64,000 nucleotides of DNA from Patescibacteria group bacterium (GTDB taxonomy: Bacteria; Patescibacteriota; Patescibacteriia; UBA1558; UBA10009): contig JBAZSE010000003.1 of NCBI GenBank assembly GCA_041662565.1, positions 108,636 to 172,635 on the forward strand, given 5' to 3'. How positions within the stretch are numbered: the first letter of the stretch is position 1; each line of letters starts with the position of its first letter. A model generated the notes under the pieces. That model made no database searches, was not told the origin of the DNA, and saw only the letters and a list, made by a program, of their open reading frames with translations. Of the stretch, positions 1-64,000 are shown piece by piece. The translations under genes were made by a program, and so were the position numbers.

Positions 1-912
1 TACAAAAACAGGTCCGGAGGAAGTAAGTTTAACCAAGATAGCCAAAACCAAAAAAATCGGGGATAAAATTATCAAACCCGCAACGGATAACAGCAAATCA
101 ACCAATCTTTTTAAAATCCTGCCCCAACCGTCAAGCCGAGTGGGCCTGACTTCAATTAAAGGGATTCCCGAAATCGTGCTTAAATCAAAATTAATCAATT
201 TGGTATCCAATAAAGAAGCAACATATTTGTAATTAAGTTGGTGCTCGGTGCAAAAATTAACCAAATCATTTTTTTGGATATTATCAAGCCCCGGATCTGC
301 CAAAATCAGATCATCCAACTTCTCTTGTTTGGCTAAAACCTCCAATGACATTTTGGTTTCCTGGTCAAAAAAAGGATAGCTGGCCATTATTTTAAAACCG
401 TGGCCGGGATTATCCGTAAACGACTTGTTGATTTCGGCCGCGTTTTTATTAGCTCCGATAATAACCACTTGCCTTAAGCCCAATCCTTTTTTATAAAAAA
501 GTTTTTTAACGTAAAAAACAATCAAGCGTTCCGCAGTCACAATCACTACACTTAACAGCCAGCTAGTGATAATAATCAATCTGGAAGAAAAAAGCTGGAA
601 ATTAAAAAAGAAAGCCACCACAATAATCAGGGTCGCTGCGCTACAGGCAATAAAAATTTTAAAGAAATTGGCGAAAAAACTTTGTCGTTTAATGGAATAA
701 AGACCGGAAACGGCAAAAACTGCCAGCCAAGCCAAAGCCGCTACTGCTAAAATCTTAAAAAAACTTTCGTAGGAAAGTTCAAAAACTACCGGTCTAATTT
801 CGGTTACAAAGGATTCAAATCGCAATAAATAGGCCAACGTTCCAGCCAGCAATAAAGCCAAATAATCCAATGGCACCAGTATGGCCGCAAAAGCCAATTC
901 CAACTTTTTCAT
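1..912 (-). CDS. Polyprenyl-phosphate sugar phosphotransferase (bacterial sugar transferase family), partial. The C-terminus runs off the window start.
   Basis: Manual minus-strand translation from the ATG at 910-912 gives MKKLELAFAAILVPLDYLALLLAGTLAYLLRF... and later ...RLVDLLLSVAGLIILSPIFLVLAILVKLTSSGPVF. These are hallmark WbaP/bacterial-sugar-transferase motifs. It is not in the ORF track because there is no stop inside the window. Confidence 0.7.
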   Translation of the reverse strand, partial: MKKLELAFAAILVPLDYLALLLAGTLAYLLRFESFVTEIRPVVFELSYESFFKILAVAALAWLAVFAVSGLYSIKRQSFFANFFKIFIACSAATLIIVVAFFFNFQLFSSRLIIITSWLLSVVIVTAERLIVFYVKKLFYKKGLGLRQVVIIGANKNAAEINKSFTDNPGHGFKIMASYPFFDQETKMSLEVLAKQEKLDDLILADPGLDNIQKNDLVNFCTEHQLNYKYVASLLDTKLINFDLSTISGIPLIEVRPTRLDGWGRILKRLVDLLLSVAGLIILSPIFLVLAILVKLTSSGPVFV

Positions 913-930
913 AAACGACGTTAGGCGAGC

Positions 931-959
931 GAAATACCAAGGCAAAGAATTGGTATTTC
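931..959 (-). promoter_or_regulatory. 9-bp stem hairpin (gaaatacca / tggtatttc) in the 5' leader of the sugar-transferase gene. A putative sigma70 promoter lies upstream (-35 TTGTTA at 1018-1023, -10 TAATAT at 995-1000).
   Basis: Perfect inverted repeat at 931-939 and 951-959. The -35 and -10 boxes are separated by 17 nt on the minus strand. Confidence 0.35.
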
Positions 960-1035
960 CGAGCCGAGGAGTTTGTATTTAATTATATGATTGTATATTA
1001 GCAACTTATCCAACTTTTAACAACCTATTAACATA

Positions 1036-1065
1036 CAAAAAAGGCGGGCTATTAACCCACCTTCT
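1036..1065 (-). terminator. Intrinsic terminator following rnpB
   Basis: Minus strand reads aaggtgggTTAATAGcccgcctt followed by TTTTGTAT. The stem is 8 bp with one mismatch. Confidence 0.5.
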
Positions 1066-1067
1066 CT

Positions 1068-1468
1068 GATGCTTACTTAAGTTAATAAGCCGAATTCTGT
1101 ATCCAGACTTTTACATCTGGACAGCGATCATCTATCTAGAGCCGTAAATTGCTCTACGGCTTCGAGCTCTCAACCCGTCGAGCTTAGCTCGACCTATGCG
1201 AGATTGCACCGGATAGAGTTTGCCTCTTTTTCCTTGTCGCCAAGGAAACGAGCCAAGTCATTACTTAGCTATTTCACCCTTATTCTAAAACCTTGCGGTT
1301 TTAGAAAGGAATATTTTCTGTTGCGCTTGTCCTGATTCGGCGGTTACCCGCCTAATCGGTTGGCGTTACCAATTATCCTCCGAGTTAAACTCGGAAAAAC
1401 GGTGTTCGGACTTTCCTCCCCGATTTTGCAAAGCAAACACCGGGGCGATCACCTAAACTCAAATAAGT
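1068..1468 (-). ncRNA. rnpB: RNase P RNA, bacterial type A
   Basis: The minus strand contains GGAGGAAAGTCCGAACACC (P4 region consensus GGAAAGTCCGGGC), AAGGGTGAAATAGCTAAGTAATG (consensus GGGTGAAAnGGTGcGGTAAGAGC) and ACAGAATTCGGCTTAT (consensus ACAGAACCCGGCTTA). A P1 helix forms between 1456-1467 and 1072-1083. It lies in a ~590-nt ORF-free gap. A sigma70 promoter (-35 TTGACA 1498-1503, 17-nt spacer, -10 TATTAT 1475-1480) and a downstream hairpin with a T-tract (1036-1065) fit an independent transcript. Confidence 0.85.
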
Positions 1469-1499
1469 AAAATGATAATAACAGATATTAAACAAATTG

Positions 1500-2606
1500 T
1501 CAACTATTTAAAATTGAAAGGGTTTCTGTGGCGCATTTTTCCCAAGAAAAATCTTGAACCCGACGCATACCTTTGGCAATTAAATCATCGCGCCAGACCT
1601 GATCTTCGTTGATTTTAATCATGCTTTTGGCAAAGGCCTCGACATCATGGGTATTATGCATCACGCCCGCATTACCGATAATTTCGGGTAATGAACCGGC
1701 ATTGCTGGCAATTACCGGTACTCCGCAAGCCATAGCTTCCAAGGCCGGCAAGCCAAATCCTTCATAAATTGAGGGAAACAAAAATGCCCTAGCACCAGAC
1801 ATTAAAACCGGCAACTGCTCTAAATCCAGCCAACCGATTTTTTTAATTTCATCACGATAAGGTGAAGCTTGAATTTCGGCATCAATATCCTGTTGTCCGG
1901 GCTCGGGAGAGCCGGCTAAAACCAAGTTAAAAGGCCGTTTTTGCTTTTCTCTAAAACAATTATAAATCCTAATCAAACCGACGATATTTTTCCTTAATGC
2001 CAAGCGACCGATAAAAACAAAATAAGGATAATGTATTTTTAACGTTTGCAGTAATTCGGCCACTGCTTCTTTAGGCGCCGGGCGCCAACGCTGATTGTTA
2101 ATGCCCAAGTGCACCACTTTAATCAAATCCGGCTTAAGACCGTAGTATTCCACTAATTCATTTTTAGTGAATTGAGAAACGGCAATAATTGTATCGGCCA
2201 TTTTAATCATGCGCCCGGCGCCTTGCTTAAGAGATTGCAGATCCCAGGCAGTATAAGTTTCGGGATATTTTTCATAACCGATATCGTGCCAGGTAATAAT
2301 ATTTTTATGTCCGCCGATAAAAGGAAAAGTATGCGATGGCACGAATAAAACATCCGGTTTGTGAGTAACCATTTCCCAAGTTAGGCGGCCTAGAGTCCAC
2401 AATTTTTTAAACGGCCACTCCAAAACTTTTTCCTTAAAATTAGACGATCGTGGAATTAATGCACCTGTTAATTTTTGCGGGGTATATAAAAGATATTGGT
2501 TTTTTTTATCCAATTTGAAAAACTGATCCAGCAAATGGTAAGCGTACCATTCTACTCCGCTTTTATGAGTTAAGTTTGCTCTGGAAACGTCGATGCCGAT
2601 AAGCAT
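1500..2606 (-). CDS. Glycosyltransferase family 4 (GT1 fold)
   Basis: Motif EGFGLPALEAMACGVPVIASNAGSLPEII is typical of retaining GT4 enzymes. 368 aa. Confidence 0.75.
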   Translation of the reverse strand: MLIGIDVSRANLTHKSGVEWYAYHLLDQFFKLDKKNQYLLYTPQKLTGALIPRSSNFKEKVLEWPFKKLWTLGRLTWEMVTHKPDVLFVPSHTFPFIGGHKNIITWHDIGYEKYPETYTAWDLQSLKQGAGRMIKMADTIIAVSQFTKNELVEYYGLKPDLIKVVHLGINNQRWRPAPKEAVAELLQTLKIHYPYFVFIGRLALRKNIVGLIRIYNCFREKQKRPFNLVLAGSPEPGQQDIDAEIQASPYRDEIKKIGWLDLEQLPVLMSGARAFLFPSIYEGFGLPALEAMACGVPVIASNAGSLPEIIGNAGVMHNTHDVEAFAKSMIKINEDQVWRDDLIAKGMRRVQDFSWEKCATETLSILNS

Positions 2607-2681
2607 AAATATGCAAATGACAATTCACAAGTGACAATCAAAAAACATGGGATCTTTTTTGTGAATTGTTTTTGTTGATTG

Positions 2682-3695
2682 TTACTTAGTAAATAAAATA
2701 CTGCGCTTATATGACTCTAAGTTATCCAAAGCAATCCCGGTACCCTTGGCCACGCAGAGCAAAGCATCATCAGCCACGTAGGCGGGAACGCCTGTGGCTT
2801 GCGAAAGCAAGTTGGCCATATTTCTTAAAAGAGAAGAGCCACCTGTTAAAACCATGCCTTTATCCATTACATCGGCCGAAAGTTCGGGCGGGGTTTTAAA
2901 AAGCACGGATTTAACGGCTGCAATAATACCTTGAAGTTCGTTTTGCAGGGCCTCGGTTACATCGTCGGAATTAACTTCAATCGTCCTGGGCAAACCGGAA
3001 ATCATATCCCGGCCCCTGATATTCATTTTTAATTTTTCTTCATCATCCAAATACATCGCGGAACCGATCTGGATTTTTATCTGTTCGGCCGTGCTTTCGC
3101 CAATAGCTAAACCGTATTTTTTTCGGATAAATTCACCAATCGCCGCATCAAACTTGGTGCCGCCGATTCTTATGGAAGTATTAGCCACAATGCCGCCTAA
3201 AGAAATAACGGCAATTTCGGAAGTACCGCCACCCATATCCACAATCATATGCCCGGAAGCCGAACCAATAGGGATATTAGCGCCAATGGCTGCAGCAATC
3301 GGTTCTTTAATGATATAGGCCGCTTTGGCTCCAGCCGCTACCGTAGCATCAATAACCGCTCTTTTTTCGGTGGAAGTTATGCCAGCCGGAACAGCAATCA
3401 TTACTTCGGGCCTAAATAGTTTAACTCCCCCAATGGCCTTGTTAATAAAATATCTTAACATGCTTTCGGTGGTTTTATAATCGGCAATCACGCCATCCCT
3501 TAACGGCCTTAAAGCAATTATAGTATCTGGGGTTCGGCCCAGCATTTCTTTAGCTTCTTCACCCACGGCTAAAACTTTTTTATCAATAACCGAAATAGCC
3601 ACAACCGAGGGTTCATTAATAATAATGCCCCTTTTGGGTATATGGACCAGGGTATAAGTAGTACCTAAATCAATGCCTATTTTCTTGGTAAACAT
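2682..3695 (-). CDS. mreB: MreB/Mbl-like actin homologue (second paralog)
   Basis: N-terminal IGIDLGTTYTLV phosphate-1 motif and DMGGGTSEIAVIS phosphate-2 motif. 337 aa. Paralog of the gene at 7573-8616. Confidence 0.8.
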   Translation of the reverse strand: MFTKKIGIDLGTTYTLVHIPKRGIIINEPSVVAISVIDKKVLAVGEEAKEMLGRTPDTIIALRPLRDGVIADYKTTESMLRYFINKAIGGVKLFRPEVMIAVPAGITSTEKRAVIDATVAAGAKAAYIIKEPIAAAIGANIPIGSASGHMIVDMGGGTSEIAVISLGGIVANTSIRIGGTKFDAAIGEFIRKKYGLAIGESTAEQIKIQIGSAMYLDDEEKLKMNIRGRDMISGLPRTIEVNSDDVTEALQNELQGIIAAVKSVLFKTPPELSADVMDKGMVLTGGSSLLRNMANLLSQATGVPAYVADDALLCVAKGTGIALDNLESYKRSILFTK

Positions 3696-3838
3696 AAGGT
3701 ATTAAGCCAATTTATCCTAACATAAAATTTCTGACCCCACAATACTAAAATTCCTTAAAAATAAGGGGTTTTACAGGCCATTAAACAAAAAAAACCGTCT
3801 TTTAGCGCTAAAAAGAGGGCCTCGAATCAAGTCAATTG

Positions 3839-4297
3839 TTAATTTATGGACTTAATAAGATAGGTGGCCAGGCCTCGGGGAGTTTCTACTGGAACGCGTT
3901 CTCCGGCTTTTTTGCCCAAGACCGCTTCGCCAATAGGAGAATCGCAGGATAATAATCCCAAATCAGGATCGCCTTCATGCGAACCTACGATGCTAAATTT
4001 AAAATCCTTGCCATTAATCTCTAAAATAATTTCGGAACCGACTTGAACTTTGCTATTGCCTTCGTTTTGGGCAACTACGGCATTTTTTAAAATATTTTCT
4101 ATTTCAATAATCCGACCCTCGGCAAAGGCCTGCTCTTCCCGGGCATCATGGTATTCGGCATTTTCTCTTAAATCACCGTGCTCTTTGGCCAGTTCGATTC
4201 TTTCCACGATCTCCTTGCGTTTAACTGTTTTTAATTCAGCCAACTCTTGCTCTAATTTTTTTTTGCCCTCTGGGGTTAAAATTGAATAATCACTCAT
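3839..4297 (-). CDS. greA: Transcription elongation factor GreA
   Basis: N-terminal coiled coil with LTPEGKKKLEQELAELK...EHGDLRENAEYHDAREEQ. FKBP-like C-terminal domain. 152 aa. Confidence 0.85.
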   Translation of the reverse strand: MSDYSILTPEGKKKLEQELAELKTVKRKEIVERIELAKEHGDLRENAEYHDAREEQAFAEGRIIEIENILKNAVVAQNEGNSKVQVGSEIILEINGKDFKFSIVGSHEGDPDLGLLSCDSPIGEAVLGKKAGERVPVETPRGLATYLIKSIN

Positions 4298-4356
4298 GGG
4301 GATATGATAAATAATATTAAGTATTCTGTCAAACCGTAAAAAGTTTGCCTCATGGG

Positions 4357-6270
4357 CTATTTTCGCCTATTGGTAATATACCAGTTTAAGACATCATAGG
4401 CAATAGGCACGGCAATATCGGTGCCATCGCCACCATGCTCGATTAAAACAGTTAACACCAGTTCGGGATTATTGGCAGGCAAATATGCGGTAAACCAAGA
4501 GTGAGGATTGCCGTTTGAGACCTCGGCAGTACCGGTTTTTCCCGCCACAGGCACGCTTAAAGTTGCCAAACGTCTTCCGCTGCCTCTTTCCACTGTGGCC
4601 CGCAAACCTTCATTAACTATGGTAAAAGAGGTTTGATCGGCCTTAATCTGGGTGATAATTTTTGGCTCAATTACGGTTTGGGCGCCTGTTTCAGGATTAA
4701 TGATTTTTTCTACCAAGGAGGGCTGATATAAAGTTCCGCCATTGGCAATGGCGCTGGTGTATAAAGAAACCTGCAAAGGTGTGGCCAACAAATCCCCCTG
4801 GCCGATAGCTAAATGCAAAGTATCGCCTGGGTACCAGGCCTCTTCTTTTGTTTTTAATTTCCATTCCTTGCTAGGTAAAAAGCCGGGCCGCTCGCCGGCT
4901 ATATCAATGCCGGTAATTTTACCTAAGCCAAAAGAAGAAAAATATGAAAGTATTTTATCCAAACCCAAACCGCGGTGCCCGTCAAAATTTTCTAATGCCA
5001 AATAATAAAAAAAGGTGTTAACTGATTCGGCTAAGGCCTTAATAACATTGGTTTGACCGTGCCCGCCCGCTTTCCAATCCGGAAAAAACCATTTATCATA
5101 CCAAACCCCGCCCGTACTGCTAACTTGGGTATTTTTATCAATCACCCTTTCAGCCAAGCCGGCTAAACTCATTATCAGCTTAATGGTGGAACCGGTAGGA
5201 TATTCGCCGGTAATAACTCTGTTAAATAAAGGATTAAGCGGATTATTAAGCAATTGCTGATAACTTTCTTGGCTTATGCCTCGGCTAAATTGATTGCTAT
5301 CATAAGTTGGCCACGAAACAAATGCCCGAATTTTACCCGATCTTGGATCAAGTGCAACTACTGCCCCGGATTTAACCGGAGCCAAACGATTTAAAGCTAA
5401 AGTAATGCTTTGCTGTAAACCCAAATCCAGCCCTAAAATCAAATTACTTCCGTTTTGGGGCGCTTCTTTGGCAATAACTTTTTTTTCCCTACCAAAAGCA
5501 TCAACCTCAATTTGCCGTTTGCCAAATACTCCACGCAAAAATTCCTGATAACTTTCTTCCAAACCCAATCTACCAATTTTTTCGGTTAGTTGGTAACCCA
5601 AGGCCAGATATTTGTCTTTTTCTTCTTTAGTAATTCTACTGGTAAAACCCAATAAGTGGGCCAAAGAACTGTTTTCGAGATATTTTCTTTGAGGGTCTAT
5701 GATGATTTTTAATGAATTAATGCCATTTAACTGCAACATCAAACTAATGGCCTCATCGTATAATAAATTTTCCTTAACCAACACGGGCACATAACCGCCT
5801 GTTTTAAGCAATTTGGTTATTTCGATTTCAGCCAAACCGATATTTTGAAAAATTTTTTCTATTTTTTCTTTTTCAGTCGAACTTATTTGGCTGACTGCCG
5901 GCTGGAAAAACAATGAAAAAGTGCCTACATTTTCCACCAACGGAACCCCGAAGCGATCAAAAATAATGCCTCTGGAAGGCGGGATTAATTCCAAACGCAA
6001 ACGGTTGCCTTCGGCAATCGCCCTAAATTCCCCTCCTTTGATAAATTGTAAATAAAACAAGCGCCCGAACAAGCTTAAAAAAAGAAAACAAAAAATTATA
6101 AAAAAAAGATTTAACTTGCTTTGGGTTACAATCCTGCCAAGCCACAAAGAACTTTCGCCGACCAAAAAACTTTCGCTAACTTCTTTGGCGTTGCTAAAAT
6201 TTTCCATGCGGCCGATCTTTTTATCGCTTGCCCGGCCAGGAATAACAAATGGATCATGAGATTTCCACAT
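4357..6270 (-). CDS. mrdA: Penicillin-binding protein 2 (peptidoglycan D,D-transpeptidase)
   Basis: N-terminal TM segment. Transpeptidase motifs STIK (SxxK) and KTGTAE (KTG). Sits downstream of mreBCD. Confidence 0.8.
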   Translation of the reverse strand: MWKSHDPFVIPGRASDKKIGRMENFSNAKEVSESFLVGESSLWLGRIVTQSKLNLFFIIFCFLFLSLFGRLFYLQFIKGGEFRAIAEGNRLRLELIPPSRGIIFDRFGVPLVENVGTFSLFFQPAVSQISSTEKEKIEKIFQNIGLAEIEITKLLKTGGYVPVLVKENLLYDEAISLMLQLNGINSLKIIIDPQRKYLENSSLAHLLGFTSRITKEEKDKYLALGYQLTEKIGRLGLEESYQEFLRGVFGKRQIEVDAFGREKKVIAKEAPQNGSNLILGLDLGLQQSITLALNRLAPVKSGAVVALDPRSGKIRAFVSWPTYDSNQFSRGISQESYQQLLNNPLNPLFNRVITGEYPTGSTIKLIMSLAGLAERVIDKNTQVSSTGGVWYDKWFFPDWKAGGHGQTNVIKALAESVNTFFYYLALENFDGHRGLGLDKILSYFSSFGLGKITGIDIAGERPGFLPSKEWKLKTKEEAWYPGDTLHLAIGQGDLLATPLQVSLYTSAIANGGTLYQPSLVEKIINPETGAQTVIEPKIITQIKADQTSFTIVNEGLRATVERGSGRRLATLSVPVAGKTGTAEVSNGNPHSWFTAYLPANNPELVLTVLIEHGGDGTDIAVPIAYDVLNWYITNRRK

Positions 6271-6757
6271 ACTTACTTCTGATGATTTTGTTAAACGGCG
6301 GTGTTAACGCAAAAATAAACAAAGCATTAAGGCCTAAATATACCAAAATAGAAAAATCAGCGGGCATAAACAAACTTAAATAATAAGTTTTATCGGTCAA
6401 CTCAAAACTTAAGCGGGTAATTAAAAATAAACCCAGCAAATTAATAAACAAGCTTCCTAAAATGGTTAAAAATTTGGCAAAATAGCTGTTTAAAGAAACC
6501 AAAGAAAAAACCACTTTAACTGTCAAAAAAACCAATAAAAAACCAAATAAAAAAAATCCCGGTGTTCCCCAAAAAATATCCGCCATTACTCCTCCGGCAA
6601 CAGCTGCCAGCAATCTGCCCGGCAACTGATAAAGGTTAAGAAAAATAACAAACGAACAGAGTAAATCCAAAGGCAGGCGCAAACCGATAAAAAATTGCTG
6701 TAGCAAAAAAAACAGCCAAGTTAAAAAAACAATCAATAGAATTTTTGTCCACTTCAT
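6254..6757 (-). CDS. mreD: Rod shape-determining protein MreD (polytopic membrane protein)
   Basis: 167-aa multi-TM protein immediately after mreC, and overlapping the PBP2 start by 17 nt. Confidence 0.6.
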   Translation of the reverse strand: MKWTKILLIVFLTWLFFLLQQFFIGLRLPLDLLCSFVIFLNLYQLPGRLLAAVAGGVMADIFWGTPGFFLFGFLLVFLTVKVVFSLVSLNSYFAKFLTILGSLFINLLGLFLITRLSFELTDKTYYLSLFMPADFSILVYLGLNALFIFALTPPFNKIIRSKYVEIS

Positions 6758-6759
6758 GT

Positions 6760-7548
6760 TTATTTTTGCAGAACCTTAATCACTGTTAAATTGCGCAAGT
6801 TTTGGTAGCTAAAAGGAGGTTCGATTCTGGCTTGCTTAAAAATCTGCCCGACTTTTTGGTCGGTTTTGGAAACATTGCCTACCAAAAGGCCTCGCGGCAC
6901 CATTTCTTCCAAACCGGAGGTAATAACTATTTCCCCATCCGTAACAACTTGATCCTGAGAAATTAAATCAATCACCAGGCTGTTGCCGGCCTGTCCGGTT
7001 AATAAGCCATTGGTGTTATTGGATTCTCCAAAACTAATAGCTAATTGGCTCGCTGTATCGGTTAATAATCTGCCATAAGAGCGATTTTCTTCCACTTGGG
7101 CTATCTTGCCTATAACTATCCCCTGGTTGACAGTCAGTGGCATGCCTATTTGCAAACCCACATTAGCCCCGGCATTTAAAATGACCATATTGTCGTTTAA
7201 CGGCAAACGGCCGATGATGCCGACAATCTGGTAATCAAATTTTGATAGTTGTAAAAAATTCAGTTCTTTCCTTAAAGCGTCATTTTCCGCGGCCAAGCCG
7301 GCTAATTTGATATAATCCACGCTTAAGCGGGAAAGTTCTTCTTTTAATCTTAAATTTTCTTTGGCTTGAAATTGATAATTTTTTAAATTGCCCAAATATT
7401 CGCCTTGCTGATAAAATTTCTCAGCCACCGGTGAAAATAATCTTTGCAGCCAAATTTTGGGATACTTTAACCAACCAAAATAATTAAAAAAAATCAGGAG
7501 TAAAATAACTCCCCCGAATAACCAAGCATGTGGTCGGCTCTTTTTCAT
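6760..7548 (-). CDS. mreC: Rod shape-determining protein MreC
   Basis: N-terminal TM, a coiled-coil segment (LKEELSRLSVDYIKLAGLAAENDALRKEL), then a beta-rich C-terminus. Lies between mreB and mreD. Confidence 0.75.
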   Translation of the reverse strand: MKKSRPHAWLFGGVILLLIFFNYFGWLKYPKIWLQRLFSPVAEKFYQQGEYLGNLKNYQFQAKENLRLKEELSRLSVDYIKLAGLAAENDALRKELNFLQLSKFDYQIVGIIGRLPLNDNMVILNAGANVGLQIGMPLTVNQGIVIGKIAQVEENRSYGRLLTDTASQLAISFGESNNTNGLLTGQAGNSLVIDLISQDQVVTDGEIVITSGLEEMVPRGLLVGNVSKTDQKVGQIFKQARIEPPFSYQNLRNLTVIKVLQK

Positions 7549-7572
7549 ATTAAATATCTAAATTTGAAAAAA

Positions 7573-8616
7573 TCAATCCGTAGCCGAAGGCAATAAAACT
7601 TCCTGCAGATTATCCATATCTTCCAAAATAATGCCCGTGCCTCTTACCACCGCGGTTAAAGGATCATCAACAATATGCACCGGCACTCGGGTTTCTTGAG
7701 CAATTAAGGCATCCAAACCTTTTAAATTAGCGCCACCGCCCGAAAGCAACATTCCCCTGGTATAAATATCAGCTACCAATTCCGGCGGGGTTTTTTCCAA
7801 AGTATCCCTAACTGCTTCTACAATCTGCCTTACCGATCTGATAATCGCCTCTCTGATCTGCAAACTGTTAACCGCCACTTCTTTAGGCAAACCGGAAATC
7901 AAATCACGACCCCGCATGACTGTTTCTTCTTTTTCGTTAGTAAAGCCGGAAACCGAACCGATCTTTATTTTAATTTCTTCAGCAGTTTTTTGCCCTAACA
8001 AAAGATTAAAATTCTCGCGGGCATACTGAATAATATTATCATCAAGCTCCTGGCCGGCAATGGTTAATGAATTAAAGGTCACCACACCGCCCAAAGAAAT
8101 AACCGCCACCTCGGTAGTGCCGCCACCCAGATCCACCATCATAAAACCACTGGGCTCTTGGATAGGAACTCGAGAGCCAATGGCAGCTGCTAAGGGCTGT
8201 TCCACTAAATAAACCTCCTTGGCTCCAGCAGATCTAGTTGCATCTTCCACGGCCTTTCTTTCCACTTCGGTAACGTTTAACGGTATGCCAATCACCACTC
8301 GCGGTCTGGGCGATAAGCTAAAATTTTCTTGATGGATTTTTTTTAAAAAATGACTGATCATTTTTTCGGTTATTTCAAAATCCGAAATAACGCCATTGGT
8401 TAAGGGCTTGGAAATTAAAATATGACCGGGAGTTTTACCCACCATGCGCTTGGCATCTTCGCCAATGGATATAATTTGGTTATTGCGGGTATTAATGGCT
8501 ACCACCGAGGGTTCATTAATAACAATACCCTTATCTTTAACGTAAACCAAAGTATTGGTGGTTCCTAAATCAATACCGATATCCTGCGAAAATTTTCCAA
8601 AAAATTTATTAAACAT
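7573..8616 (-). CDS. mreB: Rod shape-determining protein MreB
   Basis: [14 protein letters not shown] and MMVDLGGGTTEVAVISLGG actin-fold ATPase motifs. 347 aa. Confidence 0.9.
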   Translation of the reverse strand: MFNKFFGKFSQDIGIDLGTTNTLVYVKDKGIVINEPSVVAINTRNNQIISIGEDAKRMVGKTPGHILISKPLTNGVISDFEITEKMISHFLKKIHQENFSLSPRPRVVIGIPLNVTEVERKAVEDATRSAGAKEVYLVEQPLAAAIGSRVPIQEPSGFMMVDLGGGTTEVAVISLGGVVTFNSLTIAGQELDDNIIQYARENFNLLLGQKTAEEIKIKIGSVSGFTNEKEETVMRGRDLISGLPKEVAVNSLQIREAIIRSVRQIVEAVRDTLEKTPPELVADIYTRGMLLSGGGANLKGLDALIAQETRVPVHIVDDPLTAVVRGTGIILEDMDNLQEVLLPSATD

Positions 8617-8628
8617 AAAAAATGATTA

Positions 8629-9870
8629 CTAAGAATGCGGATAAGTTTGAGTTAATAAATTTTCCACTTCATTAATTTTTACTAATCCTTTTTTACTGCC
8701 ATTGCGCAGGCAATATTCCACGCTGCCTTGGGTGTTTTTACCGATAATCAACTGTAAGCTTATACCCATTAAATCAGCGTCTTTAAGCTTGCTACCTGCG
8801 GATTCCTGGCGATCGTCATAAAGAATTTCCCAACCCGTTCTTGTTAAATCACCATACAATTCGTTGGCTACATCTTTTTGGCTTTGATCCAAAAGAACTA
8901 AATGAGCATGAAACGGAGTTAAATTTATGGGCCAGCATAAGCCCTTATCGTCATGATGTATTTCCGCCACCGTGCCCATAATCCTGGATGGCCCAATGCC
9001 ATAACAGCCCATTAAAACCGGTTGTTGTTTACCTTGCTCATTAATATACTTATACTCAAAGGGTTCGGTAAATTTAGTCATTAATTTAAAGATATTGCCC
9101 ACCTCAATGGCCTTAACCAACACTACTCCTTGAGAACACTTAGGACAAGCTTGATCGGATTTAAGCGAACAAATTTCGGTGTTTTGCGCAAAATCGCAAT
9201 GATTACAAACAACAATATTATCCTCACCCGACTCTGTTAATACCTGAAATTCATGGGAGTATTTGGAAAAAGTACCGCCGCTCGCTTCCACCAATCTGCT
9301 GTCCAGGCCGCACCTGTTAAAAACACTAAAGTAGGCCTGAATCGCTTTTTGATAAAATTCTTCCAAATCCGCTTCGGTAGCGTGAAAGCTGTACAAATCT
9401 TTCATGCTAAATTCCCTACCCCTAAGCAAACCGGATTTAGCGCGCGGTTCATTGCGGAACTTATCCTGAATTTGATAAACGGATACGGGTAAATCTTTGT
9501 ACGAAGCGGCAAATTTTTTAACCAGAGGCGTAACCACTTCTTCGTGAGTTGAACCTAAGGCAAATTCTTTTTCGCCAGCACCAACTAATTTAAAAAGGAC
9601 ATCAATTTCATCCCATCTTCCGGTGGTTTGCCAATTTTCCTTGGGCGTTAAAGCCGGCATTAAAATTTCTTGGGCGCCAAGAAAATTCATTTCTTGCCTA
9701 ATGATATTTTTTATTTTATTTAAAACTCTAAGACCTAAGGGTAAATAAGAATAAACCCCGGCCATTAATTTATCAACATAACCTGCTCTGGTAAGCAAAA
9801 TGGCATTTTGGGAAACTTCGTCTTTGGGCGCTTCCCGCAGAGTTTTGGCAACAAGCTGTGATTGCAACAT
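8629..9870 (-). CDS. proS: Prolyl-tRNA synthetase (short form without editing insertion)
   Basis: Class II aaRS motifs. 413 aa. N-terminal LTRAGYVDKLMAGVYSYLPLGLRVLNKIKNIIRQEM is typical of ProS. Confidence 0.8.
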   Translation of the reverse strand: MLQSQLVAKTLREAPKDEVSQNAILLTRAGYVDKLMAGVYSYLPLGLRVLNKIKNIIRQEMNFLGAQEILMPALTPKENWQTTGRWDEIDVLFKLVGAGEKEFALGSTHEEVVTPLVKKFAASYKDLPVSVYQIQDKFRNEPRAKSGLLRGREFSMKDLYSFHATEADLEEFYQKAIQAYFSVFNRCGLDSRLVEASGGTFSKYSHEFQVLTESGEDNIVVCNHCDFAQNTEICSLKSDQACPKCSQGVVLVKAIEVGNIFKLMTKFTEPFEYKYINEQGKQQPVLMGCYGIGPSRIMGTVAEIHHDDKGLCWPINLTPFHAHLVLLDQSQKDVANELYGDLTRTGWEILYDDRQESAGSKLKDADLMGISLQLIIGKNTQGSVEYCLRNGSKKGLVKINEVENLLTQTYPHS

Positions 9871-9888
9871 AATTTTATTTGGTTACTT

Positions 9889-10044
9889 AATTCCGTCAAG
9901 GTTAAATTTTTGAAAGCCGAGGACCGTTTAAGCCTTACCTAACATGACCTGGAAAAATTCAGAACGGCGGGCATAACATAAAGGAAAAAATCTCAAGGGT
10001 CTGGCGCGTTCCGCAGGCCGAAAAAATTTGACCTTGACGGAATT
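9889..10044 (-). ncRNA. Candidate structured RNA or leader element closed by a ~27-bp long-range stem
   Basis: aattccgtcaaggttaaatttttgaaagcc (9889-9918) is complementary to ggccgaaaaaatttgaccttgacggaatt (10015-10044) with 2-3 mismatches. The stem encloses ~100 nt and lies 18 nt upstream of the proS start. Confidence 0.35.
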
Positions 10045-10058
10045 TTGACAAAAAATTC

Positions 10059-10370
10059 TTATAAACTCTCAAAAATATTTATAACTCTGGCTGCTTCAAT
10101 GTGAACTACTTCATCATCATATTCGGCATTATGGGCTTTAGCGCCCTGATAAATTGGTTTTTTTTGATCCAAATGCAAGCTGAAAACGTACGATTCATCG
10201 GTTTCCTGATTTAAGTAAATATGAAACCTGGGATAATGCTGGTTTAAAGATAAGCGCCTAACATAGCCAACCTTGCCGTTAAAACTATTATCTATCCCGA
10301 AGTAACCGCATTTTCTTAAGGCGTCCCGCAAATTATTCCGCAGTCCGTGTTTGCTGATTTTAAATACCAT
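10059..10370 (-). CDS. Hypothetical protein (103 aa)
   Basis: ORF with protein-like composition. No motif recognised. Confidence 0.4.
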   Translation of the reverse strand: MVFKISKHGLRNNLRDALRKCGYFGIDNSFNGKVGYVRRLSLNQHYPRFHIYLNQETDESYVFSLHLDQKKPIYQGAKAHNAEYDDEVVHIEAARVINIFESL

Positions 10371-10378
10371 GGCCGCAG

Positions 10379-11491
10379 TTAGAATAAATTCTTTATTTTA
10401 TCAACAAAACCGGTTAACATGTTTATATCACGGTAAGTGATTAAAACAATCAAAATCATTAAAACGCTAAAACCAAGATTATGGACGATGTTTTCCATAT
10501 TTTGATTATTGGGCTTGCGTCTAATTTTTTCTATGACGGCAAATAGGAAACGCCCGCCATCCAGCGCCGGAAAAGGAAAAAAATTAATCACCGCCAAATT
10601 CAAGGAAAGCATGGCGGCAAATTGCAAAACATAGCTAAAGCCCAAATTAACGGCTTGGCCGGTAAGCATAGCCACTCCCACTGGTCCGGATAATTCCGCG
10701 GACATACCGGAACCGATAAACAAACCCGCCAACAAACCGTAAAAAGCCATCACAATTCTGGCCAGTAAATTACCCGTTGAAAGCAAACCATGATACCAGC
10801 TGGCAAAAAAACCATAGCGCACCAGACCTGTCTGCAAAACATTAACGCCCAAAATTTTATTCTCGCCGGAATCTTTGGTTAAGGCCGGTTGCAGCTGCAA
10901 ATCCAACACATCTCCTGCCAGTTTTTGTATTTTAAGCGAGATTAGCTGATCCTGATGGTTTTTAATGTACTCGGAAAATTCATCTTGCCTAAAAAAATTA
11001 TTCCCGTCAACCCCTAAAATCACATCACCTTCAGTAAGAGATGCCGCCTGAGCGACTGATCCATCTTTAACGCCAACAATCCTTAATTGAACATTGCTGA
11101 CATTAGGACTGTTTAAATCTTCTGAAGCCAAGCCCGTAGGCAAGCCCACCATATAACCGATTGATAATAAAACATAAGCCAAAATAACATTCATAATAAC
11201 GCCAGCAGCCAAAACCAGACCTTTAACGTAAAACGGCTGATGCCCAAAGCTATCGGGTTCTTCGCGGAGTGAACCGTCTTCACCTTTAATCCTAACAAAG
11301 CCACCCAAGGGAATTAAATTAACGGAATACAAGGTTTCACCCTTTTTAATGCCAAATAACCGCGGAGGAAAACCCAAACCGAATTCTTCCACCTTAATCC
11401 CCGCTTTTCGAGCAGTTAAAAAATGACCCAGCTCATGAACAAAAACCAAAACACCTAAAATGAGAATAAAAATTATTATTGTAAATAGCAT
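10379..11491 (-). CDS. rseP: Site-2 protease RseP (M50 zinc metalloprotease with PDZ domain)
   Basis: HELGHFLTARKAG (HExxH) in a TM helix, a PDZ-like middle domain, and C-terminal TM helices with an LDGG motif. Confidence 0.85.
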   Translation of the reverse strand: MLFTIIIFILILGVLVFVHELGHFLTARKAGIKVEEFGLGFPPRLFGIKKGETLYSVNLIPLGGFVRIKGEDGSLREEPDSFGHQPFYVKGLVLAAGVIMNVILAYVLLSIGYMVGLPTGLASEDLNSPNVSNVQLRIVGVKDGSVAQAASLTEGDVILGVDGNNFFRQDEFSEYIKNHQDQLISLKIQKLAGDVLDLQLQPALTKDSGENKILGVNVLQTGLVRYGFFASWYHGLLSTGNLLARIVMAFYGLLAGLFIGSGMSAELSGPVGVAMLTGQAVNLGFSYVLQFAAMLSLNLAVINFFPFPALDGGRFLFAVIEKIRRKPNNQNMENIVHNLGFSVLMILIVLITYRDINMLTGFVDKIKNLF

Positions 11492-11524
11492 GTATTAAAT
11501 TAGTTATTGATTATGGCTTTAGGC

Positions 11525-12079
11525 CTAAATTTTCATAATCTCTTCTTCTTTTTTATCGCCTAATGACCTGATTTTTTCGTTATAGCTTTTTACCAATTCT
11601 TCCAATTCATCCAAATTCCTGAATTTTTCATCTTCCGTAATTTCTTTATCTTTTTCTTGAGCTAAAGTTTTTTCCTTAATTTTTTCTCGTACGCTTCTAA
11701 TGGCCACTTTGGCTTCTTCCAATCTGTGATGAAGTTTTTTAACCACTTCTTTGCGAGTTTCTTCGGTTAGAGAAGGAACGTTTAATATTACCACGCTTTC
11801 CCTAACCACCGGATTAATGCCCAAATCGGCTTTGATTAGGGCTTTTTCAATTTCTTTTAATAAAGCTTTATCCCAGGGCTGAATGGTTAAGGTTTTAGGA
11901 TCGGTAGCTGTGATGCTGGCCAAATGGGGCAAGGGAGTTAAAACGCTGTAAGCATCAACCAAAACATTTTCAACCAAGGATGGACTGGAACGGCCCAAGC
12001 GCAAAGTGCCAATTTCTTTATCCAAAAAAACCAAAATTTTATTAAATTCATCCTTATAGCTGTTAACAAAATCGCTCAT
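11525..12079 (-). CDS. frr: Ribosome recycling factor
   Basis: 184 aa. The architecture and conserved stretches (LRLGRSSPSLVENVLVDAY, ITATDPKTLTIQPWDK) are typical of RRF. Confidence 0.85.
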   Translation of the reverse strand: MSDFVNSYKDEFNKILVFLDKEIGTLRLGRSSPSLVENVLVDAYSVLTPLPHLASITATDPKTLTIQPWDKALLKEIEKALIKADLGINPVVRESVVILNVPSLTEETRKEVVKKLHHRLEEAKVAIRSVREKIKEKTLAQEKDKEITEDEKFRNLDELEELVKSYNEKIRSLGDKKEEEIMKI

Positions 12080-12114
12080 AAATTTAAGATTATAAAATAA
12101 AGTTTATCTAATGA

Positions 12115-13173
12115 TTATTTTGCCGTTGATTTAACTCCTAAATATAAAATTTTCGGATTTTGATAATCCAGCAGCATGAACTTGGGTGCGCGGGCCGTGG
12201 GAATGCTCCGGGTAATCCAATTTTTTCCGTTATCTTGGCTACGATACAAGGTTTTGGCCACGCCGTAAAAAATTTCCTGGCCGTTTTTTGGATTAATGCC
12301 AATGGAATAAATTTGGGAGGTTTTGGGCGGAGTTAGTAATTTTAATTCCTGCCAACTTGCCCCGCCGTCTGTTGAGCGAATTAAGCCGTAATCGGAAGCG
12401 TAAAGCAGGCCATCATCTGTTGTTGGATCAATAACCAAATCTCGATAAACAAATATGTCTCCGCTGTTTTTAAATTTTTCGGCTGTAAACAAATTATGCC
12501 AGGTTTTTCCCTGATCCGTTGATTTATACGTTCCCTTACTGGCTGTAACAACATAAATTATGTTGGAATTTTTTGGGCTGATTAAAATCTTAACTATCCG
12601 ATCATCAAAATAATCAACTACGTGCCAGGAAAAAGCCGCGTCTTCGCTAACAAACAGGCCTTTGCCTGAAGTGCCTGTATAAATTAGCCTGGAATTATTA
12701 GGATCAACGGCAATAGTGGTTATTTGATTATTAGGATTATCTCTGGTTTCAATAAGCTGATAATCCCAATGCCGGCTACAATCGGCTGTTTTATAAACCC
12801 GATTACCGATAGCCGTGTAAACTACGCAACGATCGGCATGGTCAATGGCAATGGCATTGATCTTACCCGATGTAGCCAATGACTGCTGCCAGCCATTGCC
12901 TCCATTATAGCTGTAAAACAAGCCGTCGGTTTCGGTGCCCACATAAATGGCCTGGCGATCGGTGGGATCCATGATCATGGCGCTAACATCCACTGTGCCG
13001 AAATTTTTAGCAACCTCGCCGACCCGATAAATGGCTGCTGTTTGCTGCCAATGATCGCCCGCGTCTTCAGTTTTAAAAACTCCGCCATCAACGGATTTTG
13101 TGGTTTTTATAGCAATAGCGCAACCGGTTAAAACCAAAATCATTAAAGGCAAAAGGTATAGGATTTTTTTCAT
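12115..13173 (-). CDS. Lipoprotein with BNR/Ycf48-like beta-propeller repeats
   Basis: Lipobox (LVLTGCAIA). Repeated S/TxDxGxxW BNR motifs (GDHW, GNGW, SRHW, AFSW, GKTW, GASW, GKNW). Confidence 0.65.
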   Translation of the reverse strand: MKKILYLLPLMILVLTGCAIAIKTTKSVDGGVFKTEDAGDHWQQTAAIYRVGEVAKNFGTVDVSAMIMDPTDRQAIYVGTETDGLFYSYNGGNGWQQSLATSGKINAIAIDHADRCVVYTAIGNRVYKTADCSRHWDYQLIETRDNPNNQITTIAVDPNNSRLIYTGTSGKGLFVSEDAAFSWHVVDYFDDRIVKILISPKNSNIIYVVTASKGTYKSTDQGKTWHNLFTAEKFKNSGDIFVYRDLVIDPTTDDGLLYASDYGLIRSTDGGASWQELKLLTPPKTSQIYSIGINPKNGQEIFYGVAKTLYRSQDNGKNWITRSIPTARAPKFMLLDYQNPKILYLGVKSTAK

Positions 13174-14093
13174 ATATTTATAAAGATATTTTCTAAAATC
13201 AGCCGCGGGCTGACATTAAAGGACAATTGTTCTTTTGATTTTTTTAATAAAGCCAATAAATCCAAAACTTTAGACACCCCCAAATTAGGCGGAGTAAAAC
13301 TTAAATGAGCTAAATGGCTTAACTGATAGTTGTTTAACAATAAAAACCTGAATAAAATTTCGGCTTGGGCAATTAATAAACGCGCCGATTCCAATTTAGC
13401 CGGTGCCTCTTCGTGCTTGGCTAAAAAACTTTCCAAATACCTAATTCGGCCGTTTAAATCCAAATTGAACATTTCACCCAAAGCCGTTTGCTGATCAAGA
13501 TATTCCTTTAACAAATCTTCGTCTTCGCACATTTGTACTGCCAAACCCGTTCGCCCCCCGCTTAAGCCGATAATTTGTTTGGCTTTAGCAGGATCTCCGG
13601 TTTTTTGAACGATGAATTTATAAAGATCCGGCAATGGTAATGGCGCAAATTTTATCAACTGGCTTCTGGAAGCAATAGTGCTAAGTAAAGCTTGGCGATC
13701 GGAAGTTAAAATGATGATAACTGTTTTAGACGTTGGCTCTTCCAAGGTTTTTAACAAAGCGCTTGAGGATTCGTTATTAAGCCGTTCAGCTTCGTAAATT
13801 ATGCCGACTTTAATAGCATCATTAAATCCTTTTAACGTAAGCGATCTACGCCAATCCCTTACCTGCTCTATGCTGATATCTTTTTTATCGGGCAAGCACT
13901 CCAGCTTATAAAAATCCACGGCTTGCATCAGGCCTTGCCCCAGCAAGCGTTCGGCAAAGGCCTCGGCTACCTTAGTTTTGCCTAAATTTGGCGGACCGTA
14001 AAATAAATAGGCCTGGGCCAATTTATGGCTATCCAAGCTTTGCTGTAAAAATTTGATTATTTGATTGTGCCCGGTAACTCCCCAATTATCCAT
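13170..14093 (-). CDS. holB: DNA polymerase III delta' subunit
   Basis: AAA+ clamp-loader fold. Walker A-like GPPNLGKTKVAEAF. SRS/sensor region TIASRSQLIKF. Confidence 0.7.
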   Translation of the reverse strand: MDNWGVTGHNQIIKFLQQSLDSHKLAQAYLFYGPPNLGKTKVAEAFAERLLGQGLMQAVDFYKLECLPDKKDISIEQVRDWRRSLTLKGFNDAIKVGIIYEAERLNNESSSALLKTLEEPTSKTVIIILTSDRQALLSTIASRSQLIKFAPLPLPDLYKFIVQKTGDPAKAKQIIGLSGGRTGLAVQMCEDEDLLKEYLDQQTALGEMFNLDLNGRIRYLESFLAKHEEAPAKLESARLLIAQAEILFRFLLLNNYQLSHLAHLSFTPPNLGVSKVLDLLALLKKSKEQLSFNVSPRLILENIFINI

Positions 14094-14146
14094 AAATCGT
14101 TTAAATTATAGCAATTTTAAAGGTTTTTTGTCAATCAAAATACAAA

Positions 14147-14569
14147 CTATTGTTTAGCTTGTTTATCCAGCTCTAAATTAACCATTTTGTCCGCTGCTTT
14201 GTTTTGCTCTCTGGGAATATGGGTATAAGTAATTTTTTTAAAAGTTTTGCTTAAATTCCAGGCCTTTAAAAATAAAACTTGTAGCCCGGCCTCTTTGACT
14301 TTGTATTCCAAACTTAATTGCTTAACCACTAATAAGCTATCCAAATAAAAATCTATTTCCAAAACTCCCAATTTTTGAGCTTCGGCAAAAGCCAATAAAA
14401 CTCCTTCATACTCGGCCTGATTATTGGTAGCTACGCCCAAATATTTGGAATGTTGGCTAATAACTTTTCCTGTCTCATCTTTGATAACCACTCCACAAGC
14501 GGCCGGCCCTGGATTGCCGCGAGCTCCGCCATCAGTATAGATTTTAAGTTTTGCGTATTTAATATTCAT
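14147..14569 (-). CDS. rnhA: Ribonuclease HI
   Basis: YTDGGARGNPGPAACGVVI and NNQAEYEGVLLAFAEA match the RNase H catalytic core. 140 aa. Confidence 0.85.
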   Translation of the reverse strand: MNIKYAKLKIYTDGGARGNPGPAACGVVIKDETGKVISQHSKYLGVATNNQAEYEGVLLAFAEAQKLGVLEIDFYLDSLLVVKQLSLEYKVKEAGLQVLFLKAWNLSKTFKKITYTHIPREQNKAADKMVNLELDKQAKQ

Positions 14570-14593
14570 AAAAAATTAATCAAATGAAACATA

Positions 14594-16312
14594 TTACATA
14601 GATATTTTTATATCAAGCAATGAAAGCTGTATCTCCCTATTGCCGTTCCATTCATTAATACTAAGCTCACAAACAATATCGACTTTTTCTCCGGGCTTAA
14701 TTTGTTTGGCAATTAAGCCAAAGCCAAAGCAGATAATTTTCCTTTTGATTTGGCCATCTGATACCAACATCCGTAAATGGCTTTTATCCGAGCCGATAAT
14801 TTCGGCGGAAATAACGGTTAAATTTTTGATTAAAAACCTGGGTTTAAAATTACTCTCGCCGTAGGGGCTAAAAGCTTCCAAAAATTCCACCAATTGCCAG
14901 TCGGCTTGCGCCAAAGTAATTTCTTGATCAATTAAAATTGATGGAACAAAGGTGAAACCGGCTAATTTTTCCGCGCCGTAAGCCAAAAATTTTTCCTTAA
15001 AATCAGCCAGTTGATCTTTGCTCATGCTGAATCCGGCCGCACCACTATGCCCGCCATAACGCAAAAAATATTGGCTAAACTTATCCATGCCTTCGATTAA
15101 ATCAAACTCCTTAATACTCCGGCCCGAAGCCACATAGCGATTGCCGTCATCGGATAGCACAAAAGATGGCCTGGCAAAATCCTGAGTTAGCTTGGAGGCC
15201 ACCAGCCCGATTAAACCGGGATTCCAATTCTCTCCAACCGCAAACAAAATCGGTTTATCAGCGCCAACCTCCCCTAACTGCTCTTTGGCCTCATTAACCA
15301 GCTTTTCGGTTAATGATTGGCGTTCCAGATTTCGCTTATTTAATTGAGTGGCTATGGTAATAGCTTCTTCAATATTTTCGGTAGTAACCAGCTGATAGGC
15401 ATTGTTAGCATGGCTCATGCGGCCGGCAGCATTGATTCTGGGCGCAATTTGAAAACTAATGGAATGGGTATCCAATTTTTCACGGTTAACTGTGGCTACC
15501 TGCATCAGCTTATCCAAGCCCAAATTTTTGGTTTTAGCCAAAACAATCAAACCGTATTTAACCAATGTCCTGTTTTCTCCCAGCAAAGGCACCATATCCG
15601 CTACCGTACTAATGGCAACCAAATCCAAAAGCCATTTGGCAAAACTCTCACCTTCCGAAGCGTTAAAACCGGACCTGGTATCCAAAATTAATCCTTGAGC
15701 CAGTTTAAAAGCCACACCGCCACCGGATAATTTTTTAAAAGGATAAGTTTTATCCCAAGCGGGATGAATAATGGCCAAGGCCTCAGGCGTTTGCTCGGGC
15801 ACATGGTGATGATCCGTTAAAATAACATCAACGCCCAAGCTATTGGCCAGCGCCACTTCCGCGTTATTAGAAATCCCACAGTCAACGGTAATTATCAGCT
15901 TAACTCCTTGATCAGCTAACTCGCCAACCGCTTTATTATTTAAACCATAGCCGTCTTTTTCCCGATCAGGCAGATAGGTGACAAAATCAAAATTTAATTT
16001 GGTAAAAATTTTATGCAAAATAGCCGAACCGCAAACGCCATCGGCATCATAATCCCCGTAAATGGCGATTTTTTCCTTTTTATCCCGTGCTTGATATAAT
16101 CTTTCAACCGCTTGCTTCATTTGGCTGAATAAGAAAGGATCATGGATATCCTGCGAATAATCGGGATGCAAAAACTCATCAATGTTGGCTTGAGTGGTTA
16201 AACCGCGATCAAAAAGCAATTGCAAAATTGAAAGAGGCACCTCGGGAAACTGCTGTTTTGCCGACTCATTAATCGCCTCTTTTAAAATCCATTTATACTT
16301 ATTCATACTCAT
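14594..16312 (-). CDS. recJ: Single-stranded-DNA-specific exonuclease RecJ
   Basis: DHH phosphoesterase motifs (YGDYDADGVCGSA, TVDCG, ILTDHHH) and a DHHA1 C-terminal region. Confidence 0.85.
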   Translation of the reverse strand: MSMNKYKWILKEAINESAKQQFPEVPLSILQLLFDRGLTTQANIDEFLHPDYSQDIHDPFLFSQMKQAVERLYQARDKKEKIAIYGDYDADGVCGSAILHKIFTKLNFDFVTYLPDREKDGYGLNNKAVGELADQGVKLIITVDCGISNNAEVALANSLGVDVILTDHHHVPEQTPEALAIIHPAWDKTYPFKKLSGGGVAFKLAQGLILDTRSGFNASEGESFAKWLLDLVAISTVADMVPLLGENRTLVKYGLIVLAKTKNLGLDKLMQVATVNREKLDTHSISFQIAPRINAAGRMSHANNAYQLVTTENIEEAITIATQLNKRNLERQSLTEKLVNEAKEQLGEVGADKPILFAVGENWNPGLIGLVASKLTQDFARPSFVLSDDGNRYVASGRSIKEFDLIEGMDKFSQYFLRYGGHSGAAGFSMSKDQLADFKEKFLAYGAEKLAGFTFVPSILIDQEITLAQADWQLVEFLEAFSPYGESNFKPRFLIKNLTVISAEIIGSDKSHLRMLVSDGQIKRKIICFGFGLIAKQIKPGEKVDIVCELSINEWNGNREIQLSLLDIKISM

Positions 16313-16320
16313 CTATAATA

Positions 16321-16384
16321 CACATTTACGGTGTTTTTGACAACCAAAAAAACCGTGCATGCATCTGGCAATAAACACGGTTTT
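16321..16384 (-). terminator. Hairpin terminator after the TSP3 surface-protein gene, overlapping a putative recJ promoter (-35 TTGTCA, 17-nt spacer, -10 TATTAT ending 2 nt before the ATG)
   Basis: Minus strand reads aaaaaccgtg-N18-cacggttttttt, a 10-bp perfect stem followed by a T-tract. Then ttgtcaaaaacaccgtaaatgtgTATTATagATGagtATG. Confidence 0.5.
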
Positions 16385-17662
16385 TTACTTCTTTTTCATC
16401 ATTTCCTTTAAATTGATGACATTGTTGGGCAAATCTTGCTTTTTAACTTCAGGTCTTACTGACAATGGTTTAACGAGGCCAACTGGGGTTTGATTTTTTG
16501 GCCGAGGCGCAAGAGAAACAAAACTTTTTTCTGGCATCAAAGAGTTTAGCTCACTTGGTTCTTTATCTTTGTATTTTAAATATAAAGCTACTAAAACCGC
16601 AATTGCCGAAAATATCGCTACTAAAAGCCATAGCCAAAAATTATTCGGGCTAAAAAAACTTTTGCCTTGGCCCGAAACCTTTTCCACCATATCATCCAAT
16701 TTAGCTAAAGGTTGATCGTTAATCTTATCCGCGGCCGCTTCGCTGGCAGTTAGATTATTAAGCTGATTCTGTAAATCCTGCAAACTTTGCTCGCTGCCGG
16801 GATTTTGCCCTGCGGCCGCGGCCTCATTATCTGTAGAATTTCCTTGATTGGGTTGGTTAGAATTAGCAACCGGCGGCTGAAAAATATTCCTTTCTTTTTC
16901 TTGAATGGTTTTTGAAGAATCCAAGGGATAAAAATCCTGCGGGTCATTGGTGCCATCGCCATCGGTATCTTTACGCAACGGATCTGTTCCCTTGGCTTTT
17001 TCCTGCTCATCAGACCAGCCGTCATTATCATCATCAACATCGGCATTATTGCCGATCCCATCATTATCACTATCCAACCACTCTTTGGAATCTAAAGGAA
17101 AAACATCCGCCTTATCGTTATAACTGTCACCGTCGGTATCGGCTTTTAAAGGATTGGTGCCCAGCTTGGCTTCATCAACATCGCTAACACCATCATTGTC
17201 ATCATCGGCGTCCAAACGGTCAACAGTATTATCGCCATCAGTATCTTTATCGGGTACGATTAATTTTGTTTGATTGGAATCATTGGCCGCATTCTGGTCT
17301 GCAGGTTCCGCGCCACCTATTTTGGCCTGAATGTTAAACGAATCATCCGGTACGGTAAAATCCACAAAAACATCAGCATAGCCCGTTGGCCTAACCGAAA
17401 TGGACCTGGAATTGCCGATTAAAGTATTGCCTCTTAAAAAAGAAACATAAGCAGTCATGTCTTTATTGCCCACGTTCCTAACTCGGGCGTAAATGCGCAC
17501 ACTTTGTCCGCTGATTAAAACAGTGTTAGAAAATTCCAAATCTTCAGCCGAAAGAGACAAATCATAATCGTACTTGGCGGCTTGAATTTTACTTGTTGCA
17601 AAAAAACCCAAAGTTAAAAAAATAAAACCAGCCAGCAGAATAAAATATTTTTTATTGAACAT
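16385..17662 (-). CDS. Secreted, C-terminally membrane-anchored protein with thrombospondin type-3 Ca-binding repeats
   Basis: Signal peptide. An N-terminal beta-rich domain. A run of DxDxDGxxDxxD repeats (DTDGDNTVDRLDADDDNDGVSDVDE...DTDGDGTNDPQD). A Q/N-rich linker. A single C-terminal TM (FWLWLLVAIFSAIAVLVALYL). Confidence 0.7.
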   Translation of the reverse strand: MFNKKYFILLAGFIFLTLGFFATSKIQAAKYDYDLSLSAEDLEFSNTVLISGQSVRIYARVRNVGNKDMTAYVSFLRGNTLIGNSRSISVRPTGYADVFVDFTVPDDSFNIQAKIGGAEPADQNAANDSNQTKLIVPDKDTDGDNTVDRLDADDDNDGVSDVDEAKLGTNPLKADTDGDSYNDKADVFPLDSKEWLDSDNDGIGNNADVDDDNDGWSDEQEKAKGTDPLRKDTDGDGTNDPQDFYPLDSSKTIQEKERNIFQPPVANSNQPNQGNSTDNEAAAAGQNPGSEQSLQDLQNQLNNLTASEAAADKINDQPLAKLDDMVEKVSGQGKSFFSPNNFWLWLLVAIFSAIAVLVALYLKYKDKEPSELNSLMPEKSFVSLAPRPKNQTPVGLVKPLSVRPEVKKQDLPNNVINLKEMMKKK

Positions 17663-18644
17663 AATTCAAATCTTTAGCTTCTTTTAAAGTCAACAAACCG
17701 TTTTGCGCGCCGATTTTTCGGACCACGAAATTGCTCCTAATAATAGCCAAATGCAAGGATTTTTCCACATCACCTTGATAAAGAATTAAACCGCCAATCA
17801 AGCTGGATCCAAAGGCGTCACCGGCGCCGGTGGTATTAACGGCTTTAAAAGGCAGGGCTTTTTTAAAATAAACTTGTTTTTGGGAGTAAACATATGCTCC
17901 TCTGGGCCCATCGGAAATACTAACAATACTGGGCCCGAGTGAAGCCAAGATTTCCAAAAGTTCGGGCACTTTAGAAACTTTTTTGCCAAAACTAGAAACC
18001 AATTCCATGGCTTCCTGTTTATTTAAAATTAAAACATCGCATTTCCGCAGATATTTTTTTAACCATTGGTATCCTTTGGCTAATTGAATCCCGCCGGGAT
18101 TCCAAGCAACTTTAATTTTTCTTTTTTCGGCCGAATCAAAAATTATCTGCAAATTATCCTGCCAAAATTCGCCAGACAAGGAAGTAACATAATACCACTG
18201 TGTTTTAAATGATAACAGATTGCTTATCGATAGTTGAAATCGGTCATTGGCGGCGCGATGAGTAAAAATAACATGATCATTGCCTTGGCCGGCCGTAATA
18301 ACAAATGATAAACCGGTCCAATAATGAGCAATTTGCTGCAAACCCTTAACATTTATGCCTTCTTTTTTAAAATGCTGGATAATTTTTAAGGAAGAAGGAT
18401 CAGCTCCAAGAGCGCCAACTAAAGCAACTTTTAGATCCAATCGGGCAAAACCAACAGCACTGTTTCCTCCTCCACCGCCAAAAGTGTAAACAACTTCTTT
18501 ATCGCTAACAATTTTATCACCGGCTTCAAAAGCAAACAGCTTGTTCGCTCCACCTGTTTGAGGATTTTTTAAAACCTGAAGATCATCCGTGTGGAACATG
18601 ATATCTTCGGTAATTCCGCCAATTGAGATAACATCGTATTTCAT
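17652..18644 (-). CDS. PfkB-family carbohydrate kinase (ribokinase-like)
   Basis: N-terminal GG motif (TFGGGGGNSAVGFARL). C-terminal NTTGAGDAFGSSLIGG anion-hole/catalytic Asp motif. Confidence 0.8.
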   Translation of the reverse strand: MKYDVISIGGITEDIMFHTDDLQVLKNPQTGGANKLFAFEAGDKIVSDKEVVYTFGGGGGNSAVGFARLDLKVALVGALGADPSSLKIIQHFKKEGINVKGLQQIAHYWTGLSFVITAGQGNDHVIFTHRAANDRFQLSISNLLSFKTQWYYVTSLSGEFWQDNLQIIFDSAEKRKIKVAWNPGGIQLAKGYQWLKKYLRKCDVLILNKQEAMELVSSFGKKVSKVPELLEILASLGPSIVSISDGPRGAYVYSQKQVYFKKALPFKAVNTTGAGDAFGSSLIGGLILYQGDVEKSLHLAIIRSNFVVRKIGAQNGLLTLKEAKDLNYVQ

Positions 18645-18652
18645 AAATACTG

Positions 18653-18772
18653 TGTCATTCCGACCGAGCGCAGGCCAGCTGAGCTGGTCGAAGCGAGCAG
18701 AGGAATCCCTTATACCTTAGCTTAACCGATAAGGGATTTCTCGACTCGCCCTGCGGACTTGCTCGAAATGAC
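18653..18772. repeat. Palindromic extragenic element, copy A of a two-copy family
   Basis: gtcattccgaccgagcgc...gctcgaaatgac outer inverted arms with nested inverted repeats (ccagctgagctgg; gaggaatccc...gggatttctc). It shares arm sequence with the element at 34029-34148. It abuts the PfkB start codon. Confidence 0.6.
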
Positions 18773-18779
18773 AATAAAA

Positions 18780-20411
18780 TTATTCTTTTGAATACATTTC
18801 ATCTTTCTTTTCTTTCAAAAAAGCGATCCATTCTTCAATAACTTCCAAAAATATCTTTAATGGCGCTTCAATGATGAAATCCAAGATAAAAACAAAAACG
18901 TTGATTTTGGAAAACTTTTCCGAAAGCCAATGACCGGCTTTTAAAAAAGGCAAAGCAAAAAGGTTGACCAAAAAAACCAAAGGATTTTCTTTTTTATCAA
19001 TGACGGTTAAATCCTTAACTTTCATTCTCATTTTAATGCCAAAAAAGCTGACTAATGATAAAAACAACAAAAAGATCAGCTTACTAAAAATATTAAATTT
19101 CAATAAATTCAACAAATACAACAAAACGCTAAATGACAAATAAAATAAAGCCAAATAAAGAGCGTAAAATACAATTACAAAAAATTTACTTCGCTTGATT
19201 ACCCCGCCAATGGTAGTTTTAACCGATGTTGCCAAGGGCTGTTCCACCACTTCCTGAGCCAAAGCCACTACCCGATTGGTATTTTTTTTGGAAGGAATCC
19301 TGATAAATATTCCCAGCAAAAAAATCAAAAAAGGCGGGAACAGGGCGTTAATGGCCAAAGGCAAATACATAACTTTATGGGCAATGTAATAATCATAAGG
19401 AAATTCCAAGATCAAAGCCAAAACCATTTTAGTTAAAAACAGATAAATTACCACCCGCACAATGCTGCGCCTAAGCTTTGTCCTGGTGTTTTTATACATT
19501 TTATCGCAAGCGGAACGAATGGCCAGCTCCAGTTGAGCGGGATTTTTAAACAACCGATCCGCGTCATCAGGATTTTCGGAAATAATATCCCGCAGGACAT
19601 AAAAAACAAAAGCGGATTTTTTAAAGAAACGATAAAGCTTTTCGGCCAAATAATATTTTCTTCTTTTTTCAATTTCCTTCTTTAAATTGTTGATTTTTTT
19701 GGCTACCGGCAATAAATCAACGGGCTGAACGTTTTTCCAATCGGGATAAAAATAACGCAACAACTTATAATCCATCATTACTTCGTCGGATTTTACCAAG
19801 GCCCGATAAATTGCCAGATAAATATACAAATCCTTTTCCAAATCGCTTGAGCTAGGATCATTAATTGCCACTACCGGGCGCATCACCTTAAACATGTACT
19901 CGACCAATGCCTGATTGGCCAGCGGTGGCATTAAGCATTCTTCAATTTCGCAAGAACAAAGCCCGAGTAGCCATTTAAACAATTTAGCCCCGTTATCACT
20001 GCTTTTTTTGGAACCGCTTAAATTATACAGGGTTAAATATTTGGTAATGATCTTATCAACTTCTTCGGTTTTGCTAAAAGGAATAAGATTGTTTTCCAAA
20101 TAACCGGCACGGATCAGTTCTTTAACCAGGCCAAGCGATAAATCTTCAGTCGTTACCTTAATCATCAAGCGCCTTTGCAAAATCCTAAAGATCGCCGCCT
20201 TTCTCATTAAGTGATCCTCTTTATAATCAATGGCGTTGCGGATTTTCTCGTAAATAAAAGCAACCCTAGAGACAAAACTGTCTACTTGGATTCTGGAGAT
20301 TTCTTCTGTTGAGGAGTAAAAAACTTTCGGATCGGACCGTTTAATTTGCTCAATAAACCTTCTGGCTGATGAAGTTATGGGCATAATATTATGTTCTACA
20401 TTATACAACAA
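18780..20411 (-). CDS. Hypothetical polytopic membrane protein (soluble N-terminal half, multi-TM C-terminal half)
   Basis: 543-aa ORF with several hydrophobic helices in the C-terminal 250 aa. No recognised motif. Confidence 0.45.
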   Translation of the reverse strand: MLYNVEHNIMPITSSARRFIEQIKRSDPKVFYSSTEEISRIQVDSFVSRVAFIYEKIRNAIDYKEDHLMRKAAIFRILQRRLMIKVTTEDLSLGLVKELIRAGYLENNLIPFSKTEEVDKIITKYLTLYNLSGSKKSSDNGAKLFKWLLGLCSCEIEECLMPPLANQALVEYMFKVMRPVVAINDPSSSDLEKDLYIYLAIYRALVKSDEVMMDYKLLRYFYPDWKNVQPVDLLPVAKKINNLKKEIEKRRKYYLAEKLYRFFKKSAFVFYVLRDIISENPDDADRLFKNPAQLELAIRSACDKMYKNTRTKLRRSIVRVVIYLFLTKMVLALILEFPYDYYIAHKVMYLPLAINALFPPFLIFLLGIFIRIPSKKNTNRVVALAQEVVEQPLATSVKTTIGGVIKRSKFFVIVFYALYLALFYLSFSVLLYLLNLLKFNIFSKLIFLLFLSLVSFFGIKMRMKVKDLTVIDKKENPLVFLVNLFALPFLKAGHWLSEKFSKINVFVFILDFIIEAPLKIFLEVIEEWIAFLKEKKDEMYSKE

Positions 20412-20435
20412 ATATCACGATTTGGCAAAAATAAT

Positions 20436-22703
20436 CTATCCAGATTTATTGTCAAAAAGTTCCGACCAACTTTTCCAACCTTTATCTTTATACGTTCTGT
20501 TAGGATGAGTGGGCCAGTTTAGTTCAGGATTAGCTTTTAAATATGCTTTATAGGAAAGCACGTTTTTAAAACTCATTTTTTTTACCTCTATTTCAAATTG
20601 TGAAAAACTCAAAAAAATTTTACTTTCTCTTTTAAATAATTTCGGCCAACCTTGCCAACCTTTGTCATGATAATAAATTTCTGGTTGAGACGGCCAACTA
20701 CTTTTTGAATTTTCTTTTCTATACCTATAATAATCCTTTTCGCTATCCAATTTCCTACCATCTGGAAAAGTAGTAGCACCCACTTCTAATTGAAATTCAT
20801 CATAATTAAGTAATTTTTCTCTACCAAATAATTTATACCAATCTTCCCAGCCCTTATTTTTATAAAATTGATTTGGATTCGAAGGCCAATTCAGCTCAGG
20901 ATGGTTAATTAAATATTCAGCATATTCTTCCAAACTTTTTAAACCAGCATCTCTGACTGCGATTTCAAAATCCGAATAGATTAAAAATTTTTTCCTTTCT
21001 TTATTAAAAAGCTTTAACCAGCTTTCCCAACCTTTGAATTTATAATGTAAGTCAGGCCTTACTGGCCAGTTTAACTCAGAGTGATTTTTAACGTAATTTT
21101 TGTAATCATCTACTGTTAATAAACCAGCAAATCTTACAGATTGCACGAAGTCATTAAATGTCAATTCCTTTTTTAGATCACTATCTATTCTTCCTTTTTC
21201 AATAAATTGCGATAAAGACCAGACCTCTTGAGGATCCACAATTACTCGCAAATTTTCTATCTGAATATCTGGATTAGAAACGTAACCATGACCAGCGCCC
21301 TTCTTCTCAAAATCTGACCTAACTTCTTTTGGCTCAAGCTCACTAGCCCTCGCGATTTCCGAAAAAGTTATACCCGGCTGACTAGCTTTTTCGTCCACAA
21401 AATCAACAATGTAAGACCATTTTTCTTGGTTATTGGGGTCAAGGCGCAAAACCCGTCCAGCCCGCTGTTCCGCAACCACCCTGGAAAGAGTTGGTTGTAA
21501 ATTTAAGGCCACGCTGGCTTTTGGTTCGTCAAAACCTTCTACCAAAATACGCACATTGCATAAAACCTTTATTTTACCTGATCTAAAATCTTCAATTATC
21601 TCTTTTCTTCTCTCCGGAGAAGTATTTGCTAATAAAACAGCCGAGGAAATGTTTTGCGCCATAAACATTTGTTCCATTTCCTTAGCATGATCTGTTCCAC
21701 CGCAATAAACAATGGCGCTTTGCCCTTCAAACATTTGTTGATACAGCTGGACGGCGGATAAATTACGAGCATGATTATTAACGACCTGCTTCAAAGATGC
21801 TTCGTCGTAATCATCCCCTTTTATTTTGACTTCGGAAAGATCGGTTGAGGTATAAGCCAAAATCGCCTTAAAGCGATTTAGCAGACCTTCTTCCACAGCT
21901 TCTTTAATAGACATCTCATGGATTTTATTGCTCAAAACCTCGCTCACGCCTTTTTCATAGGAATATTGAGGCGTAGCCGTAAAACCCAATTTAACGCAAT
22001 CAAAAGAAGCTAAAGCGTTTTGAGTTTTTTCGCCAATGGCTTTATGGGCTTCATCTAAAATAAGCAATTTAAAATCTTCGGGCTTAAAAGTGCCGTCAGC
22101 CACTCTTTGAACTAATGATTGATAAGTGGTAATTGTAACCTGCTTAGCTAAATCTTTATTTTCTTGAAAATAACTGCCATGTTCCAAATCCGTAAACTCA
22201 TCCAGTTTTGATCCTGTTTGGCCAACTAAAACTTTGGACGGCACAACAATCAAAGTTTTTACACCCATTGCATCTACCACCTGGGAAAATAAAACGGTTT
22301 TACCTACGCCGGTGGGCAATTTAACATAGCCCTCTTTTTGGCCTTCTTCTAAAGAATCCCTAATATCCTCAAAAACCGTAAATTGCCTATCGCGTAAAAC
22401 CCGGTTATCTTCTTGGCTTTTATGTTTTTCAATGTAAACATCTAGGTTATTTAAAACCCCTATCCACTCTTGCATATCATCCAATTCTTCATTGTTAATT
22501 TCAGCAGAGCCCCTATTATATCTTAATAGCTTTAAATAAATCTGATAACGCTCCGGAAATCTGGTTTTAATTTCTTCAATTGGTAACTTAAAAAGATCCT
22601 CTTGTTCCAAAGAGGGCTGCAATTTTTCACCTAAAAGTTCGCTGGAATCAGATACTTGCTGTTCAAGCTGTTCGGGCTGTTTTGGTTGAAACCATTTTTC
22701 CAT
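20436..22703 (-). CDS. SF2 DEAD/DEAH-box helicase (type III restriction Res-subunit-like core) with four C-terminal ~60-aa tandem repeats
   Basis: Motif I LPTGVGKTVL. Motif II ILDEAHKAIG. Motif VI QRAGRVLR. The C-terminus carries four repeats of the form NWPxxPxxxYKxKGWxxWxxLF. Confidence 0.75.
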   Translation of the reverse strand: MEKWFQPKQPEQLEQQVSDSSELLGEKLQPSLEQEDLFKLPIEEIKTRFPERYQIYLKLLRYNRGSAEINNEELDDMQEWIGVLNNLDVYIEKHKSQEDNRVLRDRQFTVFEDIRDSLEEGQKEGYVKLPTGVGKTVLFSQVVDAMGVKTLIVVPSKVLVGQTGSKLDEFTDLEHGSYFQENKDLAKQVTITTYQSLVQRVADGTFKPEDFKLLILDEAHKAIGEKTQNALASFDCVKLGFTATPQYSYEKGVSEVLSNKIHEMSIKEAVEEGLLNRFKAILAYTSTDLSEVKIKGDDYDEASLKQVVNNHARNLSAVQLYQQMFEGQSAIVYCGGTDHAKEMEQMFMAQNISSAVLLANTSPERRKEIIEDFRSGKIKVLCNVRILVEGFDEPKASVALNLQPTLSRVVAEQRAGRVLRLDPNNQEKWSYIVDFVDEKASQPGITFSEIARASELEPKEVRSDFEKKGAGHGYVSNPDIQIENLRVIVDPQEVWSLSQFIEKGRIDSDLKKELTFNDFVQSVRFAGLLTVDDYKNYVKNHSELNWPVRPDLHYKFKGWESWLKLFNKERKKFLIYSDFEIAVRDAGLKSLEEYAEYLINHPELNWPSNPNQFYKNKGWEDWYKLFGREKLLNYDEFQLEVGATTFPDGRKLDSEKDYYRYRKENSKSSWPSQPEIYYHDKGWQGWPKLFKRESKIFLSFSQFEIEVKKMSFKNVLSYKAYLKANPELNWPTHPNRTYKDKGWKSWSELFDNKSG

Positions 22704-22713
22704 AGATTATTTT

Positions 22714-24141
22714 TTATTTAATCCACACCGTTTTAACATTAACAAATTCCCTAATGCCAAAGGATGAAAGCTCGCGGCCATAACCGGAATTTTTAATACC
22801 GCCAAAAGGCAACCTGGGATCGGATTTGACCATACCATTTATAAATACGCTACCCGATTCGATTAAAGTTGCCAGTTGCTTAGCCTTAACTATATCCTTA
22901 GTCCACAATGAAGCCCCTAGCCCAAATGGAGTGTCGTTGGCCACCCGAATTGCCTCTTGCTCATCTTTAACAATAATTACAGCCGCCACCGGTCCAAAAA
23001 CTTCTTCATTATAAACAGGCATATTTGACGAAATATTTGACAAGATAGTAGGCTCATAAAAATACCCTACTCTGTCCAGCTTCCTGCCTCCAACTTCCAC
23101 TTTTGCACCTAATTTGACCGATTCATCAACTTGCCTAATGACATCGTTAAGAATTTGCTCGGTAGCCAGTGGACCCATTTCGGTTTTTAGATCCAACGGA
23201 TCACCTGTAATGGTATTTTTGAATTCAACAGACATGGCCGTGATGAATTTATCGGCAATTTCTTTAACCACAATAAAACGTTTAGCGGCAATACAACTTT
23301 GACCGGAGTTTTGCAGACGCGCGATTTTGGCTATTTTGGCCGCATTTTGAATATCAGCGTCAGCCAAAACTATAAACGGATCACTGCCACCCAGTTCCAA
23401 AACGGTTTTTTTAATTTGCGAACCGGCTTTTGAAGCTACTTGTCGTCCGGCGTTTTCCGAACCGGTTAAAGTAACAGCGCTCACGCTTGGATGTTTAATA
23501 ACTTCAGACACTCGACTGGAACCTATTAAAAGGGTTTGGAAAACGCCGGCCGGAAAACCTACTTGTAAAAAGGCCCGTTCAATGGCTAAAGCGCATTGCG
23601 GCACATTGGAAGCATGCTTAAGCAAACCAACATTGCCGGCCATGATGGCCGGAGCGGCAAAACGAAACACCTGCCAAAATGGAAAATTCCAGGGCATAAT
23701 GGCTAAAACCCCGCCTAACGGTTCAAAAGACACATAGCTTTCGGAAGCTTCGGTTGCGACTTTTTCATCGGCTAAAATTTTTTCGGCGTTATCAGCGTAA
23801 TAATCACAAACCAAAGCGCATTTTTCAATTCCAGATATTGTTCCACTCATTGGTTTACCCATTTCCAAAGAGCACAAACGGCCTAAATAATTTTTATTTT
23901 CCCTTAAATTATTGGCCAGCATTTTCATTAACACTGATTTTTCGGCAAAGCTAACAAAACGCCAACGTTTAAAAACCTCGGCTGACAAAATCAGTTTTTG
24001 CTGAAGCTCAGCATTGGTCAATTCTGGAAATTCCTGCATTACTTCCAGAGTCGCGGGATTTTTAGAAATATAGGGCATATATAGATTTAAGCTAGAAAAT
24101 AGGGCGAGGGCAAAAAAATTTTTACTTGGCCGAGCCCGCAA
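22714..24141 (-). CDS. NAD(P)-dependent aldehyde dehydrogenase
   Basis: ELGGSDP catalytic Glu motif and GQSCIAAKR catalytic Cys motif. 475 aa. Confidence 0.85.
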   Translation of the reverse strand: MRARPSKNFFALALFSSLNLYMPYISKNPATLEVMQEFPELTNAELQQKLILSAEVFKRWRFVSFAEKSVLMKMLANNLRENKNYLGRLCSLEMGKPMSGTISGIEKCALVCDYYADNAEKILADEKVATEASESYVSFEPLGGVLAIMPWNFPFWQVFRFAAPAIMAGNVGLLKHASNVPQCALAIERAFLQVGFPAGVFQTLLIGSSRVSEVIKHPSVSAVTLTGSENAGRQVASKAGSQIKKTVLELGGSDPFIVLADADIQNAAKIAKIARLQNSGQSCIAAKRFIVVKEIADKFITAMSVEFKNTITGDPLDLKTEMGPLATEQILNDVIRQVDESVKLGAKVEVGGRKLDRVGYFYEPTILSNISSNMPVYNEEVFGPVAAVIIVKDEQEAIRVANDTPFGLGASLWTKDIVKAKQLATLIESGSVFINGMVKSDPRLPFGGIKNSGYGRELSSFGIREFVNVKTVWIK

Positions 24142-24146
24142 TTAAA

Positions 24147-25790
24147 TTACAAATCACAAGTTTTCTTCTTTAATTCTTCATTAAACACCAAAATATTTTC
24201 CGAATAATCAATAGGGCAATCAATTATCTTAACTCCTGGCATTTTCATCACTTTTACCAGCAAAGGTTTAAAATCTTCGGACCTTTCCAATCTAAAACCT
24301 TGAGCACCATAGCTTTCGGCGTATTTTACAAAATCCGGATTACCGAAAGACAAGCCAAAATCCTGATAATTGGCTGCCGCCTGTTTCCATTTAATCATAC
24401 CAAAACCGTTATCATTTAAAATAACCACTGTTAAGTTGAGCTTTAACCTTACGGCTGTTTCCATTTCCTGCGAATTCATCATAAATCCTCCATCGCCCAC
24501 CAAAGCCAAAACTTCGATTTCAGGATTAAGCAGTTTAGCGGCAATTGCCGATGGCAAACCTCCGCCCATTGTAGCCAAAGCATTATCCAATAAAACAGTA
24601 TTTTGTTCTTTAGCCGGATAAGCACGGGCGATCCATAATTTATACATGCCGTTATCCAAAGATAAAATGCCATCACTTGGCATAACTTCCCGTAATTCCT
24701 TAACCATTCTTTGGGGTTTAAGAGGAAAACCGGAATCTTTGGTTTTTTCCGACAAATGGTCCAATAATTTTTTTCGCAAACGCTGGTAATACGAAAAATC
24801 CCAATGCGCAGAGGGTTGAATTTTTTCTGTCATTGCCCAAATAGAATGAGCTACATCCCCAATCACCTCACAAACAGGCAAATAAACATCATCAACTTCC
24901 GCTTCAGAAAAGTTTACATGAATCACTTGATGTTGGTCGGGCGTTAAAATAACCGGCGGTTTTTCGGTAATATCATGACCTACGGCAATTACCAAATCGG
25001 CCTTGGCAAAAGCGCAATGGATATAATCGCCCGAGCTTAAAGCGGTATTGCCCAAGTAATATTCGGAAGTTTCATCAATTACCCCCTTGCCCATTTGAGT
25101 GGTAGCAAAAGGAATTTTGGTTTTAGCAATAAATTTTTCCAAATGTTTGCGAATTCGTTTGCGGTTGGCACCCGAACCAATCAAAATTAGCGGATGCTTG
25201 GCCTTTGAAATTAACTCAACGGCTTGATCTATGGCTTCCGGATCAGGCCCGGCGCGCCTAACCAAAATTGGTTGATAGGGCTGTAAATCGGTAAGTTCTC
25301 CTGCAATATCTTCGGGCAATTCCAAATGTACCGCGCCGGGCCGCTCGGCTTCAGCGCTTTTAAAGGCCTGCCTAATTAATGATGGTATGCGGTCAACCGA
25401 GGCAATGCTTTGGGAAAATTTGGTTAAAGGCGCCATCATTTTTACCACATCAATTATCTGAAAACGGCCCTGTTTGCTTTTTTTAAGGGGTTTTTGCCCG
25501 GTAATAACTACGATCGGCATACCGCCAAGCTGGGCATGGGCAATGGCCGTAACCATATTGGTAGCGCCAGGCCCTAAGGTGGATAAGGCCACTCCGGCCT
25601 TGCCTGTTAAACGCCCTATTGTTGCAGCCATAAAAACCGCGGCTTGTTCGTGACGGGTAGCAACAAATCTTATCTTTGACTTGCGGATTGCTTCCAATAA
25701 ATCCAAATTTTCTTCGCCAGGTACGCCAAAAATATATTTAACACCTTCAAGTTCTAAAGCGGCAATAAATAAATCAGCAGCAGTTTTCAT
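24147..25790 (-). CDS. Thiamine-pyrophosphate-dependent enzyme, acetolactate-synthase large-subunit family
   Basis: N-terminal Pyr domain (GVPGEENLDLLEA). C-terminal TPP-binding GDGGFMMNSQEMETAV...NDNGFGMI motif. Confidence 0.75.
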   Translation of the reverse strand: MKTAADLFIAALELEGVKYIFGVPGEENLDLLEAIRKSKIRFVATRHEQAAVFMAATIGRLTGKAGVALSTLGPGATNMVTAIAHAQLGGMPIVVITGQKPLKKSKQGRFQIIDVVKMMAPLTKFSQSIASVDRIPSLIRQAFKSAEAERPGAVHLELPEDIAGELTDLQPYQPILVRRAGPDPEAIDQAVELISKAKHPLILIGSGANRKRIRKHLEKFIAKTKIPFATTQMGKGVIDETSEYYLGNTALSSGDYIHCAFAKADLVIAVGHDITEKPPVILTPDQHQVIHVNFSEAEVDDVYLPVCEVIGDVAHSIWAMTEKIQPSAHWDFSYYQRLRKKLLDHLSEKTKDSGFPLKPQRMVKELREVMPSDGILSLDNGMYKLWIARAYPAKEQNTVLLDNALATMGGGLPSAIAAKLLNPEIEVLALVGDGGFMMNSQEMETAVRLKLNLTVVILNDNGFGMIKWKQAAANYQDFGLSFGNPDFVKYAESYGAQGFRLERSEDFKPLLVKVMKMPGVKIIDCPIDYSENILVFNEELKKKTCDL

Positions 25791-25820
25791 TTGATAAATT
25801 AGAATTAGTTGCTTACTTAA

Positions 25821-27080
25821 TTATAAAAATAAACTCACAATAAATGCCATCCCCGCCATAGCCATTAAACCTAAACTCATGTAGCCAAAAAAGTTTGACC
25901 AAAAGCCATTAACATTTTCACCCATGATTTTTGACTTATTAGCCACCACAATAATCATCCCTATAAATAACGGGGCAATTAAGCCATTTAACACAGCGGA
26001 ATAAATTAAGGCCTTAATCGGATTTAAATTAGCAAAATTCATTAAAATACCGGCCACAATGGATAAAGCCATAATGCCGTAAAAACCATAGGCACGGCGC
26101 CATTTAAGAGATAAGCCCTCTTTCCATTTTAACAATTCTGCCAAAGCATAGGCGGTACTGCCGGCTAAAACCGGAATTGCCAATAAGCCGGTGCCGATAA
26201 TTCCAACGGTAAACAATAAATAAGTAAAATCACCGGCTAATGGGCGTAATGCCAAGGCCGCTTCGGCCGCTGAACCAATGTTGTAAATGCCAAAACGATG
26301 CAAAGTTACTGCCGTTGTAATAATAATAAAAAAGGTGGTTAAGTTGGAAAAAAGCATACCGGAAATTACATCAAAACGCATGCGTTTTAACTCCTCTGAA
26401 GTTACTCCCTTGCGTTCTTTAATGGTTGATCGTCCTTCGGCAATTTCTTCTTCCAATTCCTGGCCGGCCTGCCAAAAAAATAAGTAAGGCGAAATGGTTG
26501 TGCCCAAAAAAGCCACCAATATCATTAAATATCCTTTAGACCATTCCCAATGAATTAAAAACAAATTGCGCCAAACTTCGGGCCAATCGGTTACCACTAA
26601 CAACGCTGTTGCCCAGTATGCCAGCAAGCTTAGGCAGAGCCATTTTAAAATATGAAAATAAACCCGGTAGCTTAAAATAATTTCCAAAAATAATGAAAGT
26701 ACGGCGATTAAAACAATTAATAAAAATGTTGGGGCGCTTGGAGCCAATAAATTTACGGCCGAAGCCATCATGCCCAAATCCCCTCCAATGTTAAAAGTGT
26801 TGGCCAAAAATAAAAGCGCTACTGCCAAACCCAAAACCTTTTGACTGTAAAAACGCTTAAAAGTGGCGGCTAATCCTTGGCCGCTAACCATGGTAATGCG
26901 GGCGCACATTTCTTGCACGGCAATCATCAATGGCAAGGTAAATAAAGCGCCCCACAACAGCTTAAAGCCGTATTGCGCGCCGGCGGATGAATAAGTGGCA
27001 ATACCCGATGGATCATCATCGGCCGAACCAGTAATCAGCCCCGGCCCCAGCTTTTTAAAAAATTTGGCAATGATTCTCAT
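25821..27080 (-). CDS. mntH: NRAMP-family divalent metal (Mn2+/Fe2+) transporter
   Basis: GPGLITGSADDDPSGIATYSSAGAQYGFKLLW is the NRAMP consensus. 11-12 TM helices. Confidence 0.85.
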   Translation of the reverse strand: MRIIAKFFKKLGPGLITGSADDDPSGIATYSSAGAQYGFKLLWGALFTLPLMIAVQEMCARITMVSGQGLAATFKRFYSQKVLGLAVALLFLANTFNIGGDLGMMASAVNLLAPSAPTFLLIVLIAVLSLFLEIILSYRVYFHILKWLCLSLLAYWATALLVVTDWPEVWRNLFLIHWEWSKGYLMILVAFLGTTISPYLFFWQAGQELEEEIAEGRSTIKERKGVTSEELKRMRFDVISGMLFSNLTTFFIIITTAVTLHRFGIYNIGSAAEAALALRPLAGDFTYLLFTVGIIGTGLLAIPVLAGSTAYALAELLKWKEGLSLKWRRAYGFYGIMALSIVAGILMNFANLNPIKALIYSAVLNGLIAPLFIGMIIVVANKSKIMGENVNGFWSNFFGYMSLGLMAMAGMAFIVSLFL

Positions 27081-27141
27081 GATGCTATTTTTAGTGCTAA
27101 TCGTTAGTTAATTTTAATGTAAAACAAGCATTTTAGCAATC

Positions 27142-27177
27142 AAAGAAAAAACCACCAAATTGCTTTGATGGTTTTTT
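27142..27177. promoter_or_regulatory. Bidirectional hairpin flanked by an A-tract and a T-tract in the divergent intergenic region (possible leader attenuator of the NRAMP gene)
   Basis: aaaaaaccaccaaaTTGCtttgatggtttttt: 13-bp stem with one mismatch, sitting ~75 nt upstream of the NRAMP ATG on the minus strand. Confidence 0.35.
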
Positions 27178-27385
27178 CAATGGCTCAACAGTCGGATTAA
27201 GAGCCACTCTTTTAAGGGTTCTTTAATCATTTATGGGGCTATTTTGGAAGCACTCGGGTTAAGGGTTAAATTAGCCAAATAAGACAAAAAAAGTAAGCTG
27301 ATTTTAAAAGATAAAAAAGTGAGGGTTTTATGGTCTGTGGATAAATTATATGGATTTTATATAGGTATCATATTATAATATATAT

Positions 27386-28474
27386 ATGCCCAATCAAAAT
27401 TTTAAAGCAATATACTTTACTGATTATAAAGAAATAAACCCTAACGGGAAAAGTTTTAATCTTGCCTTTGGAGATAGACATAAAGATTTGTATAAAAAAA
27501 TAGCGAATTTAGCCAGTAATGAAATAAGAAATTTACTGGGCACAAATTCTTTTATTGAATTAGAACAACGGGCTAAAAATGAAGGCCTACAAATCAATAC
27601 CTATTGTCTTTGGTATCTATTTAAAAATTTATACAAAGAAAATGTGGTGATTTTGCCAAAAGCTAAGAAAGAAAAAAATATTGATCAGTTTATCAATCAG
27701 GTTATTCAAGGTGATTGTCTGGAAGTAATGAAAGAAATTCCTTCAAAATCAATAGATATGATTTTATGCGATCTTCCTTATGGCACAACTCAAAATAATT
27801 GGGATAGCATTATCCCCTTGGATCAGCTTTGGAACCATTATGAACGCATAATAAAAGACAGAGGGGTAATCGTGTTAACAGCTCAAGGACTTTTCACCGC
27901 GAGTTTAATGATTTCTAATCCGAAAATTTTCAAATATAAAATTACTTGGGTTAAATCTAAGCCAACTAATTTTCTTAATGCTAAAAAACAACCTTTAAGA
28001 AAACATGAAGATGTTTGTATTTTTTATAAAAACCAACCTTTTTATAACCCGCAAATGACTCTTGGCGAACCTTATAATAAAGGTTTTCGCAAAGATCAAT
28101 TTACCGGAAGTTATGGTGAATTTAAAACCGTTGAGGTTAAAAGCAACGGCGAGAGGTATCCTACCGATGTTATTTATTTTAAAACCGCTGAAAGTGAAGG
28201 GCAAGTTTATCACCCGACCCAAAAACCAGTAGAATTAGGTAGATATTTAATTAAGACATTTACTGAAAAGGGGGATATTGTTTTAGACAATACTTGCGGT
28301 AGTGGTAGCTTCCTTGTTTCAGCAGTTTTAGAGGGTAGAAAATTTATTGGGATAGAAAAAAATGAAGAAGTATACCTTCATAAAAAACAAAAGGTGGATT
28401 ATATTGAGATCTGCAGAGAAAGAATTAAAGAGGCAGAGCGAGTTTATAAAGCTTCTTCCAGTAAACTATTTTAA
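27386..28474 (+). CDS. Site-specific DNA methyltransferase (N6-adenine or N4-cytosine), beta class
   Basis: Catalytic motif IV D-L-P-Y (ILCDLPYGTT) precedes SAM motif I (DNTCGSGSFLVSAVLEGRKFIGIE). This order defines beta-class amino-MTases. The region is AT-rich. A TATAAT lies 6 nt before the ATG. Confidence 0.8.
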   Translation: MPNQNFKAIYFTDYKEINPNGKSFNLAFGDRHKDLYKKIANLASNEIRNLLGTNSFIELEQRAKNEGLQINTYCLWYLFKNLYKENVVILPKAKKEKNIDQFINQVIQGDCLEVMKEIPSKSIDMILCDLPYGTTQNNWDSIIPLDQLWNHYERIIKDRGVIVLTAQGLFTASLMISNPKIFKYKITWVKSKPTNFLNAKKQPLRKHEDVCIFYKNQPFYNPQMTLGEPYNKGFRKDQFTGSYGEFKTVEVKSNGERYPTDVIYFKTAESEGQVYHPTQKPVELGRYLIKTFTEKGDIVLDNTCGSGSFLVSAVLEGRKFIGIEKNEEVYLHKKQKVDYIEICRERIKEAERVYKASSSKLF

Positions 28475-29409
28475 ATACCGCTATAGAGCTCCTCTTTAAG
28501 AATATCTTTAGCTCTTGCTAATTCAGCGTCTGTTAAGTGACCTTTTTCTTTGAGCCATTTTAGAAGATGAAAATATTGATTGGGGTGTAAAATTGGTTTA
28601 ACAATTTTCTCTAAACCAGTTTCATTTTTAATGAATTCCAAATGTTCTTGATTAAGAACCCCTCTACCTATAAGATCGTAGGTAATTCTTATAGCGTCAA
28701 CAAATGTTAGGTTTAAATCGCCTTGTTTTACTCTGTCTTTTTCAACATCGGGCATTTCAATACTTAGTAAATCTTCAATTCCCGATAAACCATTAAGATT
28801 GCGGTTATAAAGCTCAATTTCTTGACCTCTGTAGGTAAACCAAGTTCTGCCCTGTTCAGTTAAAGAACCGCGGGGCAAATAAACTCCTTCTCTGGCAACT
28901 CTTTCTTTAGAGACCCAACCGCAAACGTATAGAATCCATTTCCTCTGTCTTCTGGTGCCCGGCAAAGAACTTTTTTTCTTGCCGGGATTTTCTAAATGAG
29001 TTAATAAGTAAATATCGGCATCAAGCTGATCGTCGTTGATTTGACGAGCGAAAAAATTATGCTTTGCTTCTCTGGGAATACCATCGTCACTTTCATAAAG
29101 TTCTTTGAATGGGAGATTGCCACCACGACACTTAACATCAACCTTAATTCCAGAAGGCAATAAAATATCATAACCTAGCGGATGATTTTCTGGATTAATT
29201 TCCGGCATGCCTAGTTTATTTCTGACAACTATTTCTGCTAAAGCGCCAAAGCCCTGTTCCTCTATGTTTCCACGTTCAGCGCCAGTTCTATTTTGATTTT
29301 GCTCAATATATTCTGATGCTTTTTGGCGTAAGGCAAAACCTTCTTCACCTATTAATTTTATTACGATTGGTGTCGGATTCTTGTATTGATACATATCATT
29401 ATTAAACAA
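28471..29409 (-). CDS. Putative type II restriction endonuclease (PD-(D/E)xK fold), convergent with the MTase
   Basis: GYDILLPSGIKVDVKC matches the D-x(n)-(D/E)xK catalytic signature. Adjacent to and convergent with the DNA MTase. 312 aa. Confidence 0.5.
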   Translation of the reverse strand: MFNNDMYQYKNPTPIVIKLIGEEGFALRQKASEYIEQNQNRTGAERGNIEEQGFGALAEIVVRNKLGMPEINPENHPLGYDILLPSGIKVDVKCRGGNLPFKELYESDDGIPREAKHNFFARQINDDQLDADIYLLTHLENPGKKKSSLPGTRRQRKWILYVCGWVSKERVAREGVYLPRGSLTEQGRTWFTYRGQEIELYNRNLNGLSGIEDLLSIEMPDVEKDRVKQGDLNLTFVDAIRITYDLIGRGVLNQEHLEFIKNETGLEKIVKPILHPNQYFHLLKWLKEKGHLTDAELARAKDILKEELYSGI

Positions 29410-29419
29410 TTAAATAAAC

Positions 29420-30265
29420 CTATTTATTGCCATTGAGCTTGCCGTGCACTTTTTGAATCGCCTCACGGGCTTTGGTCGCTTTATCAGCCTTCTCTTTCTG
29501 TATAATTTTCTCGTCGAGAATCTGCTCAATACCTATTTTGATCGTCTCGAAATATTGTAGGCACTCATCCTCGGTAAGCTCATGTATTCCTTTGCTCAAG
29601 ATTGCATACAGCACTTTATTTTCTACGAGAAAATCAGGAAGGTTACTTTTAAGCATGCCTATTTTTTCGTCCATGCTTACTAGTTTATAATTATCCTCAT
29701 TAAATCCCTCTTCTTTTAACGAAAGCTCATGAGCCTCTTCAATAAGATTTTCAAAAACGCGACGAAGGTATACAAACGAACCAATCCCCACTCCGTGAGC
29801 AGCGACTCCTACGCCTCTTGTTAATTCTTTATATTGTTCTTCACCAAGGATCTTCCTATATTTTCCAACTTGTGGAATCTGAAAGTCTGCGACAGAAGGA
29901 AATTGTCCAACTTTTTGAAATTTATTTGTACCAGCAGCCGTAAAATAATAAGATCTATAACAATGACTATGATTATGCGCGCAATGCCAATTAAATTCTT
30001 CAAGCTTATTTTCTATTTGCGAAAGCCATTGATCAAATACCCACCTTGAGGAAGAATTAGATTTAAACACACTCTCTTTTTTACACCAGATACAATAAGC
30101 GTCAATCGTACCAGAAAAAGTTGTTAACTCATAAATTTTTTCTTTAACTTCCTTGATAAGTAAATTATAGGAACGATAAAGAGGCATTTCCAAATGAAAT
30201 ATTTTTGGTAATTCTAGGTATGGGTCATTTTGGATATTAATACTTTGTTCTTCTGAATTTTCCAT
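29420..30265 (-). CDS. Hypothetical Zn-binding protein in the R-M islet
   Basis: CxxC...NWHCAHNHSHC Cys/His cluster. Low-GC island context next to the tRNA. No confident family. Confidence 0.4.
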   Translation of the reverse strand: MENSEEQSINIQNDPYLELPKIFHLEMPLYRSYNLLIKEVKEKIYELTTFSGTIDAYCIWCKKESVFKSNSSSRWVFDQWLSQIENKLEEFNWHCAHNHSHCYRSYYFTAAGTNKFQKVGQFPSVADFQIPQVGKYRKILGEEQYKELTRGVGVAAHGVGIGSFVYLRRVFENLIEEAHELSLKEEGFNEDNYKLVSMDEKIGMLKSNLPDFLVENKVLYAILSKGIHELTEDECLQYFETIKIGIEQILDEKIIQKEKADKATKAREAIQKVHGKLNGNK

Positions 30266-30409
30266 TTAATTTACCTGGTTATCTGTGCTAAACCTTAAAA
30301 TAAAACATATAATTTATTATTACTTTACCACTTTATAGCAAAAAAATAAAGTAGTCCCAATCCCGCTTGGGATTAGGGATAATTTATTCAATTCCTTTTA
30401 AAAGTCATT

Positions 30410-30445
30410 AAACCAAAAAAGCGGAAAAATCCGCCTTTTTGGTTT
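30410..30445 (-). terminator. Intrinsic terminator downstream of tRNA-Gln
   Basis: Minus strand reads aaaccaaaaaggcgg-ATTTTTC-cgcttttttggttt. The stem is ~14 bp and ends in a T-tract. Confidence 0.6.
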
Positions 30446-30482
30446 ATTTATTCACACCAAACGATTGACCGCAGTCGGGTCG

Positions 30483-30556
30483 TTTGGGAAGATTTTTGAT
30501 GGCTCGGGGACAGGGAGTCGAACCCCGATTGACAGGACCAGAACCTGCTGTCCTAC
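30483..30556 (-). tRNA. tRNA-Gln (anticodon CTG)
   Basis: Manual cloverleaf. Acceptor stem TCGGGGA/TCCCCGA with the U1:A72 pair and G73 discriminator typical of tRNA-Gln. D-arm GTC-TAATGGTAG-GAC. Anticodon stem GCAGG/CCTGT with loop TTCTGGT (U33, CTG, purine 37). T-arm CGGGG-TTCGACT-CCCTG. CCA is encoded. Upstream promoter: -35 TTGACG 30601-30606, 17-nt spacer, -10 TATTAT 30578-30583. Confidence 0.9.
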
Positions 30557-30677
30557 CATTAGACGATCCCCGAATACAATGTTTATTGATTAGTATAATA
30601 TTACAAAAAGACCTTATCGTCAAGATAATTTCTTGTTTTTTGAATTTAATGTTATAATATATCAATCATCAACATCT

Positions 30678-32369
30678 ATGACAGTAGAAATTATTTCTCA
30701 AATAAGTTTACTTTTCGGCTTAATCATTTTGGCTGGTTTTTTAGCAAAATTAATCCGCCAACCCCTAATTATCGCCTACATTGCCGTTGGCATTTTAGCC
30801 GGACCGATTTTTTTAAACATTTTTGGCAACCATAAGGAAATATTTGAACTTTTCTCTCAACTGGGCATTATTTTGCTGTTATTTGTAGTTGGCCTAAGTT
30901 TAAACTTCAATTATCTTAAAAAAATCGGCAAGGTGGCTGTTGTTACTGGTATCGGCCAAGTGGTAATTACTGCCGGACTGGGCTTGGTAATTTTGCAATG
31001 GCTGAATTTTTCTTTAATTCCCGCCGCATATTTGGCCGTAGCCATAACTTTTTCTTCCACCATCATCATAACCAAATTGTTAAGCGATAAAAAGGCCATA
31101 GAATCGCTGTACGGCCGTTCTACCATCGGTTTAATGCTGATCCAGGATATTATTGCCATTTTTTTAATGATTCTGTTGAATTTTTTGGTTAATTCCAATG
31201 ATCTTTCTTTTTTAATCGCTTTACTGATTATTAAAGCCGGCGCTGCGGCCATTTTGATTTTTATCATCTTAAAATACTGCCTACCCTTTCTTCTAAAACA
31301 ATCAGCTAAATCAGCGGAATTTTTGTTTGTTTTTGCCTTGGCTTGGTGTTTTGGCTTAACTTATCTTTTTCACTGGCTAGGTTTTTCTTTGGAAATCGGC
31401 GCCGTTATAGCCGGCTTAACCTTGGGCTCTTCAGCTTACAGTTCCGAAATTGCTTCTCGTATAAAACCCCTACGTGATTTTTTTGTAATTATTTTTTTTA
31501 TTATTTTAGGCGCCGGACTGGGCTTGGAAAATTTAGAACACGCCATCGGGCCTGGCCTGGTTTTAAGCTTGTTTATTTTAATTGGCAATCCCATAATTTT
31601 ATATTTATTATTCCGGCTTTTAAAATACACCAGGCGCAACAGTTTTTTAGCCGGCATAACCTCGGCCCAAGTAAGCGAATTTGGCTTTGTTTTGCTGTTA
31701 ATGGGCAAAAATAACGGACAGGTGGGCGAACAAGAAATGGCGGTTTTTACCTTGGTGGCCATTGGCACTATTTTTATTTCTTCTTACTTAATCACTCATA
31801 GTGAAAAAATATTTGCCGCCCTGGATCCGCTGTTATCGTTTTTTTCCAAGGATAAAAGAATTCAGTTAGAAGATCAGCCGATCACGCATGATGTTTGGGT
31901 TGTGGGCTATCACCGCTTGGGCTGGAAAATTTGCGAGGTTTTACACGAAACAAAAACCAATTTTGGGGTAATTGATTTTAATCCCGAAGTAATTAGCCGG
32001 CTTAAACGCAAGGGCTGGCCTGCCTATTTTGGCGACATCGGTGATATGGAATTTTTGAACTCTTTGCCTTTGGGCCAAGCCAAGTTGGTTGTTTCCACGG
32101 CTTCTAATGTTGAAGATCAATTAACTTTGATAAAAAATATCCGCATTCATAGCCAAAAAACCTGCATCATTACTGATATTGCCGAAGGTAAATATCGCGA
32201 TTCTTTATACGAGGCCGGCTCTAATTACGTGATGACACCGCATATTTTAGGCGGTAACTGGCTGGGGCATATTATTAAAACCAAAGGTATAAACAAAAAA
32301 ATCCTTGAAGGTCTTAAAGCTGATCAAGAACGAGAAATCGTAGCTGGCTTACCGATCCACGATTTATAG
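30678..32369 (+). CDS. Monovalent cation:proton antiporter-2 (Kef-type K+/H+ antiporter) with a C-terminal RCK/TrkA-N domain
   Basis: ~12 TM helices, then a Rossmann-like VWVVGYHRLGWKICEVL region. The likely true start is the ATG at 30678 (MTVEIISQ...). An extended -10 box TGtTATAAT lies at 30633-30641. Confidence 0.75.
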   Translation: MTVEIISQISLLFGLIILAGFLAKLIRQPLIIAYIAVGILAGPIFLNIFGNHKEIFELFSQLGIILLLFVVGLSLNFNYLKKIGKVAVVTGIGQVVITAGLGLVILQWLNFSLIPAAYLAVAITFSSTIIITKLLSDKKAIESLYGRSTIGLMLIQDIIAIFLMILLNFLVNSNDLSFLIALLIIKAGAAAILIFIILKYCLPFLLKQSAKSAEFLFVFALAWCFGLTYLFHWLGFSLEIGAVIAGLTLGSSAYSSEIASRIKPLRDFFVIIFFIILGAGLGLENLEHAIGPGLVLSLFILIGNPIILYLLFRLLKYTRRNSFLAGITSAQVSEFGFVLLLMGKNNGQVGEQEMAVFTLVAIGTIFISSYLITHSEKIFAALDPLLSFFSKDKRIQLEDQPITHDVWVVGYHRLGWKICEVLHETKTNFGVIDFNPEVISRLKRKGWPAYFGDIGDMEFLNSLPLGQAKLVVSTASNVEDQLTLIKNIRIHSQKTCIITDIAEGKYRDSLYEAGSNYVMTPHILGGNWLGHIIKTKGINKKILEGLKADQEREIVAGLPIHDL

Positions 32370-32395
32370 AAAGATTGCACGGATTGCGCTATCTC

Positions 32396-33982
32396 TCAAC
32401 CCACCACTTCTCCGCCAAAGGCCTCTAAAACCGCTTCTAAACGATTTACTGGATTATCTTTAACTTCCTCTGCTTTGGCTCCAAATTTGCCATCAACTAA
32501 GCCGGTTAGTAATAACGTTCGGCCAAAAACCCTTTCAAAAACATTGTGGACGATTTCCAGGTACTTACTTTCTTTTATTCGTTCATAATGGAAATTAAAT
32601 TGAAAACCCACGGTAATCCTATCTCCTTCAATAGAGATGGGTTGGCCCACCTGCAAAAAAGCGGCTAGAGCATGATTGTATTCCCGCAAGGCCTCAATTA
32701 CATCGGGCCATTTATTTTTTACTTCATCAATGTTAATTGGATTGCCGGTTTTATTAACCGGTTTTTTTGTTTGGATATTTTCATCCTTTAAGGCGGGAGG
32801 AACAACGGGTGGATCCTTTTTTGAAGGTGGTTCCGGGGTAACTTCCTGTTTTGTCGTTACAGGCACAAAATCGGTAATAGCTGCGCTTTTGATAATGGCT
32901 ACTTCCAAAGGCAGCTGAATAATAGCCGCTTGCTTGATGGATGATAATGCTTCCAAGAAAATTTCCAAAACTTTTACCAAATCAGCTGATGATAAACGAG
33001 CGGTTGCTTCCACTATTTTTTTTAACCACTCTTCGCCCGCTTCCCAAACCAAATCATCCCAATGGTTGGTAACTTTGGAAAGCAAAATTTTACGCAAGGT
33101 TTCTACGGTAATTTTAGCAAAATGTTCCAAATCCAAACCTTCTTCAAATAATTGATTAACCAAAATTAAGGCCTCTTTGGTTTTGGATGATAACACCAGG
33201 GTAATTAATTCCATTACCTTTTGCCAATCATTCTTGGGCATAACCAGCGAAGCGGCTTCTTGATCGATTTCTTTTTCCCCAAGTGATAATACTTGGCCCA
33301 AAAGTGAAACCGCATCGCGCAAATAGCCATCCGAGGCGCGGGCGATATTTTCTATTACTTCACCGGTAATATTAACTTCTTCCTGCCTGGCAATACCGGA
33401 AAGATGCAAAATAGCGGCTTCATGTGGCACTTTTTTAAAATCAAACCTCTGACAGCGGGAAATAATGGTTTCGGGAATTTTATGGATTTCGGTCGTGGCT
33501 AAAATAAAAATAGCGTGAGCGGGGGGCTCTTCTAATGTTTTTAAAAGAGCATTAAAGGCCTCGTTGGTTAACATATGGACTTCATCAATTATGAAGACCT
33601 TGTATTTTTCCTTAACCGGCGTGTATTTGGTTTGCTCGCGTAATTCTCTAATTTCGTTAATACCTCGATTGGAGGCAGCATCAATTTCCACCAAATCCAA
33701 AGAACGGCCGTCTTGAATTTCTAAACAGCTGGCGCACTGGCAGCAGGGCTCAATGCCGGCGGACAAAACCGTGTCTGCTCCTTGCAGATTTTGGCAATTT
33801 AACGATTTGGCTAAAATTCTGGCAATGGTTGTTTTGCCAATCCCGCGCGGGCCAGAAAAAAGATAGGCATGGGCGATTTTGCCGGTTAAAATTTCATTTT
33901 GCAAAGTAACCTTAATGTGATTTTGACCGACTACTTCGGCAAACTTTTGCGGACGGTATTTACGATATAATGTTGTTGACAT
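32396..33982 (-). CDS. dnaX: DNA polymerase III subunit gamma/tau
   Basis: YRKYRPQKFAEVVGQ and GPRGIGKTTIARILAKSLNC (Walker A). Zn-module CQNLQG...CCQCASC. DEVHML Walker B. Confidence 0.9.
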   Translation of the reverse strand: MSTTLYRKYRPQKFAEVVGQNHIKVTLQNEILTGKIAHAYLFSGPRGIGKTTIARILAKSLNCQNLQGADTVLSAGIEPCCQCASCLEIQDGRSLDLVEIDAASNRGINEIRELREQTKYTPVKEKYKVFIIDEVHMLTNEAFNALLKTLEEPPAHAIFILATTEIHKIPETIISRCQRFDFKKVPHEAAILHLSGIARQEEVNITGEVIENIARASDGYLRDAVSLLGQVLSLGEKEIDQEAASLVMPKNDWQKVMELITLVLSSKTKEALILVNQLFEEGLDLEHFAKITVETLRKILLSKVTNHWDDLVWEAGEEWLKKIVEATARLSSADLVKVLEIFLEALSSIKQAAIIQLPLEVAIIKSAAITDFVPVTTKQEVTPEPPSKKDPPVVPPALKDENIQTKKPVNKTGNPINIDEVKNKWPDVIEALREYNHALAAFLQVGQPISIEGDRITVGFQFNFHYERIKESKYLEIVHNVFERVFGRTLLLTGLVDGKFGAKAEEVKDNPVNRLEAVLEAFGGEVVG

Positions 33983-34028
33983 AGCTGATGAATTTTAGCA
34001 AAAATGGACAAAAATGGCAAATAAAAAA

Positions 34029-34148
34029 GCTTTGCTTACAGTCGTCATTGCGAGGAGCGCTAGCGACGAAGCAATCCCGATGTGCATACCAAGTACAGCG
34101 GGATTGCCACGCCCCTTCGGGGCTCGCAATGACCGATAATGGCAAAGC
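34029..34148. repeat. Palindromic extragenic element, copy B of the same family as 18653-18772
   Basis: gtcattgcgaggagcgc...gctcgcaatgac arms. Nested inverted repeats gcaatcccg...cgggattgc and gcccc-TTCG-ggggc. Outer gctttgc/gcaaagc arms. Sits between a hypothetical gene and the dnaX start. Confidence 0.6.
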
Positions 34149-34153
34149 TTTTT

Positions 34154-34684
34154 TTATTTTTTTATCACATTTTCCACCGCGGCCCATTGGCTATCCACGC
34201 CCTTAGGCGTTAAAATAACCGCCTCATCCCCTTCTTCTCCCTTAAAATACGTAATACTAGCTAAAATTACCTTAAAAACCTTATCATCGCATAACACGCG
34301 GTAATCACCGGATTCATCTTTAATCACTTTACCCACCAACCGCTCCCTATCAACCGGCCCGATCTGCTTGTAAGTAAAATTACCAGCTTCATCGATTATC
34401 AGTTTTAAAATATCGCCCTCAACCAACTTTGATTTGGAAATATAATTGGCCGGAACCGAATATTGCTTACCATCCGGACCAATCATCTTTTGCCCGTCAA
34501 ACACGCCTTCTATCACCCGTGATTCATCGGTTTTAACCATTTCGGCCACCGTCGCGGCTTTGCTTAAATAATCCAAGCCCTGGCCTAAATTTAAACTGCC
34601 CCCGTTTAATAAAATTTTACATTTTTGGATTTGAATTTCAATATTTTCCAAAATTTGTTTTAATTCTTCAATATTATTTTCCAT
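34154..34684 (-). CDS. Hypothetical protein (N-terminal coiled coil)
   Basis: 176-aa ORF. No motif recognised. Confidence 0.4.
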   Translation of the reverse strand: MENNIEELKQILENIEIQIQKCKILLNGGSLNLGQGLDYLSKAATVAEMVKTDESRVIEGVFDGQKMIGPDGKQYSVPANYISKSKLVEGDILKLIIDEAGNFTYKQIGPVDRERLVGKVIKDESGDYRVLCDDKVFKVILASITYFKGEEGDEAVILTPKGVDSQWAAVENVIKK

Positions 34685-34792
34685 ATTTTTTATTATTATT
34701 TTTGTTATTTTTGAATTGTTTTTATTTTTGTTAACCTACATCAAATTTTTATTTTTCTCATCATCTTAAATATAACAACTGTGCCAAGTTTG

Positions 34793-35317
34793 TCAATACT
34801 GGTAAAGGTAAATCGGCTGAGAATGATTGCTTAGCCGTAAAACTTGCGCCGGCTCTTTATGCGGCAACTTAAAAGCGTACGAAACCAAGCGGGCCCCCGG
34901 TTTTAATTCTTTTTCCAATTTCGGTTCCAATTTATTCATTACTTCCGGCAAACCAAAACAATAAATTACATCCGCATCTTTTAAATCTTCAAAAAAATAA
35001 TTTTTACACAAAACGCGCAACCGCGATCTATTCGAACTGATAAAAAAATTTAATTTAGCCAACCAATAAGGCAATATGGAAATTTCATAACCAATTAATT
35101 GCCGAGCTTGGCTTAAGCTGGCTGCACGTTTAAGCCACCGGCCATCGCCGCAACCCAAATCATAAACAATTTCTCCAGGCTTAATTTTAGCCAAAGTAAT
35201 TGAAGCCAAGGTGGTTTTTTTAAAAGTCGGCACCCAGGGCGCGCCTAAAAAACCGGCCCTAATCATAGAGCCGATAACAATAATAAAAATGATGGTAAAA
35301 ATTAACGGGAGAATCAT
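34793..35317 (-). CDS. Membrane-anchored class I SAM-dependent methyltransferase
   Basis: N-terminal TM helix followed by VYDLGCGDGRWL (motif I, GxGxG). Confidence 0.65.
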   Translation of the reverse strand: MILPLIFTIIFIIVIGSMIRAGFLGAPWVPTFKKTTLASITLAKIKPGEIVYDLGCGDGRWLKRAASLSQARQLIGYEISILPYWLAKLNFFISSNRSRLRVLCKNYFFEDLKDADVIYCFGLPEVMNKLEPKLEKELKPGARLVSYAFKLPHKEPAQVLRLSNHSQPIYLYQY

Positions 35318-37888
35318 TTATTTACTGACCAATCGCATTCTGGCTAAAATTTCTGCTTCTACGGTTGCCCTATCGCGACCATATTTAAGGCGCGAAAGCT
35401 GTTTAACTTTTTCTACCATTGCTTTATCACCAGGCAACGGGGCAAACGGGGCAAAATTAAAAGCCCGAGCGTTTTGGCTATCAACCAACAGCTTAACGTA
35501 GGCATTAAAACGGGGAATATTGATTAAATCGTATTCGTTAAACACCGGCGCAAACTGCTTGGCCACCAATTCCGCATCATCAGGCCCGATACGAAAAGAG
35601 ACCATGGTGCCCACATTGCCAAAAACCGAATCTCTAATGGAAGTATCATTGCCTTTTTTTACCAATTGGCCGATGTACTGATGGGCAATAGTTAAACACA
35701 GTTTGTATTTTCTGGCTTCGGATAAAATAATGGCAATGGAATCCGTGATAAAATTCTGGAATTCATCAATATACAGATAAAAATTGGTTCGTTCGTTTTC
35801 CGGCACATCCACGCGCGAGAGCGCCGACATTAACAATTTGCCTACTACAACCATACCCAGTAAATTAGCGCTTAAATCACCAATTTTGCCTTTAGCCAGT
35901 TTAATAAGTAAAACTTTACGGCCATCCATAACTTCCCTAAAATTAAACGAAGATTTCTGTTGGGAAATAATTGGCCTAAGTAAATCCGAAGAAACAAAAG
36001 GCGTCAATTTGCTCGTTATGTAAGGCACCATATTGGCGAGTGCTGCTTCACCGCCGGCTTTTTCGGCTTCTTTTTCCCAAAAATCCTTAACCACCGGGTT
36101 AACACATTTGGATAATTTATATTTTCTAAAATTGGCATCGGCCAAAACCTTGGGCACTTCCAACAAAGTTGAACCGGATTCGGTATCTTCCATCATTAAC
36201 AGCATGGCGTTGCGCATATACTGTTCAAACATTGGGCCGCCAGTGGCTTTTAAATCATACAGTTTGTCAAAAATATTTATCATCTCGTTGATGACAAAAG
36301 TTTTTTGTTCCGGGTTGGTAAATTCCAACATATTCAAGGCAATCGGCCGCTCAATATCCGAAGGATCGAACAAAATAACATCATCAGCCCGCTCTGGCGG
36401 AATATGTTCTATAACAGCATCAACCAAATCGCCGTGCGGATCAATTACGCAAACGCCCTCGCCGTTTTTAATATCCTGAATTATCAGGTTGGCTTGAAGT
36501 ACGGATTTACCCGTACCGGATTTACCAATGATATACATGTGGCGCTGGCGATCATCGGTTTTAATGCGCACCGGAGTTTTAACTCCGCGATAAGTGTTTT
36601 CACCCAATAAAATACCTTCGGTTCCCATATTTAAAGGCGGTGCAGCTTTGCGGGCTTCTAGCCAATAAATATTCGGAGTTTCGGAAGTGGGTAGAGGTAA
36701 GTGCCATAAGCTGGCCATTTCTTCGGCATTTAAAATAACATTGTATTTGCGGATAAAAAAACGATGAATAAAATCGGAAACCAAGGTATTGATTCTGACA
36801 AATTTGGCTTTTTTAAAACCATTGCCGTATTCATAAACATTAAATTGGGAAAAACCATTTAAAATATTGGCCAAATAACTATTGGCTAAATCTTTGGTAG
36901 CCGCCGAAACAACCACTCTGATGTTAACATCCATGCCGGCTTTGCTGGTTTTTTCTTCAATACCTTTAACCGTTTCGCTTTCCATGGGCGATAAGCGATG
37001 CGCTGATTCGCTAGCGGTCAAATCATTTTTCTTTTTGGAAATAGAAATAAAAAACTTAAACACTCCACCGATAAAGGCAAAAAGCTTATCAAAAATATTG
37101 CCAAAGCCGGCTTTTCTTAAGGCCCCGGTTAATGTTTTGCCCTGTTGCATTTCGCGAGCCACGGTTACGCCCCGCCGATGCCATCTTTTATGCGAAGACC
37201 TGGCAACAAATTGAATAGCCGCTTCCCCACCGCCGGAAATATTTGCCAAAGCATTGGTTAAAGAATTAAGCGGATCGCTTTCCATTTTTTTGTAGGTTTT
37301 AATCGGAAAAATAAAATCCCTACCAAATCTTAAATATGCTCCGGTAATTACACCTTGGGGCGAAAAAATATTATAATCCTCCACTTCTTCCACTAAAGCA
37401 TAAGGCCAAGCCGAATGGATTTGCTGGGCCAAGGTTTCCTGCAAATAATCGGGTACGCTTAAATAAAAATAAATCTTGCCTTTGGATAATACAATTTCTG
37501 CCGAAAAATGATCTGTTCGGCCAAAAAGCCAATGTAATGGCCCCCGCTGGGCGCGCAGGCCGCCCAAAACCGAAAATAAATTTTCGGCCACGCCGATTTC
37601 TTGTTGCAGAGTTTGCGGAGTTTCTTCTTTATCCACTGCACCTTTGGGCTTAAATTTTTCTTTGGGCAATGAAACGATTAATATTTTTTGTGAAAGCCCT
37701 GCCGGCAAACGATTATGCCTTTCTAAAAACTTCCTGACAATCAATAAGCCAATCCAAATAATCAAAACAATACCTACGGCAATTAATAAATTTGCCAGCC
37801 AGGGATTAATTACAAAAAAATTAACTTGAGGGTTCGGCCCCAAACCGGAATCAATACTAAATTCAATAGCCAATAAATTTACCAGCAT
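35318..37888 (-). CDS. Membrane-anchored P-loop ATPase, VirD4/TraG-like coupling-protein or DUF87/AAA_10 family
   Basis: Two N-terminal TM helices. Walker A IIGKSGTGKSVL followed by VIDPHGD. Walker B LYIDEFQNF. 856 aa. Confidence 0.5.
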   Translation of the reverse strand: MLVNLLAIEFSIDSGLGPNPQVNFFVINPWLANLLIAVGIVLIIWIGLLIVRKFLERHNRLPAGLSQKILIVSLPKEKFKPKGAVDKEETPQTLQQEIGVAENLFSVLGGLRAQRGPLHWLFGRTDHFSAEIVLSKGKIYFYLSVPDYLQETLAQQIHSAWPYALVEEVEDYNIFSPQGVITGAYLRFGRDFIFPIKTYKKMESDPLNSLTNALANISGGGEAAIQFVARSSHKRWHRRGVTVAREMQQGKTLTGALRKAGFGNIFDKLFAFIGGVFKFFISISKKKNDLTASESAHRLSPMESETVKGIEEKTSKAGMDVNIRVVVSAATKDLANSYLANILNGFSQFNVYEYGNGFKKAKFVRINTLVSDFIHRFFIRKYNVILNAEEMASLWHLPLPTSETPNIYWLEARKAAPPLNMGTEGILLGENTYRGVKTPVRIKTDDRQRHMYIIGKSGTGKSVLQANLIIQDIKNGEGVCVIDPHGDLVDAVIEHIPPERADDVILFDPSDIERPIALNMLEFTNPEQKTFVINEMINIFDKLYDLKATGGPMFEQYMRNAMLLMMEDTESGSTLLEVPKVLADANFRKYKLSKCVNPVVKDFWEKEAEKAGGEAALANMVPYITSKLTPFVSSDLLRPIISQQKSSFNFREVMDGRKVLLIKLAKGKIGDLSANLLGMVVVGKLLMSALSRVDVPENERTNFYLYIDEFQNFITDSIAIILSEARKYKLCLTIAHQYIGQLVKKGNDTSIRDSVFGNVGTMVSFRIGPDDAELVAKQFAPVFNEYDLINIPRFNAYVKLLVDSQNARAFNFAPFAPLPGDKAMVEKVKQLSRLKYGRDRATVEAEILARMRLVSK

Positions 37889-37890
37889 GA

Positions 37891-38421
37891 TTATAATTTA
37901 TCCTTATCCATTTTCTTTTTAAAAGCCAAAATCCGATCGGCTTTAATTTTGGCTTCTTGTTCCAAAAAAAACTTATTTAAGCCCGGAATAATTTTAAGCC
38001 AATCCAAGATAAGGCGGAAAATCTCTTTAACTTTAACCTTGGCTGATTTAAGAAGAAGCGCTATCTTGGAGGCAGTTTCTTCTCCAACTTCTCTGAATTG
38101 CAATTGTTTTTCCGGAGTAAGTTTTAAATATTCTTGTTCCAACCCTTCGGCTAAAATGCCTTCTACCTGATAAAAAACCGGTGTTTTTACGGCGGGTGTA
38201 ATATCGTTAACTGATGGCAAGCTTTGAATAGCCGGATTGGTAAATTCGGATTTTTCCTGAACTTCGGTTGGCTTTTCTAACTGATTTGCCGGTAATTCCA
38301 CCGCCTGTTCCACAGTTTTTTCTACCTCAACTGTTTTTTTGCTTTCTGCTTGGCGATTAGGCAGATCTTTAAGTCCGGCTAAAAAACTTTCAATTTTTTT
38401 ATTAATTTGTTCCGGTTGCAT
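37891..38421 (-). CDS. Hypothetical acidic protein
   Basis: 176-aa ORF immediately upstream of, and co-directional with, the ATPase gene. Confidence 0.35.
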   Translation of the reverse strand: MQPEQINKKIESFLAGLKDLPNRQAESKKTVEVEKTVEQAVELPANQLEKPTEVQEKSEFTNPAIQSLPSVNDITPAVKTPVFYQVEGILAEGLEQEYLKLTPEKQLQFREVGEETASKIALLLKSAKVKVKEIFRLILDWLKIIPGLNKFFLEQEAKIKADRILAFKKKMDKDKL

Positions 38422-38591
38422 AGATTATATTATACCATAAAATTGAAAAAACAAAAAGATTCAATGGCAATGTTTTTACAAATGGCGGTTTTTAAAGCAG
38501 TCGCCGGGAATATTATAGATTTAACGTCGACGATACTCCTAACGGTTATATTAAGCAAAATGGTGATTATAATCATCATCATTAGATAAAA

Positions 38592-38640
38592 AAACTCCGC
38601 ACTACTTTATTATAAGATTATGCGGAGAATGAGTTATTAA
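38592..38640 (-). terminator. Intrinsic terminator (minus strand)
   Basis: Minus strand reads tctccgca-N19-tgcggag followed by TTTTTTTA. Confidence 0.5.
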
Positions 38641-38643
38641 AAA

Positions 38644-39462
38644 TCAAGGTCTTGATTCAAACCTTCGTGCGGTTATAGCAAGTGCTTCATACTGCTTCCC
38701 ACCCCAAAGGTTTTTCCAGATTCTCAATCCTTCTTTGTCGAAGAAGCCGACATAGACAAAATTTCCATTTGAATCTACTGAACTGGTTCCTATGGAAAAA
38801 GAGGAAAGCAGATAAATTCCTCTAACAGCACGGTTATAATAATAACTAAAGTTATTACAGCTTTTCGAGATAGCATTTTAATCCCTCTTATAAGTTAGAA
38901 CCTCGAGTTTATTACCTTTGAGAGTAAACTCAATGGTAATATCGGCGATAGGGTTCCAATATTGCGCTATCTTTGGAGGGTCCTCCTTGGTTATTATTCG
39001 ACGACCGAATCTGTCGGTATACCCACTTGTTCTTCTCCCCTCGTATGTTTGTTCTACCTGGCGAACATTCCAGGCGCTATACTTCGCTAGATATCCTTTT
39101 TTGGTTTTGGAAAAAATGATATCTATGAAAAACAGCCCATCTCTTTTAAAAGCGTATTCAAGGAGAGATTTAATTTTCTCGAACCCCTTTGGGTCCTTTT
39201 CATAAGGAGTAATGAGAATAGCTTTAATTATCTCATCAACCTCCTTGGAAAAGGTTTTAAAATTTTCCTGCTGATTTAATTCTTGAGAAAATTTTGGAAA
39301 ACCTTGATTTTCCGCGAAGGCCCTGCCAAGCTCGTAATATTTACCCAGCTCAATTCGCTCCATAATGTCTTGGAGCGGTTCCCCTTTTGAACCAAGCGGA
39401 TTTTGCGCGAATGCTTGGCACGCAATAATGGCTACTGCGATTATTGAGACGAACACTTTCAT
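38644..39462 (-). pseudogene. Secreted hypothetical protein interrupted by an in-frame TAA at 38878-38880. The frame stays open for 77 more codons and ends just before the terminator.
   Basis: The ORF 38878-39462 (signal peptide MKVFVSIIAVAIIACQAFA) stops at TAA. The same frame continues ...NAISKSCNNFSYYYNRAVRGIYLLSSFSIGTSSVDSNGNFVYVGFFDKEGLRIWKNLWGGKQYEALAITARRFESRP* to a TGA at 38644-38646. That is 4 nt upstream of the terminator hairpin at 38592-38640. Confidence 0.4.
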
Positions 39463-39680
39463 GACGAACTCCTTTGTGTTGTGGAAATATTTGATGGTTT
39501 AGTTATGGCCCTAAAATTGCCTAAATATGCCTCTTTAGGCCCATAACTATCATTTTTTGATTGTAATTTACAAAGAACTATTCATTAAGAAAAAATATAA
39601 GCTTTTTAAATAATATTATCAGATGATGACGGCGCAAGTTAAACGGACATCGGGGTCTTGAGTAATTAATTTATTTATTT

Positions 39681-40094
39681 TTACTGGCTGAACACCACAA
39701 TTTCTTGATTCTTGGAAAAATACCTAATGGTGTAAGATAAGCCATCACCGCTCCAATACGATAATCCACTAACCTCACTTAGGTCAATAGATAGATCGCC
39801 CAAGGCCTCAACTAAAGCATTTTGGCTGGCCAACCCATCTGTTTTAACAATAGGATAGCTTTTGCGGGCAACGTAATACTCGGCTAGCTTTTTTTGCAAA
39901 GATTCAACCTCAACTCTGCGATAATCGCCTTCTTTAATAGCTACTGACTTTTCGTGGTCTATATTAGCCATTACACCGGTTGATATTAAACCGATTGTGG
40001 CTAAGATTAGCGGAATTACTACTACAGCAAAACCTTTTTGATTAGTCATAATATTACATTTAAGTAACCCGCCTATTATACTCCTTTTGGGCAT
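39681..40094 (-). CDS. Small membrane-anchored protein with a weak prepilin-like N-terminus
   Basis: Internal start gives MTNQKGFAVVVIPLILATIGLISTGV. The KGF + hydrophobic helix resembles a class III signal but lacks Glu+5. Confidence 0.3.
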   Translation of the reverse strand: MPKRSIIGGLLKCNIMTNQKGFAVVVIPLILATIGLISTGVMANIDHEKSVAIKEGDYRRVEVESLQKKLAEYYVARKSYPIVKTDGLASQNALVEALGDLSIDLSEVSGLSYWSGDGLSYTIRYFSKNQEIVVFSQ

Positions 40095-40117
40095 TTTGTC
40101 AAGCTATAATTTGCCAA

Positions 40118-40148
40118 CAAAAAAAGACGGATAATCCGTCTTTTTTTA
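40118..40148 (-). terminator. Bidirectional intrinsic terminator after the giant gene
   Basis: AAAAAAA-gacgg-ATAAT-ccgtc-TTTTTTT. 7-bp stem with an A-tract and a T-tract on either side. Confidence 0.65.
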
Positions 40149-40168
40149 ATATGTATTTAATCTTTTTA

Positions 40169-43100
40169 TTATGCCGCCAGAGCCAAAGTTGACGTTTCTT
40201 TGTTTAAAGGTAAAACATCTATATTTTTGGCGAAATCCTGGTTATACTTAAAGTAACTGTCTAAATCTATTTCCTTGGTAACGTAACCTAGCCGCAACGA
40301 ACCATCTGTTTCCAATTTTGGTTGAACTTGATTGCCTTGGCTATCAAAAAACTTTACATTTTGTGCCAGCCATTTATCATAAAGCTTAGAGCCATCCGAC
40401 TGGCGATCAGTGATGTGATTTTTATAAGCAGCTTTAAATTCTTCCACAATTTGCCTGCCCTGATATTTATGGCCTTCTATTTCCAATGTTAACTGATGCA
40501 AGGGCACCGGCTCTTGACCGCCTTCTGGCATTAAAGAAGCGGTTGAGGCATGGAACATGATAAATTGCTTATCAGGTGTAACGGTTAAAATAGCACCGTG
40601 GCCTTCAGGGCCATAAGTGGCCGCTCCGCCGGATTCCATGTTAATTAAATATTCTCCCGGCTCTAGATTTTCTTTAACTGTTTGCCAGGAAGCGTTATTA
40701 TATTTTAATTGCTGTTCACGCAAGAAAACCGAAAACTTTAATTCTTCCGGTTTGCCGGCATGGACGCTTAAAAACCGATTATAATCATCTAAAACAGGAT
40801 ACTCTCCCTTATTTTCCTTAGCCGCTTGCCTAACCAAAGTCATGCAATCAAATCCATCCTTGCCAACACTGTACGGCTTACCCACTTCATCCATCAAACT
40901 ATTGGCAATCTTATAACTTTCCGGCAAAATTGCGCTAATTGGTCCACCGGCCATAATTGATTCAATCTTTGCCCTATTAAAAACCTCATGTCCGAATTTT
41001 TTTTCTAAACTGTTTAATTCTTTTAAAATTTCCGCTTTAACTGCTTCGGCCTGGGCCTTATAACCGCCTTTAATTAAAGATTGATAAACATCAATATCTT
41101 GCATTAAATCTTTACCTTGTTCACGAGCATCGGTAATACTACCAATTAATTTATCGCTCTTGCCAGCTAAAATGCTCCGATAGCCTTCCTTTAAAATTTC
41201 ATCTCCGGTAATATTTCCGGTTCGCTGATGCAATATTTCCACTCCGATAACGCCCGAGCCCCGATTGCCATATCTAAAAGTTACCTTGGAAGAACCTGGT
41301 AAATCTGGATTGTGGGAAGTAAAAACAAAATCCCGACCTTCATTGCTGATTTGTATGCCCGCAACCTCATTATTAACATCATTGGGCTTTAATTCCTGCA
41401 ACGGGGCTTGAGCCGCTAATTTTGGGTCAGCACCCGATGTAGGCGCAACCTCTGCCTCATTAACACTGGTTGATCCGGTAACAGGAGCATTGGCGGGATT
41501 GGCGATTATCTCTTGAATTGGCGGTTTTTCGCCACGCAAATAATAAGGGATGTTTTCAAGCTCTTGATTAGTCAAAGTTCCGATATGCACTTCTTGGCCA
41601 TTTTGATCAAGAATGGAAAAATTATTTTGTTTTAGATTAAGTTTAATTACAAAATTATTAAAGTTATTTTTATCTAAAATCATTCCTCTTTCCCAAGAAA
41701 CCCATTTTTTTACCTTAAAAACAAGTTCGCTAGATAAACCACGAGTAAAATAAACTTCTTTAACATCAAAGTTTTTACCATACCATGATTTTTCAGATTC
41801 AAAACTTTCACCAAACAACAACTCGGTTGCCTTGGCCATTTGATCATCAGACATACTTGATAAACCATCTCTGTACTGCGCTAAGCCGGCAATAACAACA
41901 TCTTTTTCAAAACTTAAATTTTTGGTGTAAGAAGTAGCTTCAAAAGCCCTGGCAAGGCCTTCATTAATTTTAGTGCCAAATTCATAATTCAAACTATTGG
42001 CAATGGGCATAAATTCCGCCACCTGCGCGCGCTCGGCTTGAATATGGTAATCTTTAAACAAGGCCTCGGTCATGCGGTTTAAATTTTGGCTGGCACGGCT
42101 AATGCCACCGGCTAATTCCGCCAATTCCGGCTGTTCAAATTCTTTTGGTAAAGCAATGGTATAATAGGGTTTATTGCCTTTAACCGCTACGCCCACCATA
42201 TCTGCCACGCCATCGTCATTACTATCCTGATAAACCAATTCATCGGCCTTATTAACAAGTTCGCCAACTTTGTTGGCCTGCGCTTGAACTGCCTCAACAA
42301 TCAATTTATTTTGAGCTTCAATACTGCTAGCGTCTACCACTTTTTCTACTGGCGGATTAACCGTGTTTTGGACTGGTAATTCCGGGCTTGCTTTAACATC
42401 CGATGGCACTTCTTTAATCAATGGAAAACCCTTGATATCCCCATGATCCAAACCATCGGGTTTTAAATAAAAAACCTGTTCCGGCTGACCATCGCCGATA
42501 TTATCAACGGTAATTTTTAAATTATTACCTTCTGCCAAAAATTCTATATTATTAACCGTGCCATCAATCACATACTGTTTGCCCCCGGCTTCAATTATAT
42601 TTCCATCTTTAAGAACATAACCCCTCTCAGTCATAAATTGACTGACTTTGGAACTTAAGCTGCTGGCGGTTAAAGGAGTTTCCGGGGAAATAATAATCGT
42701 CGATAGTTCCTCCGGCATATGCTTTAAATCATAACCGACATTGGCAATTTGAAAATCCGTTAACTCAAAACCGTCTTTTTGTATATCAGGAATAAATAAT
42801 TTATTCTGTATGGTATGGAAAAGTACATCGTGAGGTGCGCTGCCCTTAAAAGACAGGCCTACAAAAGTTATCTGATTCGTGCCATCAAAAAATTTAATAT
42901 CAGAAGCGGAAAAATCATTATTCGCAAACAAGTCTCGAGCAAACATAGTTGCCTCGTCTTTACTAAAAGTTTCATGTTGCTTCATGGCCAAAATGCCAAG
43001 CCACAACTCATGTTTATAAGACAAAGATAAGCGCTCGGTTAAAGCAAGAGCTTCTTTAACTGAAAGATATGAGGCATCATTAACTTTTAAAAAGGCCTCG

Positions 43101-46100
43101 GAAGTCAATCGCAATTGCTGTTGATCTTTAGCTGCTTCTAAAATTTCCTTTATCTCCCCCATTGCCCATCCTCGATCCATCATTTTAGTGGCAATATCAA
43201 ATTTTGCCAAAGAATAAACATTTTCCAATTTAAGCAAATCCAGATTTTCCTTACCCAATTTGCCAACAAAATTATCAACCAAGGCAAAATCCGGTTTGGT
43301 TTCAAATAATTGGGTGGTATTACTACCTTGCCCGTAAACTTTGTAAAACTTGGCCGCTTCCAAACGATCGCCCGTTAAATGAGTGGCTAATTGGTTTAAA
43401 TTATCGCTAGTTGTTCGCGCCTGAGAAACAAGCTCTATGGCTTTATCATGGCTTAATTTTTCATCAAATTCTATTGTTTGATAAGCCAAGTTTGATTCAT
43501 CTCTAATTTCTAAATGATCAGGTATATTATCGCTATCAGCATCAATTAAATGCAAAGTATCACCATTGGGCAATTTAACATCCAGCCCATCCCATGGCCC
43601 AATTAAGCCCGTTTCTGTTGACGGAGGGTTAATGTGTTCGGCGGGAGTAACGGGATCGACTTCTGGAGTCACAATTACCCCGCCGGCGGTTCTTATACTT
43701 AACGCTTCATCCAACTTGGCCTTGGATGCGCCGTGTAATTCCTCATGCGCATCCCAATATTCGCGCGCTGCCTTGGCTTCATTGTAATTTAACTGTTCAT
43801 GCAAACCGCCTTCGGCTTTATCCAAATTAAATTCATTTTTAACTTCTTCCGGAATTTCATTTAATTTAAATTCTTTGCTGATTTGATCATAACGACCGGT
43901 TAAGCTTTCACCCGCCTCAACTTTAACTTCAGATGTTTTATATACAATAATTTCGCCCGACTTGGTTTCAATTACTGTATCACCTTCGTGCACCAAATTG
44001 GCATCAAAATCCTTAATTTCGGAACCACCAATGGTAATCACGGTAACTTTGGCATCCGGCGCCATGGCCTTATCCAGGGCTTCGGAAACACTTCCTTTGG
44101 CTGAAACAGTTCCACCGGCCATATAATCCTGATCAGCTGGCAAATGATCTTTAAAAGCCGGGATTTTTTCCAAATCAGCCAGCATATGAAATTTATGAGT
44201 CAATGGAACAGTTGGAGTTATTGCATCTACGGAAGGTTCTATTGGATCTTTTTCAGTTACTACTGACGAATCAATAACTTCCGTAATTCTTGAACCGGCC
44301 GGTAAATCAGGAGGTAATTCTAAATCCGCTTGATCTATTGATGGTAACTCAAGATTAGTTGTATCAGTAGATGGTAATTCCAAATCAACTTGATTTGTAT
44401 CAGGTAAAGCAACAGCGTTATGCGCAACAGATGTATCTGCAGGCAAAGATAGGTCTTTTAAGGGTTCATCAGTTAATTCGCTAGCAGTAGAATCAACCAT
44501 CGCCGCATCACCTTCGGCTACGGTTTGATTAATACTAGCCACATCAGCAGAAATGTCCTGATGAAATAGCCAATCCCTAACAACCGCACCGGCGCTGGCA
44601 AAGGCCGCGCCATAAAAAGCGCCCCATAACATTTTCTTGGTAACATACCTATCCCTAGCCTTATAAATTTTACCCTCGCGATAACTTAAAAATTTTTCCA
44701 ATCTTTTGGTAATTTCATTTTCAGAAGCAAAGCCTCCGGCTAAAGTTTCTCCGAAATTCAAAACATCAATCAATTCCTGCTGATTTATTAACCTCTCTCC
44801 GGCTTCACCAAAATTAACCAAGCCCTTATCCAATTTATCCTTAGTATATTCTAAACGTGCTCGCAAAGAATCTAAAACTTTTTGTATTTTTTGCTGAATT
44901 TCCGGATCATCATCCGAGAAAAAATCATCAATCTCATTAAATTCAATAATCAATTTATCCAATTTGGCAGTTAAACCCTCGGCCTTAACAAAATTTTTAT
45001 CAGCCGATAAAAGCTTGGCACGCTCTGTTTCCAATTTATCTCTTTCTTGCTCTAATTCTTTTCTTACACCAAATGGCATTATGTACTTATACACTTTGCC
45101 ATCCCTAATAGTAAAATCCTTATTTGTTTCTAAACTTCTTGTTAGCTCGCCTTTTAGCTTGGCTAAATCAATTTTTTCATTATCTGACAATTTATCTGAT
45201 TGCTGTTTTTTATTTAAGAAGATTATTTTGCTTATAATTTCATTTTGCTGTTGCAAATTATCTTTAATATTGCCAACTTCCGTTACCTCTCCCTGCCTAT
45301 AAATTGATGAATCCAAAGATCTTATTTTGGTTAATAACTCACTGGCTTTTTTATCATTAGTACTTTGGGCCAAACCTCTTCTGGTTTCAACATCTTTTTC
45401 TTCTAAACCCGCTTGAGCCCTTTTTCTGCCCAACCAGCCACCCATAACCGCAGCAACCACAGGCGCGCCAATCACTCCCCAGGCACCTATTGCAGCTGTT
45501 CTGGCAATAAAACCGGCAGCAAAATAACCGCCTCTTTCTTGAACCGTGCTGATTAAAGCCGAGCGCCAAATTTTATCCGAACCAATCCGGCCAAGCTCCT
45601 TTTCCACTTCCGGATTGGTATTTAAAAATTGCTGAAGCCGTAATTTATTTTCAATTTGAACTAATTCCAAAAGAGCTTCACTGTCAGCATGAGCGCGTTT
45701 AAATGATTCATCATTAACCAAAAATCGCTTGTAAACTGCGTAATTATCTCTTGCTTCACTGTACTGTTTCTGTTGTTTTTTTGTGGCAGTTGGTAAAGAC
45801 CATTCATACGGCAGACGACTTAACTCGTTAATGGCTTTATTAAACCCAATTAAAACATTTTGCCCATCTTTATCAATACCTTCCCAAGCACTTAGATAGC
45901 CCACTTCCAAACGGCCTTTTTCATCTTGGGCAATTTCCAATTGCGCGGTTTGCTTGACCAAATCCGCTAAAAGTTTTTTATGTTGTTCAAAATCGGCAGA
46001 AAATACTTTTTTAGCGCCGGCTGTTTCGGTTTTAGCAACGTAATACTGTTTAAATAGATTTTTCCAAAGCTTACCCGCCAAATTACTTTGACCAAGTTCT

Positions 46101-47944
46101 TGCTTATATTCCGCCTTACCCTGATCTTGCGCCCTACCCAACATTATTTGCTTAAAATTTTCCAGCAAAAAGGCCTGCTGTTCTGGCGTTAACTCGGCAA
46201 AACCTTCCACAGAACTAAGTTGTTCGGGTGAAATATTAAATTTGGCAAAATCATTAACTATGAATTGGGCAATTTCTGGAGATAATTTTTTGGGCTCAGA
46301 CGAATCCTGCGCTTTAATCGGTTTTGAAGATTCTGGTAATTTATCCGGAACAGTGGTTTTTACAATTGACTCCATTTGAAGCCGTTTTTTTAATTCTTCA
46401 AGCAAAACTTTTGGTTTGGCCGTATCAATCAGAGCTTCTTTAATGCCATAAGCCCTAAATACATCTTCGTCAGAAAGATTAATACTTGCCGGAATTACAC
46501 CGGCTTCAAAATTCTTCAGCATTTCCTGTGCTCTTGTTTGAATAGCAGAATCAATAACTTTTTCCTTTGGTTTTATAGGTTTAGTGACGGGAATTTCCTC
46601 AACATCAATGACTTCAGAATCTTTAATTTTTGGTTCAGCAGAAACAACCGGCTCATTAGGGTCAATTTCTTTTACTTCGGCTAATTTTCTGGATGGCCTT
46701 TTGTAAAGCCCGCCCCAATCCAAGGACTCTTCCTTATCCTCATTACCTGTTTCAGCCAGTTCTGGTAATTTTTTGGATGATCTATCTAAACTTGCCCAAT
46801 CCAATGGTTTGCCTTCAATATCAACGGTTTCGGACACTTTTGGTAATGCTTCAATATCTTTAGGTGGTGATTCTGGCACAATAGCATCTTGACCTACATC
46901 AGCTAATGGAGTAATCTCTGGTGCTGTCTTTTTTAAGTTTACTTCGGTTTGTGCGCCAACGGGTTTAACTAATTCTTTTTCACGCCTTTTATATAATGAC
47001 CCCGGCGCGGGCCTGGATCCTTTCCTTAATAGCTTTGTATACATACTTTTTTCTAACCTGTACAAATCCCCTTCGCCAAGTGGCGTAAATATACCCGGCC
47101 TAACTTGCTCAAAACCAGTGTGCACCTCCTCCGTTCCTCCCAACCCGTCTGCAAATTGAACTAATACTGCAAGACCAGCCGAGCTAAACCGTTCGGCCTG
47201 AAAAGGCACTAATACTAAATTACCATTATCTCTTTCAAAGCCCACAAACGATCCGTCCGATCTCTTTACAAACTTATATTTACGATATGACATATTGGTT
47301 AATATGGCCTCCATATTAACCATTTCATAGAAATCAGAATCCAACCCTGCCTCTGCTAGCATTTTTTTTAAAGTTCCCCACTTTTTATCGCCAATTCTAG
47401 ACCATTCGTTAACAACATCAACAAGCGTTTTTTCCTTTTGTTCGTCAAAAGTCAATTCACTTTCTATTGAATTTTCTGGTGTTTTAGGAGCTTCCGGAAC
47501 CTTAACCGAATTAATAGGTTCTTTGATCGTTTGATCGGGATCCTTAAAACGATTTTTAAAATCTCTAAGCAAATCTTCCGCTTTACCATTTTGTATCTCT
47601 TCTTCACCAAATTCATAGGCCTTAAATACCGCAACTCCACGAGGAGTTAATTCTCTTTTTGAATTATTCAAACAAACTAATGGAGAATACGCCATTATTG
47701 ATTCCAAATCATTCTTAATAATACTTTTTGCGTCTGCTTGAATTTTAGGATCAATTTCTGGAGATTTTGGTATTTTGGGCGCTTCAACAACTGGCGTAAC
47801 CACTGGTTTTGACTCATTCCTATTCTTCCAAATGGCTTCTTCATCTTCAGTGAGCGGTAATTCATGTGCAATCTTTTTTATAATACTAAAAGGAGTAGGT
47901 TTTTTGAGCTCCCTATTTCCTTCTGATGATTTATCTATATTCAT
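40169..47944 (-). CDS. Giant (2591 aa) membrane protein with a C-terminal NlpC/P60 peptidoglycan-endopeptidase domain
   Basis: Uninterrupted 7.8-kb ORF with no signal peptide. Hydrophobic segments at ~aa 830 (YFAAGFIARTAAIGAWGVIGAPVVAAVMGGWLG) and ~aa 1090 (MLWGAFYGAAFASAGAVV). The C-terminus reads GKPYSVGKDGFDCMTLV...EPGEYLINMESGG...GHGAILTVTPDKQFIMFHASTAS. This is an NlpC/P60 Cys-His core (compare Spr: GIDCSGFV...GDLVLF...HVGIYIGNNQFVHASTS). Confidence 0.7.
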   Translation of the reverse strand: MNIDKSSEGNRELKKPTPFSIIKKIAHELPLTEDEEAIWKNRNESKPVVTPVVEAPKIPKSPEIDPKIQADAKSIIKNDLESIMAYSPLVCLNNSKRELTPRGVAVFKAYEFGEEEIQNGKAEDLLRDFKNRFKDPDQTIKEPINSVKVPEAPKTPENSIESELTFDEQKEKTLVDVVNEWSRIGDKKWGTLKKMLAEAGLDSDFYEMVNMEAILTNMSYRKYKFVKRSDGSFVGFERDNGNLVLVPFQAERFSSAGLAVLVQFADGLGGTEEVHTGFEQVRPGIFTPLGEGDLYRLEKSMYTKLLRKGSRPAPGSLYKRREKELVKPVGAQTEVNLKKTAPEITPLADVGQDAIVPESPPKDIEALPKVSETVDIEGKPLDWASLDRSSKKLPELAETGNEDKEESLDWGGLYKRPSRKLAEVKEIDPNEPVVSAEPKIKDSEVIDVEEIPVTKPIKPKEKVIDSAIQTRAQEMLKNFEAGVIPASINLSDEDVFRAYGIKEALIDTAKPKVLLEELKKRLQMESIVKTTVPDKLPESSKPIKAQDSSEPKKLSPEIAQFIVNDFAKFNISPEQLSSVEGFAELTPEQQAFLLENFKQIMLGRAQDQGKAEYKQELGQSNLAGKLWKNLFKQYYVAKTETAGAKKVFSADFEQHKKLLADLVKQTAQLEIAQDEKGRLEVGYLSAWEGIDKDGQNVLIGFNKAINELSRLPYEWSLPTATKKQQKQYSEARDNYAVYKRFLVNDESFKRAHADSEALLELVQIENKLRLQQFLNTNPEVEKELGRIGSDKIWRSALISTVQERGGYFAAGFIARTAAIGAWGVIGAPVVAAVMGGWLGRKRAQAGLEEKDVETRRGLAQSTNDKKASELLTKIRSLDSSIYRQGEVTEVGNIKDNLQQQNEIISKIIFLNKKQQSDKLSDNEKIDLAKLKGELTRSLETNKDFTIRDGKVYKYIMPFGVRKELEQERDKLETERAKLLSADKNFVKAEGLTAKLDKLIIEFNEIDDFFSDDDPEIQQKIQKVLDSLRARLEYTKDKLDKGLVNFGEAGERLINQQELIDVLNFGETLAGGFASENEITKRLEKFLSYREGKIYKARDRYVTKKMLWGAFYGAAFASAGAVVRDWLFHQDISADVASINQTVAEGDAAMVDSTASELTDEPLKDLSLPADTSVAHNAVALPDTNQVDLELPSTDTTNLELPSIDQADLELPPDLPAGSRITEVIDSSVVTEKDPIEPSVDAITPTVPLTHKFHMLADLEKIPAFKDHLPADQDYMAGGTVSAKGSVSEALDKAMAPDAKVTVITIGGSEIKDFDANLVHEGDTVIETKSGEIIVYKTSEVKVEAGESLTGRYDQISKEFKLNEIPEEVKNEFNLDKAEGGLHEQLNYNEAKAAREYWDAHEELHGASKAKLDEALSIRTAGGVIVTPEVDPVTPAEHINPPSTETGLIGPWDGLDVKLPNGDTLHLIDADSDNIPDHLEIRDESNLAYQTIEFDEKLSHDKAIELVSQARTTSDNLNQLATHLTGDRLEAAKFYKVYGQGSNTTQLFETKPDFALVDNFVGKLGKENLDLLKLENVYSLAKFDIATKMMDRGWAMGEIKEILEAAKDQQQLRLTSEAFLKVNDASYLSVKEALALTERLSLSYKHELWLGILAMKQHETFSKDEATMFARDLFANNDFSASDIKFFDGTNQITFVGLSFKGSAPHDVLFHTIQNKLFIPDIQKDGFELTDFQIANVGYDLKHMPEELSTIIISPETPLTASSLSSKVSQFMTERGYVLKDGNIIEAGGKQYVIDGTVNNIEFLAEGNNLKITVDNIGDGQPEQVFYLKPDGLDHGDIKGFPLIKEVPSDVKASPELPVQNTVNPPVEKVVDASSIEAQNKLIVEAVQAQANKVGELVNKADELVYQDSNDDGVADMVGVAVKGNKPYYTIALPKEFEQPELAELAGGISRASQNLNRMTEALFKDYHIQAERAQVAEFMPIANSLNYEFGTKINEGLARAFEATSYTKNLSFEKDVVIAGLAQYRDGLSSMSDDQMAKATELLFGESFESEKSWYGKNFDVKEVYFTRGLSSELVFKVKKWVSWERGMILDKNNFNNFVIKLNLKQNNFSILDQNGQEVHIGTLTNQELENIPYYLRGEKPPIQEIIANPANAPVTGSTSVNEAEVAPTSGADPKLAAQAPLQELKPNDVNNEVAGIQISNEGRDFVFTSHNPDLPGSSKVTFRYGNRGSGVIGVEILHQRTGNITGDEILKEGYRSILAGKSDKLIGSITDAREQGKDLMQDIDVYQSLIKGGYKAQAEAVKAEILKELNSLEKKFGHEVFNRAKIESIMAGGPISAILPESYKIANSLMDEVGKPYSVGKDGFDCMTLVRQAAKENKGEYPVLDDYNRFLSVHAGKPEELKFSVFLREQQLKYNNASWQTVKENLEPGEYLINMESGGAATYGPEGHGAILTVTPDKQFIMFHASTASLMPEGGQEPVPLHQLTLEIEGHKYQGRQIVEEFKAAYKNHITDRQSDGSKLYDKWLAQNVKFFDSQGNQVQPKLETDGSLRLGYVTKEIDLDSYFKYNQDFAKNIDVLPLNKETSTLALAA

Positions 47945-47994
47945 ATTATATCAAATTATATCAAATAAAAGCGAATTTACTTTAATCTTATCTT

Positions 47995-50748
47995 CTAAAA
48001 TTTAAATTTAATTCCTAATTCACTAATAGATTTTTCAATCTCTTCAAACATTTGATGCGCTAATTCTACTTTTTGACTAAAAACATTACCAGATTGTTCC
48101 AAATCATCTTGGCCTTTTTTAAATTCTTTACCTAATTCTAAGGCCCGTGCCTGCAAGTAATCCACCAATTCATTCAAATCCTTAAATTTATTAAATAGAT
48201 CCGCGGTTTTCTGTTCTTTAGATAAGCCCTTGGTTTGTTCTAACAGCCAAGAATATTGATCATCCAAAAAATTAAACGGTTTGATTATCGTTTCGTTATA
48301 CCATTTTGTAGGATTAAATTTTTCTTGCTCCAGCCCTTTAGACGTGCTAACAAGAGATTCTTGGTCAGGATTTTCGGTTTGTTGCTTTTTAGCCGCCTCA
48401 ACTAAAAGATCTTTTAAATCGTCTTGTGGGATGGTAGGTTCGCCCTTTCCTTTCGTATTACCAAATTTTTCTTGCAAAGCATCAACATCAACTGAAGTTA
48501 ATGGTGTTTTAGGACCTGTTGATGGTTTAATAATTCTTGGTTCACTGGCTTGTTTCGGATCTTCAGCTTCAACAGACTTGCCATCGGGCTGATGTCTTTG
48601 AATTTCCGGATCTGTTACTGGCACTTGAGCTACTTCTTCCGCTTGGTTATCCAGCATCCTTTCTAGCTCTAAAATTTTATTTTGGGCTGGATGAAACACC
48701 TCCTCTATCATTGAGTCAGTCAAATCATTAAAGATTTTTGAATCAAAAACGCCTTGTTTAAGTTGATCTTGATAATGATCTTCAACATGATTTTTAATTA
48801 CTTGTAAACGTTCTGCTAATCCATCATAAAAACTTTGAATTTCACCTATCTTTTCCGGCGGTAAAGATGAAATTAAAGTTTTAAATTTGACCAATGAATC
48901 AGAGACTATTGGAACTATATTCGTTTTAAAATCTTGAACCATTCCTTCTATATCCTCTTGAACTTCTACTGTTGTTGGTAAAACCTGTTCCACCCCAGGA
49001 ATAGCACTTACTTTTGCATCAGCCACTAATGTTTTCTTTTCAGCTATTGGTTCGCTAACCGTTAAAATTTCGGTCGGTTCTGATAGCGGCTTAACCAACT
49101 CACCCCTTAATTGTTCAGCATGGTCTTTGGTTATTGCATCGCTTTGCAATTCCCTATCGATAGAATCACTAATAAGAGCCGCTGAAACTCTTTTTAATAA
49201 TTTTCGTTTTTCTCCTTCTGATTGTTGACTGATTAATTCATCGTGTAGTAATTCATCCGCCTGCTCTTTAGATATTTTACCTTTTTCAAGGAGTTCATTG
49301 ATTTTATCAGTTACCACCGAAGGTTCAGGTTGGACCAAACTAGCATCATTTGGTTTAATGACTTTTTCTTCAATAACAACCCCCAGCTTTGATGGATCAG
49401 TCACCAATGTTTCATCAATTTGTGAAGCAAGTTGGTCTAATCTGCGGTCAGCATCAGCTTGATCCACCACTTGAGCTGGCTTTAGCGCCGCTTCAGCGGG
49501 TTGAATGTTTGCTTTTGGTCCTATTGCTTGATCTATTTCTTCAAATATTGTCCGAGCCCTTGCGTCATCTTCACTAATATTATTTGGTTCGCTAACCGTT
49601 AAAACTTGGTCTTTATTTTTGTTTTGAGGAATTAATACCGGCTCTAAAACAAGTTCATTAGGTGGTTCTGCTATTGATTCTGGTTGTAAAATTTGACTAT
49701 CAATCTGCACAACCGGCTCAACTGTTTTAAACTTTATAGGCGCTTCAGTTTTTTCCTGTAAATAATTCCGCAAATCCTTTAAGAATGTCTCAAAACCGCT
49801 AAGATATTCTCGATCCAACATCTTTTGATCATACTCCTTCTTGAAAATAGCTGCCGAAAGGTTGTTCTTCATTAAATTAAATTTTTCAATCAGCAATTTT
49901 TCGGTATTATTGTTATCATCATTAATAAGTTGATTAATAAATTCTTGAATTTGGATAATAACTGATTTTAGTTCTGGGCTCTGTTTTGCATCTAAAACTT
50001 CAGGTAAACTTTGTTGCAAATCATCTAGTAAATCCTCAAATCTCGAAATTCTAAATTCAGCTAATGTGTCCGGATCCTCGGTCCAAACTTTTTCAAGTTT
50101 ATTATAACTTTCTTGCAAATACTGAAATTCATGAATCTGTTTTTTCTTGGCAGGATTATCATCATGGACCTGTGGAATCAGTAATTGAATTTGATCAATA
50201 ACTGATTTAAGATGGACGCTTGGTTTTTCAGTTTGAACTTCAGCGCCTTTTTCAACCGGCTTGGATTCTTTAATCTGCTTTAGTATTGCTTTACTCTCTT
50301 CATTATAATATTCTTCAAACTTTTGCATTAAATTACGCAAACAGCCGATAAACGATTGAAAGGTTTCGGGGTTTGAAGGATTTTCTACCAACTCTTTGGC
50401 ACGAATGTATATAGCACCATAATCAATATTAAATTCTGACGAAGGTAAAGCATGACCTATACAATCCTTACCGATTTCAAAATTTTTAAATGCCTCGTTA
50501 ACATCATCGTCATTCTGATTTTTTAAAATCGCGTCAATAATCTCATTAACCTCCTGAGTCATTTCATCATGCCAAAACATTCTTTCTTCAAATTGATAAT
50601 CTTTCCAATCATTTCTTATTTCAAATGATTCTTTTCTATTGAATTCTAATAAGTCGGCAAAATCATTAGGAACAGCCACTTGTTCATTTGTATTGGTTGA
50701 ATTAACCTGATCATTTGGTGGGATTTGATCAATTATTGGTTCGGCCAT
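47995..50748 (-). CDS. Large (917 aa) acidic repeat-containing hypothetical protein, probably co-transcribed with the giant gene
   Basis: No TM or signal peptide. Internal repeats (LKSVIDQIQLLIPQVHDD and LKSVIIQIQEFINQLINDD). 50-nt gap to the giant ORF on the same strand. Confidence 0.5.
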   Translation of the reverse strand: MAEPIIDQIPPNDQVNSTNTNEQVAVPNDFADLLEFNRKESFEIRNDWKDYQFEERMFWHDEMTQEVNEIIDAILKNQNDDDVNEAFKNFEIGKDCIGHALPSSEFNIDYGAIYIRAKELVENPSNPETFQSFIGCLRNLMQKFEEYYNEESKAILKQIKESKPVEKGAEVQTEKPSVHLKSVIDQIQLLIPQVHDDNPAKKKQIHEFQYLQESYNKLEKVWTEDPDTLAEFRISRFEDLLDDLQQSLPEVLDAKQSPELKSVIIQIQEFINQLINDDNNNTEKLLIEKFNLMKNNLSAAIFKKEYDQKMLDREYLSGFETFLKDLRNYLQEKTEAPIKFKTVEPVVQIDSQILQPESIAEPPNELVLEPVLIPQNKNKDQVLTVSEPNNISEDDARARTIFEEIDQAIGPKANIQPAEAALKPAQVVDQADADRRLDQLASQIDETLVTDPSKLGVVIEEKVIKPNDASLVQPEPSVVTDKINELLEKGKISKEQADELLHDELISQQSEGEKRKLLKRVSAALISDSIDRELQSDAITKDHAEQLRGELVKPLSEPTEILTVSEPIAEKKTLVADAKVSAIPGVEQVLPTTVEVQEDIEGMVQDFKTNIVPIVSDSLVKFKTLISSLPPEKIGEIQSFYDGLAERLQVIKNHVEDHYQDQLKQGVFDSKIFNDLTDSMIEEVFHPAQNKILELERMLDNQAEEVAQVPVTDPEIQRHQPDGKSVEAEDPKQASEPRIIKPSTGPKTPLTSVDVDALQEKFGNTKGKGEPTIPQDDLKDLLVEAAKKQQTENPDQESLVSTSKGLEQEKFNPTKWYNETIIKPFNFLDDQYSWLLEQTKGLSKEQKTADLFNKFKDLNELVDYLQARALELGKEFKKGQDDLEQSGNVFSQKVELAHQMFEEIEKSISELGIKFKF

Positions 50749-50889
50749 ATATTTATTTAGCTAATTAACTGCCTTTATTTTACTCCACTTTAAGCAACTT
50801 ATCAAACAAAATTTGATATTTATTTAACAAATAAACGTACCATAATAGTAGAATACTGTCAATATTTGTAAAACCATATCTGTGGATAA

Positions 50890-50916
50890 CAAAAAACGGG
50901 GTTAAAGCCCGTTTTA
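50890..50916 (-). terminator. Intrinsic terminator after dnaJ
   Basis: Minus strand reads aaaacgggc-TTTAAC-cccgtttttt followed by gtt. Confidence 0.55.
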
Positions 50917-50959
50917 TAAATACATCTGTGAAATCCGTGATAATCCGTGTAATCTTATT

Positions 50960-52081
50960 TTATAACCCTTCGCGTTGTAGTTTTTCCAAAAGATCCTTTT
51001 GGCTGGAAGATAAATGCTTTGGCACAACCACCTTAACCTTTACATATAAATTACCTGTGCCATGCTTTTGTAAATGAGGCAGGCCTTTACCTTTGATAAT
51101 AAATTCCTGGCCTGGGCTTGTGCCAGCAGGAATTTTTAATTTAACTTCACCATCAAAGGTCTTAACCATAATTTTATCACCCAACACTGCTTGAGAAAAA
51201 CTTATTGATTCATCAAGATGCAAATCATCGCCGTTTCTGCCAAAACGCGCATCAGGCAAAACTTTCACATTTACAAATAAATCACCGGATCTAGTACCTT
51301 TGGGGCCTGCTTGCCCCTGACCTGACATTTTTAAAGTTTGCCCGGTATTAATACCGGCCGGAATATTTATTTTTAGCGAAACGCGTTCTTTAACAACACC
51401 CTGCCCTTGGCAAGTGCTGCACTTTTTTTCGGGAATTTTGCCTTCGCCTTGGCAATTAGGGCAAACCGTAACTGTTCTAAAAGCCCCAAAAAATGTTTGC
51501 TGATTAGCGGTTACCTGGCCCGATCCGTTACAGGTTTTACAAGTATTTACTTTGGCACCTGGCTCTACTCCGGTTGAAGAACAGTGCAAGCAAGGCGCAT
51601 CTTTATTAATATCAAAAAGCTTTTCTACTCCAAAATAGGCGTTTTCTAAAGTAATTGTTACATTAATTTCCAAATCAGCGCCATGAGTCGGCCTGCCGGA
51701 ACTTCTGGAGGAACGCTGATGAGAACCTCCGCCAAAAAAATCTCCGAAAATATCGCCTAAATCTGAAAAATCAAAATTAGCGTTACTGTATTGCTGGCCA
51801 CCGCCCTGGCGCGCAAAATCGGACCAGTTAAAACCACCCTGACCAGCTCCGCCGCCTCCGCCAAAACCAGAAAAATCGCTGGAACCAAACTGGTCATAGC
51901 GTTGTTTTTTTTCGGCATTGCCTAAAACCTGATAGGCCTCATTGATTTCCTTAAACTTGGCTTCGTTACCGCCGCCTTTATCAGGATGATGTTCGTGGGC
52001 CTTTTTACGAAAGGCCTTTTTAATTTCATCCTGGGTAGCGTTTTTATTTACGCCTAAGGTCTGATAATAATCTTTAGACAT
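50960..52081 (-). CDS. dnaJ: Chaperone DnaJ
   Basis: J domain (YYQTLGVNKNATQDEIKKAFRKKAHEHHPDK). G/F-rich region. Four CxxCxGxG zinc-finger repeats. Confidence 0.9.
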   Translation of the reverse strand: MSKDYYQTLGVNKNATQDEIKKAFRKKAHEHHPDKGGGNEAKFKEINEAYQVLGNAEKKQRYDQFGSSDFSGFGGGGGAGQGGFNWSDFARQGGGQQYSNANFDFSDLGDIFGDFFGGGSHQRSSRSSGRPTHGADLEINVTITLENAYFGVEKLFDINKDAPCLHCSSTGVEPGAKVNTCKTCNGSGQVTANQQTFFGAFRTVTVCPNCQGEGKIPEKKCSTCQGQGVVKERVSLKINIPAGINTGQTLKMSGQGQAGPKGTRSGDLFVNVKVLPDARFGRNGDDLHLDESISFSQAVLGDKIMVKTFDGEVKLKIPAGTSPGQEFIIKGKGLPHLQKHGTGNLYVKVKVVVPKHLSSSQKDLLEKLQREGL

Positions 52082-52099
52082 TTATTATAAGCAACGGAT

Positions 52100-52200
52100 A
52101 AAGATCCGTCTCAATTTTATTAAAGCGAGCTAGGGCAAGAAAAATTTACCCGCTTTCACGAGTAACCGAGTGTCCCGCGGGTAAATTTTTGCTTGACCGA
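52100..52200 (-). promoter_or_regulatory. dnaK-dnaJ intergenic structured region: 14-bp perfect inverted repeat (aaaaatttacccgc...gcgggtaaattttt) and a second hairpin (acggat-AAAG-atccgt) next to a TATAAT 2 nt before the dnaJ ATG
   Basis: Inverted repeats read directly in the 132-nt spacer. A T-rich run follows the long hairpin on the minus strand. Confidence 0.45.
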
Positions 52201-52213
52201 GCTTGCGTCAAAA

Positions 52214-54154
52214 TTATTTCTTAACTTCCTCGTAATCAGCTTCAACCGGACCTTCTTTTTTGGGTTCTTCCGGGCTAGCTTGCTCTGTTGAACCAGCTTC
52301 TGCTTGACCCTCGGTTGCACCGGCTTGACCATTAGCACCGGCTCCGGCTTGTTGATTAGCGGCATACATTGCTTGGCCCATTTTTTGAGCGGATTGATTC
52401 ATATCTTCCAAGGCCTTTTTAATCTCTTCAACATCGGTGCCATCCTTAACTTTCCTTAATGCTTCCATTTTTTCCTCTACTTCTTTCTTAACTTCAGCTG
52501 GAACTTTATCGCCCGATTCTTTTAAGAATTTTTCGGTTTGGAAAATAACCGATTCGGCGTTATTTTTGCTATCCACCATTTCTCTTTTCTTTTTATCTTC
52601 ATCAGCATGCAATTCGGCTTCTTTTTTCATTTTTTCCACCTCATCTTTGGATAAGCCGGAAGAAGCAGTGATAGTAATTGATTGCTCGGTATTGGTGGCT
52701 TTATCCTTGGCTTTAACATTTAATATGCCGTTGGCGTCCAAATCAAAAGTTACTTCCACTTGAGGAATGCCCCGAGGAGCCGGCGGAATGCCTGATAAAA
52801 TAAATCTGCCTAAAGTTTTATTATCTTCGGCCATTTGCCTTTCACCTTGCAACACATGAATTTCTACGCTGGTTTGGCCATCGGAAGCAGTAGAAAAAAT
52901 TTGGCTTTTTCCGGCTGGAATTGTGGTATTTCTTTCAATTAAAGGAGTCATTACTCCACCCATGGTTTCTATGCCTAAAGTTAACGGGGTAACATCCAAC
53001 AGTAACACATCTTTAATATCACCCTGTAATACACCGGCTTGAACAGCAGCGCCTAAAGCCACAACTTCATCCGGGTTAACCGTTACGTTGGGTTTTTTAC
53101 CGAAAAATTCTTCTACCTTTTTTAACACCAAAGGCATTCTGGTCATGCCGCCAACCATAACCACTTCATTAATTTCTTCTTTTTTATAACCGGAATCCTT
53201 AATGGCTTTTTCTACAGCAACAAAGGTTTTATCAACCAAATCCATAACCAATTCTTCCATTTTGGCCCTGGTTAATTTCATCACCAAGTGTTTGGGGCCG
53301 GATGAATCGGTAGTAATAAAGGGCTGGTTGATTTCGGTTTCCGCTGATGTGGAAAGTTCAATCTTGGCTTTTTCGGCCGCTTCTTTAACCCGTTGCATAG
53401 CCATGGGGTCGCCGGCTAAATCCAAACCCTGATCTTTTTTAAATTCGGTAATAATCCAATTGATTAATCTTTGGTCAAAATCATCGCCGCCAAGATGCGT
53501 ATCGCCATTGGTTGATTTAACTTCCACGGTATCGCTAGATACTTCCAAAATAGAAATATCAAAAGTTCCGCCGCCCAAATCATAAACAGCGATTTTTTGG
53601 TCTTTTTTCTTATCAAAACCGTATGCTAAGGCGGCTGCTGTGGGCTCATTAATAATGCGCCTAACCTTAAAACCGGCGATTTCTCCGGCATCTTTGGTTG
53701 CTTGGCGCTGAGAATCGTCAAAATAAGCCGGTACGGTAATTATGGCTTCTTCAATTTTTTCACCCAGCTTTTCTTCGGCATCGGCTTTTAGCTTGGATAA
53801 AATCATAGCCGAAATTTCCTGCGGAGAATAATCCTTATCGCCCATCTTGATTTTAACACCTTCGCCCGATTTAACGATTTTAAAAGGCATGGTTTTTAAA
53901 TCCCTTTGCACTTCTTCATCTTCAAACCTTCGGCCGATAAGACGTTTAATGGAAAACAAAGTATTAGCCGGATTGGTTACAGCTTGCCTTTTGGCAAGCA
54001 TACCCACCAAGCGTTCGCCGGTTTTGGACATGGCAAGCATGGAGGGCGTAGTGCGGTTGCCTTCTTTATTTTCTAAAATCTTGGGCTGTCCGCCTTCCAT
54101 AACCGCCATGGCGGAATTGGTTGTTCCAAGATCAATACCTAATATTTTTGACAT
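52214..54154 (-). CDS. dnaK: Chaperone DnaK (Hsp70)
   Basis: [27 protein letters not shown] and a substrate-binding domain. Acidic C-terminus. 646 aa. Confidence 0.95.
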
Positions 54155-54192
54155 AATTTTTTTGAATTATTAATTTTTCAATTTTAATTATT

Positions 54193-54534
54193 TTAATTAT
54201 TTCTTATTTTTTCCATAAACATACCCGAATCTTCCAGATTAATCATTTCGTGAAAAGCCAACACCTGATCTCCGGCTACCGGTATGGTGGAACCGTAAGA
54301 TAACACTTCGGTGTTGTTTAAATCCGTTAAAATGGCATTGCCCACCAAACCATGGGGCAAAGTTAACACCCGCACGATAATACTGGAAGCGCAAAACCCG
54401 CAGGACATGTAGGCCAAAAATCCTTGATCCGCTTCGGTTAAAATCTCTATTCGCCCGCCCGAATAATCGTGGTTGCACACCGGGCACTTTTGAATAAGTT
54501 TTAAGCTGAATTGTCCTCGCTGGTCTGGGTTCAT
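54193..54534 (-). CDS. Hypothetical Zn-ribbon protein embedded in the heat-shock operon
   Basis: CPVCNH...CGFC four-Cys arrangement. Lies between dnaK and hsp20. Preferred over the overlapping alternative-frame ORF at 54239-54598. Confidence 0.4.
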   Translation of the reverse strand: MNPDQRGQFSLKLIQKCPVCNHDYSGGRIEILTEADQGFLAYMSCGFCASSIIVRVLTLPHGLVGNAILTDLNNTEVLSYGSTIPVAGDQVLAFHEMINLEDSGMFMEKIRNN

Positions 54535-54584
54535 AGAGCTTTAGTTGCCAAGGCAAAATAATCTTGCCTTTATCAGCCGCATTA

Positions 54585-55001
54585 TTATTTAATCTCAATT
54601 TTTACATTTTTTGCTTTAAGCTGTTCCTGTTTTGGCACGGTAATCTTTAAAATGCCGTCTTGATATTCGGCTTTAGCCAAATCGCCATTAACCCCCACCG
54701 GTAAAGCCACGCTGCGGTGAAAAGATCCGGAACGGATTTCTTTGCGATAGTAATTTTTGTCGTCAATTTCGCTTTTCTTTTCGGCTTTGCCTTCTATGGT
54801 TAAAACATCGTTTTCAATAACAATATTTACGTCATTGGGCTTAATACCGGCTAAAGGCGCCTCCACAATCACGTTATTGTTATCCTGATAAATATCCAAA
54901 CTCGGTACAAAGGCATTACTTGATAAAGCCGGAACCCCGCTGAACATTTTATCCATGTCCTCAAAGGGTTCCCAAAATGGCGTCCATTTTATAAGAGTCA
55001 T
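54585..55001 (-). CDS. Small heat-shock protein (Hsp20/alpha-crystallin family)
   Basis: Alpha-crystallin domain (PSLDIYQDNNNVIVEAPLAGIKPNDVNIVIENDVLTIEGK...SFHRSVALP). The start is taken at the internal Met (MTLIKW) to avoid overlap with grpE. Confidence 0.8.
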   Translation of the reverse strand: MTLIKWTPFWEPFEDMDKMFSGVPALSSNAFVPSLDIYQDNNNVIVEAPLAGIKPNDVNIVIENDVLTIEGKAEKKSEIDDKNYYRKEIRSGSFHRSVALPVGVNGDLAKAEYQDGILKITVPKQEQLKAKNVKIEIK

Positions 55002-55005
55002 ATAT

Positions 55006-55536
55006 TTACTCCTCCATTTCGGGCTGGCCGTTATTAATCTGGCCGCCCTGGTTAATAATAGTTGATTTATTTTCCGCCACAATTACTTGGGCGGGATAAA
55101 TTACTTTATCTTTTAATTTATAACCGGTTTTGACTTCTTTTATAATTCTATGATCCGGCTCTTCTGATTCTTGGCTGCCTACGGATTCATGATATTCCGG
55201 ATTAAATGTTTCTCCTGTGGTAGCAATTTCTTCAACTTCCAAATTGCGCAAAACATCGCCAAATCCCTTATTAATGTGCATTACTCCCTGCACCCAATCA
55301 AGCTTTTTCATCTCTTCCGGAATATGAGTTAAAGCCATTTTAAAATAATCGTATAACGGTAAAATTTCGATTAAAATCCCAGCTTTGGTAAAATCAGCGG
55401 TTTCTCTAACTTTGCTAGCCAGTTCTTTTTGCAGATTTTCGTAATCTGCCCGTGCCCTTTGCCAACCGGATAGATATTCGGCGCATTTGGCTTGTAACTC
55501 GGCTATTTGATTGTCGTCATTTTCTTGATTAGGCAT
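55006..55536 (-). CDS. grpE: Nucleotide exchange factor GrpE
   Basis: Coiled-coil N-terminus plus ...[16 protein letters not shown]... and a C-terminal beta domain. 176 aa. Confidence 0.85.
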
Positions 55537-56215
55537 AATTCCTAATAAAATTCATTAATCCTAAATTTTTTTCATAATCCATTCTCATTGGCCCTAAAAT
55601 ACCCATAATGCCACTTTTGTTTTTAAACTGCCAAGGGGCAAACACCACGCTACAATGGTTGGAAAAAGGATTTTTAGAACCGATTAAAACCCTGGTGCAA
55701 TCGATTGAAGCAAAAATTTCGCCCATTGCCTGATCCAAATGGTCTATCACCAAGCTGATATCGTAAACCAATTCGGGATTTTGAAACTCCGGCTGGGAAA
55801 ATAAATTGGATAAGCCGGTATAATAAAGGTTATTGTCGCTAAAACCGATAACCACGGCATTATTGGAAAATTCGGCAATTTTTTTGGCCAACTGTTTTAA
55901 TTGAATTTCCAAATCATCTTTAAAGGATTTTTTTAACATCTCCTGCAATTCTTTGAATTCACGGCTGGCCAATTTGCCTTCTTTAAGATGAGAGAGAAAA
56001 AAACCATAACCCTTTTCGGTTGGGATTCTGCCGGCTGAAGTATGGGGTTGAGCAATATAACCCTCCATTTCTAATTCAGCCATTTCATTCCTAATGGTGG
56101 CCGAAGAAACGCCCAAACGGGACTTTTCCTCCAAACACCTGGAACCGACCGGGCAGGCGGTTTTAATATATTCTTTTATAATTTGGGCTAAAAGCGCCCT
56201 TTTTCTATCTTCCAT
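55529..56215 (-). CDS. hrcA: Heat-inducible transcription repressor HrcA
   Basis: Winged-helix N-terminus ([24 protein letters not shown]...[34 protein letters not shown]). The start is taken at the ATG at 56215. The track's longer start runs into the CIRCE element. Confidence 0.85.
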
Positions 56216-56222
56216 AACCAAC

Positions 56223-56249
56223 TGATTAACTTTTAGCACTCTCACCCTT
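56223..56249 (-). promoter_or_regulatory. CIRCE operator (HrcA binding site)
   Basis: Perfect TTAGCACTC-N9-GAGTGCTAA at 56223-56249, 8 nt upstream of the hrcA start. Confidence 0.9.
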
Positions 56250-56251
56250 AG

Positions 56252-56291
56252 AGTGCTAAAATCATTATAGCAAATAAAAAAATGGCGTCAA
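56252..56291 (-). promoter_or_regulatory. Sigma70-type promoter of the hrcA-grpE-hsp20-dnaK-dnaJ operon
   Basis: Minus strand has TTGACG (56286-56291), a 16-nt spacer, and TATAAT (56252-56257) directly abutting CIRCE. Confidence 0.7.
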
Positions 56292-56329
56292 GCCCGCTAA
56301 AACCAACACCAAGATGATTCTGGTGATGT

Positions 56330-57565
56330 TTATTCAAATCTTAAGGCCTCAATCGGATCCAACTTAGCCGCTTTGCGGGCAGGATACAAGCCAAACACCA
56401 AACCGATCAAAACCGAAACGCCCACTGCCCAAACCAACGACATGGGCTTAACCACAAAAACCCAATTAAAGCCCTGTGAATTGGCCGCCAAGGAAACAAC
56501 AAAAGATAAACCAATACCGAAAATAATCCCAATGATTCCGCCGGTAAAGGTTAAAAATACCGCTTCCCATAAAAATTGCAGCATGATTTTGTTTTGGCCG
56601 GCACCCACGGCCTTGCGTAGGCCGATTTCACTGGTGCGCTCGGTTACCGAAACAAGCATGATATTCATAATACCCACTCCCCCGACAATTAAAGAAACTG
56701 CCGCGATGGCAATCAGCAAAAGCGAAATCCCACCCAAAATTTTATTTAAATTATCAATGGCATCAACCATTGTGGTTACGGCAAAATCTTCTTTATCAAC
56801 ATCGGTAATATTATGACGATCTCGCATTAGCAAATTAATGTCATCAGCCGTAGCGGCGGTTAAAGCGGGATTTTTTAATTTAGCCACGATAAAAGAAACA
56901 TGATCTATGCCCATGATTAATTTTTGCAAAGAATTGAGGGGCAGATAAATAAACTCATCCATGTTCATGTACATAATGGCGCCCTTAGAAGCCATAACGC
57001 CCACCACTTTAAAATTGTGTTTGCCGATTTTAATGCTTTTGCCCAGCGGATCGCTATCGCCAAAAAATTTGGTTTTGGCTTCTGATCCCAAAACCGCCAC
57101 TCTGGCTAAACTTTTATCTTCTTCATTGGTAAAAAACCGCCCCACAGCCACTTTGCCGGAATCAATATTTAAAAAGCTGGCCGTTGTACCCCATAACTGG
57201 ATAACATCGGAATCCTGATCAGTAACGGCTACGGCTTGACCCATAACCGTTGAATAAACATCTTTAATGTTTGGCGCCTTGGCCACAGCTTCGGCATCTT
57301 GGTTTTTTAAGGTGGTAATACTGGCCTGGCCCATAGCATTAGCCGAAGAGGCCTGGGCGGCCGAGGGCACTTTGGCTTCCACTTCAATAAAATCCGAACC
57401 CCAGCTTTCCACTTGCGACATAATTAAGCCCCTTAATCCTTCGCCAGCCGAAAAAACAATAATTACCGCCATAATACCAATAACAATACCAGCAATTGTT
57501 AAAAAACTTCGCAAGCGATTGCGCCACAAGGAAGATAAGGAAATTTTTATTATACTGAAATCCAT
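56330..57565 (-). CDS. ABC transporter permease, MacB/FtsX family (paralog 2)
   Basis: N-terminal TM, a large extracytoplasmic loop (MacB_PCD-like), and C-terminal FtsX 3-TM bundle. 411 aa. Paralog of 57698-58933. Confidence 0.8.
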   Translation of the reverse strand: MDFSIIKISLSSLWRNRLRSFLTIAGIVIGIMAVIIVFSAGEGLRGLIMSQVESWGSDFIEVEAKVPSAAQASSANAMGQASITTLKNQDAEAVAKAPNIKDVYSTVMGQAVAVTDQDSDVIQLWGTTASFLNIDSGKVAVGRFFTNEEDKSLARVAVLGSEAKTKFFGDSDPLGKSIKIGKHNFKVVGVMASKGAIMYMNMDEFIYLPLNSLQKLIMGIDHVSFIVAKLKNPALTAATADDINLLMRDRHNITDVDKEDFAVTTMVDAIDNLNKILGGISLLLIAIAAVSLIVGGVGIMNIMLVSVTERTSEIGLRKAVGAGQNKIMLQFLWEAVFLTFTGGIIGIIFGIGLSFVVSLAANSQGFNWVFVVKPMSLVWAVGVSVLIGLVFGLYPARKAAKLDPIEALRFE

Positions 57566-57600
57566 ATAGATTTATCTTCAGAAAATGACTAAACAGTGTA

Positions 57601-57675
57601 GGCGAGCCAGATAAAAATTTATTAGCGGGACGCTCGAGTACTCACGAAAGCTAATAAATTTTCATCTGGCTCGCC
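57601..57675. repeat. 26-bp near-perfect inverted repeat between the two permease paralogs
   Basis: ggcgagccagataaaaatttattagc (57601-57626) pairs with gctaataaattttcatctggctcgcc (57650-57675) with one mismatch. The loop contains the palindrome gagtactc. Confidence 0.6.
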
Positions 57676-57697
57676 AAACTTATTTGATATTTAAAAA

Positions 57698-58933
57698 CTA
57701 CTCATATCTTAGGGCCTCAATGGGATCCAAATGAGCTGCCCGCTTGGCCGGAAAATATCCGAAAATTATGCCAATGCCTGCCGAAACAGCCACACTAACA
57801 GCAATAGACAAAGGCGAAACAATAAATTCCCAAGCATAACCCAAATAACCGGCAACTAAAGCCACAAGGCCTGCCACGCCTGCGCCCAGCAAAACTCCGA
57901 TAATACCGGCTAAAGAAGTTAAAATCATGGCCTCAACCAAGAATTGCTTTAAAATACTACCCTCCTGGGCGCCCACTGCTTTGCGCAAACCTATTTCTCT
58001 AGTGCGTTCGGTTACCGCCACATACATAATGTTCATAATACCCACTCCGCCCACCAATAAAGAGATGGCAGCAATGGCTGCCAAAAAAAACTTTAAAGCA
58101 TTGGTAATTGTAGAAAGAGCCGCTAAAGCTTCGGCCTGATCTCTAACATCAAAATCGTCATTATTGGCTTTTTGGATATTATGCCGCGCTCGCAACACTT
58201 CTTTGATGCCAACAATGGCTTGAGGCACTTCTTCGGAACTGCGAATTTTAGCCCTGATTAAATGAAGATAATTAATGCCTAACAACAATTTTTGTCCGGA
58301 GGAAATAGGTAAAAAAACTTGGCTATCCGGGCTTTGAAAACCAACCGATCCCCTTTCCTTAATAACGCCGATAACTTCAAAACTTTCCCGCTTGATTTTT
58401 AAATGTTGACCCAAAGGATCCTGATCACCAAATAAATCATGAGCCGCTTTGGAACCAAGCACTACCACTCTGGCAACTCCCTTTTCTTCCGATTCACTAA
58501 AAAACCGGCCTTGAACCAAAGTAACATCTTCGACCGAAGTATAACTGGCCATCGTGCCCAAAAAAGTTGCGGAAATTTTTTGATTCTGCCAGGTGATTGT
58601 TTCGTTACCTTGAACAAAAGCAGCCACGGCTAACACTTCCGGTACTTGTTTTAAAATCGCCTCGGCATCGGCGGTTTTTAAGGTAGTAACCGTAATGCCA
58701 TAAGCAATGGCGGGTGGACCGTCTTTATCGGCTGCTCCAGGCATAATGCCAACTAAATTGGAACCGACTTTTTCTATTTGGGAAAAAATCAAACTTTGTG
58801 CTCCGGCGCCAACCGACATTATGATAATAACCGAAGAAATGCCGATGATAATACCCAGCATGGTTAAAAAACTGCGGGTTTTATTGGACCGCAAGCTGAT
58901 AAACGAAAGCTTAATGATGCTTGAAAGATTCAT
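57698..58933 (-). CDS. ABC transporter permease, MacB/FtsX family (paralog 1)
   Basis: Same architecture as 56330-57565, with a similar N-terminus (SLRSNKTRSFLTMLGIIIGISSVI). Confidence 0.8.
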   Translation of the reverse strand: MNLSSIIKLSFISLRSNKTRSFLTMLGIIIGISSVIIIMSVGAGAQSLIFSQIEKVGSNLVGIMPGAADKDGPPAIAYGITVTTLKTADAEAILKQVPEVLAVAAFVQGNETITWQNQKISATFLGTMASYTSVEDVTLVQGRFFSESEEKGVARVVVLGSKAAHDLFGDQDPLGQHLKIKRESFEVIGVIKERGSVGFQSPDSQVFLPISSGQKLLLGINYLHLIRAKIRSSEEVPQAIVGIKEVLRARHNIQKANNDDFDVRDQAEALAALSTITNALKFFLAAIAAISLLVGGVGIMNIMYVAVTERTREIGLRKAVGAQEGSILKQFLVEAMILTSLAGIIGVLLGAGVAGLVALVAGYLGYAWEFIVSPLSIAVSVAVSAGIGIIFGYFPAKRAAHLDPIEALRYE

Positions 58934-58938
58934 AAACG

Positions 58939-59010
58939 TGTATCGCGTATCGTGTATCCTGTATCGCGTAACGCATCAACAATAAAACTGGATACAGGTT
59001 ACACGATACA
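58939..59010. repeat. Tandem GTATCNN heptamer repeats (x4) with complementary distal arms, in the ABC-ATPase/permease intergenic spacer
   Basis: gtatcgc gtatcgt gtatcct gtatcgc at 58939-58966. Complementary ggatacagg / tacacgatacacg at 58990-59010. Confidence 0.5.
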
Positions 59011-59013
59011 CGA

Positions 59014-59727
59014 CTATTTAACCAATTCGCCATCTTTGGTTGAACGCCGTTTTTCTACCTGGTAATCCTGAACAATGGCGCCATCGTATAATTTAATGAT
59101 TCTTTGGGCATGGTTGGCGGTATCCTGTTCGTGAGTTACCAAGATAATTGTTTTTCCTTGAGAATTTAATTTTTCTAAAATTTCCATGATTTGGTTGCCG
59201 GATTTGGAATCCAAATTACCGGTTGGTTCATCGGCAAAAATCACGCTGGGATTGTTAACCAACGCCCTGGCAATAGCCACCCTTTGTTTTTCACCGCCCG
59301 AAAGCTGAGAAGGAACATGATTAATCCGATGGGTCAAACCCACGGCCTCAATGGCCTCTTTGGCGATTTTTTCCTTATGAGGAATGTTATTATAAATCAA
59401 AGGAAGTTTAACGTTTTCCAAAACAGTGGTTTTAGGCAGTAAAAAAAACGATTGAAACACAAAACCGACCTCATTATTCCTAATCAAAGCAAGTTTTAAA
59501 TCGTCAAAATCTTTGGTTTCTTGGCCTTTAAACAAATAACTACCTTCGGTGAGATGGTCTAAAAACCCCAAAATGTGCATTAAGGTGGATTTGCCGGAAC
59601 CAGATGGGCCCATAATGGCCACAAACTCGCCCTGTTTAATTTCAAAATTAAGGCCGCCTAAAACAGAAGTCACAACTTCATCATTAACGTAATTTTTGGT
59701 TAAATTGGCAACCTTAATTAAATCCAT
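59014..59727 (-). CDS. ABC transporter ATP-binding protein (MacB/LolD-type NBD)
   Basis: Walker [10 protein letters not shown]. Signature [15 protein letters not shown]. Walker [13 protein letters not shown]. Confidence 0.9.
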
Positions 59728-59733
59728 CTGGGT

Positions 59734-61401
59734 TTATTTAGTTTCTTTAACAAAAGTGATAATTGTTTCGCCTTCGGTTAAGCCCGATAAAATTTCAATC
59801 AAACCGTCATCTGCCCGCAAACCCGTCATCACTTCTTTTTCCTGGGGCAAATTATTGGCTAAAACCTTAACCAAGCGAGTAGCACCTTTTTCCACTACTG
59901 CCCTCTGAGGAATATACAAAACATCCTGACGTTGATTGGTTAAGATAATGATATTGGCGGTCATGCCGGATTTAATATCGGTTTCTTTTTGGTCAAAGGT
60001 AACTTTGACTTTGTAATAGACAACATCGTTTATAATAGTTTCGGCAGGATCAATAAAAGTCACGTGGCTGGGGAAAACCCGATCTTCGTCAAAAGCATCC
60101 AAAGTTACCGAAGCCAAATCCCCAACTTTTATTTTGGCGATATCCGATTCCGGCACATCAACTTTGATTTCAAAATTACTAACCCCGATCAAAGAAGCTG
60201 CCACCTGGTTAACCCCCACGTATTCGCCTTTTTCGTAATTGATTTTGGTAATCAAACCATCAACCGGGGCTCGCAAACTGTAATCGGATAAATCAGCCAA
60301 GGCCTTTTGCAAATTGGCTTTGGCCTGGGCCACTTTAGCTTGAGCCAAATCCAGTTGAAAATCCCTAGGCCCGGCCTTTTTAAGATCCAATTGGGCTAAA
60401 GCAATATCCCAAGCCGCCCGAGAGGCGATTAAATTATTTTCCGCGTCTTTTAAGCCGTTTTCATATTCCACTGATTTGGTTTGCAAACTGGATTTAGCCG
60501 TTTGGCCTGCGGAAATTTTAGTTGCCAAAGCGGTTTGGTCGGTGGTAACAGTGCTCTTAAAGGTATCGATTTGGGTTTGGCTTAAATTGCCGCCCGGTGC
60601 GGCCTTACTTAACAAATCATAAGTAATGTCCAAAATTTCATCAACCGCTTTAAGCGAGCCATCCACCACATCCAATAACGCCACTAAATCGCCAATGGAA
60701 CTATTGACCGAATATTGATTGATGATACTTTCCAAATTATTTCTTTTAAGGATGGCTTGGTCATAACTATTTGAAGCTTTGGTGTAAGTAAAACCGAAAA
60801 CCTTAAAATAGTCCTTATAATCGGCGCTGTTGATAATATAATTAACATCTTCCAAAGATGATTTAGCCAAAAACAAACTTTCATTGGCCTTATTTAAGGC
60901 CTGTTCTTTTAAAGAATTTAAATTTTGCTCATTTTCCGCCTTGGTCTGGCTTAAATTTGCTTCAGCGGTAACAAAATTTGCCCTAGCTTGATCCAATTGA
61001 GCCTGAGTAACACTTAATTCTTCCTGGCTGGAACCCGCCTTAACGCTGGCTAAATCGGCATTGGCTTGAGCGAGCGAGGCCTGGGCAGCCGAAACAATGC
61101 TTGAGGCCTGGCCTGAACCCAAACTCATTATTAATTGTCCTGCCTTTACTTCGGTGCCGGCTAAGACATAAATTTTTTGCACCTGGCCGCCGATTTGGAA
61201 ATTTAGGTTTGTTTCCGAGGTTGATTCCACTTTGCCGGTAGCCGAAACGGTTTGAATTAAGTTGCCCCGTTTAACAACTTCGGTTAAATAATTGCCGGTT
61301 AGGTCTTTATTTTTATTCTTTAAAAACAAGACCGAACCAACAGCTAAAAGCGCAATAATCAGCCAAAATGTTTTTGATTTGATAATTTTTTTAAACCACA
61401 T
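59734..61401 (-). CDS. HlyD/MacA-family periplasmic adaptor (membrane fusion protein)
   Basis: N-terminal TM anchor, biotin-lipoyl-like and long coiled-coil hairpin regions, beta-barrel C-terminus. 555 aa. Confidence 0.75.
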   Translation of the reverse strand: MWFKKIIKSKTFWLIIALLAVGSVLFLKNKNKDLTGNYLTEVVKRGNLIQTVSATGKVESTSETNLNFQIGGQVQKIYVLAGTEVKAGQLIMSLGSGQASSIVSAAQASLAQANADLASVKAGSSQEELSVTQAQLDQARANFVTAEANLSQTKAENEQNLNSLKEQALNKANESLFLAKSSLEDVNYIINSADYKDYFKVFGFTYTKASNSYDQAILKRNNLESIINQYSVNSSIGDLVALLDVVDGSLKAVDEILDITYDLLSKAAPGGNLSQTQIDTFKSTVTTDQTALATKISAGQTAKSSLQTKSVEYENGLKDAENNLIASRAAWDIALAQLDLKKAGPRDFQLDLAQAKVAQAKANLQKALADLSDYSLRAPVDGLITKINYEKGEYVGVNQVAASLIGVSNFEIKVDVPESDIAKIKVGDLASVTLDAFDEDRVFPSHVTFIDPAETIINDVVYYKVKVTFDQKETDIKSGMTANIIILTNQRQDVLYIPQRAVVEKGATRLVKVLANNLPQEKEVMTGLRADDGLIEILSGLTEGETIITFVKETK

Positions 61402-61510
61402 ATGAAATTATTTTTCTTTGATTAATTAAGCCATTATAGCCCCAAAAAGCCAATTTGTCAACAAAAAAATTTGCCCAAAAAATAAGACAAATTTTTAAAT
61501 AATCCTTAAA

Positions 61511-62668
61511 TTACAAAAACCACAAAGTGTAGGCAATGCCCCCGATAAAAAGCAGAGAAAGTAAAACGACAATTAAAGGATTTTTAGATAACTGATATTC
61601 CGGCACACGCTTGGCTTGCGATCTAAGTTTTAAAAAAATGATGCCAATAATTATACCCTCAATGCCTCCGGCTAAAGAACCGGCCACCGACATAACCTTG
61701 GTAAAGCTGGTAATACCGAAAATAAGCAAAACCAAGGGCAAACTGACTGTTAACAACCAGCTTTTCTTGGCTGAAAAATTAAAATCCAATTGAAAAGTGG
61801 ATTTTAAAGCAAAGCCCAAGGTTAAAAAACCGGTGGCCATGGCAAAAAAAGCAAATAAGTTGCCAAAGACCAGCATCGGTCGCCCTAAAATTTTGCCCAA
61901 ACCAACCGTGGCCACTTCGGTAATATGAACGCCGGATACCCCAAGGGCGATAAAGGTAAATAAAATATAAACCGCCAAAGGAATTAAAGTGCCGATAATA
62001 ATGCTTTTTTTAACTTCTTTTTCCCGACCTTTTAAAACCTGCCTTAAAGCCGGCATGGCCGAAAGTCCGCCCATGGAGAAAAAGATTACTCCATAAGGAA
62101 ATAAAATTTTACTTAAATCAAAAGTTTGTAAATTGGCCAAATGCAAATTACCAAAACTTAGCCAAGCGATTAAAAAAATTACCAGAATTAATAATGAAGT
62201 TAAAATCAGTTCAATTTCTTTTATCACATTAAGGCCCAAATAAAGCAAAGAACTTCCAAAAACAAAAAATATCAAACTGTAAACCATGGGATTACCACCT
62301 GCCAAAGCTGCTAAAACCTGGCCTTCACCGATTAAATACACCAACAAAGCTCCGTAAAAACCCAATAAGACGGGAATAAAAGTTACGTATTTACCAATCT
62401 TGCCCAAATATTTTTCGGCATAGCCGGTTAATTGATGTGAAGATGGGGTGCTTAAGATTATTTCGCCGAATTGCAAATTTACCAACAAAACAGCCAAAGC
62501 CACCACTACCATTAAAATAACCCCGCTTAAAAAGCCGGTTTGGTAAATAGCATAGGGTATACCCAAAACTCCGGCCCCAATGATGGTTCCGACTAAAATG
62601 GCTATGCCCTGAAAAACAGGTTGTTCATTTTTCATAAAATTTAAATTACAATTTAAAATTGTTTCCAA
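61511..62668 (-). CDS. Amino-acid permease (Trp/Tyr-permease/Aa_trans-like)
   Basis: 11 TM helices. N-terminal GIAILVGTIIGAGVLGIPYAIYQTGF motif is typical of the aromatic amino-acid/HAAAP permease family. Confidence 0.6.
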   Translation of the reverse strand: METILNCNLNFMKNEQPVFQGIAILVGTIIGAGVLGIPYAIYQTGFLSGVILMVVVALAVLLVNLQFGEIILSTPSSHQLTGYAEKYLGKIGKYVTFIPVLLGFYGALLVYLIGEGQVLAALAGGNPMVYSLIFFVFGSSLLYLGLNVIKEIELILTSLLILVIFLIAWLSFGNLHLANLQTFDLSKILFPYGVIFFSMGGLSAMPALRQVLKGREKEVKKSIIIGTLIPLAVYILFTFIALGVSGVHITEVATVGLGKILGRPMLVFGNLFAFFAMATGFLTLGFALKSTFQLDFNFSAKKSWLLTVSLPLVLLIFGITSFTKVMSVAGSLAGGIEGIIIGIIFLKLRSQAKRVPEYQLSKNPLIVVLLSLLFIGGIAYTLWFL

Positions 62669-63651
62669 ATATCCAAAGCTTCATTCCAAATACTACTATC
62701 ACCTTGCTCGCGCAGCCAATACCACCACTCTGCGCCCCACAAATAAACAGGGCTTAAGCCGGTTCTTTTTATATAAGCCAAATTATTCTTAAATTTATCC
62801 AAATTCATAGAATGCATCTGATCGCTTAGCGGAACATTTAAAATAGGCATGCTTAACCAGGGCTCCATTTGCATTTCCGAAACAAAAACCTTATCCACGC
62901 CGGTGATAAACTTAACCAGCTCGCCTTTAAGATAGTAATAGGCCGGTGGCAAGGGATAATAAAAATAACCAAACAACTTATTCCAGGTAATGCGGTAAAC
63001 ACTTACTCCCAGCCAATCGGACCACTTCCCTCCTCTTAACCAAGTAGAAAGCTCGCCTGATTCGGTAATTATCACCGGTCGGGCATCCAAAGATTTAATT
63101 AAAGCGATTTCCTTTTTATAAAATGACAAATCGGATTTAGGGCACTCGCCGAAGATTTTTAAAAATGGTTCATTTTCTACCTGCCAAGCAATTATCCCCG
63201 GTCTGGTTTGATAACGAGAAACAATAGTATTCAATAAAGTTAATATTTGGTTCTGCCTATCGACCTCGTTGTATTGATAAGCCCAAGAAGGCCAATGGCA
63301 TTCGGGCCATCTGGGCACCCTGTTCCCCATGGCTAAAACCACTTGTCCGCCTCTTTGCTCTATTTGGCTTATCTGCCAATCCAAATCGGTAAAATCATAA
63401 TTGTTGGGTTGTTGTTCCAATAGATCCCAATAAGCCACAACTCTAAATTGCCTAACACCTAATTCATCCAATAAACCAGTTAAAACTTTGCGCCAATCCA
63501 AATTTAATGACGTTGCGTATTTTTGGCTGAATGTTATCCCAAAAACAGCGCTTTGTTTTTTGCCAAAATCAGCCAGATACAACCATAAAATAATCAAACC
63601 CAAAAAAAGCAAAAGAATTACATCAATGGTCCATTTAGTTCGCTTAAACAT
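62653..63651 (-). CDS. Membrane-anchored putative glycoside hydrolase (TIM-barrel, NEP acid/base motif)
   Basis: N-terminal TM helix. WQVENEPF resembles the GH clan-A catalytic NEP motif. 332 aa. Confidence 0.4.
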   Translation of the reverse strand: MFKRTKWTIDVILLLFLGLIILWLYLADFGKKQSAVFGITFSQKYATSLNLDWRKVLTGLLDELGVRQFRVVAYWDLLEQQPNNYDFTDLDWQISQIEQRGGQVVLAMGNRVPRWPECHWPSWAYQYNEVDRQNQILTLLNTIVSRYQTRPGIIAWQVENEPFLKIFGECPKSDLSFYKKEIALIKSLDARPVIITESGELSTWLRGGKWSDWLGVSVYRITWNKLFGYFYYPLPPAYYYLKGELVKFITGVDKVFVSEMQMEPWLSMPILNVPLSDQMHSMNLDKFKNNLAYIKRTGLSPVYLWGAEWWYWLREQGDSSIWNEALDIWKQF

Positions 63652-63658
63652 TGCTTAT

Positions 63659-63961
63659 TTAAATTAGAATCAAAATTACCCCAACAACCAAAAACAAGCT
63701 CCAAAAAACTTTTTGTAAAACGGCTTTTTGATCGAGCGGCTCGTTTATTAAGCGTGGATAAAATTTGGAAAAAAAATAAATCAACAAAAGAATGAAAAGA
63801 AATTGCAGACCGTTTAAAGCTGTTACCACAATAACGTTGCCCAGTTTAACGGCGTATTGCATTAAAATAACTCCCAAACTGCCAACTACTTGTCCAAAAA
63901 TAAAAATACCCAAAGCCGCTTTAACTTTAACCTCTTCTTTTCGTTTGCTTTTGTTTGCCAA
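63659..63961 (-). CDS. Small 3-4 TM membrane protein (EamA/DMT half-domain-like)
   Basis: 100-aa ORF with consecutive hydrophobic helices. Bounded upstream by an in-frame stop at 63989-63991. Confidence 0.4.
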   Translation of the reverse strand: MANKSKRKEEVKVKAALGIFIFGQVVGSLGVILMQYAVKLGNVIVVTALNGLQFLFILLLIYFFSKFYPRLINEPLDQKAVLQKVFWSLFLVVGVILILI

Positions 63962-64000
63962 TAAAACTTCACGCCACTGATTAGCCAGGGTTACATAAAG

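Follow-up and report, generated by a model that had tools for sequence, protein, structure and literature searches.

The window analysed here, a stretch of 64,000 nucleotides, almost certainly contains, at 1070-1467 on the minus strand, the functional rnpB gene, from a member of the Patescibacteria (CPR) closely allied to Candidatus Komeilibacteria, as judged from its sequence and predicted fold. The RNA has a class A core with a lineage-typical change, namely that the P17/P6 module is missing and that a local hairpin stands in the P5-P7 junction. As a housekeeping gene it adds one more member to an established family, is no discovery, and leaves the understanding of RNase P unchanged; the extra hairpin and the loss of P17 and P6 within class A constitute a departure of modest interest.

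The gene accounts for an otherwise empty gap of 587 nt (913-1499) between the flanking genes and thereby places an essential RNA gene in the genome. The original prediction had located an RNase P RNA in this gap, described as about 590 nt long and free of ORFs, and both statements hold. Indeed, the only ORFs there are mechanical ones of 30-43 aa, on either strand, and a coding gap was rejected because all of these ORFs (at most 43 aa) lie within the region fully explained by the RNA. The covariance model RF00010 matches 1070-1465 (-) with 184.2 bits (gathering score 100, E = 6e-58) over model positions 1-367 of 367 and is the best-scoring model inside its clan; with such an E value a chance match is excluded. 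The ends first proposed for the RNA hold approximately, since the Rfam match begins at 1465 (-) and the P1 pairing reaches 1467. Furthermore, the minimum free energy of the RNA has z = -8.4, and RF00010 scores 153-218 bits at all 10 of the 10 nearest loci. Three of the relatives are syntenic (L053, L054 and L080, from two Candidatus Komeilibacteria MAGs and one Patescibacteria MAG): the order sugar transferase, rnpB, GT4, MreB, GreA, PBP is shared by L053 and L054, with a nucleotide identity of about 70%, and the synteny match of L080 extends only to MreB. An exact protein look-up led only to Logan metagenome contigs, which are 100% identical over 2.8 kb, and the affiliation of the organism was therefore taken from the scan of the genome collection. 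The features of the locus are the following.

1..912, minus strand: sugar transferase (CoA_binding_3 and Bac_transf), downstream neighbour, running off the window start
1037..1067, minus strand: intrinsic-terminator-like hairpin (A-tract, G+C-rich stem, T-tract), beginning 5 nt after P1
1070..1467, minus strand: rnpB, predicted bacterial class A RNase P RNA (Rfam match 1070-1465; P1 pairing 1072-1467)
1086..1100, minus strand: CR-IV/CR-V, ACAGAAUUCGGCUUA, including the P4 3' strand (1087-1094)
1102..1121, minus strand: P19-like hairpin UCCAGAU-GUAAAA-GUCUGGA, between the P2 and P4 3' strands
1140..1161, minus strand: P18 with a GCAA tetraloop (Rfam alignment, RNAalifold)
1168..1203, minus strand: P15-P16 arm, internal loop with GGU, P16 capped by a 3-nt loop
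1229..1307, minus strand: specificity-domain modules P12 (1283-1307), P13 (1251-1270) and P14 (1229-1249)
1271-1282, minus strand: J12/13, CR-III, UAAGGGUGAAAU, specificity domain
1308..1321, minus strand: J11/12, CR-II, ACAGAAAAUAUUCC, containing ACAGAAA
1379..1395, minus strand: extra hairpin UCCGAG-UUUAA-CUCGGA between P5 and P7, inserted with respect to the Rfam consensus
1401..1419, minus strand: CR-I, GGAGGAAAGUCCGAACACC, comprising J3/4, the P4 5' strand (1405-1413, bulged U) and the P5 5' strand CACC
1475..1483, minus strand: extended -10 element TG-T-TATTAT, 17 nt after the -35 hexamer, with TG.TAT invariant among the window and its three syntenic relatives
1498..1503, minus strand: -35 hexamer TTGACA, with TTGAC invariant in an ungapped alignment with the three syntenic relatives
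1500..2606, minus strand: GT4-family glycosyltransferase of 368 aa (Glycos_transf_1 and Glyco_transf_4), upstream neighbour

The three conserved RNase P RNA blocks that had been proposed for the minus strand are all in place. CR-I is found as GGAGGAAAGUCC in the block GGAGGAAAGTCCGAACACC at 1401-1419 (-), CR-III as GGGUGAAA in the block TAAGGGTGAAAT at 1271-1282 (-), and CR-IV/V as ACAGAA..CGGCUUA in the block ACAGAATTCGGCTTA at 1086-1100 (-). One of them, given earlier as GGGTGAAA...GTAA and labelled the J11/12-P12 region, is present under a wrong label: it corresponds to J12/13 (CR-III) and the loop of P13, whose hairpin (1251-1270 (-)) directly follows the CR-III block and contains GTAA in its loop. 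The 12-bp P1 helix said to join both ends is formed by CUUAUUUGAGUU (1456-1467) and AACUUAAGUAAG (1072-1083), with 12 standard pairs of which 3 are G-U. The P1 to P4 architecture as a whole forms as predicted, including the long-range P4 pairing, in which AAG-(bulged U)-CCGAA (1405-1413) makes 8 pairs with UUCGGCUU (1087-1094). Here the window RNA has CCGAA/UUCGG whereas class A has CCGGG/CCCGG; measured against the Rfam consensus CCGGg/CCCGG, this amounts to two compensatory changes, and each of the 92 full-length relatives whose 5' strand reads CCGAA has the complement UUCGG. By direct check P1, P2, P4, P5, P7, P15, P16 and P19 pair as expected.

A class A architecture is also obtained independently of Rfam. 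RNAalifold applied to 11 relatives recovers P1-P3, P5, P7-P9, P12-P16, P18 and P19, and in 76 of the 110 consensus pairs both bases change while the pairing persists. Compensatory changes occur in P1, P2, P3, P7, P8 and P9, as well as in each of P12, P13 and P14, all three of which are present, and P5 is invariant; P10/P11 are aligned by Rfam and were not recovered by RNAalifold in these relatives. In the P19-like hairpin, alignment columns 434-438 covary with columns 538-542. It would be possible to see in the locus a decayed or duplicated remnant of rnpB, or a chance resemblance, instead of a working gene. This is exceedingly improbable against a match over the full model, conserved regions and a P4 helix that are all intact, compensatory changes among orthologues that share its genomic position, and expression signals kept in relatives (see below).

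The window RNA thus read as a working RNase P RNA shares with class A (RF00010; E. coli M1 RNA, Thermotoga maritima) the full-length match, CR-I to CR-V, P4 with its bulged U, P1-P3, P5, P7-P12, P13, P14, a GGU loop between P15 and P16, and a GNRA-looped P18. The GGU motif of the CCA-binding kind lies in CGGGUU at 1172-1177 (-), in the P15/P16 internal loop. The RNA differs from class A in that it is without P17, and hence without the P6 pseudoknot, its P16 being capped by the 3-nt loop; in that a hairpin of 6-7 bp is inserted between P5 and P7; and in that a P19-like hairpin lies between the P2 and P4 3' strands. In the RF00010 alignment, 18 P16/P17 model positions are cut to 2 in the window RNA, and no P17 was found in the 61 related P15-P16 arms examined. 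With P17 absent, no single-stranded partner for P6 remains, and the P6 pseudoknot is therefore absent as well.

The inserted hairpin occupies the site of class B P5.1, where class A has the P6 5' strand. Relatives were collected by a genome scan that accepted only loci with an exact GAACACC motif and with 20-45 nt between P5 and P8; the hairpin is present in 96-97 of 98 sequences (the window and 97 genome loci), a count which, as these criteria select for the insertion, says nothing about how frequent the hairpin is across the phylum or whether it is missing from other groups. It folds better than shuffled sequences (p = 2e-17), and 6 of its 6 pairs covary among 94 distinct sequences. The hairpin itself is well supported, while its being undescribed, its breadth and its taking over the role of P6 are uncertain. 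A contact between the hairpin loop and the P16 loop that would replace P6 was considered and dropped: the P16 loop has only 3 nt, and the hairpin loops vary among relatives (GCAA, GUAA, GAAA, UUCG, UUA and others).

These features bear on the class to which the RNA belongs. Class A is defined by P6/P16/P17 and by the absence of P5.1 (PMC7191817; for the absence of P5.1 also PMC2858038, Table 3), and catalogues give P5.1 only for class B. The window RNA departs from this definition in both respects, as it has a hairpin at the P5.1 position and, of the P6/P16/P17 module, keeps P16 and lacks P17 and P6. One could accordingly propose a separate CPR type of RNase P RNA in which a P5.1-like hairpin replaces P6/P16-P17, as in class B, and the covariation and near-constant presence of the hairpin among the scanned RNAs, the absence of P17 and P6 and the presence of a P19-like helix would all fit such a class. 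However, RF00010 is the best model in the clan and scores far above threshold; P13, P14 and P18 are present, as is a GGU-bearing P15/P16 internal loop of the class A kind; P10.1 and P15.1 are absent; and peripheral variation on a class A core is well known, losses of P16/P17 in CPR having been published (PMC8172020). We consider a separate class unlikely.

Membership in class B proper (RF00011; Bacillus subtilis) was rejected, since the RNA contains P13 and P14 but neither P10.1 nor P15.1, and RF00010 wins the clan. Class B and the window RNA have in common a hairpin after P5, the lack of P6/P17, and P19; class B, however, has P10.1, P15.1 and P15.2 and is without P13/P14, whereas the window RNA has P13 and P14 and is without P10.1/P15.1. 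Indeed, J15/18 measures only 6 nt, which leaves no room for P15.1, and the L5.1-L15.1 contact described for class B (PMC5066622) would have no partner in the window RNA because P15.1 is absent. The likeness to class B is positional and probably convergent.

Retaining the class A assignment, we note that many CPR RNase P RNAs were described by Lui, Nielsen and Arkin (2021) as being without P13, P14, P16 and P17 and as needing manual refolding (PMC8172020). The window RNA fits this set in coming from the same phylum-level group and in missing P17, but it is less reduced, keeping P12, P13, P14, P16, P18 and the GGU motif (lacking in 23 of 35 genomes; PMC8172020), and it passes the Rfam threshold unrelaxed. 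A hairpin at the P5.1 position is not mentioned in PMC8172020, and our search of the literature on CPR RNase P RNA structure, incomplete in its coverage, found nothing beyond that study and no published mention of the P5-P7 hairpin. It is conceivable, although rather doubtful, that the Patescibacteria RNAs form an uncatalogued subtype with a class A core (P13, P14, P18) in which P17/P6 has been exchanged for the P5-P7 hairpin. Were this true, a cis hairpin would have taken the place of P6 a second time and independently, a solution otherwise listed only for class B (P5.1). If the hairpin and the loss of P17/P6 hold phylum-wide, they would be a further instance of the catalytic domain being remodelled convergently, and the hairpin would be worth adding to covariance models, which miss some CPR RNase P RNAs (PMC8172020).

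The signals flanking the gene point to a separate transcription unit whose layout is kept in relatives at the sequence level. The hexamers TTGACA (1498-1503) and TATTAT (1475-1480), separated by a 17-nt spacer, match the consensus at 11 of 12 positions and agree with the near-consensus sigma70 promoter that had been proposed; a TG lies one base upstream of the -10 box. The stop codon TGA of the GT4 gene (1502-1500) falls inside the -35 hexamer, so that the overlap of the -35 box with the end of the upstream glycosyltransferase gene, also part of the original prediction, stands. From the end of the -10 box it is 7 nt to the first base of P1 (1467) and, in the window as in its three syntenic relatives, 9 nt to Rfam model position 1; transcription likely starts at A1468 or at C1467, the first P1 base. 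Downstream, the expected hairpin and T-tract past the 3' end are seen as a predicted terminator, AGAGAAGGUGGGU-UAA-UAGCCCGCCUUUUUU (1037-1067), with -23.8 kcal/mol and z = -6.9, followed by TTTTTT. A simple scanner missed this terminator, which was found by folding, probably because some of its T-tract is taken up in pairing with the A-rich 5' flank; as folding shows this pairing, the negative of the scanner was rejected.

In all three syntenic relatives, a TTGAC(A/T)-17-TAT... promoter with the extended TG has the same spacing as in the window, and a hairpin with a T-tract equivalent to the window terminator follows P1. This strengthens the claim that the gene would have its own promoter and its own terminator, and makes it a clear instance of promoter and terminator conservation between CPR species. 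Alternatively, the RNA could derive mainly from read-through of the GT4/MreB operon, its 5' end being processed afterwards and the promoter-like site being incidental: the upstream genes share the strand of rnpB, and there is no terminator between the GT4 stop (1500) and P1 (1467). Yet all the promoter elements (-35 box, 17-nt spacer, TG, -10 box) stand at a fixed distance from the RNA in four genes of about 70% identity while the bases around them drift, and the 11/12 match is the sole promoter-like site in the 1.2 kb scanned (700-1900). Read-through as the main source is thus quite improbable, and we favour initiation at the promoter of rnpB itself.

In E. coli, the rnpB promoter fires at the mature 5' end, and the terminator hairpin after P1 is trimmed. 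The window gene is laid out in a similar way. An extended -10 promoter of the sigma-70 type, lying within the end of the upstream GT4 gene, would drive rnpB; transcription would begin at the mature 5' end or 1 nt before it and would stop at the intrinsic terminator directly after P1, the hairpin of which may then be trimmed as in E. coli.

In class A RNase P, the P4 pseudoknot and nucleotides of CR-I, CR-IV and CR-V form the metal-binding active site, the specificity domain P7-P14 (CR-II, CR-III) reads the tRNA T-arm, the 3' CCA of the substrate base-pairs with GGU in the internal loop between P15 and P16, and the small protein RnpA binds the pre-tRNA leader. The window RNA is predicted to be the catalytic subunit of RNase P and to remove the 5' leader from tRNA precursors; by analogy with class A, its active site, T-arm reading and CCA pairing would work in the same way, and a partner RnpA, which the window does not encode, would bind the leader. 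The only tRNA gene of the window is a tRNA-Gln with an encoded CCA. Among the 49 window ORFs scanned with Pfam, none matches Ribonuclease_P (PF00825). The rnpB gene of the window is a real, complete and expected gene that standard tools detect at once, and the rest of the window is ordinary chromosomal housekeeping DNA.

The minus strand of the window carries at 1070-1465 a match to the bacterial RNase P class A model RF00010, with 184.2 bits for a gathering score of 100 (E = 6e-58, model positions 1-367 of 367), and the scan against all Rfam models returned only one other match in the 64 kb, a tRNA at 30503-30573. The RNA also folds far better than its shuffled versions (z = -8.4). The original prediction had placed an RNase P RNA within 1036-1503 of this strand and proposed an RF00010 search and inspection of the P4 pairing as checks; the search covers the whole model above the gathering score, and P4 forms eight pairs with the usual bulged U. 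The predicted 12-bp P1 consists of standard pairs throughout, three of them G-U, and the three predicted conserved blocks are found at 1401-1419, 1271-1282 (with the P13 loop next to it) and 1086-1100. Only the label "J11/12-P12" for GGGTGAAA...GTAA needs correction, the true place being J12/13 and the P13 loop.

Anatomy of the window RNase P RNA (assigned from the Rfam alignment and pairing)
1456-1467 with 1072-1083 (-): P1
1447-1454 with 1123-1129 (-): P2, plus one further pair
1418-1445 (-): P3 hairpin
1405-1413 (-): J3/4 and P4 5' strand, AAG-U-CCGAA
CACC with GGUG (-): P5
1379-1395 (-): extra hairpin UCCGAG-UUUAA-CUCGGA, between P5 and P7
GGAUA with UAUCC (-): P7
1360-1372 (-): P8
1331-1359 (-): extended P9, GUAA loop
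1308-1321 (-): J11/12
1283-1307 (-): P12
1271-1282 (-): J12/13, GGGUGAAA
1251-1270 (-): P13
1229-1249 (-): P14
1168-1203 (-): P15-P16 arm, CGGGUU in the internal loop, P16 capped by a 3-nt loop
1140-1161 (-): P18, GCAA loop
1102-1121 (-): P19-like hairpin, flanked by the P2 and P4 3' strands
1087-1094 (-): P4 3' strand, UUCGGCUU

The surroundings of the gene were also as predicted. The gap between the upstream ORF (1500-2606, minus strand), which encodes a GT4-type glycosyltransferase, and the downstream ORF (CoA_binding_3 and Bac_transf domains; start at 912, continuing beyond the window) measures 587 nt (about 590 predicted) and holds nothing beyond mechanical ORFs of at most 43 aa. The lone promoter-like site found on scanning 700-1900 is the anticipated near-consensus sigma70 promoter on the minus strand, TTGACA (1498-1503) and TATTAT (1475-1480) with a 17-nt spacer, in which 11 of the 12 bases agree with the consensus and a TG lies one base 5' of the -10 box; as claimed, the TGA stop of the glycosyltransferase gene (1502-1500) lies within the -35 hexamer. 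The terminator scan of the locus did not report the predicted hairpin and T-tract past the 3' end, though folding of 1028-1072 recovers it (-23.8 kcal/mol, z = -6.9), its G+C-rich stem preceded by an A-rich flank and followed by a T-tract. Taken together, the blocks, P1, promoter, ORF neighbours and folded terminator confirm the observation in each material point: rnpB is an ordinary essential gene, correctly identified, and one more representative, in an uncultured lineage, of a known family rather than a new kind of element, callable at default thresholds by any pipeline that runs Rfam.

Relatives were sought in one scan of species-representative genomes with GAGGAAAGTCCGAACACC, 20-45 unspecified bases, then GGTAACGCC, a pattern favouring long P5-P8 spacing and one P4/P5 sequence variant, which gave 97 loci. 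Those whose records name a lineage are all Patescibacteria/CPR (including Komeilibacteria, Paceibacterota, Buchananbacteria, Magasanikbacteria, Doudnabacteria and Giovannonibacteria), save one automatically labelled TPA batch titled "uncultured Gammaproteobacteria" or "Saccharibacteria", whose rnpB genes group with those of Paceibacter. Among its "uncultured Gammaproteobacteria bacterium" TPA_asm loci, L026, L067, L069 (a single contig of 716 kb) and others have nearly the rnpB architecture of Candidatus Paceibacter (L046); these labels look wrong, the true group probably being Patescibacteria. The nearest loci by blastn, at about 70% identity, are L053 and L054 (Candidatus Komeilibacteria; Parcubacteria group) and L080, and all of the ten nearest match RF00010 (153-218 bits). 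The order sugar transferase, rnpB, GT4, MreB, GreA, PBP is common to the window, L053 and L054, and the match of L080 extends only to MreB; the first MreB is syntenic in all three. Only Logan metagenome contigs carry the exact GT4 protein, and over 2.8 kb their sequence equals that of the window (100% identity). The rod-shape cluster adjoining rnpB is complete, with two MreB paralogues around GreA and PBP2, and with MreC separating PBP2 from the second MreB (minus-strand ORFs 2682-3695, 4357-6270, 6760-7548 and 7573-8616).

The predicted expression signals of rnpB are conserved across the window and these relatives. Indeed, extended-TG promoters are found in L053 (TTGACT-17-TATGAT), L054 (TTGACT-17-TATCCT) and L080 (TTGACA-17-TATACT); in the ungapped alignment of the four promoters TTGAC and TG.TAT are invariant while adjoining bases vary, and exactly 9 nt separate the promoter end from Rfam model position 1 in every case. 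Directly 3' of all four genes stands a hairpin (-14 to -26 kcal/mol) flanked by runs of A and T. In E. coli, the rnpB transcript begins at the mature 5' end and its 3' terminator hairpin is trimmed. The gene layout here is similar, and transcription would start at A1468 or C1467, with 3' processing.

RNAalifold, run without Rfam input on a MAFFT alignment of the window and its ten relatives, recovers P1, P2, P3, P5, P7, P8, P9, P12, P13, P14, P15, P16, P18 and the P19-like helix, and 76 of the 110 pairs predicted from these 11 sequences have changed on both sides with the pair kept in at least one sequence. Furthermore, P4 of the window pairs CCGAA with UUCGG against CCGGg with CCCGG in the Rfam consensus, i.e., two compensatory changes, and UUCGG is present in the 3' strand of all 92 full-length matches carrying 5' CCGAA. 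Large lineage-specific insertions are located in peripheral helices of RNAs otherwise alike: the P19-like site is about 100 nt longer in L054 (about 4740-4860) and about 45 nt longer in L080, and in the MAFFT alignment P12 is expanded by about 90 nt in L019 (about 330-450).

Two departures from class A were found, the first in the P16/P17 region, where 18 model positions are reduced to 2 in the Rfam alignment. Direct capping of P16 precludes both P17 and the P6 pseudoknot, and P17 was seen in none of the 61 related P15 arms that could be delimited. That P16/P17 has been lost in CPR RNase P RNAs was reported earlier (PMC8172020); compared with the examples given there, the window RNA is conservative, as it keeps P12, P13, P14, P18 and the GGU motif.

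The second departure is the hairpin directly 3' of P5 (1379-1395), where textbook class A has the single-stranded 5' half of P6. Of the 98 related RNAs, 97 have a hairpin of 4 bp or more there; the stems comprise 92 different sequences, and GNRA or UUCG loops are frequent in these P5-P7 hairpins; the spacers fold better than their own shuffles (mean -9.4 versus -5.4 kcal/mol, Wilcoxon p = 2e-17). In an alignment of 96 loci built with, and thus fitted to, a small P4-P8 covariance model, all six pairs have changed on both sides. The covariation score is 0.37, a value attained by none of 500 shuffles (0.12), and shifting the 3' partners by 1-3 columns lowers it to 0.02-0.07. Class B RNAs have P5.1 at this very position, and P5.1 is catalogued in class B only, class A being defined as having P6/P16/P17 without it (PMC7191817; PMC2858038 Table 3). 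Class B identity is ruled out by the presence of P13 and P14 and the absence of P10.1 and P15.1. The P5.1-position hairpin, seen in 97 of the 98 retrieved Patescibacteria rnpB genes and always without P17/P6 (P17 judged in the 61 delimitable arms), is a modest lineage-level structural variant that merits the attention of RNase P specialists and covariance-model builders. The hairpin is not mentioned in the CPR RNase P paper (PMC8172020), and further literature searches turned up no other paper on CPR RNase P RNA structure.

With ribozyme features conserved and covarying in orthologues, in sequence and secondary structure, and its own conserved expression signals, the RNA is predicted to be the catalytic subunit of RNase P. 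From what is established for class A RNase P, the active site would be made up of P4 and nucleotides of CR-I, CR-IV and CR-V, the tRNA T-arm would be bound by the P7-P14 domain and the GGU of the P15/P16 internal loop would pair with the substrate 3' CCA. Such pairing fits the tRNA-Gln (CTG) gene of the window (30500-30573, minus strand), which encodes its 3' CCA; GGU, retained here, is reported absent from most CPR RNase P RNAs (PMC8172020). No RnpA protein subunit was found among the window ORFs.

Elsewhere in the window, a VirD4/TraG-like coupling ATPase (35318-37888, minus strand) is followed by several small ORFs and two very large ones on the same strand (2591 aa, 40169-47944; 917 aa, 47995-50748), all without Pfam match; 35318-50748 could be one of the secretion or surface-protein blocks that are common in CPR genomes. 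An N4/N6 DNA methyltransferase (27386-28474), one of just two sizeable plus-strand genes, adjoins two ORFs without Pfam match in a stretch of lower G+C (0.36 versus about 0.40; about 20000-22000 and 28000-30000), possibly a small island, acquired and restriction-modification-like.

Follow-up and report, generated by a model that had tools for sequence, protein, structure and literature searches.

Two long imperfect palindromes, designated A and B, were found in the 64,000-nt stretch of DNA that was analysed (the window), both of them between same-strand genes and near the 3' end of the upstream ORF. Element A (tGTCATTCCGA...TCGAAATGACa) occupies 121 nt, 18653-18773, and lies 6 nt past the stop codon (18780-18782) of a membrane-like ORF of 543 aa, for which no Pfam match was obtained, and 8 nt ahead of the ATG of a PfkB kinase gene (18644). 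Element B (cGTCATTGCGAG...CTCGCAATGACc) occupies 92 nt, 34043-34134, and lies 19 nt past a conserved ORF of 176 aa (stop codon 34154-34156) and 60 nt before the ATG of dnaX (33982).

A sequence-only reading of the window had already noticed both elements, and the arms and core that it described as common to them, as well as the filling of the kinase spacer by A, were borne out. The start that it gave for A was exact and the end (18772) 1 nt short, while the span given for B (34029-34148) was right in location but not in its ends, which were too wide because they reached into a distinct AT-rich inverted repeat that lies outside the element. Identities between the left arms of A and B, put at about 16 of 18, were counted as 15 of 18 with one gap, and those between the right arms, put at about 13 of 14, as 11 of 12, close to the earlier values in both cases. 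The core cgaagc...aatccc / gggatt was found in both elements. Placement immediately 5' of a minus-strand gene start, claimed for both copies, describes A well and B, with its 60 nt, only loosely. The features of the two sites are listed below; bit scores and E values are those of R1, a covariance model of the repeat unit described further on.

18653..18773, no strand: element A, head-to-head doublet with tags outside (palindrome; fold; empty site in a relative, L243)
18653..18709, plus strand: A-left half-unit, TGTC tag, stem ATTCC/GGAAT, tail CCC (R1 23.2 bits, E 0.005)
18710..18732, no strand: A spacer TTATACCTTAGCTTAACCGATAA, about 23 nt, the ends of which lengthen the central stem
18733..18773, minus strand: A-right half-unit, TGTC tag, stem ATTTC/GAAAT, tail CCC (R1 18.1 bits, E 0.064)
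33992..34020, minus strand: dnaX promoter-like site TTGCCA-17-TAAAAT, TG-extended (context, outside the repeat, between B and the ATG at 33982)
34023..34035, no strand: outer AT-rich inverted repeat around B, left arm AAAAAAGCTTTGC; supplies the U-run on the gene strand
34043..34134, no strand: element B, head-to-head heterodimer (fold; inverted in L244, absent in L248 and L250-252)
34043..34078, plus strand: B-left half-unit, CGTC tag, stem ATTGC/GCAAT, tail CCC (R1 50.4 bits, E 6e-9)
34079..34099, no strand: B spacer GATGTGCATACCAAGTACAGC, 21 nt, with a homologous spacer in L244
34100..34134, minus strand: B-right half-unit, GGTC tag, stem ATTGC/GCAAT, tail CCC (R1 38.3 bits, E 2.6e-6)
34142..34155, no strand: outer inverted repeat, right arm GCAAAGCTTTTTTT, overlapping the stop codon of the 176-aa ORF (34154-34156)

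Structure of the repeat unit

Each element is made up of two inverted copies of one hairpin unit of about 30 nt, with the tags outside. The unit can be written 5'-YGTC / ATTSC / GA / G-[variable mini-hairpin]-C / GAA / GSAAT / CYN-3', in which the mini-hairpin is often GCGNAGC or CCGNAGG; its canonical form is CGTCATTGCGAGCGAAGCGAAGCAATCCA, and it can also be given as YGTC-ATTGC-GAG-N-GAAGCAAT-CCA. The stem is bipartite: 5 bp (ATTSC/GSAAT) are followed by a GA/GAA internal loop, beyond which come a G-C pair and a second stem whose length varies. In element B, the core of the left half-unit (GAGCGCTAGCGAC) includes GCGNNAGC and that of the right half-unit (CCCCGAAGGGGC) includes CCGAAGG; one half carries CCGAAGG and the other GCGCTAGC. 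The half-unit inserts of element A are 37 and 15 nt long; the former, in A-left, holds a CCAGCTGAGCTGG hairpin, and the A-left stem ATTCC/GGAAT is a compensatory variant of ATTGC/GCAAT. All four tails in the window are CCC, and these pair with one another inside each doublet.

RNA folding, which had been proposed as a check on the palindromes, indicated that A and B are far more stable than shuffled sequences on either strand (z -5.6 to -6.6). Predicted energies for A were -56 to -59 kcal/mol as RNA (z about -6.4) and -30 kcal/mol as DNA (z -5.2), and that for B as RNA was -49 kcal/mol (z -5.7 to -6.6). Single half-units were not unusually stable in nearest-neighbour models with either DNA or RNA parameters (z 0 to -2); since such models give no credit for sheared G.A pairs, support for the half-unit hairpin comes from covariation. 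The stems of A are instructive in this respect, as ATTCC/GGAAT and ATTTC/GAAAT pair within each half and mismatch between halves, which suggests that what is conserved is the hairpin of the half-unit.

Structure and covariation were scored on an alignment (A2) of 90 units from foreign genomes. The proposed structure paired 85% of cells in these units as opposed to 22-55% when the partners were slid, and the covariation score was 0.141 as opposed to 0.054 in shuffles. Because complementarity of helix 1 was partly imposed by the way the 90 units were selected, a separate, unbiased count of stems was made. When the 5' stem dinucleotide was changed (not GC), a complementary 3' change was noted in 25 of 32 distinct units and GC was kept in 3 of the 32. 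The unit hairpin is maintained by compensatory changes. The outer ATT...AAT was invariant in 90/90 foreign units and in 4/4 half-units of the window.

Among distinct variable cores, 44.5% paired from one end to the other, compared with 9.6% in shuffles. Their loops are 2-3 nt in general and mostly 3-nt GNA (GAA, GCA, GTA), and the mini-hairpin motifs GCGNAGC, CCGNAGG or GCGNNAGC were present in 88 of 264 distinct cores compared with 10.7 in shuffles. A K-turn or ribozyme reading of the GA/GAA loop was rejected on inspection: the loops are of 2-3 nt, the geometry of a 3-nt bulge is lacking and Rfam gave no match.

Distribution of the unit

The covariance model R1 was built from the 90 foreign units and is therefore free of window sequence. 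With filters off, it found exactly four half-units in the window, in the order B-left, B-right, A-left and A-right, and the next match scored 14.1 bits (E 0.47). Copies in the window, which represents about 8% of the 809-kb source contig, are thus limited to A and B. A 10-mer search alone gave 6 matches in the window compared with 4.9 expected, which is not significant. Judged by the R1 scores, B is a canonical member of the family and A a diverged member with long inserts, the right half of A being marginal when taken alone (E 0.064).

An exact pattern with 20 fixed bases, GTCATTGCGAG-N(5-30)-GAAGCAATC, was searched in collections of viral contigs and of one genome per species. It was found in at least 120 stretches of the former and at least 120 of the latter, as compared with an estimated 28 or so chance matches for the whole 596-Gb genome collection, and the real number is clearly far larger. 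Many matching stretches contained two inverted matches about 23 nt apart. Patterns of this kind fix the conserved ends, and the foreign sample collected with them is biased to canonical copies. The matches listed came from Alpha-, Gamma- and Deltaproteobacteria (many of them Bradyrhizobium), Chloroflexi, Bacteroidota (Pedobacter, Chryseobacterium), Cyanobacteria (Nostoc, Microcoleus), Melainabacteria, Zixibacteria, Planctomycetota, Latescibacterota, Firmicutes (Sporomusa) and Helicobacter rodentium, and included three Patescibacteria MAGs. The unit is also present on megaplasmids of cultured Novosphingobium, Methylosinus and Methylobacterium; one example, on pNL2 of N. aromaticivorans, lies between two same-strand genes.

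Among 240 foreign loci, the base before GTCATT was C in 256 cases, T in 207, A in 19 and G in 15, and tails outside the window were CCA (176), CTC (145) or CCC (49). Single units account for half of all copies, and the family is multi-copy in many genomes. Doublets were head-to-head in 64 cases, tail-to-tail in 5 and head-to-tail in 2 in genomes, and 42, 6 and 10, respectively, in viral contigs. The median head-to-head spacer is 23-24 nt across the family, compared with 23 nt in A and 21 nt in B. Crude ORF calls placed foreign loci between unidirectional (55), convergent (21) or divergent (13) genes; by the same calls, single units had the same orientation as genes in 32 cases and the opposite one in 27 in viral contigs, and in 20 and 8 cases, respectively, in genomes, no decisive preference being evident.

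No Rfam family matched A or B at the gathering score in a search of the whole window, only miRNA-type noise appeared when the two elements were searched at E up to 10, and no family covered the unit at 18 foreign loci. The window search did return RNase P, tRNA and a 6S RNA elsewhere. A literature search for the sequence strings and the pseudo-peptides that they encode returned only unrelated primers.

A gene that might mobilise the unit was sought near its copies. Within 300-600 nt of copies at the 240 loci no gene family was enriched, and most neighbour clusters turned out to be the repeat itself in translation. In the window, the small ORFs comprise GreA, an RNase H-like protein, Hsp20, GrpE and unassigned ones, with no match to a transposase family, and no RAYT was found in the 64-kb window or beside sampled copies. 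Small GIY-YIG genes were considered as companions of the repeat and ruled out, no neighbour family being enriched. The sole GIY-YIG gene encountered, in L248, lies in a duplicated tRNA context with no unit beside it.

The two sites in related genomes

The source contig belongs to a Patescibacteria MAG, the relatives of which carry the name Candidatus Komeilibacteria. A metagenome scan for close relatives of the kinase yielded a single locus, L243, in which the A site is empty. The same gene pair is joined there by TAAttttATG, that is by 4 nt as opposed to 135 nt in the window; the upstream ORF has the same ending (...KDEMYSKE*) and the kinase is 66% identical. At another site, L246 has a further copy of A type, flanked by two paralogues of the 176-aa gene that lie in tandem, with a near relative of A-right (22 bits) at 3146-3174.

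Gene order around B (ATPase, methyltransferase, 176-aa ORF, dnaX) is conserved. In three relatives (L248; L250-252) the corresponding spacer is 86-98 nt long and contains a small hairpin and a T-run but no unit. In L244, from Komeilibacteria, an element of B type occupies the same site, inside the same kind of outer stem. The gene strand of L244 matches the antisense strand of window B at 82 of 92 positions and the sense strand at only 61 of 93, which indicates that the element there is in the inverted orientation. One possibility is inversion of the element at the site itself, for instance through recombination or a template switch involving its inverted arms; another is that the same terminator loop was entered twice by related elements. 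The breakpoints cannot be placed because the flanks are themselves palindromic.

Both window copies look like insertions, the choice of insertion over deletion and the placement of the junctions being made by parsimony from loci with 66-77% protein identity. Element A would have entered a 4-nt spacer inside a conserved gene pair, and element B the hairpin loop of a terminator-like structure that follows the 176-aa gene. No target-site duplication (k = 2-8) was found above control in 103 distinct doublets. Conservation ends one base outside GTCATT; the bases at that position (Y...R) are complementary in 80 of the 103 doublets, with background beyond.

With the outer arms included, B is predicted to fold as one hairpin (-65.4 kcal/mol), after which comes a U-run, UUUUUUAUUU, on the gene strand. 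The same nesting in an outer stem is seen in L244, with compensatory changes in the stem, and the relatives without B have a small canonical hairpin and T-run in this place. As modelled, B and its outer arms have the shape of an extended terminator for the 176-aa gene. A simple terminator scanner reported none at B; the loop is longer than the limit of that scanner. The promoter-like site of dnaX ends 9 nt before the ATG and has equivalent hexamers in L244, L248 and L250, so that dnaX probably has a promoter of its own and a nearly leaderless transcript. Since B lies upstream of this site, it would not be in the 5' UTR of dnaX.

Element A sits in a gene pair that is tightly coupled in L243. 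If transcription reads through from the upstream gene, A would give rise to a hairpin (-56 to -59 kcal/mol) directly ahead of the kinase start; it may shield the 3' end of the upstream message and may weaken coupling to the kinase. Inserted elements of this kind would be transcribed with the upstream gene as very stable RNA hairpins, B extending an intrinsic terminator and A forming an intercistronic hairpin. The role proposed for both is that of tolerated passengers and not of dedicated regulators.

Origin of the elements and relation to known repeats

Taken together, these results make it quite probable that A and B are non-coding, non-autonomous REP/REPIN-like doublets that have inserted as selfish elements. 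The hairpin unit, the unpaired tetranucleotide, tags on the outside, the lack of a duplication, presence or absence at the same sites and the flip seen in Komeilibacteria are hallmarks of REP/REPIN and IS200/IS605 systems and favour mobilisation in trans. REP/REPIN and IS200/IS605-type ends are processed by Y1 HUH enzymes as folded single strands. By analogy with RAYT and the GTAG-REPs, units would be recognised as folded single-stranded DNA, by their hairpin and 5' tetranucleotide, and would be copied or moved by a trans-acting, HUH/Y1-like enzyme that leaves no duplication. Given the REP-type reading of the insertions, an HUH-like single-stranded DNA mechanism is a tentative candidate, judged a little less likely than not.

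Of other explanations for A and B, the one that survives best, although it is unlikely, is that the repeats are DNA sites selected by the host, such as single-strand initiation signals, primosome signals or sites for binding of nucleoid proteins or topoisomerase, as proposed for REP/BIME of E. coli. The enrichment of variable cores in GCGNAGC/CCGNAGG mini-hairpins fits this explanation, as these motifs are known from the G4 and RSF1010 ssiA priming sites and from the N4 vRNAP promoter (PMC13037366), and so does the strong conservation of sequence across phyla. Copies are, however, present or absent at the same loci in close relatives and patchy in density, with 2 in 64 kb here, and a universal host factor would not explain why the motif is absent from most genomes.

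The sequence-only reading had considered that A and B might be RNA-level regulatory elements, which is taken here as control of the downstream genes (the kinase and dnaX). Both do occupy spacers that are transcribed, in an array of genes on one strand, and are predicted to form very stable RNA hairpins, and a hairpin 8 nt before the kinase ATG could affect ribosome access. That they regulate these genes in cis is nevertheless quite improbable, for orthologous loci lack the elements (only 4 nt part the A gene pair in L243), B precedes the promoter-like site of dnaX and so would fall outside the dnaX transcript, B is embedded in a terminator-like hairpin of the upstream gene, and B is present in both orientations at one site in two genomes. 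Beyond these loci, unrelated genes neighbour the unit in many phyla and in phage contigs, no Rfam family matches it, and its loops are mainly of 2-3 nt, a length typical of DNA palindromes.

The same reading had called the family REP/MITE-like, and the results separate the two terms: doublets, copy number and sites that are empty in relatives agree with the first, and the lack of a target-site duplication speaks against the second. Derivation of A and B as MITEs from an insertion sequence with a DDE transposase, with GTCATTGCGAG as terminal inverted repeats, would account for the inverted ends and the small size, but the 103 distinct doublets are without a duplication (k = 2-8), single units are common (half of copies) and are themselves conserved hairpins, and no transposase was linked to the repeat at the 240 foreign loci or among the small ORFs of the window; this derivation is essentially excluded. 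Equally excluded in essence, and the least probable of all, is a chance likeness between GC-rich palindromic spacers or ordinary terminators, which the presence of only two copies in the window and the weak result of the 10-mer search might have suggested, since a model built from foreign units detects B (E 6e-9 and 2.6e-6) and A-left (E 0.005) and the unit recurs, with structured variation, at hundreds of foreign loci. The supposition that only these two copies exist and are alike by chance thus fails.

Under the REP/REPIN-like reading, the two largest same-strand spacers in the window would be inserted repeat DNA and not regulatory leaders. Annotation is of some importance here because the repeats create spurious ORFs (33960..34187, 33988..34206 and 34014..34139). 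REP-type repeats have, to our knowledge, hardly been discussed for the streamlined genomes of CPR bacteria.

In their position just after stop codons and in the stable hairpins that they would form on transcripts, A and B resemble REP/BIME of E. coli, which act as 3'-end stabilisers of mRNA and as terminators, although the sequences are unrelated. The mini-hairpin DNAs d(GCGNAGC)/d(GCGNNAGC) are identical to the variable cores most often seen in the unit, and by the definition of these motifs (PMC13037366) copy B carries two of them, CCGAAGG and GCGCTAGC; that literature is concerned with hairpin biophysics and a few priming and promoter sites and not with a dispersed repeat family.

The elements also resemble the REPIN/RAYT system, i.e., the GTAG-REPs of Pseudomonas and Enterobacteria (Bertels & Rainey 2011). 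There too, two inverted units form one larger hairpin, which is thought to be the replicating entity, singletons looking like remnants, and copies are intergenic and without target duplication. In contrast with REPINs, the tag is YGTC and not GTAG/GTGG, and a cognate RAYT is not known, nor was one encountered. Whereas REPIN families are inherited vertically and stay within lineages, the present unit recurs almost unchanged in different phyla and in phage contigs.

The best match was found among the CGTC-tagged REPs, and the family had been taken as novel in the sequence-only reading, a view that gains no support, given that the half-unit is widespread and has most of the features of these REPs as the text of a 2013 survey describes them (Di Nocera, De Gregorio & Rocco 2013, BMC Genomics 14:522; PMC3733652). 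According to that text, CGTC-tagged REPs have an unpaired 5' CGTC (often TGTC or CCTC), stems that open with A-T pairs and short 3' tails near CCA; they are mostly head-to-head dimers with spacers of 20-100 bp, some of them nested in larger palindromes, and lie between same-direction or convergent ORFs near the upstream 3' end in five phyla, likewise with no associated transposase noted. The present unit agrees in its tags (CGTC and GGTC in B, TGTC and TGTC in A, YGTC elsewhere), the A-T start of the stem, the bias to head-to-head doublets, the short spacer, the position after stop codons, the nesting, the occurrence in several phyla and the lack of a dedicated transposase beside copies. With respect to the tail, CCA is the commonest elsewhere (176), as in the consensus of the survey, and all tails in the window are CCC.

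Differences from the four families CGTC-1 to CGTC-4, as far as their descriptions and peptide lists in the survey extend, lie in the stem and in the encoded peptides. Those families have continuous stems of 8-9 bp and loops of 4-5 nt, as opposed to 5 bp, a GA/GAA loop, a second stem and loops mostly of 3 nt in the present unit; and their peptides (VIPAKAGI / DSRFRGND, VIAGLDPAIH / DGRVKPGHD, VIPWLDHGI and others) do not, among those listed, include VIARS..TKQS or DCF..LAMT (PMC3733652). Comparison of text and peptide lists thus gave no assignment to CGTC-1 to CGTC-4, and the unit is accordingly filed as a CGTC-type kind of REP and not as a proven member of any of the four. Repeats with more than one stem mismatch were, by the account in the survey, dropped in its pruning step, so that a unit with a bipartite stem would have tended to be excluded. 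The survey places dRS3/NIME of Neisseria and RPE-4/RPE-6 of Rickettsia in CGTC-1 and CGTC-4 (PMC3733652).

These repeats share with the present unit the tag and the ATT...AAT ends of the stem, and ATTCC/GGAAT of element A resembles their ATTCCC...GGGAAT, but their stems are continuous and of different sequence. The RPEs illustrate that such units can lie in frame inside genes. The dRS3 repeat serves as an integration target for IS110-like recombinases.

CGTC-type REPs are a large class of REP without a known mobilising enzyme. The near-identical 20-base signature across distant phyla and in phage contigs, combined with mini-hairpin cores and the lack of a target duplication, offers a concrete handle for finding that enzyme, and a model such as R1 could be used for phylogenetic profiling. 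By its sequence, the family has most of the defining features of the CGTC-tagged superfamily as given in the survey text and would be either a part of that superfamily or its closest relative. What is new in relation to the survey, as far as its descriptions go, is the group of hosts, which extends beyond its five phyla to Patescibacteria (CPR), Chloroflexi, Cyanobacteria, Planctomycetota, Firmicutes and viral contigs, and an architecture of the stem unlike that of the CGTC families described. A more speculative and on balance doubtful reading is that the unit constitutes a fifth branch of CGTC-REPs, with a bipartite stem, that is pan-bacterial, carried by phages, horizontally transferred and copied as a folded single-stranded DNA mini-hairpin, with no duplication of the target, by an enzyme encoded elsewhere than beside its copies. 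If this were so, the CPR copies would exhibit recent insertion of such REPs into an operon spacer and a terminator loop, together with flip-flop inversion in situ, within a genome of roughly 0.8 Mb.

Gene layout and a promoter-like site before dnaX

The minus strand carries almost all genes of the 64-kb window, and the spacers between them are very short. Features recorded in addition to the repeats are listed below.

Additional features of the window
1070-1465, minus: bacterial RNase P RNA class A (184 bits)
14147-14569, minus: 140-aa ORF, RVT_3 / RNase H match (E 8e-23)
30500-30573, minus: tRNA-Gln(CTG)
33992-34020, minus: promoter-like site TTGCCA-17-TAAAAT with extended TG, 9 nt upstream of the dnaX ATG (33982)
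40169-47944, minus: 2591-aa ORF
50508-50532, plus: weak repeat-unit match, CGTCATTCTGA...AAAATCGC (14.1 bits, E 0.47)

The 140-aa ORF probably encodes an ordinary protein of the RNase HI-like type. Given that the promoter-like site ends 9 nt before the dnaX start codon, a nearly leaderless dnaX mRNA is suggested. Similar hexamers were noted at the equivalent position in three compared loci (L244, L248 and L250).

Reading frames and a weak match

Element B, the head-to-head doublet of hairpin units preceding dnaX, is traversed within 33960-34206 by four mechanically called ORFs (75, 72, 44 and 41 aa) that encode the repeat pseudo-peptides SLRGALATKQS, VIARSASDEAI, GLAMTD and ARNDR. Since such repeat translations also made up the majority of "protein clusters" near unit copies in other genomes, ORFs of this kind, including those through element B, are annotation artefacts, and repeat-derived ORFs should be watched for as such during annotation. 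The weak match to the covariance model lies within a 917-aa ORF (47995..50748) and could represent either a decayed intragenic unit or chance.

Repeat units and putative insertions in other loci

A counterpart of the window doublet (34043-34134) was found at the orthologous site of L244 (3056-3146), and the terminator-like outer stem that encloses it is shared as well. With the flanking genes as reference, this doublet points the opposite way to element B (82/92 versus 61/93 identities), reflecting either flip-flop inversion of the palindrome or independent insertion. In L246 (2501-3998), the conserved hypothetical 176-aa gene is tandemly duplicated, and the 433-nt spacer separating the copies contains a degenerate doublet resembling element A, the diverged doublet upstream of the PfkB kinase gene.

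Units were also noted in related phage contigs (L254-L333), approximately 170 nt upstream of position 1501, where they were mostly single but sometimes paired, or present as a truncated unit adjoining a full one. These units, which have a pyrimidine-rich 5' flank (CCCYT), lie in frame with a small gene, bounded upstream by an abbreviated copy of "RBS + MSKVK(Q/E)AL..." and downstream by the gene's true start; the duplicated mini-ORF is still present in relatives that lack units.

Just 3' of dnaX in L248 (4686-5240), partial copies of a tRNA-like sequence stand on either side of an 81-aa GIY-YIG gene, such that tcggggatcgtctaacg... and ...aatccctgtccccgagcca each occur twice. The arrangement, which has no relation to the REP-type repeat, resembles a tRNA gene that has received an insertion of the homing-endonuclease type.

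Follow-up and report, generated by a model that had tools for sequence, protein, structure and literature searches.

The SF2 helicases that come closest to the protein described here are RadD (YejH), XPB/Rad25 and the HsdR motor, all of which have a two-lobe SF2 motor with ResIII-type motifs and are the best relatives of its own motor in both sequence and fold. What sets the present protein apart from RadD, XPB and HsdR is a family-specific helical region at its N-terminus and a tail of tandem repeats. Such repeats are represented in Pfam by family PF14882, INT_rpt (‘Integrase repeat unit’, formerly PHINT_rpt), whose units of ~55–60 amino acids likewise form tandem arrays and, as here, are found fused to DNA enzymes. 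A homologue of the GmtZ/VPA1269-type ‘gamma-mobile-trio’ integrase (P0149), for instance, carries a 17-unit array from residue 3, followed by a non-repeat part of ~790 amino acids; unlike this N-terminal array, the one considered here is C-terminal on a CPR helicase.

The combination of a motor with an array is also found in other lineages. SF2 helicases from metagenomes, labelled ‘superfamily II DNA or RNA helicase’, join a ResIII/Helicase_C motor to a tandem array, and the giant-virus helicases of Klosneuvirus (A0A1V0SLK7) and Bodo saltans virus (A0A2H4UVX6) follow the same logic of motor plus array, the likeness of the viral proteins consisting of structural matches only. These helicases of other lineages differ from the present protein in motor subfamily and array position, some with the array at the N-terminus and some with an additional Mrr nuclease, and they contain 5 to 17 units. 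The (HhH)2 repeats of Methanopyrus topoisomerase V form a tandem, non-specific DNA-binding array on a DNA enzyme and provide a functional analogy only, with many small helical modules, a variable copy number and a presumed role in DNA tethering or processivity. The literature on INT_rpt itself holds an entry in a table of repeat families, given without a structure (PMC8078820), and otherwise only lists of integrase HMMs; no established function, experiment or solved structure was found in it, and the preprint on GMT islands does not discuss the repeats.

The helicase and its motor

The gene lies within the 64-kb stretch of DNA that was analysed, referred to here as the window, at positions 20436..22703 of the minus strand, on which all of the features given below are also located. 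It starts with ATG and encodes an SF2 helicase of 755 amino acids with a C-terminal INT_rpt-type repeat array. Two NCBI entries, MFA6304782.1 and MFA6460205.1 (‘MAG: DEAD/DEAH box helicase [Patescibacteria group bacterium]’), are 100% identical to the protein, and the identical MAG protein is encoded on an 809-kb contig. The gene is chromosomal and codes for a stand-alone SF2 ATPase of a Patescibacteria (CPR) bacterium. Among the 8,000 candidates scored, 357 are homologues with E < 1e-10; wherever one of these carries a source name, it is that of a CPR lineage or plain ‘bacterium’. The closest loci on genome contigs are likewise mostly from CPR MAGs.

The protein begins with a helical region (aa 1–102; 22398..22703) that is acidic (pI 4.6) and conserved across full-length orthologues, with E2, K8, Q16, R52, Y53, Y56, L84, N85, D88 and H94 near-invariant, and that is without a match in a Pfam scan. 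It is followed by the motor core (aa 103–440; 21384..22397), which has two RecA-like lobes and is matched above the Pfam gathering scores by ResIII (aa 103–246; 89.5 bits) and Helicase_C (aa 325–421; 56.9 bits). Motifs I (GxGKT), II (DExH), III (TATP) and VI (QRxGRxxR) are intact and are invariant in 65 homologues. Motif I, the Walker A sequence GVGKT (aa 132–136; 22296..22310), is found within KLPTGVGKTVLF, with G134, K135 and T136 as its invariant residues, whilst motif II, DEAH (aa 217–220; 22044..22055), is found within LLILDEAHKAIGE, with D217, E218 and H220 invariant. Motif III is FTATP (aa 241–245; 21969..21983), and motif VI is QRAGRVLR (aa 413–420; 21444..21467), in which Q413, R414, R417 and R420 do not vary. 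The complete DEAD/DEAH helicase core described in the first-pass annotation, which was made from the sequence alone, is borne out by the two Pfam matches and by the presence of KLPTGVGKTVLF, LLILDEAHKAIGE and QRAGRVLR.

The nearest solved structures to the motor are those of dsDNA translocases and repair helicases, namely HsdR, CSB, SauUSI, RadD, INO80 and XPB. Within SF2, the motor falls into the ResIII/Helicase_C group, and it is most like the dsDNA translocases and repair helicases (HsdR, XPB, RadD and SNF2-like proteins). It does not reach the NCBIfam equivalog of RadD (NF053632; 98.7 bits against a cut-off of 720) or that of XPB (NF045503; 87.6 bits against 610), and a Pfam scan finds no nuclease domain in the protein.

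That the enzyme could instead be an RNA helicase, with repeats that bind structured RNA in a process such as ribosome biogenesis or RNA decay, is decidedly improbable. The Pfam DEAD family (PF00270) also matches the core (E 1e-10), the source annotations read ‘DEAD/DEAH box helicase’ or ‘superfamily II DNA or RNA helicase’, and a basic, aromatic array could suit RNA as well as DNA. ResIII, however, is the strongest Pfam match and outranks DEAD, motifs II and III are DEAH and TATP rather than the DEAD and SAT of DEAD-box proteins, and the other partners of the repeat are DNA nucleases and integrases.

The C-terminal repeats and their assignment to INT_rpt

Motor and array are joined by a linker (aa 441–507; 21183..21383), in which a disordered stretch (aa 466–476; pLDDT < 50) precedes a conserved strand and a long helix (aa 485–510) that leads into the array. 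The array itself consists of four units: repeat 1 (aa 508–566; 21006..21182) with the motif NWPVRPDLHYKFKGWESWLKLF, repeat 2 (aa 567–626; 20826..21005) with NWPSNPNQFYKNKGWEDWYKLF, repeat 3 (aa 627–690; 20634..20825) with SWPSQPEIYYHDKGWQGWPKLF and, between its first two helices, an insertion of 6 residues, and repeat 4 (aa 691–750; 20454..20633) with NWPTHPNRTYKDKGWKSWSELF, after which come DNKSG and the stop codon (20436–20453). Four tandem repeats of ~60 amino acids with a KGW motif had been proposed in the first-pass annotation, and a regular expression for the motif, [NS]WP..P...Y..KGW..W..LF, indeed gives exactly four matches in the protein, at aa 545, 605, 669 and 729, with the strings as quoted there. 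Whilst the number of units stands, the length given for them, the last ~300 amino acids, was too great, since the array spans ~245 amino acids (aa 508–750) and aa 441–507 are linker.

The similarity of the repeats to one another is far beyond chance. Units 2 and 4 are 49% identical across 59 amino acids (BLASTP E 3e-21), and 15 alignment columns are invariant in all four units, including W39, P40, P43, Y47, K50, G51, W52, W55, L58 and F59. Tandem Repeats Finder detected no period of ~180 nt at the array, on which ground a recent duplication at the DNA level and an assembly artefact were both rejected as its source. No other open reading frame of the window bears the repeat.

Structure prediction had been proposed in the first-pass annotation as a check. 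In the AF2 model each unit is a small module with a pair of 10-residue helices ahead of a segment rich in aromatic residues and proline, W-P-x-x-P...Y-K-x-K-G-W-x-x-W-x-x-L-F. The array has a mean pLDDT of 92.4 and the full-length protein one of 89.9, on the strength of which the predicted fold of the array is taken to be real. A search of the PDB with a profile of 72 units had a best E of 0.12, a chance match to myeloid-derived growth factor, and a fold search of the PDB with the array returned no match and no known DNA-binding fold.

The Pfam HMM of PF14882 (threshold 26.5 bits) leaves the full protein, the 241-aa tail and the single units all unmatched, even at E <= 10, and when the tail and its individual units were scanned against Pfam-A, NCBIfam and PHROGs, the best matches were at chance level (CheR_N, ScsC_N and DUF1780, for example). 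It was this silence that made the repeat look novel, and the first-pass annotation had accordingly called it unassignable to any named domain. A genuinely new domain, unrelated to catalogued families, would account for the lack of anything significant on aa 508–755 with hmmscan against Pfam-A and NCBIfam at E <= 10 and for the PDB searches by sequence and fold that ended without a match. Comparison of profiles nevertheless leads to a different answer. When the four units were aligned by hhalign with 21 units from proteins above Pfam’s own PF14882 threshold, the match covered the full unit (58 columns) with a probability of 98.4% and an E of 6.2e-15. Reciprocally, an HMM based solely on the four units of the window picks up the INT_rpt units of six proteins that pass the PF14882 threshold (P0001–P0004, P0006 and P0007), with domain E values of 1e-6 to 1e-13.

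The relatives of the protein close the gap further. Orthologues of 38–43% identity and 98–99% coverage (P0013, P0017, P0019, P0025, P0028 and others) have PF14882 matches at the same C-terminal position; precomputed PF14882 matches exist for 15 of the 120 closest helicase homologues, whose arrays align in register with that of the window; and 29 of 42 sampled multi-repeat proteins match PF14882 directly, the best E being 1.6e-113. Taken together, the hhalign result, the reciprocal HMM matches and the direct matches of related proteins refute the idea of a new domain, which has hardly any chance of being correct. The window repeats are, on this profile evidence, diverged copies of INT_rpt, which have drifted so far that the Pfam HMM itself does not report them. 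The first-pass annotation would have given way to a known Pfam domain of established function; only half of this applies, the domain being known and the literature search having turned up no established function for it.

The divergence can be placed on the unit itself. The KGW motif (P..P...Y..GW..W..LG) corresponds to positions ~6–32 of the PF14882 profile, the core of the Pfam model, and the elements occur in the same order in INT_rpt and in the window: a helix F-x-x-A/L-R/K-x-x-V, then G-L/I-K-S, a helix E-W/Y-x-x-Y and finally P-x-x-P-x-x-x-Y-K-x-K-G-W-x-x-W-x-D-W/F-L-G. The window units have N-W-P where canonical INT_rpt has N-I-P, K-L-F in place of D-W-L-G and E-Y in place of E-W.

Among the 120 closest homologues, 64 carry at least two repeat units; the number ranges from 2 to 11, and 4 is the most frequent. 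The window units are closer to one another than to the units of any orthologue, and no positional orthology of single repeats was found across orthologues, a pattern that fits an additive, generic binding role.

Fusion partners, proposed ligand and genomic setting of the array

The repeat belongs to a large superfamily: a limit of E <= 1e-3 admits 7,884 cluster representatives, and one of E <= 1e-30 still admits 1,926. Many proteins of the superfamily are made up of almost nothing but repeats. In a sample of 42 multi-repeat proteins with large non-repeat parts, the Pfam partners are Helicase_C (24), ResIII (17), DEAD (10), the Mrr_cat_2 nuclease (9), Integrase_2 (4) and SNF2. Further fusions are to GIY-YIG (P0008), to an HNH-like endonuclease in a 485-kb phage and to the GmtZ integrase, and in BFVD the array finds its best structural matches among SF2 helicases of giant viruses (Foldseek E 1e-4 to 1e-2). 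Some paralogous tails in the family of the present helicase have an HTH or sigma-70 region 4 in place of the repeats, as seen in precomputed Pfam matches. The array has a pI of 9.08, whereas the remainder of the helicase has a pI of 4.6–5.3; its net charge of +6 over 241 amino acids is only moderate. The conserved K/R columns of the unit hold K or R in 60–79% of 72 units, and the most strongly conserved positions are W, Y, F and P, not basic residues; these aromatic and proline positions are probably structural.

With a basic array and mainly DNA enzymes as partners in the sample, nucleic-acid binding, as suggested in the first-pass annotation, is the best-supported inference for the repeats and may be retained as such. 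The ligand would be DNA, rather than RNA or protein, and the role of the array one of tethering, with fusion partners and charge as the only two grounds for this narrower proposal. It is unlikely that the array is instead a scaffold for protein–protein interactions, which recruits the helicase to a partner such as SSB, RNA polymerase or replisome and repair factors without contacting nucleic acid. Tandem aromatic-rich repeats often serve protein or ligand binding, and the pre-eminence of W, Y, F and P over basic residues, the proteins formed of repeats almost alone and the lack of a match to a known DNA-binding fold would all be in keeping with a scaffold. Set against this, the array is basic on an otherwise acidic protein, no conserved neighbour gene at the orthologue loci presents itself as a possible partner, and the sampled fusion partners are mainly DNA-processing enzymes of unrelated families. 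Given that these unrelated enzymes come from CPR bacteria, Pseudomonas, phages and giant viruses, a shared substrate is a more economical explanation than a shared protein partner.

The neighbours of the helicase gene encode an aldehyde dehydrogenase, a TPP enzyme, Nramp, a PfkB kinase and RecJ, and a type II methyltransferase lies 4.7 kb away. The first-pass annotation had raised the question of whether homologues occur in defence islands or phage genomes, and neither context is seen here: the neighbours are housekeeping and metabolic genes, four orthologue loci have no shared neighbours, no defence partners and no conserved synteny, only 1 of 50,697 phage records bears the repeat, and the partial PADLOC matches, to PbeA (E 3e-28) and to a type IV methyl-directed restriction enzyme (E 2e-19), are confined to the generic helicase core. 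A setting in a defence island or phage was rejected on this basis. It is also highly improbable that the protein serves as motor in a system of anti-phage defence or restriction, whether PbeA-like or resembling type I or type IV restriction, with repeats that sense foreign or modified DNA. The PADLOC matches, the occurrence of INT_rpt arrays on Mrr-type nucleases and the methyltransferase would favour such a motor. The helicase, though, is without a nuclease domain and has the neighbours listed above, no full-length match was found to PbeA, a SauUSI-like type IV enzyme or HsdR with nuclease or partner domains and adjacent partner genes, and retention across many small, reduced CPR genomes suggests a housekeeping role.

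A probable DNA-tethered motor and its meaning for the CPR

The protein is probably an ordinary CPR DNA helicase, in which a motor resembling the dsDNA translocases carries a DNA-tethering tail of INT_rpt-type repeats. In such an enzyme the basic array would bind DNA with additive affinity and largely independently of sequence, with the avidity tuned by the number of units, and the DNA-bound array would tether or target the acidic, ATP-driven motor to its DNA substrate. The arrangement may be likened to the accessory DNA-binding arrays by which other DNA enzymes load better or become more processive.

A more far-reaching version, which is clearly unlikely, holds that the arrays are a modular DNA-recognition device, tunable by copy number and conceivably able to read sequence or structure, within a CPR-wide helicase family that exchanges this array for at least two other repeat arrays. 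Were this version true, the family would represent a motor for genome maintenance that is specific to the lineage and is directed to its targets by repeat cassettes that can be exchanged.

For the DNA-tethered helicase favoured here, the first consequence is a correction of annotation: the tail is made of diverged INT_rpt (PF14882) repeats and is not a new domain, and the fitting label for the gene is CPR-family XPB/RadD/HsdR-like SF2 helicase. There is also a wider point, modest though real. In the sample and among the further fusions, INT_rpt is partnered with helicases, Mrr nucleases, the GmtZ integrases of mobile GMT islands, homing-type endonucleases and giant-virus helicases. With an AlphaFold model that is confident and has no neighbour in the PDB, the repeat would be a sensible choice for a first structure determination and for an assay of DNA binding. 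For the organisms themselves, the retention of the helicase in many reduced CPR genomes suggests that it serves a housekeeping DNA transaction.

An intact SF2 motor carrying four tandem repeats

The helicase is encoded on the minus strand at 20436..22703 in the ORF listing, giving a 755-aa product that is 100% identical to an NCBI protein on an 809-kb contig. Its SF2 motor is intact. Pfam places ResIII at aa 103-246 and Helicase_C at aa 325-421, each with a score above threshold (89.5 and 56.9 bits), and the minus strand encodes motif I GVGKT (22296-22310), motif II DEAH (22044-22055), motif III FTATP (21969-21983) and motif VI QRAGRVLR (21444-21467). Every core motif string quoted in the first-pass annotation is present in the ORF, and the four tandem repeats that it described are equally real: the pattern [NS]WP..P...Y..KGW..W..LF matches exactly four times, at aa 545, 605, 669 and 729, within units spanning aa 508-566, 567-626, 627-690 and 691-750. 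Units 2 and 4 align by BLASTP at E 3e-21 (49% identity, 59 aa), and 15 columns are invariant among the four. The array occupies about 245 aa, not the ~300 aa first proposed. The repeat occurs in no other ORF of the 64-kb window, and no ~180-nt tandem repeat exists at the DNA level in the repeat region, which argues that the duplication is old and has been maintained at the protein level.

An AlphaFold2 model of the array (aa 505-755, 28-row alignment) has a mean pLDDT of 92.4 and a pTM of 0.61, with each unit predicted to form a pair of 10-residue helices, after which two very short ones lie in the segment rich in aromatic residues and proline. The full-length model (pLDDT 89.9) runs from an N-terminal helical region through two RecA-like lobes and a disordered linker at aa 466-476 to the array.

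Kinship of the units with the integrase repeat

Scanning the tail directly against Pfam, NCBIfam and PHROGs gave no meaningful match, which is why the first-pass annotation could not name the repeat. Searching with the tail as query retrieves stand-alone repeat proteins (P0001-P0008), most of which match Pfam PF14882, INT_rpt or "Integrase repeat unit", five of them above the gathering score. The stand-alone unit consensus, F-L-S-F-E-E-A-R-x-F-V-R-x-L-x-L-K-S-x-x-E-W-x-x-Y-x-K-S-x-x-K-P-x-N-I-P-x-x-P-x-x-x-Y-K-x-K-G-W-x-G-x-G-D-W-L-G, arranges its elements in the order also found in that of the window, F-L-x-F-S-D-F-E-I-E-V-R-x-A-G-L-K-S-x-x-D-Y-x-x-Y-L-K-N-H-x-E-L-N-W-P-S-x-P-N-x-x-Y-K-D-K-G-W-E-S-W-x-K-L-F. 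In the window units, the canonical N-I-P, D-W-L-G and E-W are replaced by N-W-P, K-L-F and E-Y. Profile-profile comparison of the four units with 21 bona fide INT_rpt units gives a probability of 98.4% (E 6.2e-15, 58 columns), an HMM built from the four units alone recovers bona fide INT_rpt units with domain E down to 1e-13, and positions 6-32 of the PF14882 profile correspond to the P..P...Y..GW..W..LG segment that had been read as a "KGW motif". These three results identify the repeats as diverged INT_rpt units, which score too low for the Pfam HMM to report them. The earlier descriptions of the repeats as novel and as assignable to no named domain were thus mistaken, and a truly new domain, unrelated to catalogued families, is scarcely credible given the strength of the match to bona fide units.

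The superfamily is large: when 1.84 billion cluster representatives were searched exhaustively with an HMM profile of 72 units, 7,884 proteins scored E <= 1e-3, of which 1,926 reached E <= 1e-30. A Pfam census of 42 multi-repeat matches with large non-repeat regions recovered INT_rpt itself in 29 (best E 1.6e-113), together with Helicase_C (24), ResIII (17), DEAD (10), the Mrr_cat_2 restriction endonuclease (9), Integrase_2 (4), the SNF2-type domains SWI2_SNF2 (3) and SNF2-rel_dom (2), and one-protein matches to unrelated families such as ankyrin repeats, methyltransferase and SRP19. GIY-YIG is fused to INT_rpt in P0008. A 17-unit repeat protein clusters with the Pseudomonas "VPA1269 family / gamma-mobile-trio integrase GmtZ", which accounts for the Pfam name. 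In BFVD, the array is matched best in structure by SF2 helicases of giant viruses (Klosneuvirus, Bodo saltans virus, Marseillevirus). With the fusion census, these matches make the SF2 helicase plus INT_rpt array a recurrent, already catalogued architecture that is common in public data. Literature searches turned up PF14882 only in a table that lists repeat families lacking a structure (PMC8078820) and in lists of integrase HMMs (PMC11502894); the GMT island preprint (bioRxiv 10.1101/2023.03.28.534373) gives GmtZ an integrase domain with the repeats unmentioned, and searches for "integrase repeat" phrases and motif strings returned nothing relevant.

Genomic setting

The gene belongs to a closely packed run on the minus strand, with an aldehyde dehydrogenase upstream across a 10-bp gap and a TPP enzyme and Nramp beyond it. 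Directly downstream, after 24 bp, lies a 543-aa ORF (18780-20411, minus). The C-terminal half of its translation contains long hydrophobic stretches, suggestive of a membrane protein; the ORF has no match in Pfam at E <= 1e-5 or PADLOC at E <= 1e-3. The minus-strand run continues with a PfkB kinase, a 425-aa protein (16385-17662) with repeats of the bacterial TSP3 type (thrombospondin type 3-like, calcium-binding), and RecJ. No neighbour is shared between this locus and four orthologue loci, or among those four. At the locus of the orthologue P0012 (L001 1-5989, Logan SRR27197495 contig), a >2,077-aa ORF with only a faint HATPase_c_3 match stops 12 bp upstream of the helicase; it is absent beside the window gene.

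A defence motor would be one reading of PADLOC's partial matches to PbeA and a type IV restriction enzyme. These matches are at the level of the motor only, and nothing in the surroundings points to a defence island or a prophage: the neighbours are housekeeping and metabolic genes with no conserved linkage. This role is highly improbable. Among 50,697 phage records the repeat occurs solely in LR745208.1, a 485-kb uncultured phage, where a 592-aa ORF (L005 2014-3792) carries five INT_rpt units behind an N-terminal part that is Cys-rich and HNH-like (…VDRIDSDGAYTIDNIQWVHKVVNQMK…).

Elsewhere in the window, a type II N6/N4 DNA methyltransferase (27386-28474, plus) converges with two minus-strand ORFs lacking Pfam or PADLOC matches (28471-29409 and 29420-30265), which adjoin a tRNA-Gln(CTG) (30500-30573, minus); 27386-30573 may represent a small islet, either integrated or of the restriction-modification kind. 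A full-length bacterial RNase P class A RNA lies at 1070-1465 (minus, 184 bits). All 2-kb bins have a negative GC skew (cumulative -3.86), and from 10 to 34 kb the minus strand carries most of the larger ORFs, so the window lies within one replichore with co-oriented genes.

Exchangeable tails and a putative DNA tether

Among 8,000 candidates scored, 357 homologues have E < 1e-10. Those with a named source are all named for CPR lineages (Paceibacterota, Kerfeldbacteria, Magasanikbacteria, Levybacteria and others) or are simply "bacterium", the nearest genome-contig loci are mostly CPR MAGs, and relatives at a greater distance that share only the core are found in Myxococcota, Planctomycetota and others. 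Several near homologues (40-45% identity, full length in some cases) are found on short TPA-MAG contigs (L006, L008, L010, L012, L015) titled 'uncultured Gammaproteobacteria', probably through mis-binning or mislabelling.

At least two INT_rpt-like units follow the motor in 64 of the 120 closest homologues (mode 4, up to 11). Of the 120, 15 match PF14882 directly. BLOSUM62 local scores are 107-174 among the window units and at most 146 against any orthologue unit, and pairwise unit scores show no diagonal of positional orthology. Arrays therefore expand, contract or homogenise within lineages, and their units look interchangeable. About 50 of the 120 have, in place of the array, 5-9 tandem copies of a different repeat of ~70 aa (consensus AP(E/D)GW.T...L......T......EKYR..HPEWFK.Y......EHYSPELV..I), as in P0023, P0029, P0033, P0047, P0089, P0096 and P0115. 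Ten such proteins yielded no Pfam tail domain at E <= 1e-3, with two sub-threshold short matches, and it may be here, not in the KGW array, that the uncatalogued repeat lies. A few tails have HTH or sigma-70 region 4 domains. Such replacements make the tail a swappable module. In P0018 and P0020 a third variant of ~55-65-aa repeats, picked up only weakly by the unit HMM, keeps the unit's first half (W.Y..L...V...GIKS..(D/E)Y) and has WP....L...P.F....W(D)DFL in place of the P..P...YK.KGW segment.

The array probably binds DNA and thereby tethers or targets the SF2 motor, since the repeat's most frequent fusion partners are unrelated catalytic domains that act on DNA, the array is basic (pI 9.08, net charge +6; pI 4.6-5.3 for the rest of the protein) with K/R-rich columns conserved in 60-79% of units, some homologous tails have HTH-type domains, and interchangeable units of variable copy number are expected of additive, generic affinity. 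The nucleic-acid-binding module proposed at first is plausible. No known DNA-binding fold matches the array, and conservation is strongest at aromatic or proline positions, which probably serve the structure. That the array is instead a protein scaffold appears unlikely, and that it binds RNA distinctly more so. INT_rpt is a large repeat family found on DNA enzymes, and this CPR helicase family exchanges it for other unannotated repeat arrays.

Follow-up and report, generated by a model that had tools for sequence, protein, structure and literature searches.

A CPR-wide variant of the type IV coupling protein ATPase and its small partner proteins at a chromosomal locus of Patescibacteria

A large part of bacterial diversity is found in the CPR/Patescibacteria, which live attached to other microbes in ways that are still poorly understood. 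In the sole species with genetics, Southlakia epibionticum, the T4SS is essential, though its gene cluster is without a recognisable coupling protein (PMC10633639). Nearly every CPR genome has ‘orphan’ coupling-protein-like genes; of the 3035 Patescibacteria genomes in one survey, 2918 carry VirD4-type or T4CP-like genes, 5713 in all, and virB4 is close by for only 148 of these genes (Quinonero-Coronel et al. 2025, PMC12102498). The locus described here is a row of four genes in a 64-kb stretch of CPR DNA (the window, referring to that whole stretch), whose 856-aa ATPase fits the orphan T4CP-like genes of the survey, as far as its available text describes them.

The four ORFs are co-directional, as an earlier note made from the sequence alone had reported, and fill exactly the interval that it gave (Table 1); its supposition of a CPR-type organism also proved correct. 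They are transcribed in the order A, ATPase, methyltransferase, D, and all four are genuine genes: homologues of the ATPase, and likewise of D, run into the thousands, and those of A and of the methyltransferase are found at the same positions in other CPR loci. Close packing is confined to the first three, with a gap of 2 nt between A and the ATPase and of 0 nt between the ATPase and the methyltransferase, whose start codon abuts the ATPase stop; D follows after 108 nt and behind a promoter-like site. Because this site sits past the end of the methyltransferase gene and ahead of the start codon of D, D, and perhaps dnaX too, may be transcribed separately. We treat dnaX as conserved context of the locus and do not claim it as a member of the machine; hrcA-grpE-dnaK-dnaJ lie upstream.

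Table 1. Features of the locus and its downstream flank (window coordinates)
Feature	Position	Strand	Description or basis
Four-gene locus	34154-38421	all (-)	ORF list
Partner protein A	37891..38421	(-)	176 aa; ORF list
Membrane-anchored ATPase	35318..37888	(-)	856 aa
DUF8128 (PF26449) domain of the ATPase	36599..37711	(-)	residues 60-430
Methyltransferase	34793..35317	(-)	174 aa; TM helix 1-19 and aKMT-type domain 26-172
Promoter-like site	34769..34796	(-)	TTGACA-16 nt-TATATT, TG ahead of second hexamer; consensus match only, 11/12 positions
Protein D	34154..34684	(-)	176 aa, acidic (pI 4.9)
dnaX	32396..33982	(-)	DNA polymerase III tau/gamma subunit; Pfam; downstream neighbour

The ATPase is built of a TM helix (about residues 33-51), DUF8128 (about 60-420), a TrwB/TraD-type nucleotide-binding domain (about 425-815) and a C-terminal helical hairpin (822-855), and its AlphaFold model has a pLDDT of 82.9. 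The Walker A motif GKSGTGKS (455-462), the IDPHGD motif (482-487) and the Walker B motif LYIDEFQNF (705-713) were read correctly in the earlier note and are invariant in 34 homologues. The two N-terminal TM helices of that reading reduce to one by hydropathy, homologue alignment and the AlphaFold model alike: residues 33-51 are the one strong TM segment (Kyte-Doolittle 2.9), the model has a single long helix at 29-65, and residues 1-30 are not hydrophobic, are variable among homologues and are absent in some. As positive charges come after the TM helix, the bulk of the protein is predicted to face the cytoplasm. Between anchor and motor sits DUF8128, an alpha/beta domain of about 360 aa with no relatives detected outside this ATPase family; its assignment here and in homologues comes from precomputed annotation, the model being missing from the local Pfam copy.

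The motor half is of the TrwB/TraD (T4CP) type. DUF87, TrwB_AAD_bind, T4SS-DNA_transf and TraG-D_C all score above their Pfam gathering thresholds, the second and last of these being families for which the earlier note had proposed a search, and hhalign matches the protein to TrwB from Walker A through Walker B (probability 94.8%, E 5e-8). The P-loop domain is that of the FtsK/HerA superfamily, and both of its Walker motifs are of the T4CP type; in the AlphaFold model the strands of Walker A and Walker B are separated by an all-alpha insertion (526-655), a stretch through which the hhalign and Pfam alignments to TrwB pass. The layout as a whole, which had been likened to that of T4CPs, is not canonical, since there is one TM helix in place of two and DUF8128 lies between anchor and motor; a two-TM N-terminal domain directly ahead of the motor is lacking. 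FtsK/SpoIIIE was rejected as an identity, the FtsK_SpoIIIE motor, four-TM N-terminal domain and gamma domain being absent, as was HerA, for which the combination of an N-terminal HAS barrel and the nuclease partner NurA was not found. The ATPase is a typical member of a large CPR-wide T4CP variant, and the family call of the earlier note is right.

More than 3000 homologues of the ATPase, all of the same architecture, were found, with at least 596 confirmed matches in GTDB species-representative genomes; DUF8128 forms 1704 clusters at 50% identity, and the 120 ATPase matches listed show full-length identities of 54-81%. Gene neighbourhoods were compared in 83 loci, each with up to 7-10 kb of flanking sequence and drawn from different CPR species. 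Neither the ORFs scanned in the 64-kb window nor the neighbour clusters conserved across the 83 loci include VirB4, VirB6, VirB8, other T4SS genes or a relaxase, so that the link to a T4SS-like envelope machine drawn in the earlier note finds no backing in gene order. That note had also asked whether the gene might be of FtsK or HerA descent with housekeeping synteny: the synteny is indeed housekeeping, but the best homology is to T4CPs. Matches to the TraD, TrwB and VirD4 families in Pfam and NCBIfam would suit a coupling protein of the classical conjugative kind, carried by a plasmid or an integrated conjugative element. We give that idea almost no credence: the NCBIfam scores lie far under the equivalog cut-offs (58.3 against 366 bits for SXT_TraD, 35.5 against 250 for CD1115 VirD4-like and 32.7 against 600 for CedD), and a mobile-element conjugation gene is effectively refuted by the missing element genes (relaxase, VirB4, integrase and mobile-element genes, among the scanned window ORFs and the conserved neighbours of the 83 loci), by a GC content uniform over the window and by the same housekeeping neighbours recurring across CPR classes. 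The ATPase family is core, apparently vertically inherited and CPR-wide, not part of a DNA-transfer gene cluster, and the locus is a chromosomal, widely conserved CPR module.

Directly upstream of the ATPase and on the same strand, homologues of A occur in 67 of the 83 loci, and A or A2 in 76 of the 80 that could be assessed. The upstream partners come in three unrelated types among CPR loci, so only the ATPase is universal. A is translationally coupled to the ATPase, and the pair forms the core of the module. The earlier note had described A as acidic, a property that belongs to D: A has an overall pI of 7.8; its N-terminal half varies and is acidic (pI 4.9), its C-terminal half is basic (pI 9.3), and the C-terminal ~95 residues are conserved and helical (F..GEETA...WLKIIPG.NKFFLEQEAKIKAD). 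No relatives of A were found in Pfam, NCBIfam or the PDB.

Protein D, found downstream of the ATPase in 49 of the 83 loci, had been taken for a coiled-coil protein. It does begin with one helix (2-26), but the remainder folds into two small OB-type beta-barrels (49-110 and 113-174), which answer to the definition of an OB fold as a five-stranded OB or S1/cold-shock-like barrel, and it carries the invariant motif EGVFDGQ.MIGPDGK.Y.VP.NY.SKSKLVEGD. A relationship to DotY was considered on a weak sequence match (E 0.11) and dropped, DotY falling outside the top 60 in the fold comparison.

The methyltransferase is, as the earlier note had it, a membrane-anchored class I SAM enzyme, with its N-terminal TM helix and the motif VYDLGCGDGR. 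Judged from its sequence, it belongs to the archaeal aKMT protein-lysine N-methyltransferase family: residues 26-172 match aKMT structures (PDB 5fa8, E 3e-24; 5jwj, E 6e-23), and the NCBIfam model NF041081 is matched at E 5.8e-24 with 84.8 bits, below its equivalog cut-off of 200. The entire catalytic domain aligns with the crenarchaeal enzymes, the VPxVPT and VYDLGCGDGR motifs are common to both, and the CPR enzyme differs in its extra N-terminal TM helix. The pairing with the ATPase, singled out as unusual in the earlier note, is no general feature, being present in 10 of the 83 loci; the enzyme is a lineage-restricted accessory that extends the module. PADLOC matches the ATPase to mad8 (7e-11) and the methyltransferase to mad2 (1e-12), parts of one system, which raises the idea of an anti-phage defence module resembling MADS, a methylation-associated defence system whose operon of eight genes, mad1-8, includes an N6-adenine DNA methyltransferase (bioRxiv 10.1101/2023.03.30.534895). 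We regard this as a very remote prospect. The remaining six mad genes are absent, the methyltransferase fits protein-lysine aKMT far better and over the full domain, a direct reading of its sequence finds no (D/N/S)PP(Y/F) motif of N6-adenine DNA methyltransferases, and it is confined to few loci; a near-universal, highly conserved ATPase in fixed housekeeping synteny is the opposite of a defence gene.

Taken together, we read the locus, at a probability of roughly 55%, as a coupling-protein-type membrane motor module with a core of small partner and ATPase and a substrate-threading role as follows. By analogy with TrwB and other motors of the FtsK/HerA superfamily, the ATPase would assemble as a six-subunit ring on the inner side of the membrane, where hydrolysis of ATP at the subunit interfaces would thread a polymer, most likely single-stranded nucleic acid, via the central channel. 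D may bind or present the substrate, A, for which other CPR classes have unrelated small proteins instead, would act as an adaptor or regulator, and the methyltransferase, where present, might methylate lysines on a membrane-proximal component. Proteins that bind nucleic acid seldom have a pI as low as the 4.9 of D, and no particular ligand follows from an OB fold by itself. A variant in which a protein translocase or unfoldase threads effectors or pilins, with D, as a coiled coil and two OB folds, making a collar on the ring in the manner of the N-domains of PAN and Mpa, two proteasomal ATPases, and with A-type partners as substrate adaptors, seems to us quite improbable.

As to what the motor serves, our preferred reading, held tentatively and at somewhat less than even odds, is that it couples or energises, as a detached ATPase, a CPR T4SS or pilus-like apparatus that is encoded elsewhere in the genome and lacks its own coupling protein. 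Against it, the ATPase gene is linked to virB4 or another T4SS gene in none of the 83 loci, and where classical T4CPs touch the channel with a two-helix TM domain, this ATPase has one helix and DUF8128. A T4SS-independent role is nearly as likely as a T4SS-coupled one.

The form of independence that we consider possible, though on the unlikely side, is a housekeeping DNA motor, a T4CP-type ATPase exapted for membrane-side chromosome replication, segregation or repair, in which D would handle ssDNA and the tie to dnaX or gyrBA would be functional. It draws on gene order: in 53 of the 83 loci a co-directional dnaX comes downstream, at only 7-33 nt from the ATPase when D is missing, gyrB-gyrA follow directly in a Saccharimonadia-like locus (L085), and the other conserved neighbours are housekeeping genes as well (dnaJ, and in other species cysS, corA and dus). 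Yet gene order in small genomes can persist without a functional link, neither dnaX nor D is adjacent to the ATPase in Paceibacteria-type loci, and no T4CP has yet been shown in such a role. The available text of the survey adds that T4CP-like genes are found in more genomes (2918) than VirB4 (2417), so some of them may work without a T4SS, and its authors leave exaptation open (PMC12102498).

Genetic evidence comes from S. epibionticum, for which that available text names as homologue the non-essential SEML1_0293 only (PMC12102498). SEML1_0142 is likely a member of the ATPase family by synteny, length and domain layout, the tie being made through a relative (P0514) with 36% full-length identity and a matching gene order. 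In published Tn-seq, SEML1_0142 is scored as essential at all three time points, which counts for the module reading given above; that it is so already at the first, when T4SS genes are scored as growth-defective, favours the housekeeping motor. A replacement for FtsK it is not, as this species has a true, essential FtsK (SEML1_0096).

A further, rather improbable alternative is a DNA-uptake motor that pulls in incoming ssDNA with ComEC or a reversed T4SS channel, D coating the strand, and so supplies nucleotides to bacteria that lack nucleotide synthesis. The ancestry of the family among DNA translocases, the OB fold of D and a match to the archaeal DNA-import ATPase CedD (E 3e-8, far under the cut-off) speak for it, but none of the 83 loci has an adjacent competence gene, and the T4SS-based importers known to us (ComB, Ced) work without a T4CP. 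Natural competence of CPR bacteria (PMC10633639) also counts in its favour, and against it counts that ComEC is dispensable in S. epibionticum (PMC12857230), yet the presumed family member SEML1_0142 is essential.

The window ATPase is an ordinary member of an uncharacterised family with its own small partner proteins; its homologues are named T4SS DNA-binding proteins (NCBI), and its N-terminal domain is a DUF (Pfam). The locus gives one orphan family, probably with an essential member in S. epibionticum, its defining traits, namely a distinct architecture, dedicated partners and fixed synteny by dnaX or gyrBA, and so turns a survey observation into testable hypotheses on partner binding, substrate and a possible docking of the motor on the T4SS. 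More speculatively, and in our estimate with fairly low odds, the ATPase, a swappable adaptor and the helix-double-OB protein might be an unrecognised essential CPR machine, a T4CP-derived motor uncoupled from conjugation that carries nucleic acid of the host or of the cell itself, or some other polymer, along the membrane or across it; in one version it would supply the essential CPR T4SS or pilus with the ATPase that it lacks for energising or recruitment, possibly importing. DUF8128 might be a relic of a VirB4-like N-terminal domain.

Among the nearest known systems are the T4CP-like genes of the survey; in its available text the DUF8128-bearing family is not separated from canonical T4CP-like genes, and the upstream partner, the OB-fold protein and the dnaX/gyrBA synteny are undescribed (PMC12102498). 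The VirB4 ATPases (TrwK of R388, PrgJ of pCF10 and VirB4 of T. pseudethanolicus) count among the closest relatives in kind, and if DUF8128 is a VirB4-like relic, the ATPase family would be an evolutionary intermediate between VirB4 and T4CPs. The Legionella DotL coupling complex (DotL-DotM-DotN-IcmSW-LvgA-DotY-DotZ) has partners unrelated to those described here, where there is no Dot/Icm system. From TrwB of plasmid R388 and the TraD-type T4CPs, which have two TM helices, the window ATPase differs in its single helix and the 360-aa DUF8128 between anchor and motor, in lacking nearby relaxase and T4SS genes, in being chromosomal, apparently vertically inherited and near-universal in the phylum, and in having private small partners, A or A2 and D.

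The gene cluster is real: as the earlier note had it, four co-directional ORFs, all on the minus strand, occupy 34154-38421. Only 2 nt separate the stop codon of the upstream 176-aa partner, A, from the start of the ATPase (TAA-tc-ATG), and the methyltransferase start directly abuts the ATPase stop codon (TAA/ATG); these three genes look translationally coupled. The fourth gene, D, follows a gap of 108 nt containing a sequence that resembles a promoter (TTGACA-16 nt-TATATT, in agreement with the consensus at 11 of 12 positions), with a further 171 nt between D and the downstream dnaX.

Features of the window (nucleotide positions) and of the AlphaFold2 model of the ATPase (residues)
Feature	Position	Strand	Description
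A	38421-37891	-	176-aa ORF, first in transcription order
ATPase	37888-35318	-	856-aa ORF, second
Methyltransferase	35317-34793	-	174-aa ORF, third
D	34684-34154	-	176-aa ORF, fourth
137-aa ORF	39681-40094	-	prepilin-like N-terminus
Promoter-like site	40102-40075		perfect TTGACA-16-TATAAT
2591-aa ORF	40169-47944	-	between dnaJ and module
917-aa ORF	47995-50748	-	between dnaJ and module
DNA methylase stretch	27386-30265		362-aa (+), 312-aa (-) and 281-aa (-) ORFs
MreB paralogues	2682-3695; 7573-8616		
MacB/FtsX-type permeases	56330-58933		tandem, 411 aa each
237-aa ORF	59014-59727		between permeases and HlyD-type gene
HlyD-type gene	59734-61401		membrane-fusion protein
ATPase model	29-65		one long helix
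ATPase model	about 67-395		alpha/beta domain; disordered loop 281-293
ATPase model	426-815		RecA-like domain
ATPase model	526-655		all-helical insertion inside RecA-like domain
ATPase model	822-855		C-terminal helical hairpin

The ATPase combines a TrwB/TraD-type motor, a family-specific domain and a single anchor helix. The motifs reported earlier (GKSGTGKS 455-462, IDPHGD 482-487, LYIDEFQNF 705-713) are present, and invariant among 34 homologues; the suggested Pfam search matches residues 434-774 to DUF87, TrwB_AAD_bind, T4SS-DNA_transf and TraG-D_C, all above their gathering scores. Matches to NCBIfam models are all below threshold, the top one being SXT-type TraD (5e-16, 58 bits vs a cut-off of 366). 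A profile of the family matches R388 TrwB with 94.8% probability (E 5e-8), running from Walker A through an all-alpha region to Walker B, as against 7% for TrwK/VirB4 and 1% each for PrgJ/VirB4 and the Gram-positive VirD4-like PcfC. The model (pLDDT 82.9, pTM 0.70) was compared with known motors, giving 23.1 for the VirB4 C-terminal domain (4ag5), 22.9 for both TrwB and HerA, 22.3 for the DndH C-terminal domain, 21.4 for DotL, 20.9 for Cag-beta and 16.5 for FtsK; by structure the motor thus falls in the VirB4/T4CP/HerA clade, and by sequence on the TrwB/TraD side of it. The two N-terminal TM helices originally proposed reduce to one, at residues 33-51 (Kyte-Doolittle 2.9), residues 1-30 being non-hydrophobic and variable or missing among homologues. 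Positive charges after this helix (RKFLERHNR) suggest a cytoplasmic location for most of the protein.

Between anchor and motor, residues ~60-420 carry the precomputed label DUF8128 (PF26449). Used by itself as the query on a set of 1.84 billion representative proteins, the domain matched 1704 clusters at E <=1e-3 and 777 at <=1e-10; it always sits at ~50-420 of the target among the best 150 of the 1704, and is confined to this ATPase architecture among the matches inspected. Full-length targets among the matches listed span 800-870 aa, apart from a subset that measures 940-1420 aa, and a PDB sequence search found no relative of the domain. The window ATPase is a typical member of its family. 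More than 3000 homologues were scored, the best 120 listed are full length at 54-81% identity, and at least 600 stretches from GTDB species representatives matched, of which at least 596 were confirmed. All sources of the 120 are named as Patescibacteria groups except one Bipolaricaulota-labelled MAG, and the groups among the homologues include Komeili-, Falkow-, Buchanan-, Uhr-, Magasanik-, Kerfeld-, Moran-, Pace- and Portnoybacteria. Many species-representative MAGs from 'binchicken' co-assemblies (L003, L009, L014, L052, L054 and others) have record titles that read 'uncultured Gammaproteobacteria' or 'Saccharibacteria', yet their genes are of CPR type and most closely related to those of Komeili-, Pace- and Parcubacteria (Paceibacteria for L054); such titles are unreliable as taxonomy.

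Comparison of 83 loci (80 from species representatives, two from long contigs, and that of the window) revealed private, tightly linked partners. Directly upstream of the ATPase, on the same strand, is a small gene that usually overlaps it or lies within 20 nt. This is A in 67 loci, with ~95 conserved C-terminal residues (F.xKGEETA...WLK.IPGVNKFFLEQEAKIK), and a second type, A2, in nine loci of one clade of Paceibacteria and Moranbacteria (L052-L054, L061, L069, L072, L075, L077, L078), of 141-174 aa and ending in ...HA(V/I)KVA.HL.DNY.LD..HD.L...E.H.AL..KGLIKEL; of the 80 loci whose upstream sequence is long enough, 76 have one or the other. No similarity between A and A2 was detected by hhalign, and a third type of 210 aa, in a Saccharimonadia-like locus (L085, 7364-7996), is unrelated to both; a low-complexity N-terminal half is common to all types. 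At a single locus (L044, 3694-6726) A and the ATPase share a 1010-aa reading frame, which may reflect a sequencing error or a stop codon lost in assembly and, if genuine, would argue for a physical interaction of the two. In the Paceibacteria-type loci L075, L077, L078, L069 and L072, two more proteins recur upstream of A2 and the ATPase, one large and highly charged, of 440-1060 aa, the other a DUF5663 protein of ~100 aa; both may be further lineage-specific partners.

On the other side, D lies downstream of the ATPase in 49 of the 83 loci. In its model (pLDDT 87) an N-terminal helix (2-26) precedes two small beta-barrels (49-110, 113-174), making D a predicted OB-fold partner; invariant residues include the aromatics F62, Y75 and Y81 and the basic K84, K86, K106 and R113, despite which the protein is acidic overall (pI 4.9). 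Its about 8000 homologues are, every one, unnamed and without a Pfam family. Kinship with DotY was dismissed, a weak sequence match (E 0.11) being unsupported by fold comparison. The paired barrels bear on a reading in which the ATPase threads protein, with D as a PAN/Mpa-like collar, which we regard as improbable beside the DNA-handling and secretion readings discussed below.

The methyltransferase is a lineage-restricted accessory. The pairing noted earlier as unusual does not generalise, being found in 10 of 83 loci, which are scattered over three or four parts of the ATPase tree; in eight of the ten it sits exactly between ATPase and D. After a TM helix (1-19), its domain (26-172) aligns entirely to the crenarchaeal protein-lysine methyltransferase aKMT (PDB 5fa8, 5jwj; E 3e-24), with a match to NCBIfam NF041081 at 5.8e-24, under the model cut-off. 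Direct reading of the sequence finds no (D/N/S)PP(Y/F) motif of amino-DNA methyltransferases, and the protein is best described as a membrane-tethered, aKMT-like predicted protein-lysine methyltransferase. That it is tightly coupled to the ATPase in several sub-lineages hints at a substrate close by. A defence module akin to the MADS anti-phage system was considered, as PADLOC matches the ATPase to mad8 (7e-11) and the methyltransferase to mad2 (1e-12). These matches suggest that mad8 and the methyltransferase domain of mad2 belong to the same broad families as the two window proteins, but were judged generic domain similarity; such a module is very unlikely.

The T4SS-like context envisaged earlier did not materialise: the window ORFs scanned include no VirB4, VirB6, VirB8, relaxase or integrase family, and no T4SS component recurs in any of the 83 loci. 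Instead, housekeeping synteny is fixed. Same-strand dnaX lies downstream in 53 of 83 loci, beginning 7-33 nt past the ATPase in those without D. The neighbourhood also repeatedly holds cysS (34 loci), an opposite-strand corA (23), a dus-like gene (14), dnaJ (9) and the ribosomal protein L27 gene (9), with the names cysS, dus-like and L27 assigned by reading sequences and cysS also backed by a tRNA-synt_1e match. On this synteny a conjugative element was rejected as the source of the genes, and it is a very unlikely one. A DNA-handling role independent of any T4SS ranks a close second to the T4SS-coupled reading, and is itself somewhat unlikely.

The window is ordinary chromosome, with a uniform GC of 0.36-0.43. 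Upstream of the module on the same strand are hrcA, grpE, hsp20, dnaK and dnaJ, followed by the 917-aa and 2591-aa ORFs and two small exported or membrane proteins; on the downstream side, dnaX is accompanied by genes for a Na+/H+ exchanger, a DNA methylase and Nramp and by metabolic genes, and elsewhere are mreB, mreC, a penicillin-binding protein of PBP2 type, a class II tRNA synthetase, RRF, holB, recJ and MacB-type transporters. The 2591-aa ORF has internal hydrophobic segments and the 917-aa ORF is very acidic (pI 4.6); both gave zero matches in Pfam, NCBIfam and PDB, and they and a 194-aa gene are not conserved as ATPase neighbours across the compared loci. An NlpC/P60-like Cys/His motif was seen by eye at the 2591-aa C-terminus; sequence searches of Pfam, NCBIfam and PDB were empty and did not confirm a peptidase. 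Of 58 loci whose sequence extends far enough upstream, 25 likewise have a same-strand ORF of at least 600 aa there. The 137-aa ORF begins MTNQKG/FAVVVIPLIL..., lacking the usual Glu at +5, and has a homologue (28% identity) upstream of the ATPase in L001; its real start is probably Met16, because the perfect promoter-like site overlaps the annotated one. Farther off, an N6/N4 DNA methylase converges on the 312-aa and 281-aa ORFs, which are without database match; this stretch, amid housekeeping genes, may be an islet of restriction-modification or of another kind of defence. The two MreB paralogues, mreC and the PBP2-type transpeptidase are grouped closely, giving this CPR genome a complete set of rod-shape genes, and the 237-aa ORF that adjoins the tandem permeases may be the ABC ATPase.

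Such genes are already known, in that they are counted in surveys and named in databases. A survey of 3035 Patescibacteria genomes (Quinonero-Coronel et al. 2025, PMC12102498) reports VirB4 in 2417 genomes and 5713 VirD4-type T4CP homologues in 2918, only 148 of these near virB4; relaxases are rare, and its authors state that t4cp exaptation "cannot be ruled out". Neither a coupling protein nor a relaxase is recognisable in the essential T4SS cluster of Southlakia epibionticum (Wang et al. 2023, PMC10633639). The supplementary tables of that study hold two T4CP-like genes, SEML1_0293 (921 aa, Pfam TrwB_AAD_bind, Tn-seq non-essential at 3/3 time points) and SEML1_0142 (1019 aa, P-loop domain 381-800, essential at 3/3); SEML1_0141 (139 aa), 13 nt upstream of the latter, showed a growth defect and was then essential twice (PMC10633639). 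A 994-aa DUF8128 protein (P0514), whose cluster counts 336 members, shares 36% identity with the window ATPase over 26-851, and its locus runs ComM-like Mg-chelatase gene, small membrane protein, small protein, ATPase, gyrB, gyrA, the order of SEML1_0138 (K07391), 0140, 0141, 0142 ... 0145 (gyrB). From this shared gene order we infer that SEML1_0142, not SEML1_0293, is the S. epibionticum family member, through which the family would be essential. Replacement of FtsK is ruled out, as S. epibionticum has a true FtsK, scored essential at the two later time points; ComEC is dispensable there (PMC10633639), and DNA import by the ATPase is improbable. No paper turned up in a full-text search for 'DUF8128', and the literature searched, as far as its text was accessible, does not describe the family as separate from canonical T4CP-like genes, nor its partner genes, its dnaX/gyrBA synteny or its probable link to an essential gene.

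Our preferred reading, tentatively held at a probability of roughly 0.4, is that the protein serves to couple or energise the CPR T4SS-like apparatus, from whose genes its own has become detached. It would form a hexameric ring at the membrane and thread a polymer, probably single-stranded nucleic acid, with D as a substrate-binding partner and A as an adaptor or regulator. The original assignment to the T4CPs holds, on the strength of the TrwB/TraD-type motor. Two of the features that define T4CPs are missing, however: the membrane domain has one helix in place of two, and the window ORFs scanned and the 83 loci compared show no link to a T4SS or a relaxase. The protein is predicted to work like a T4CP, yet misses all curated equivalog thresholds, and is best filed as a distinct, CPR-specific T4CP variant, DUF8128-T4CP.
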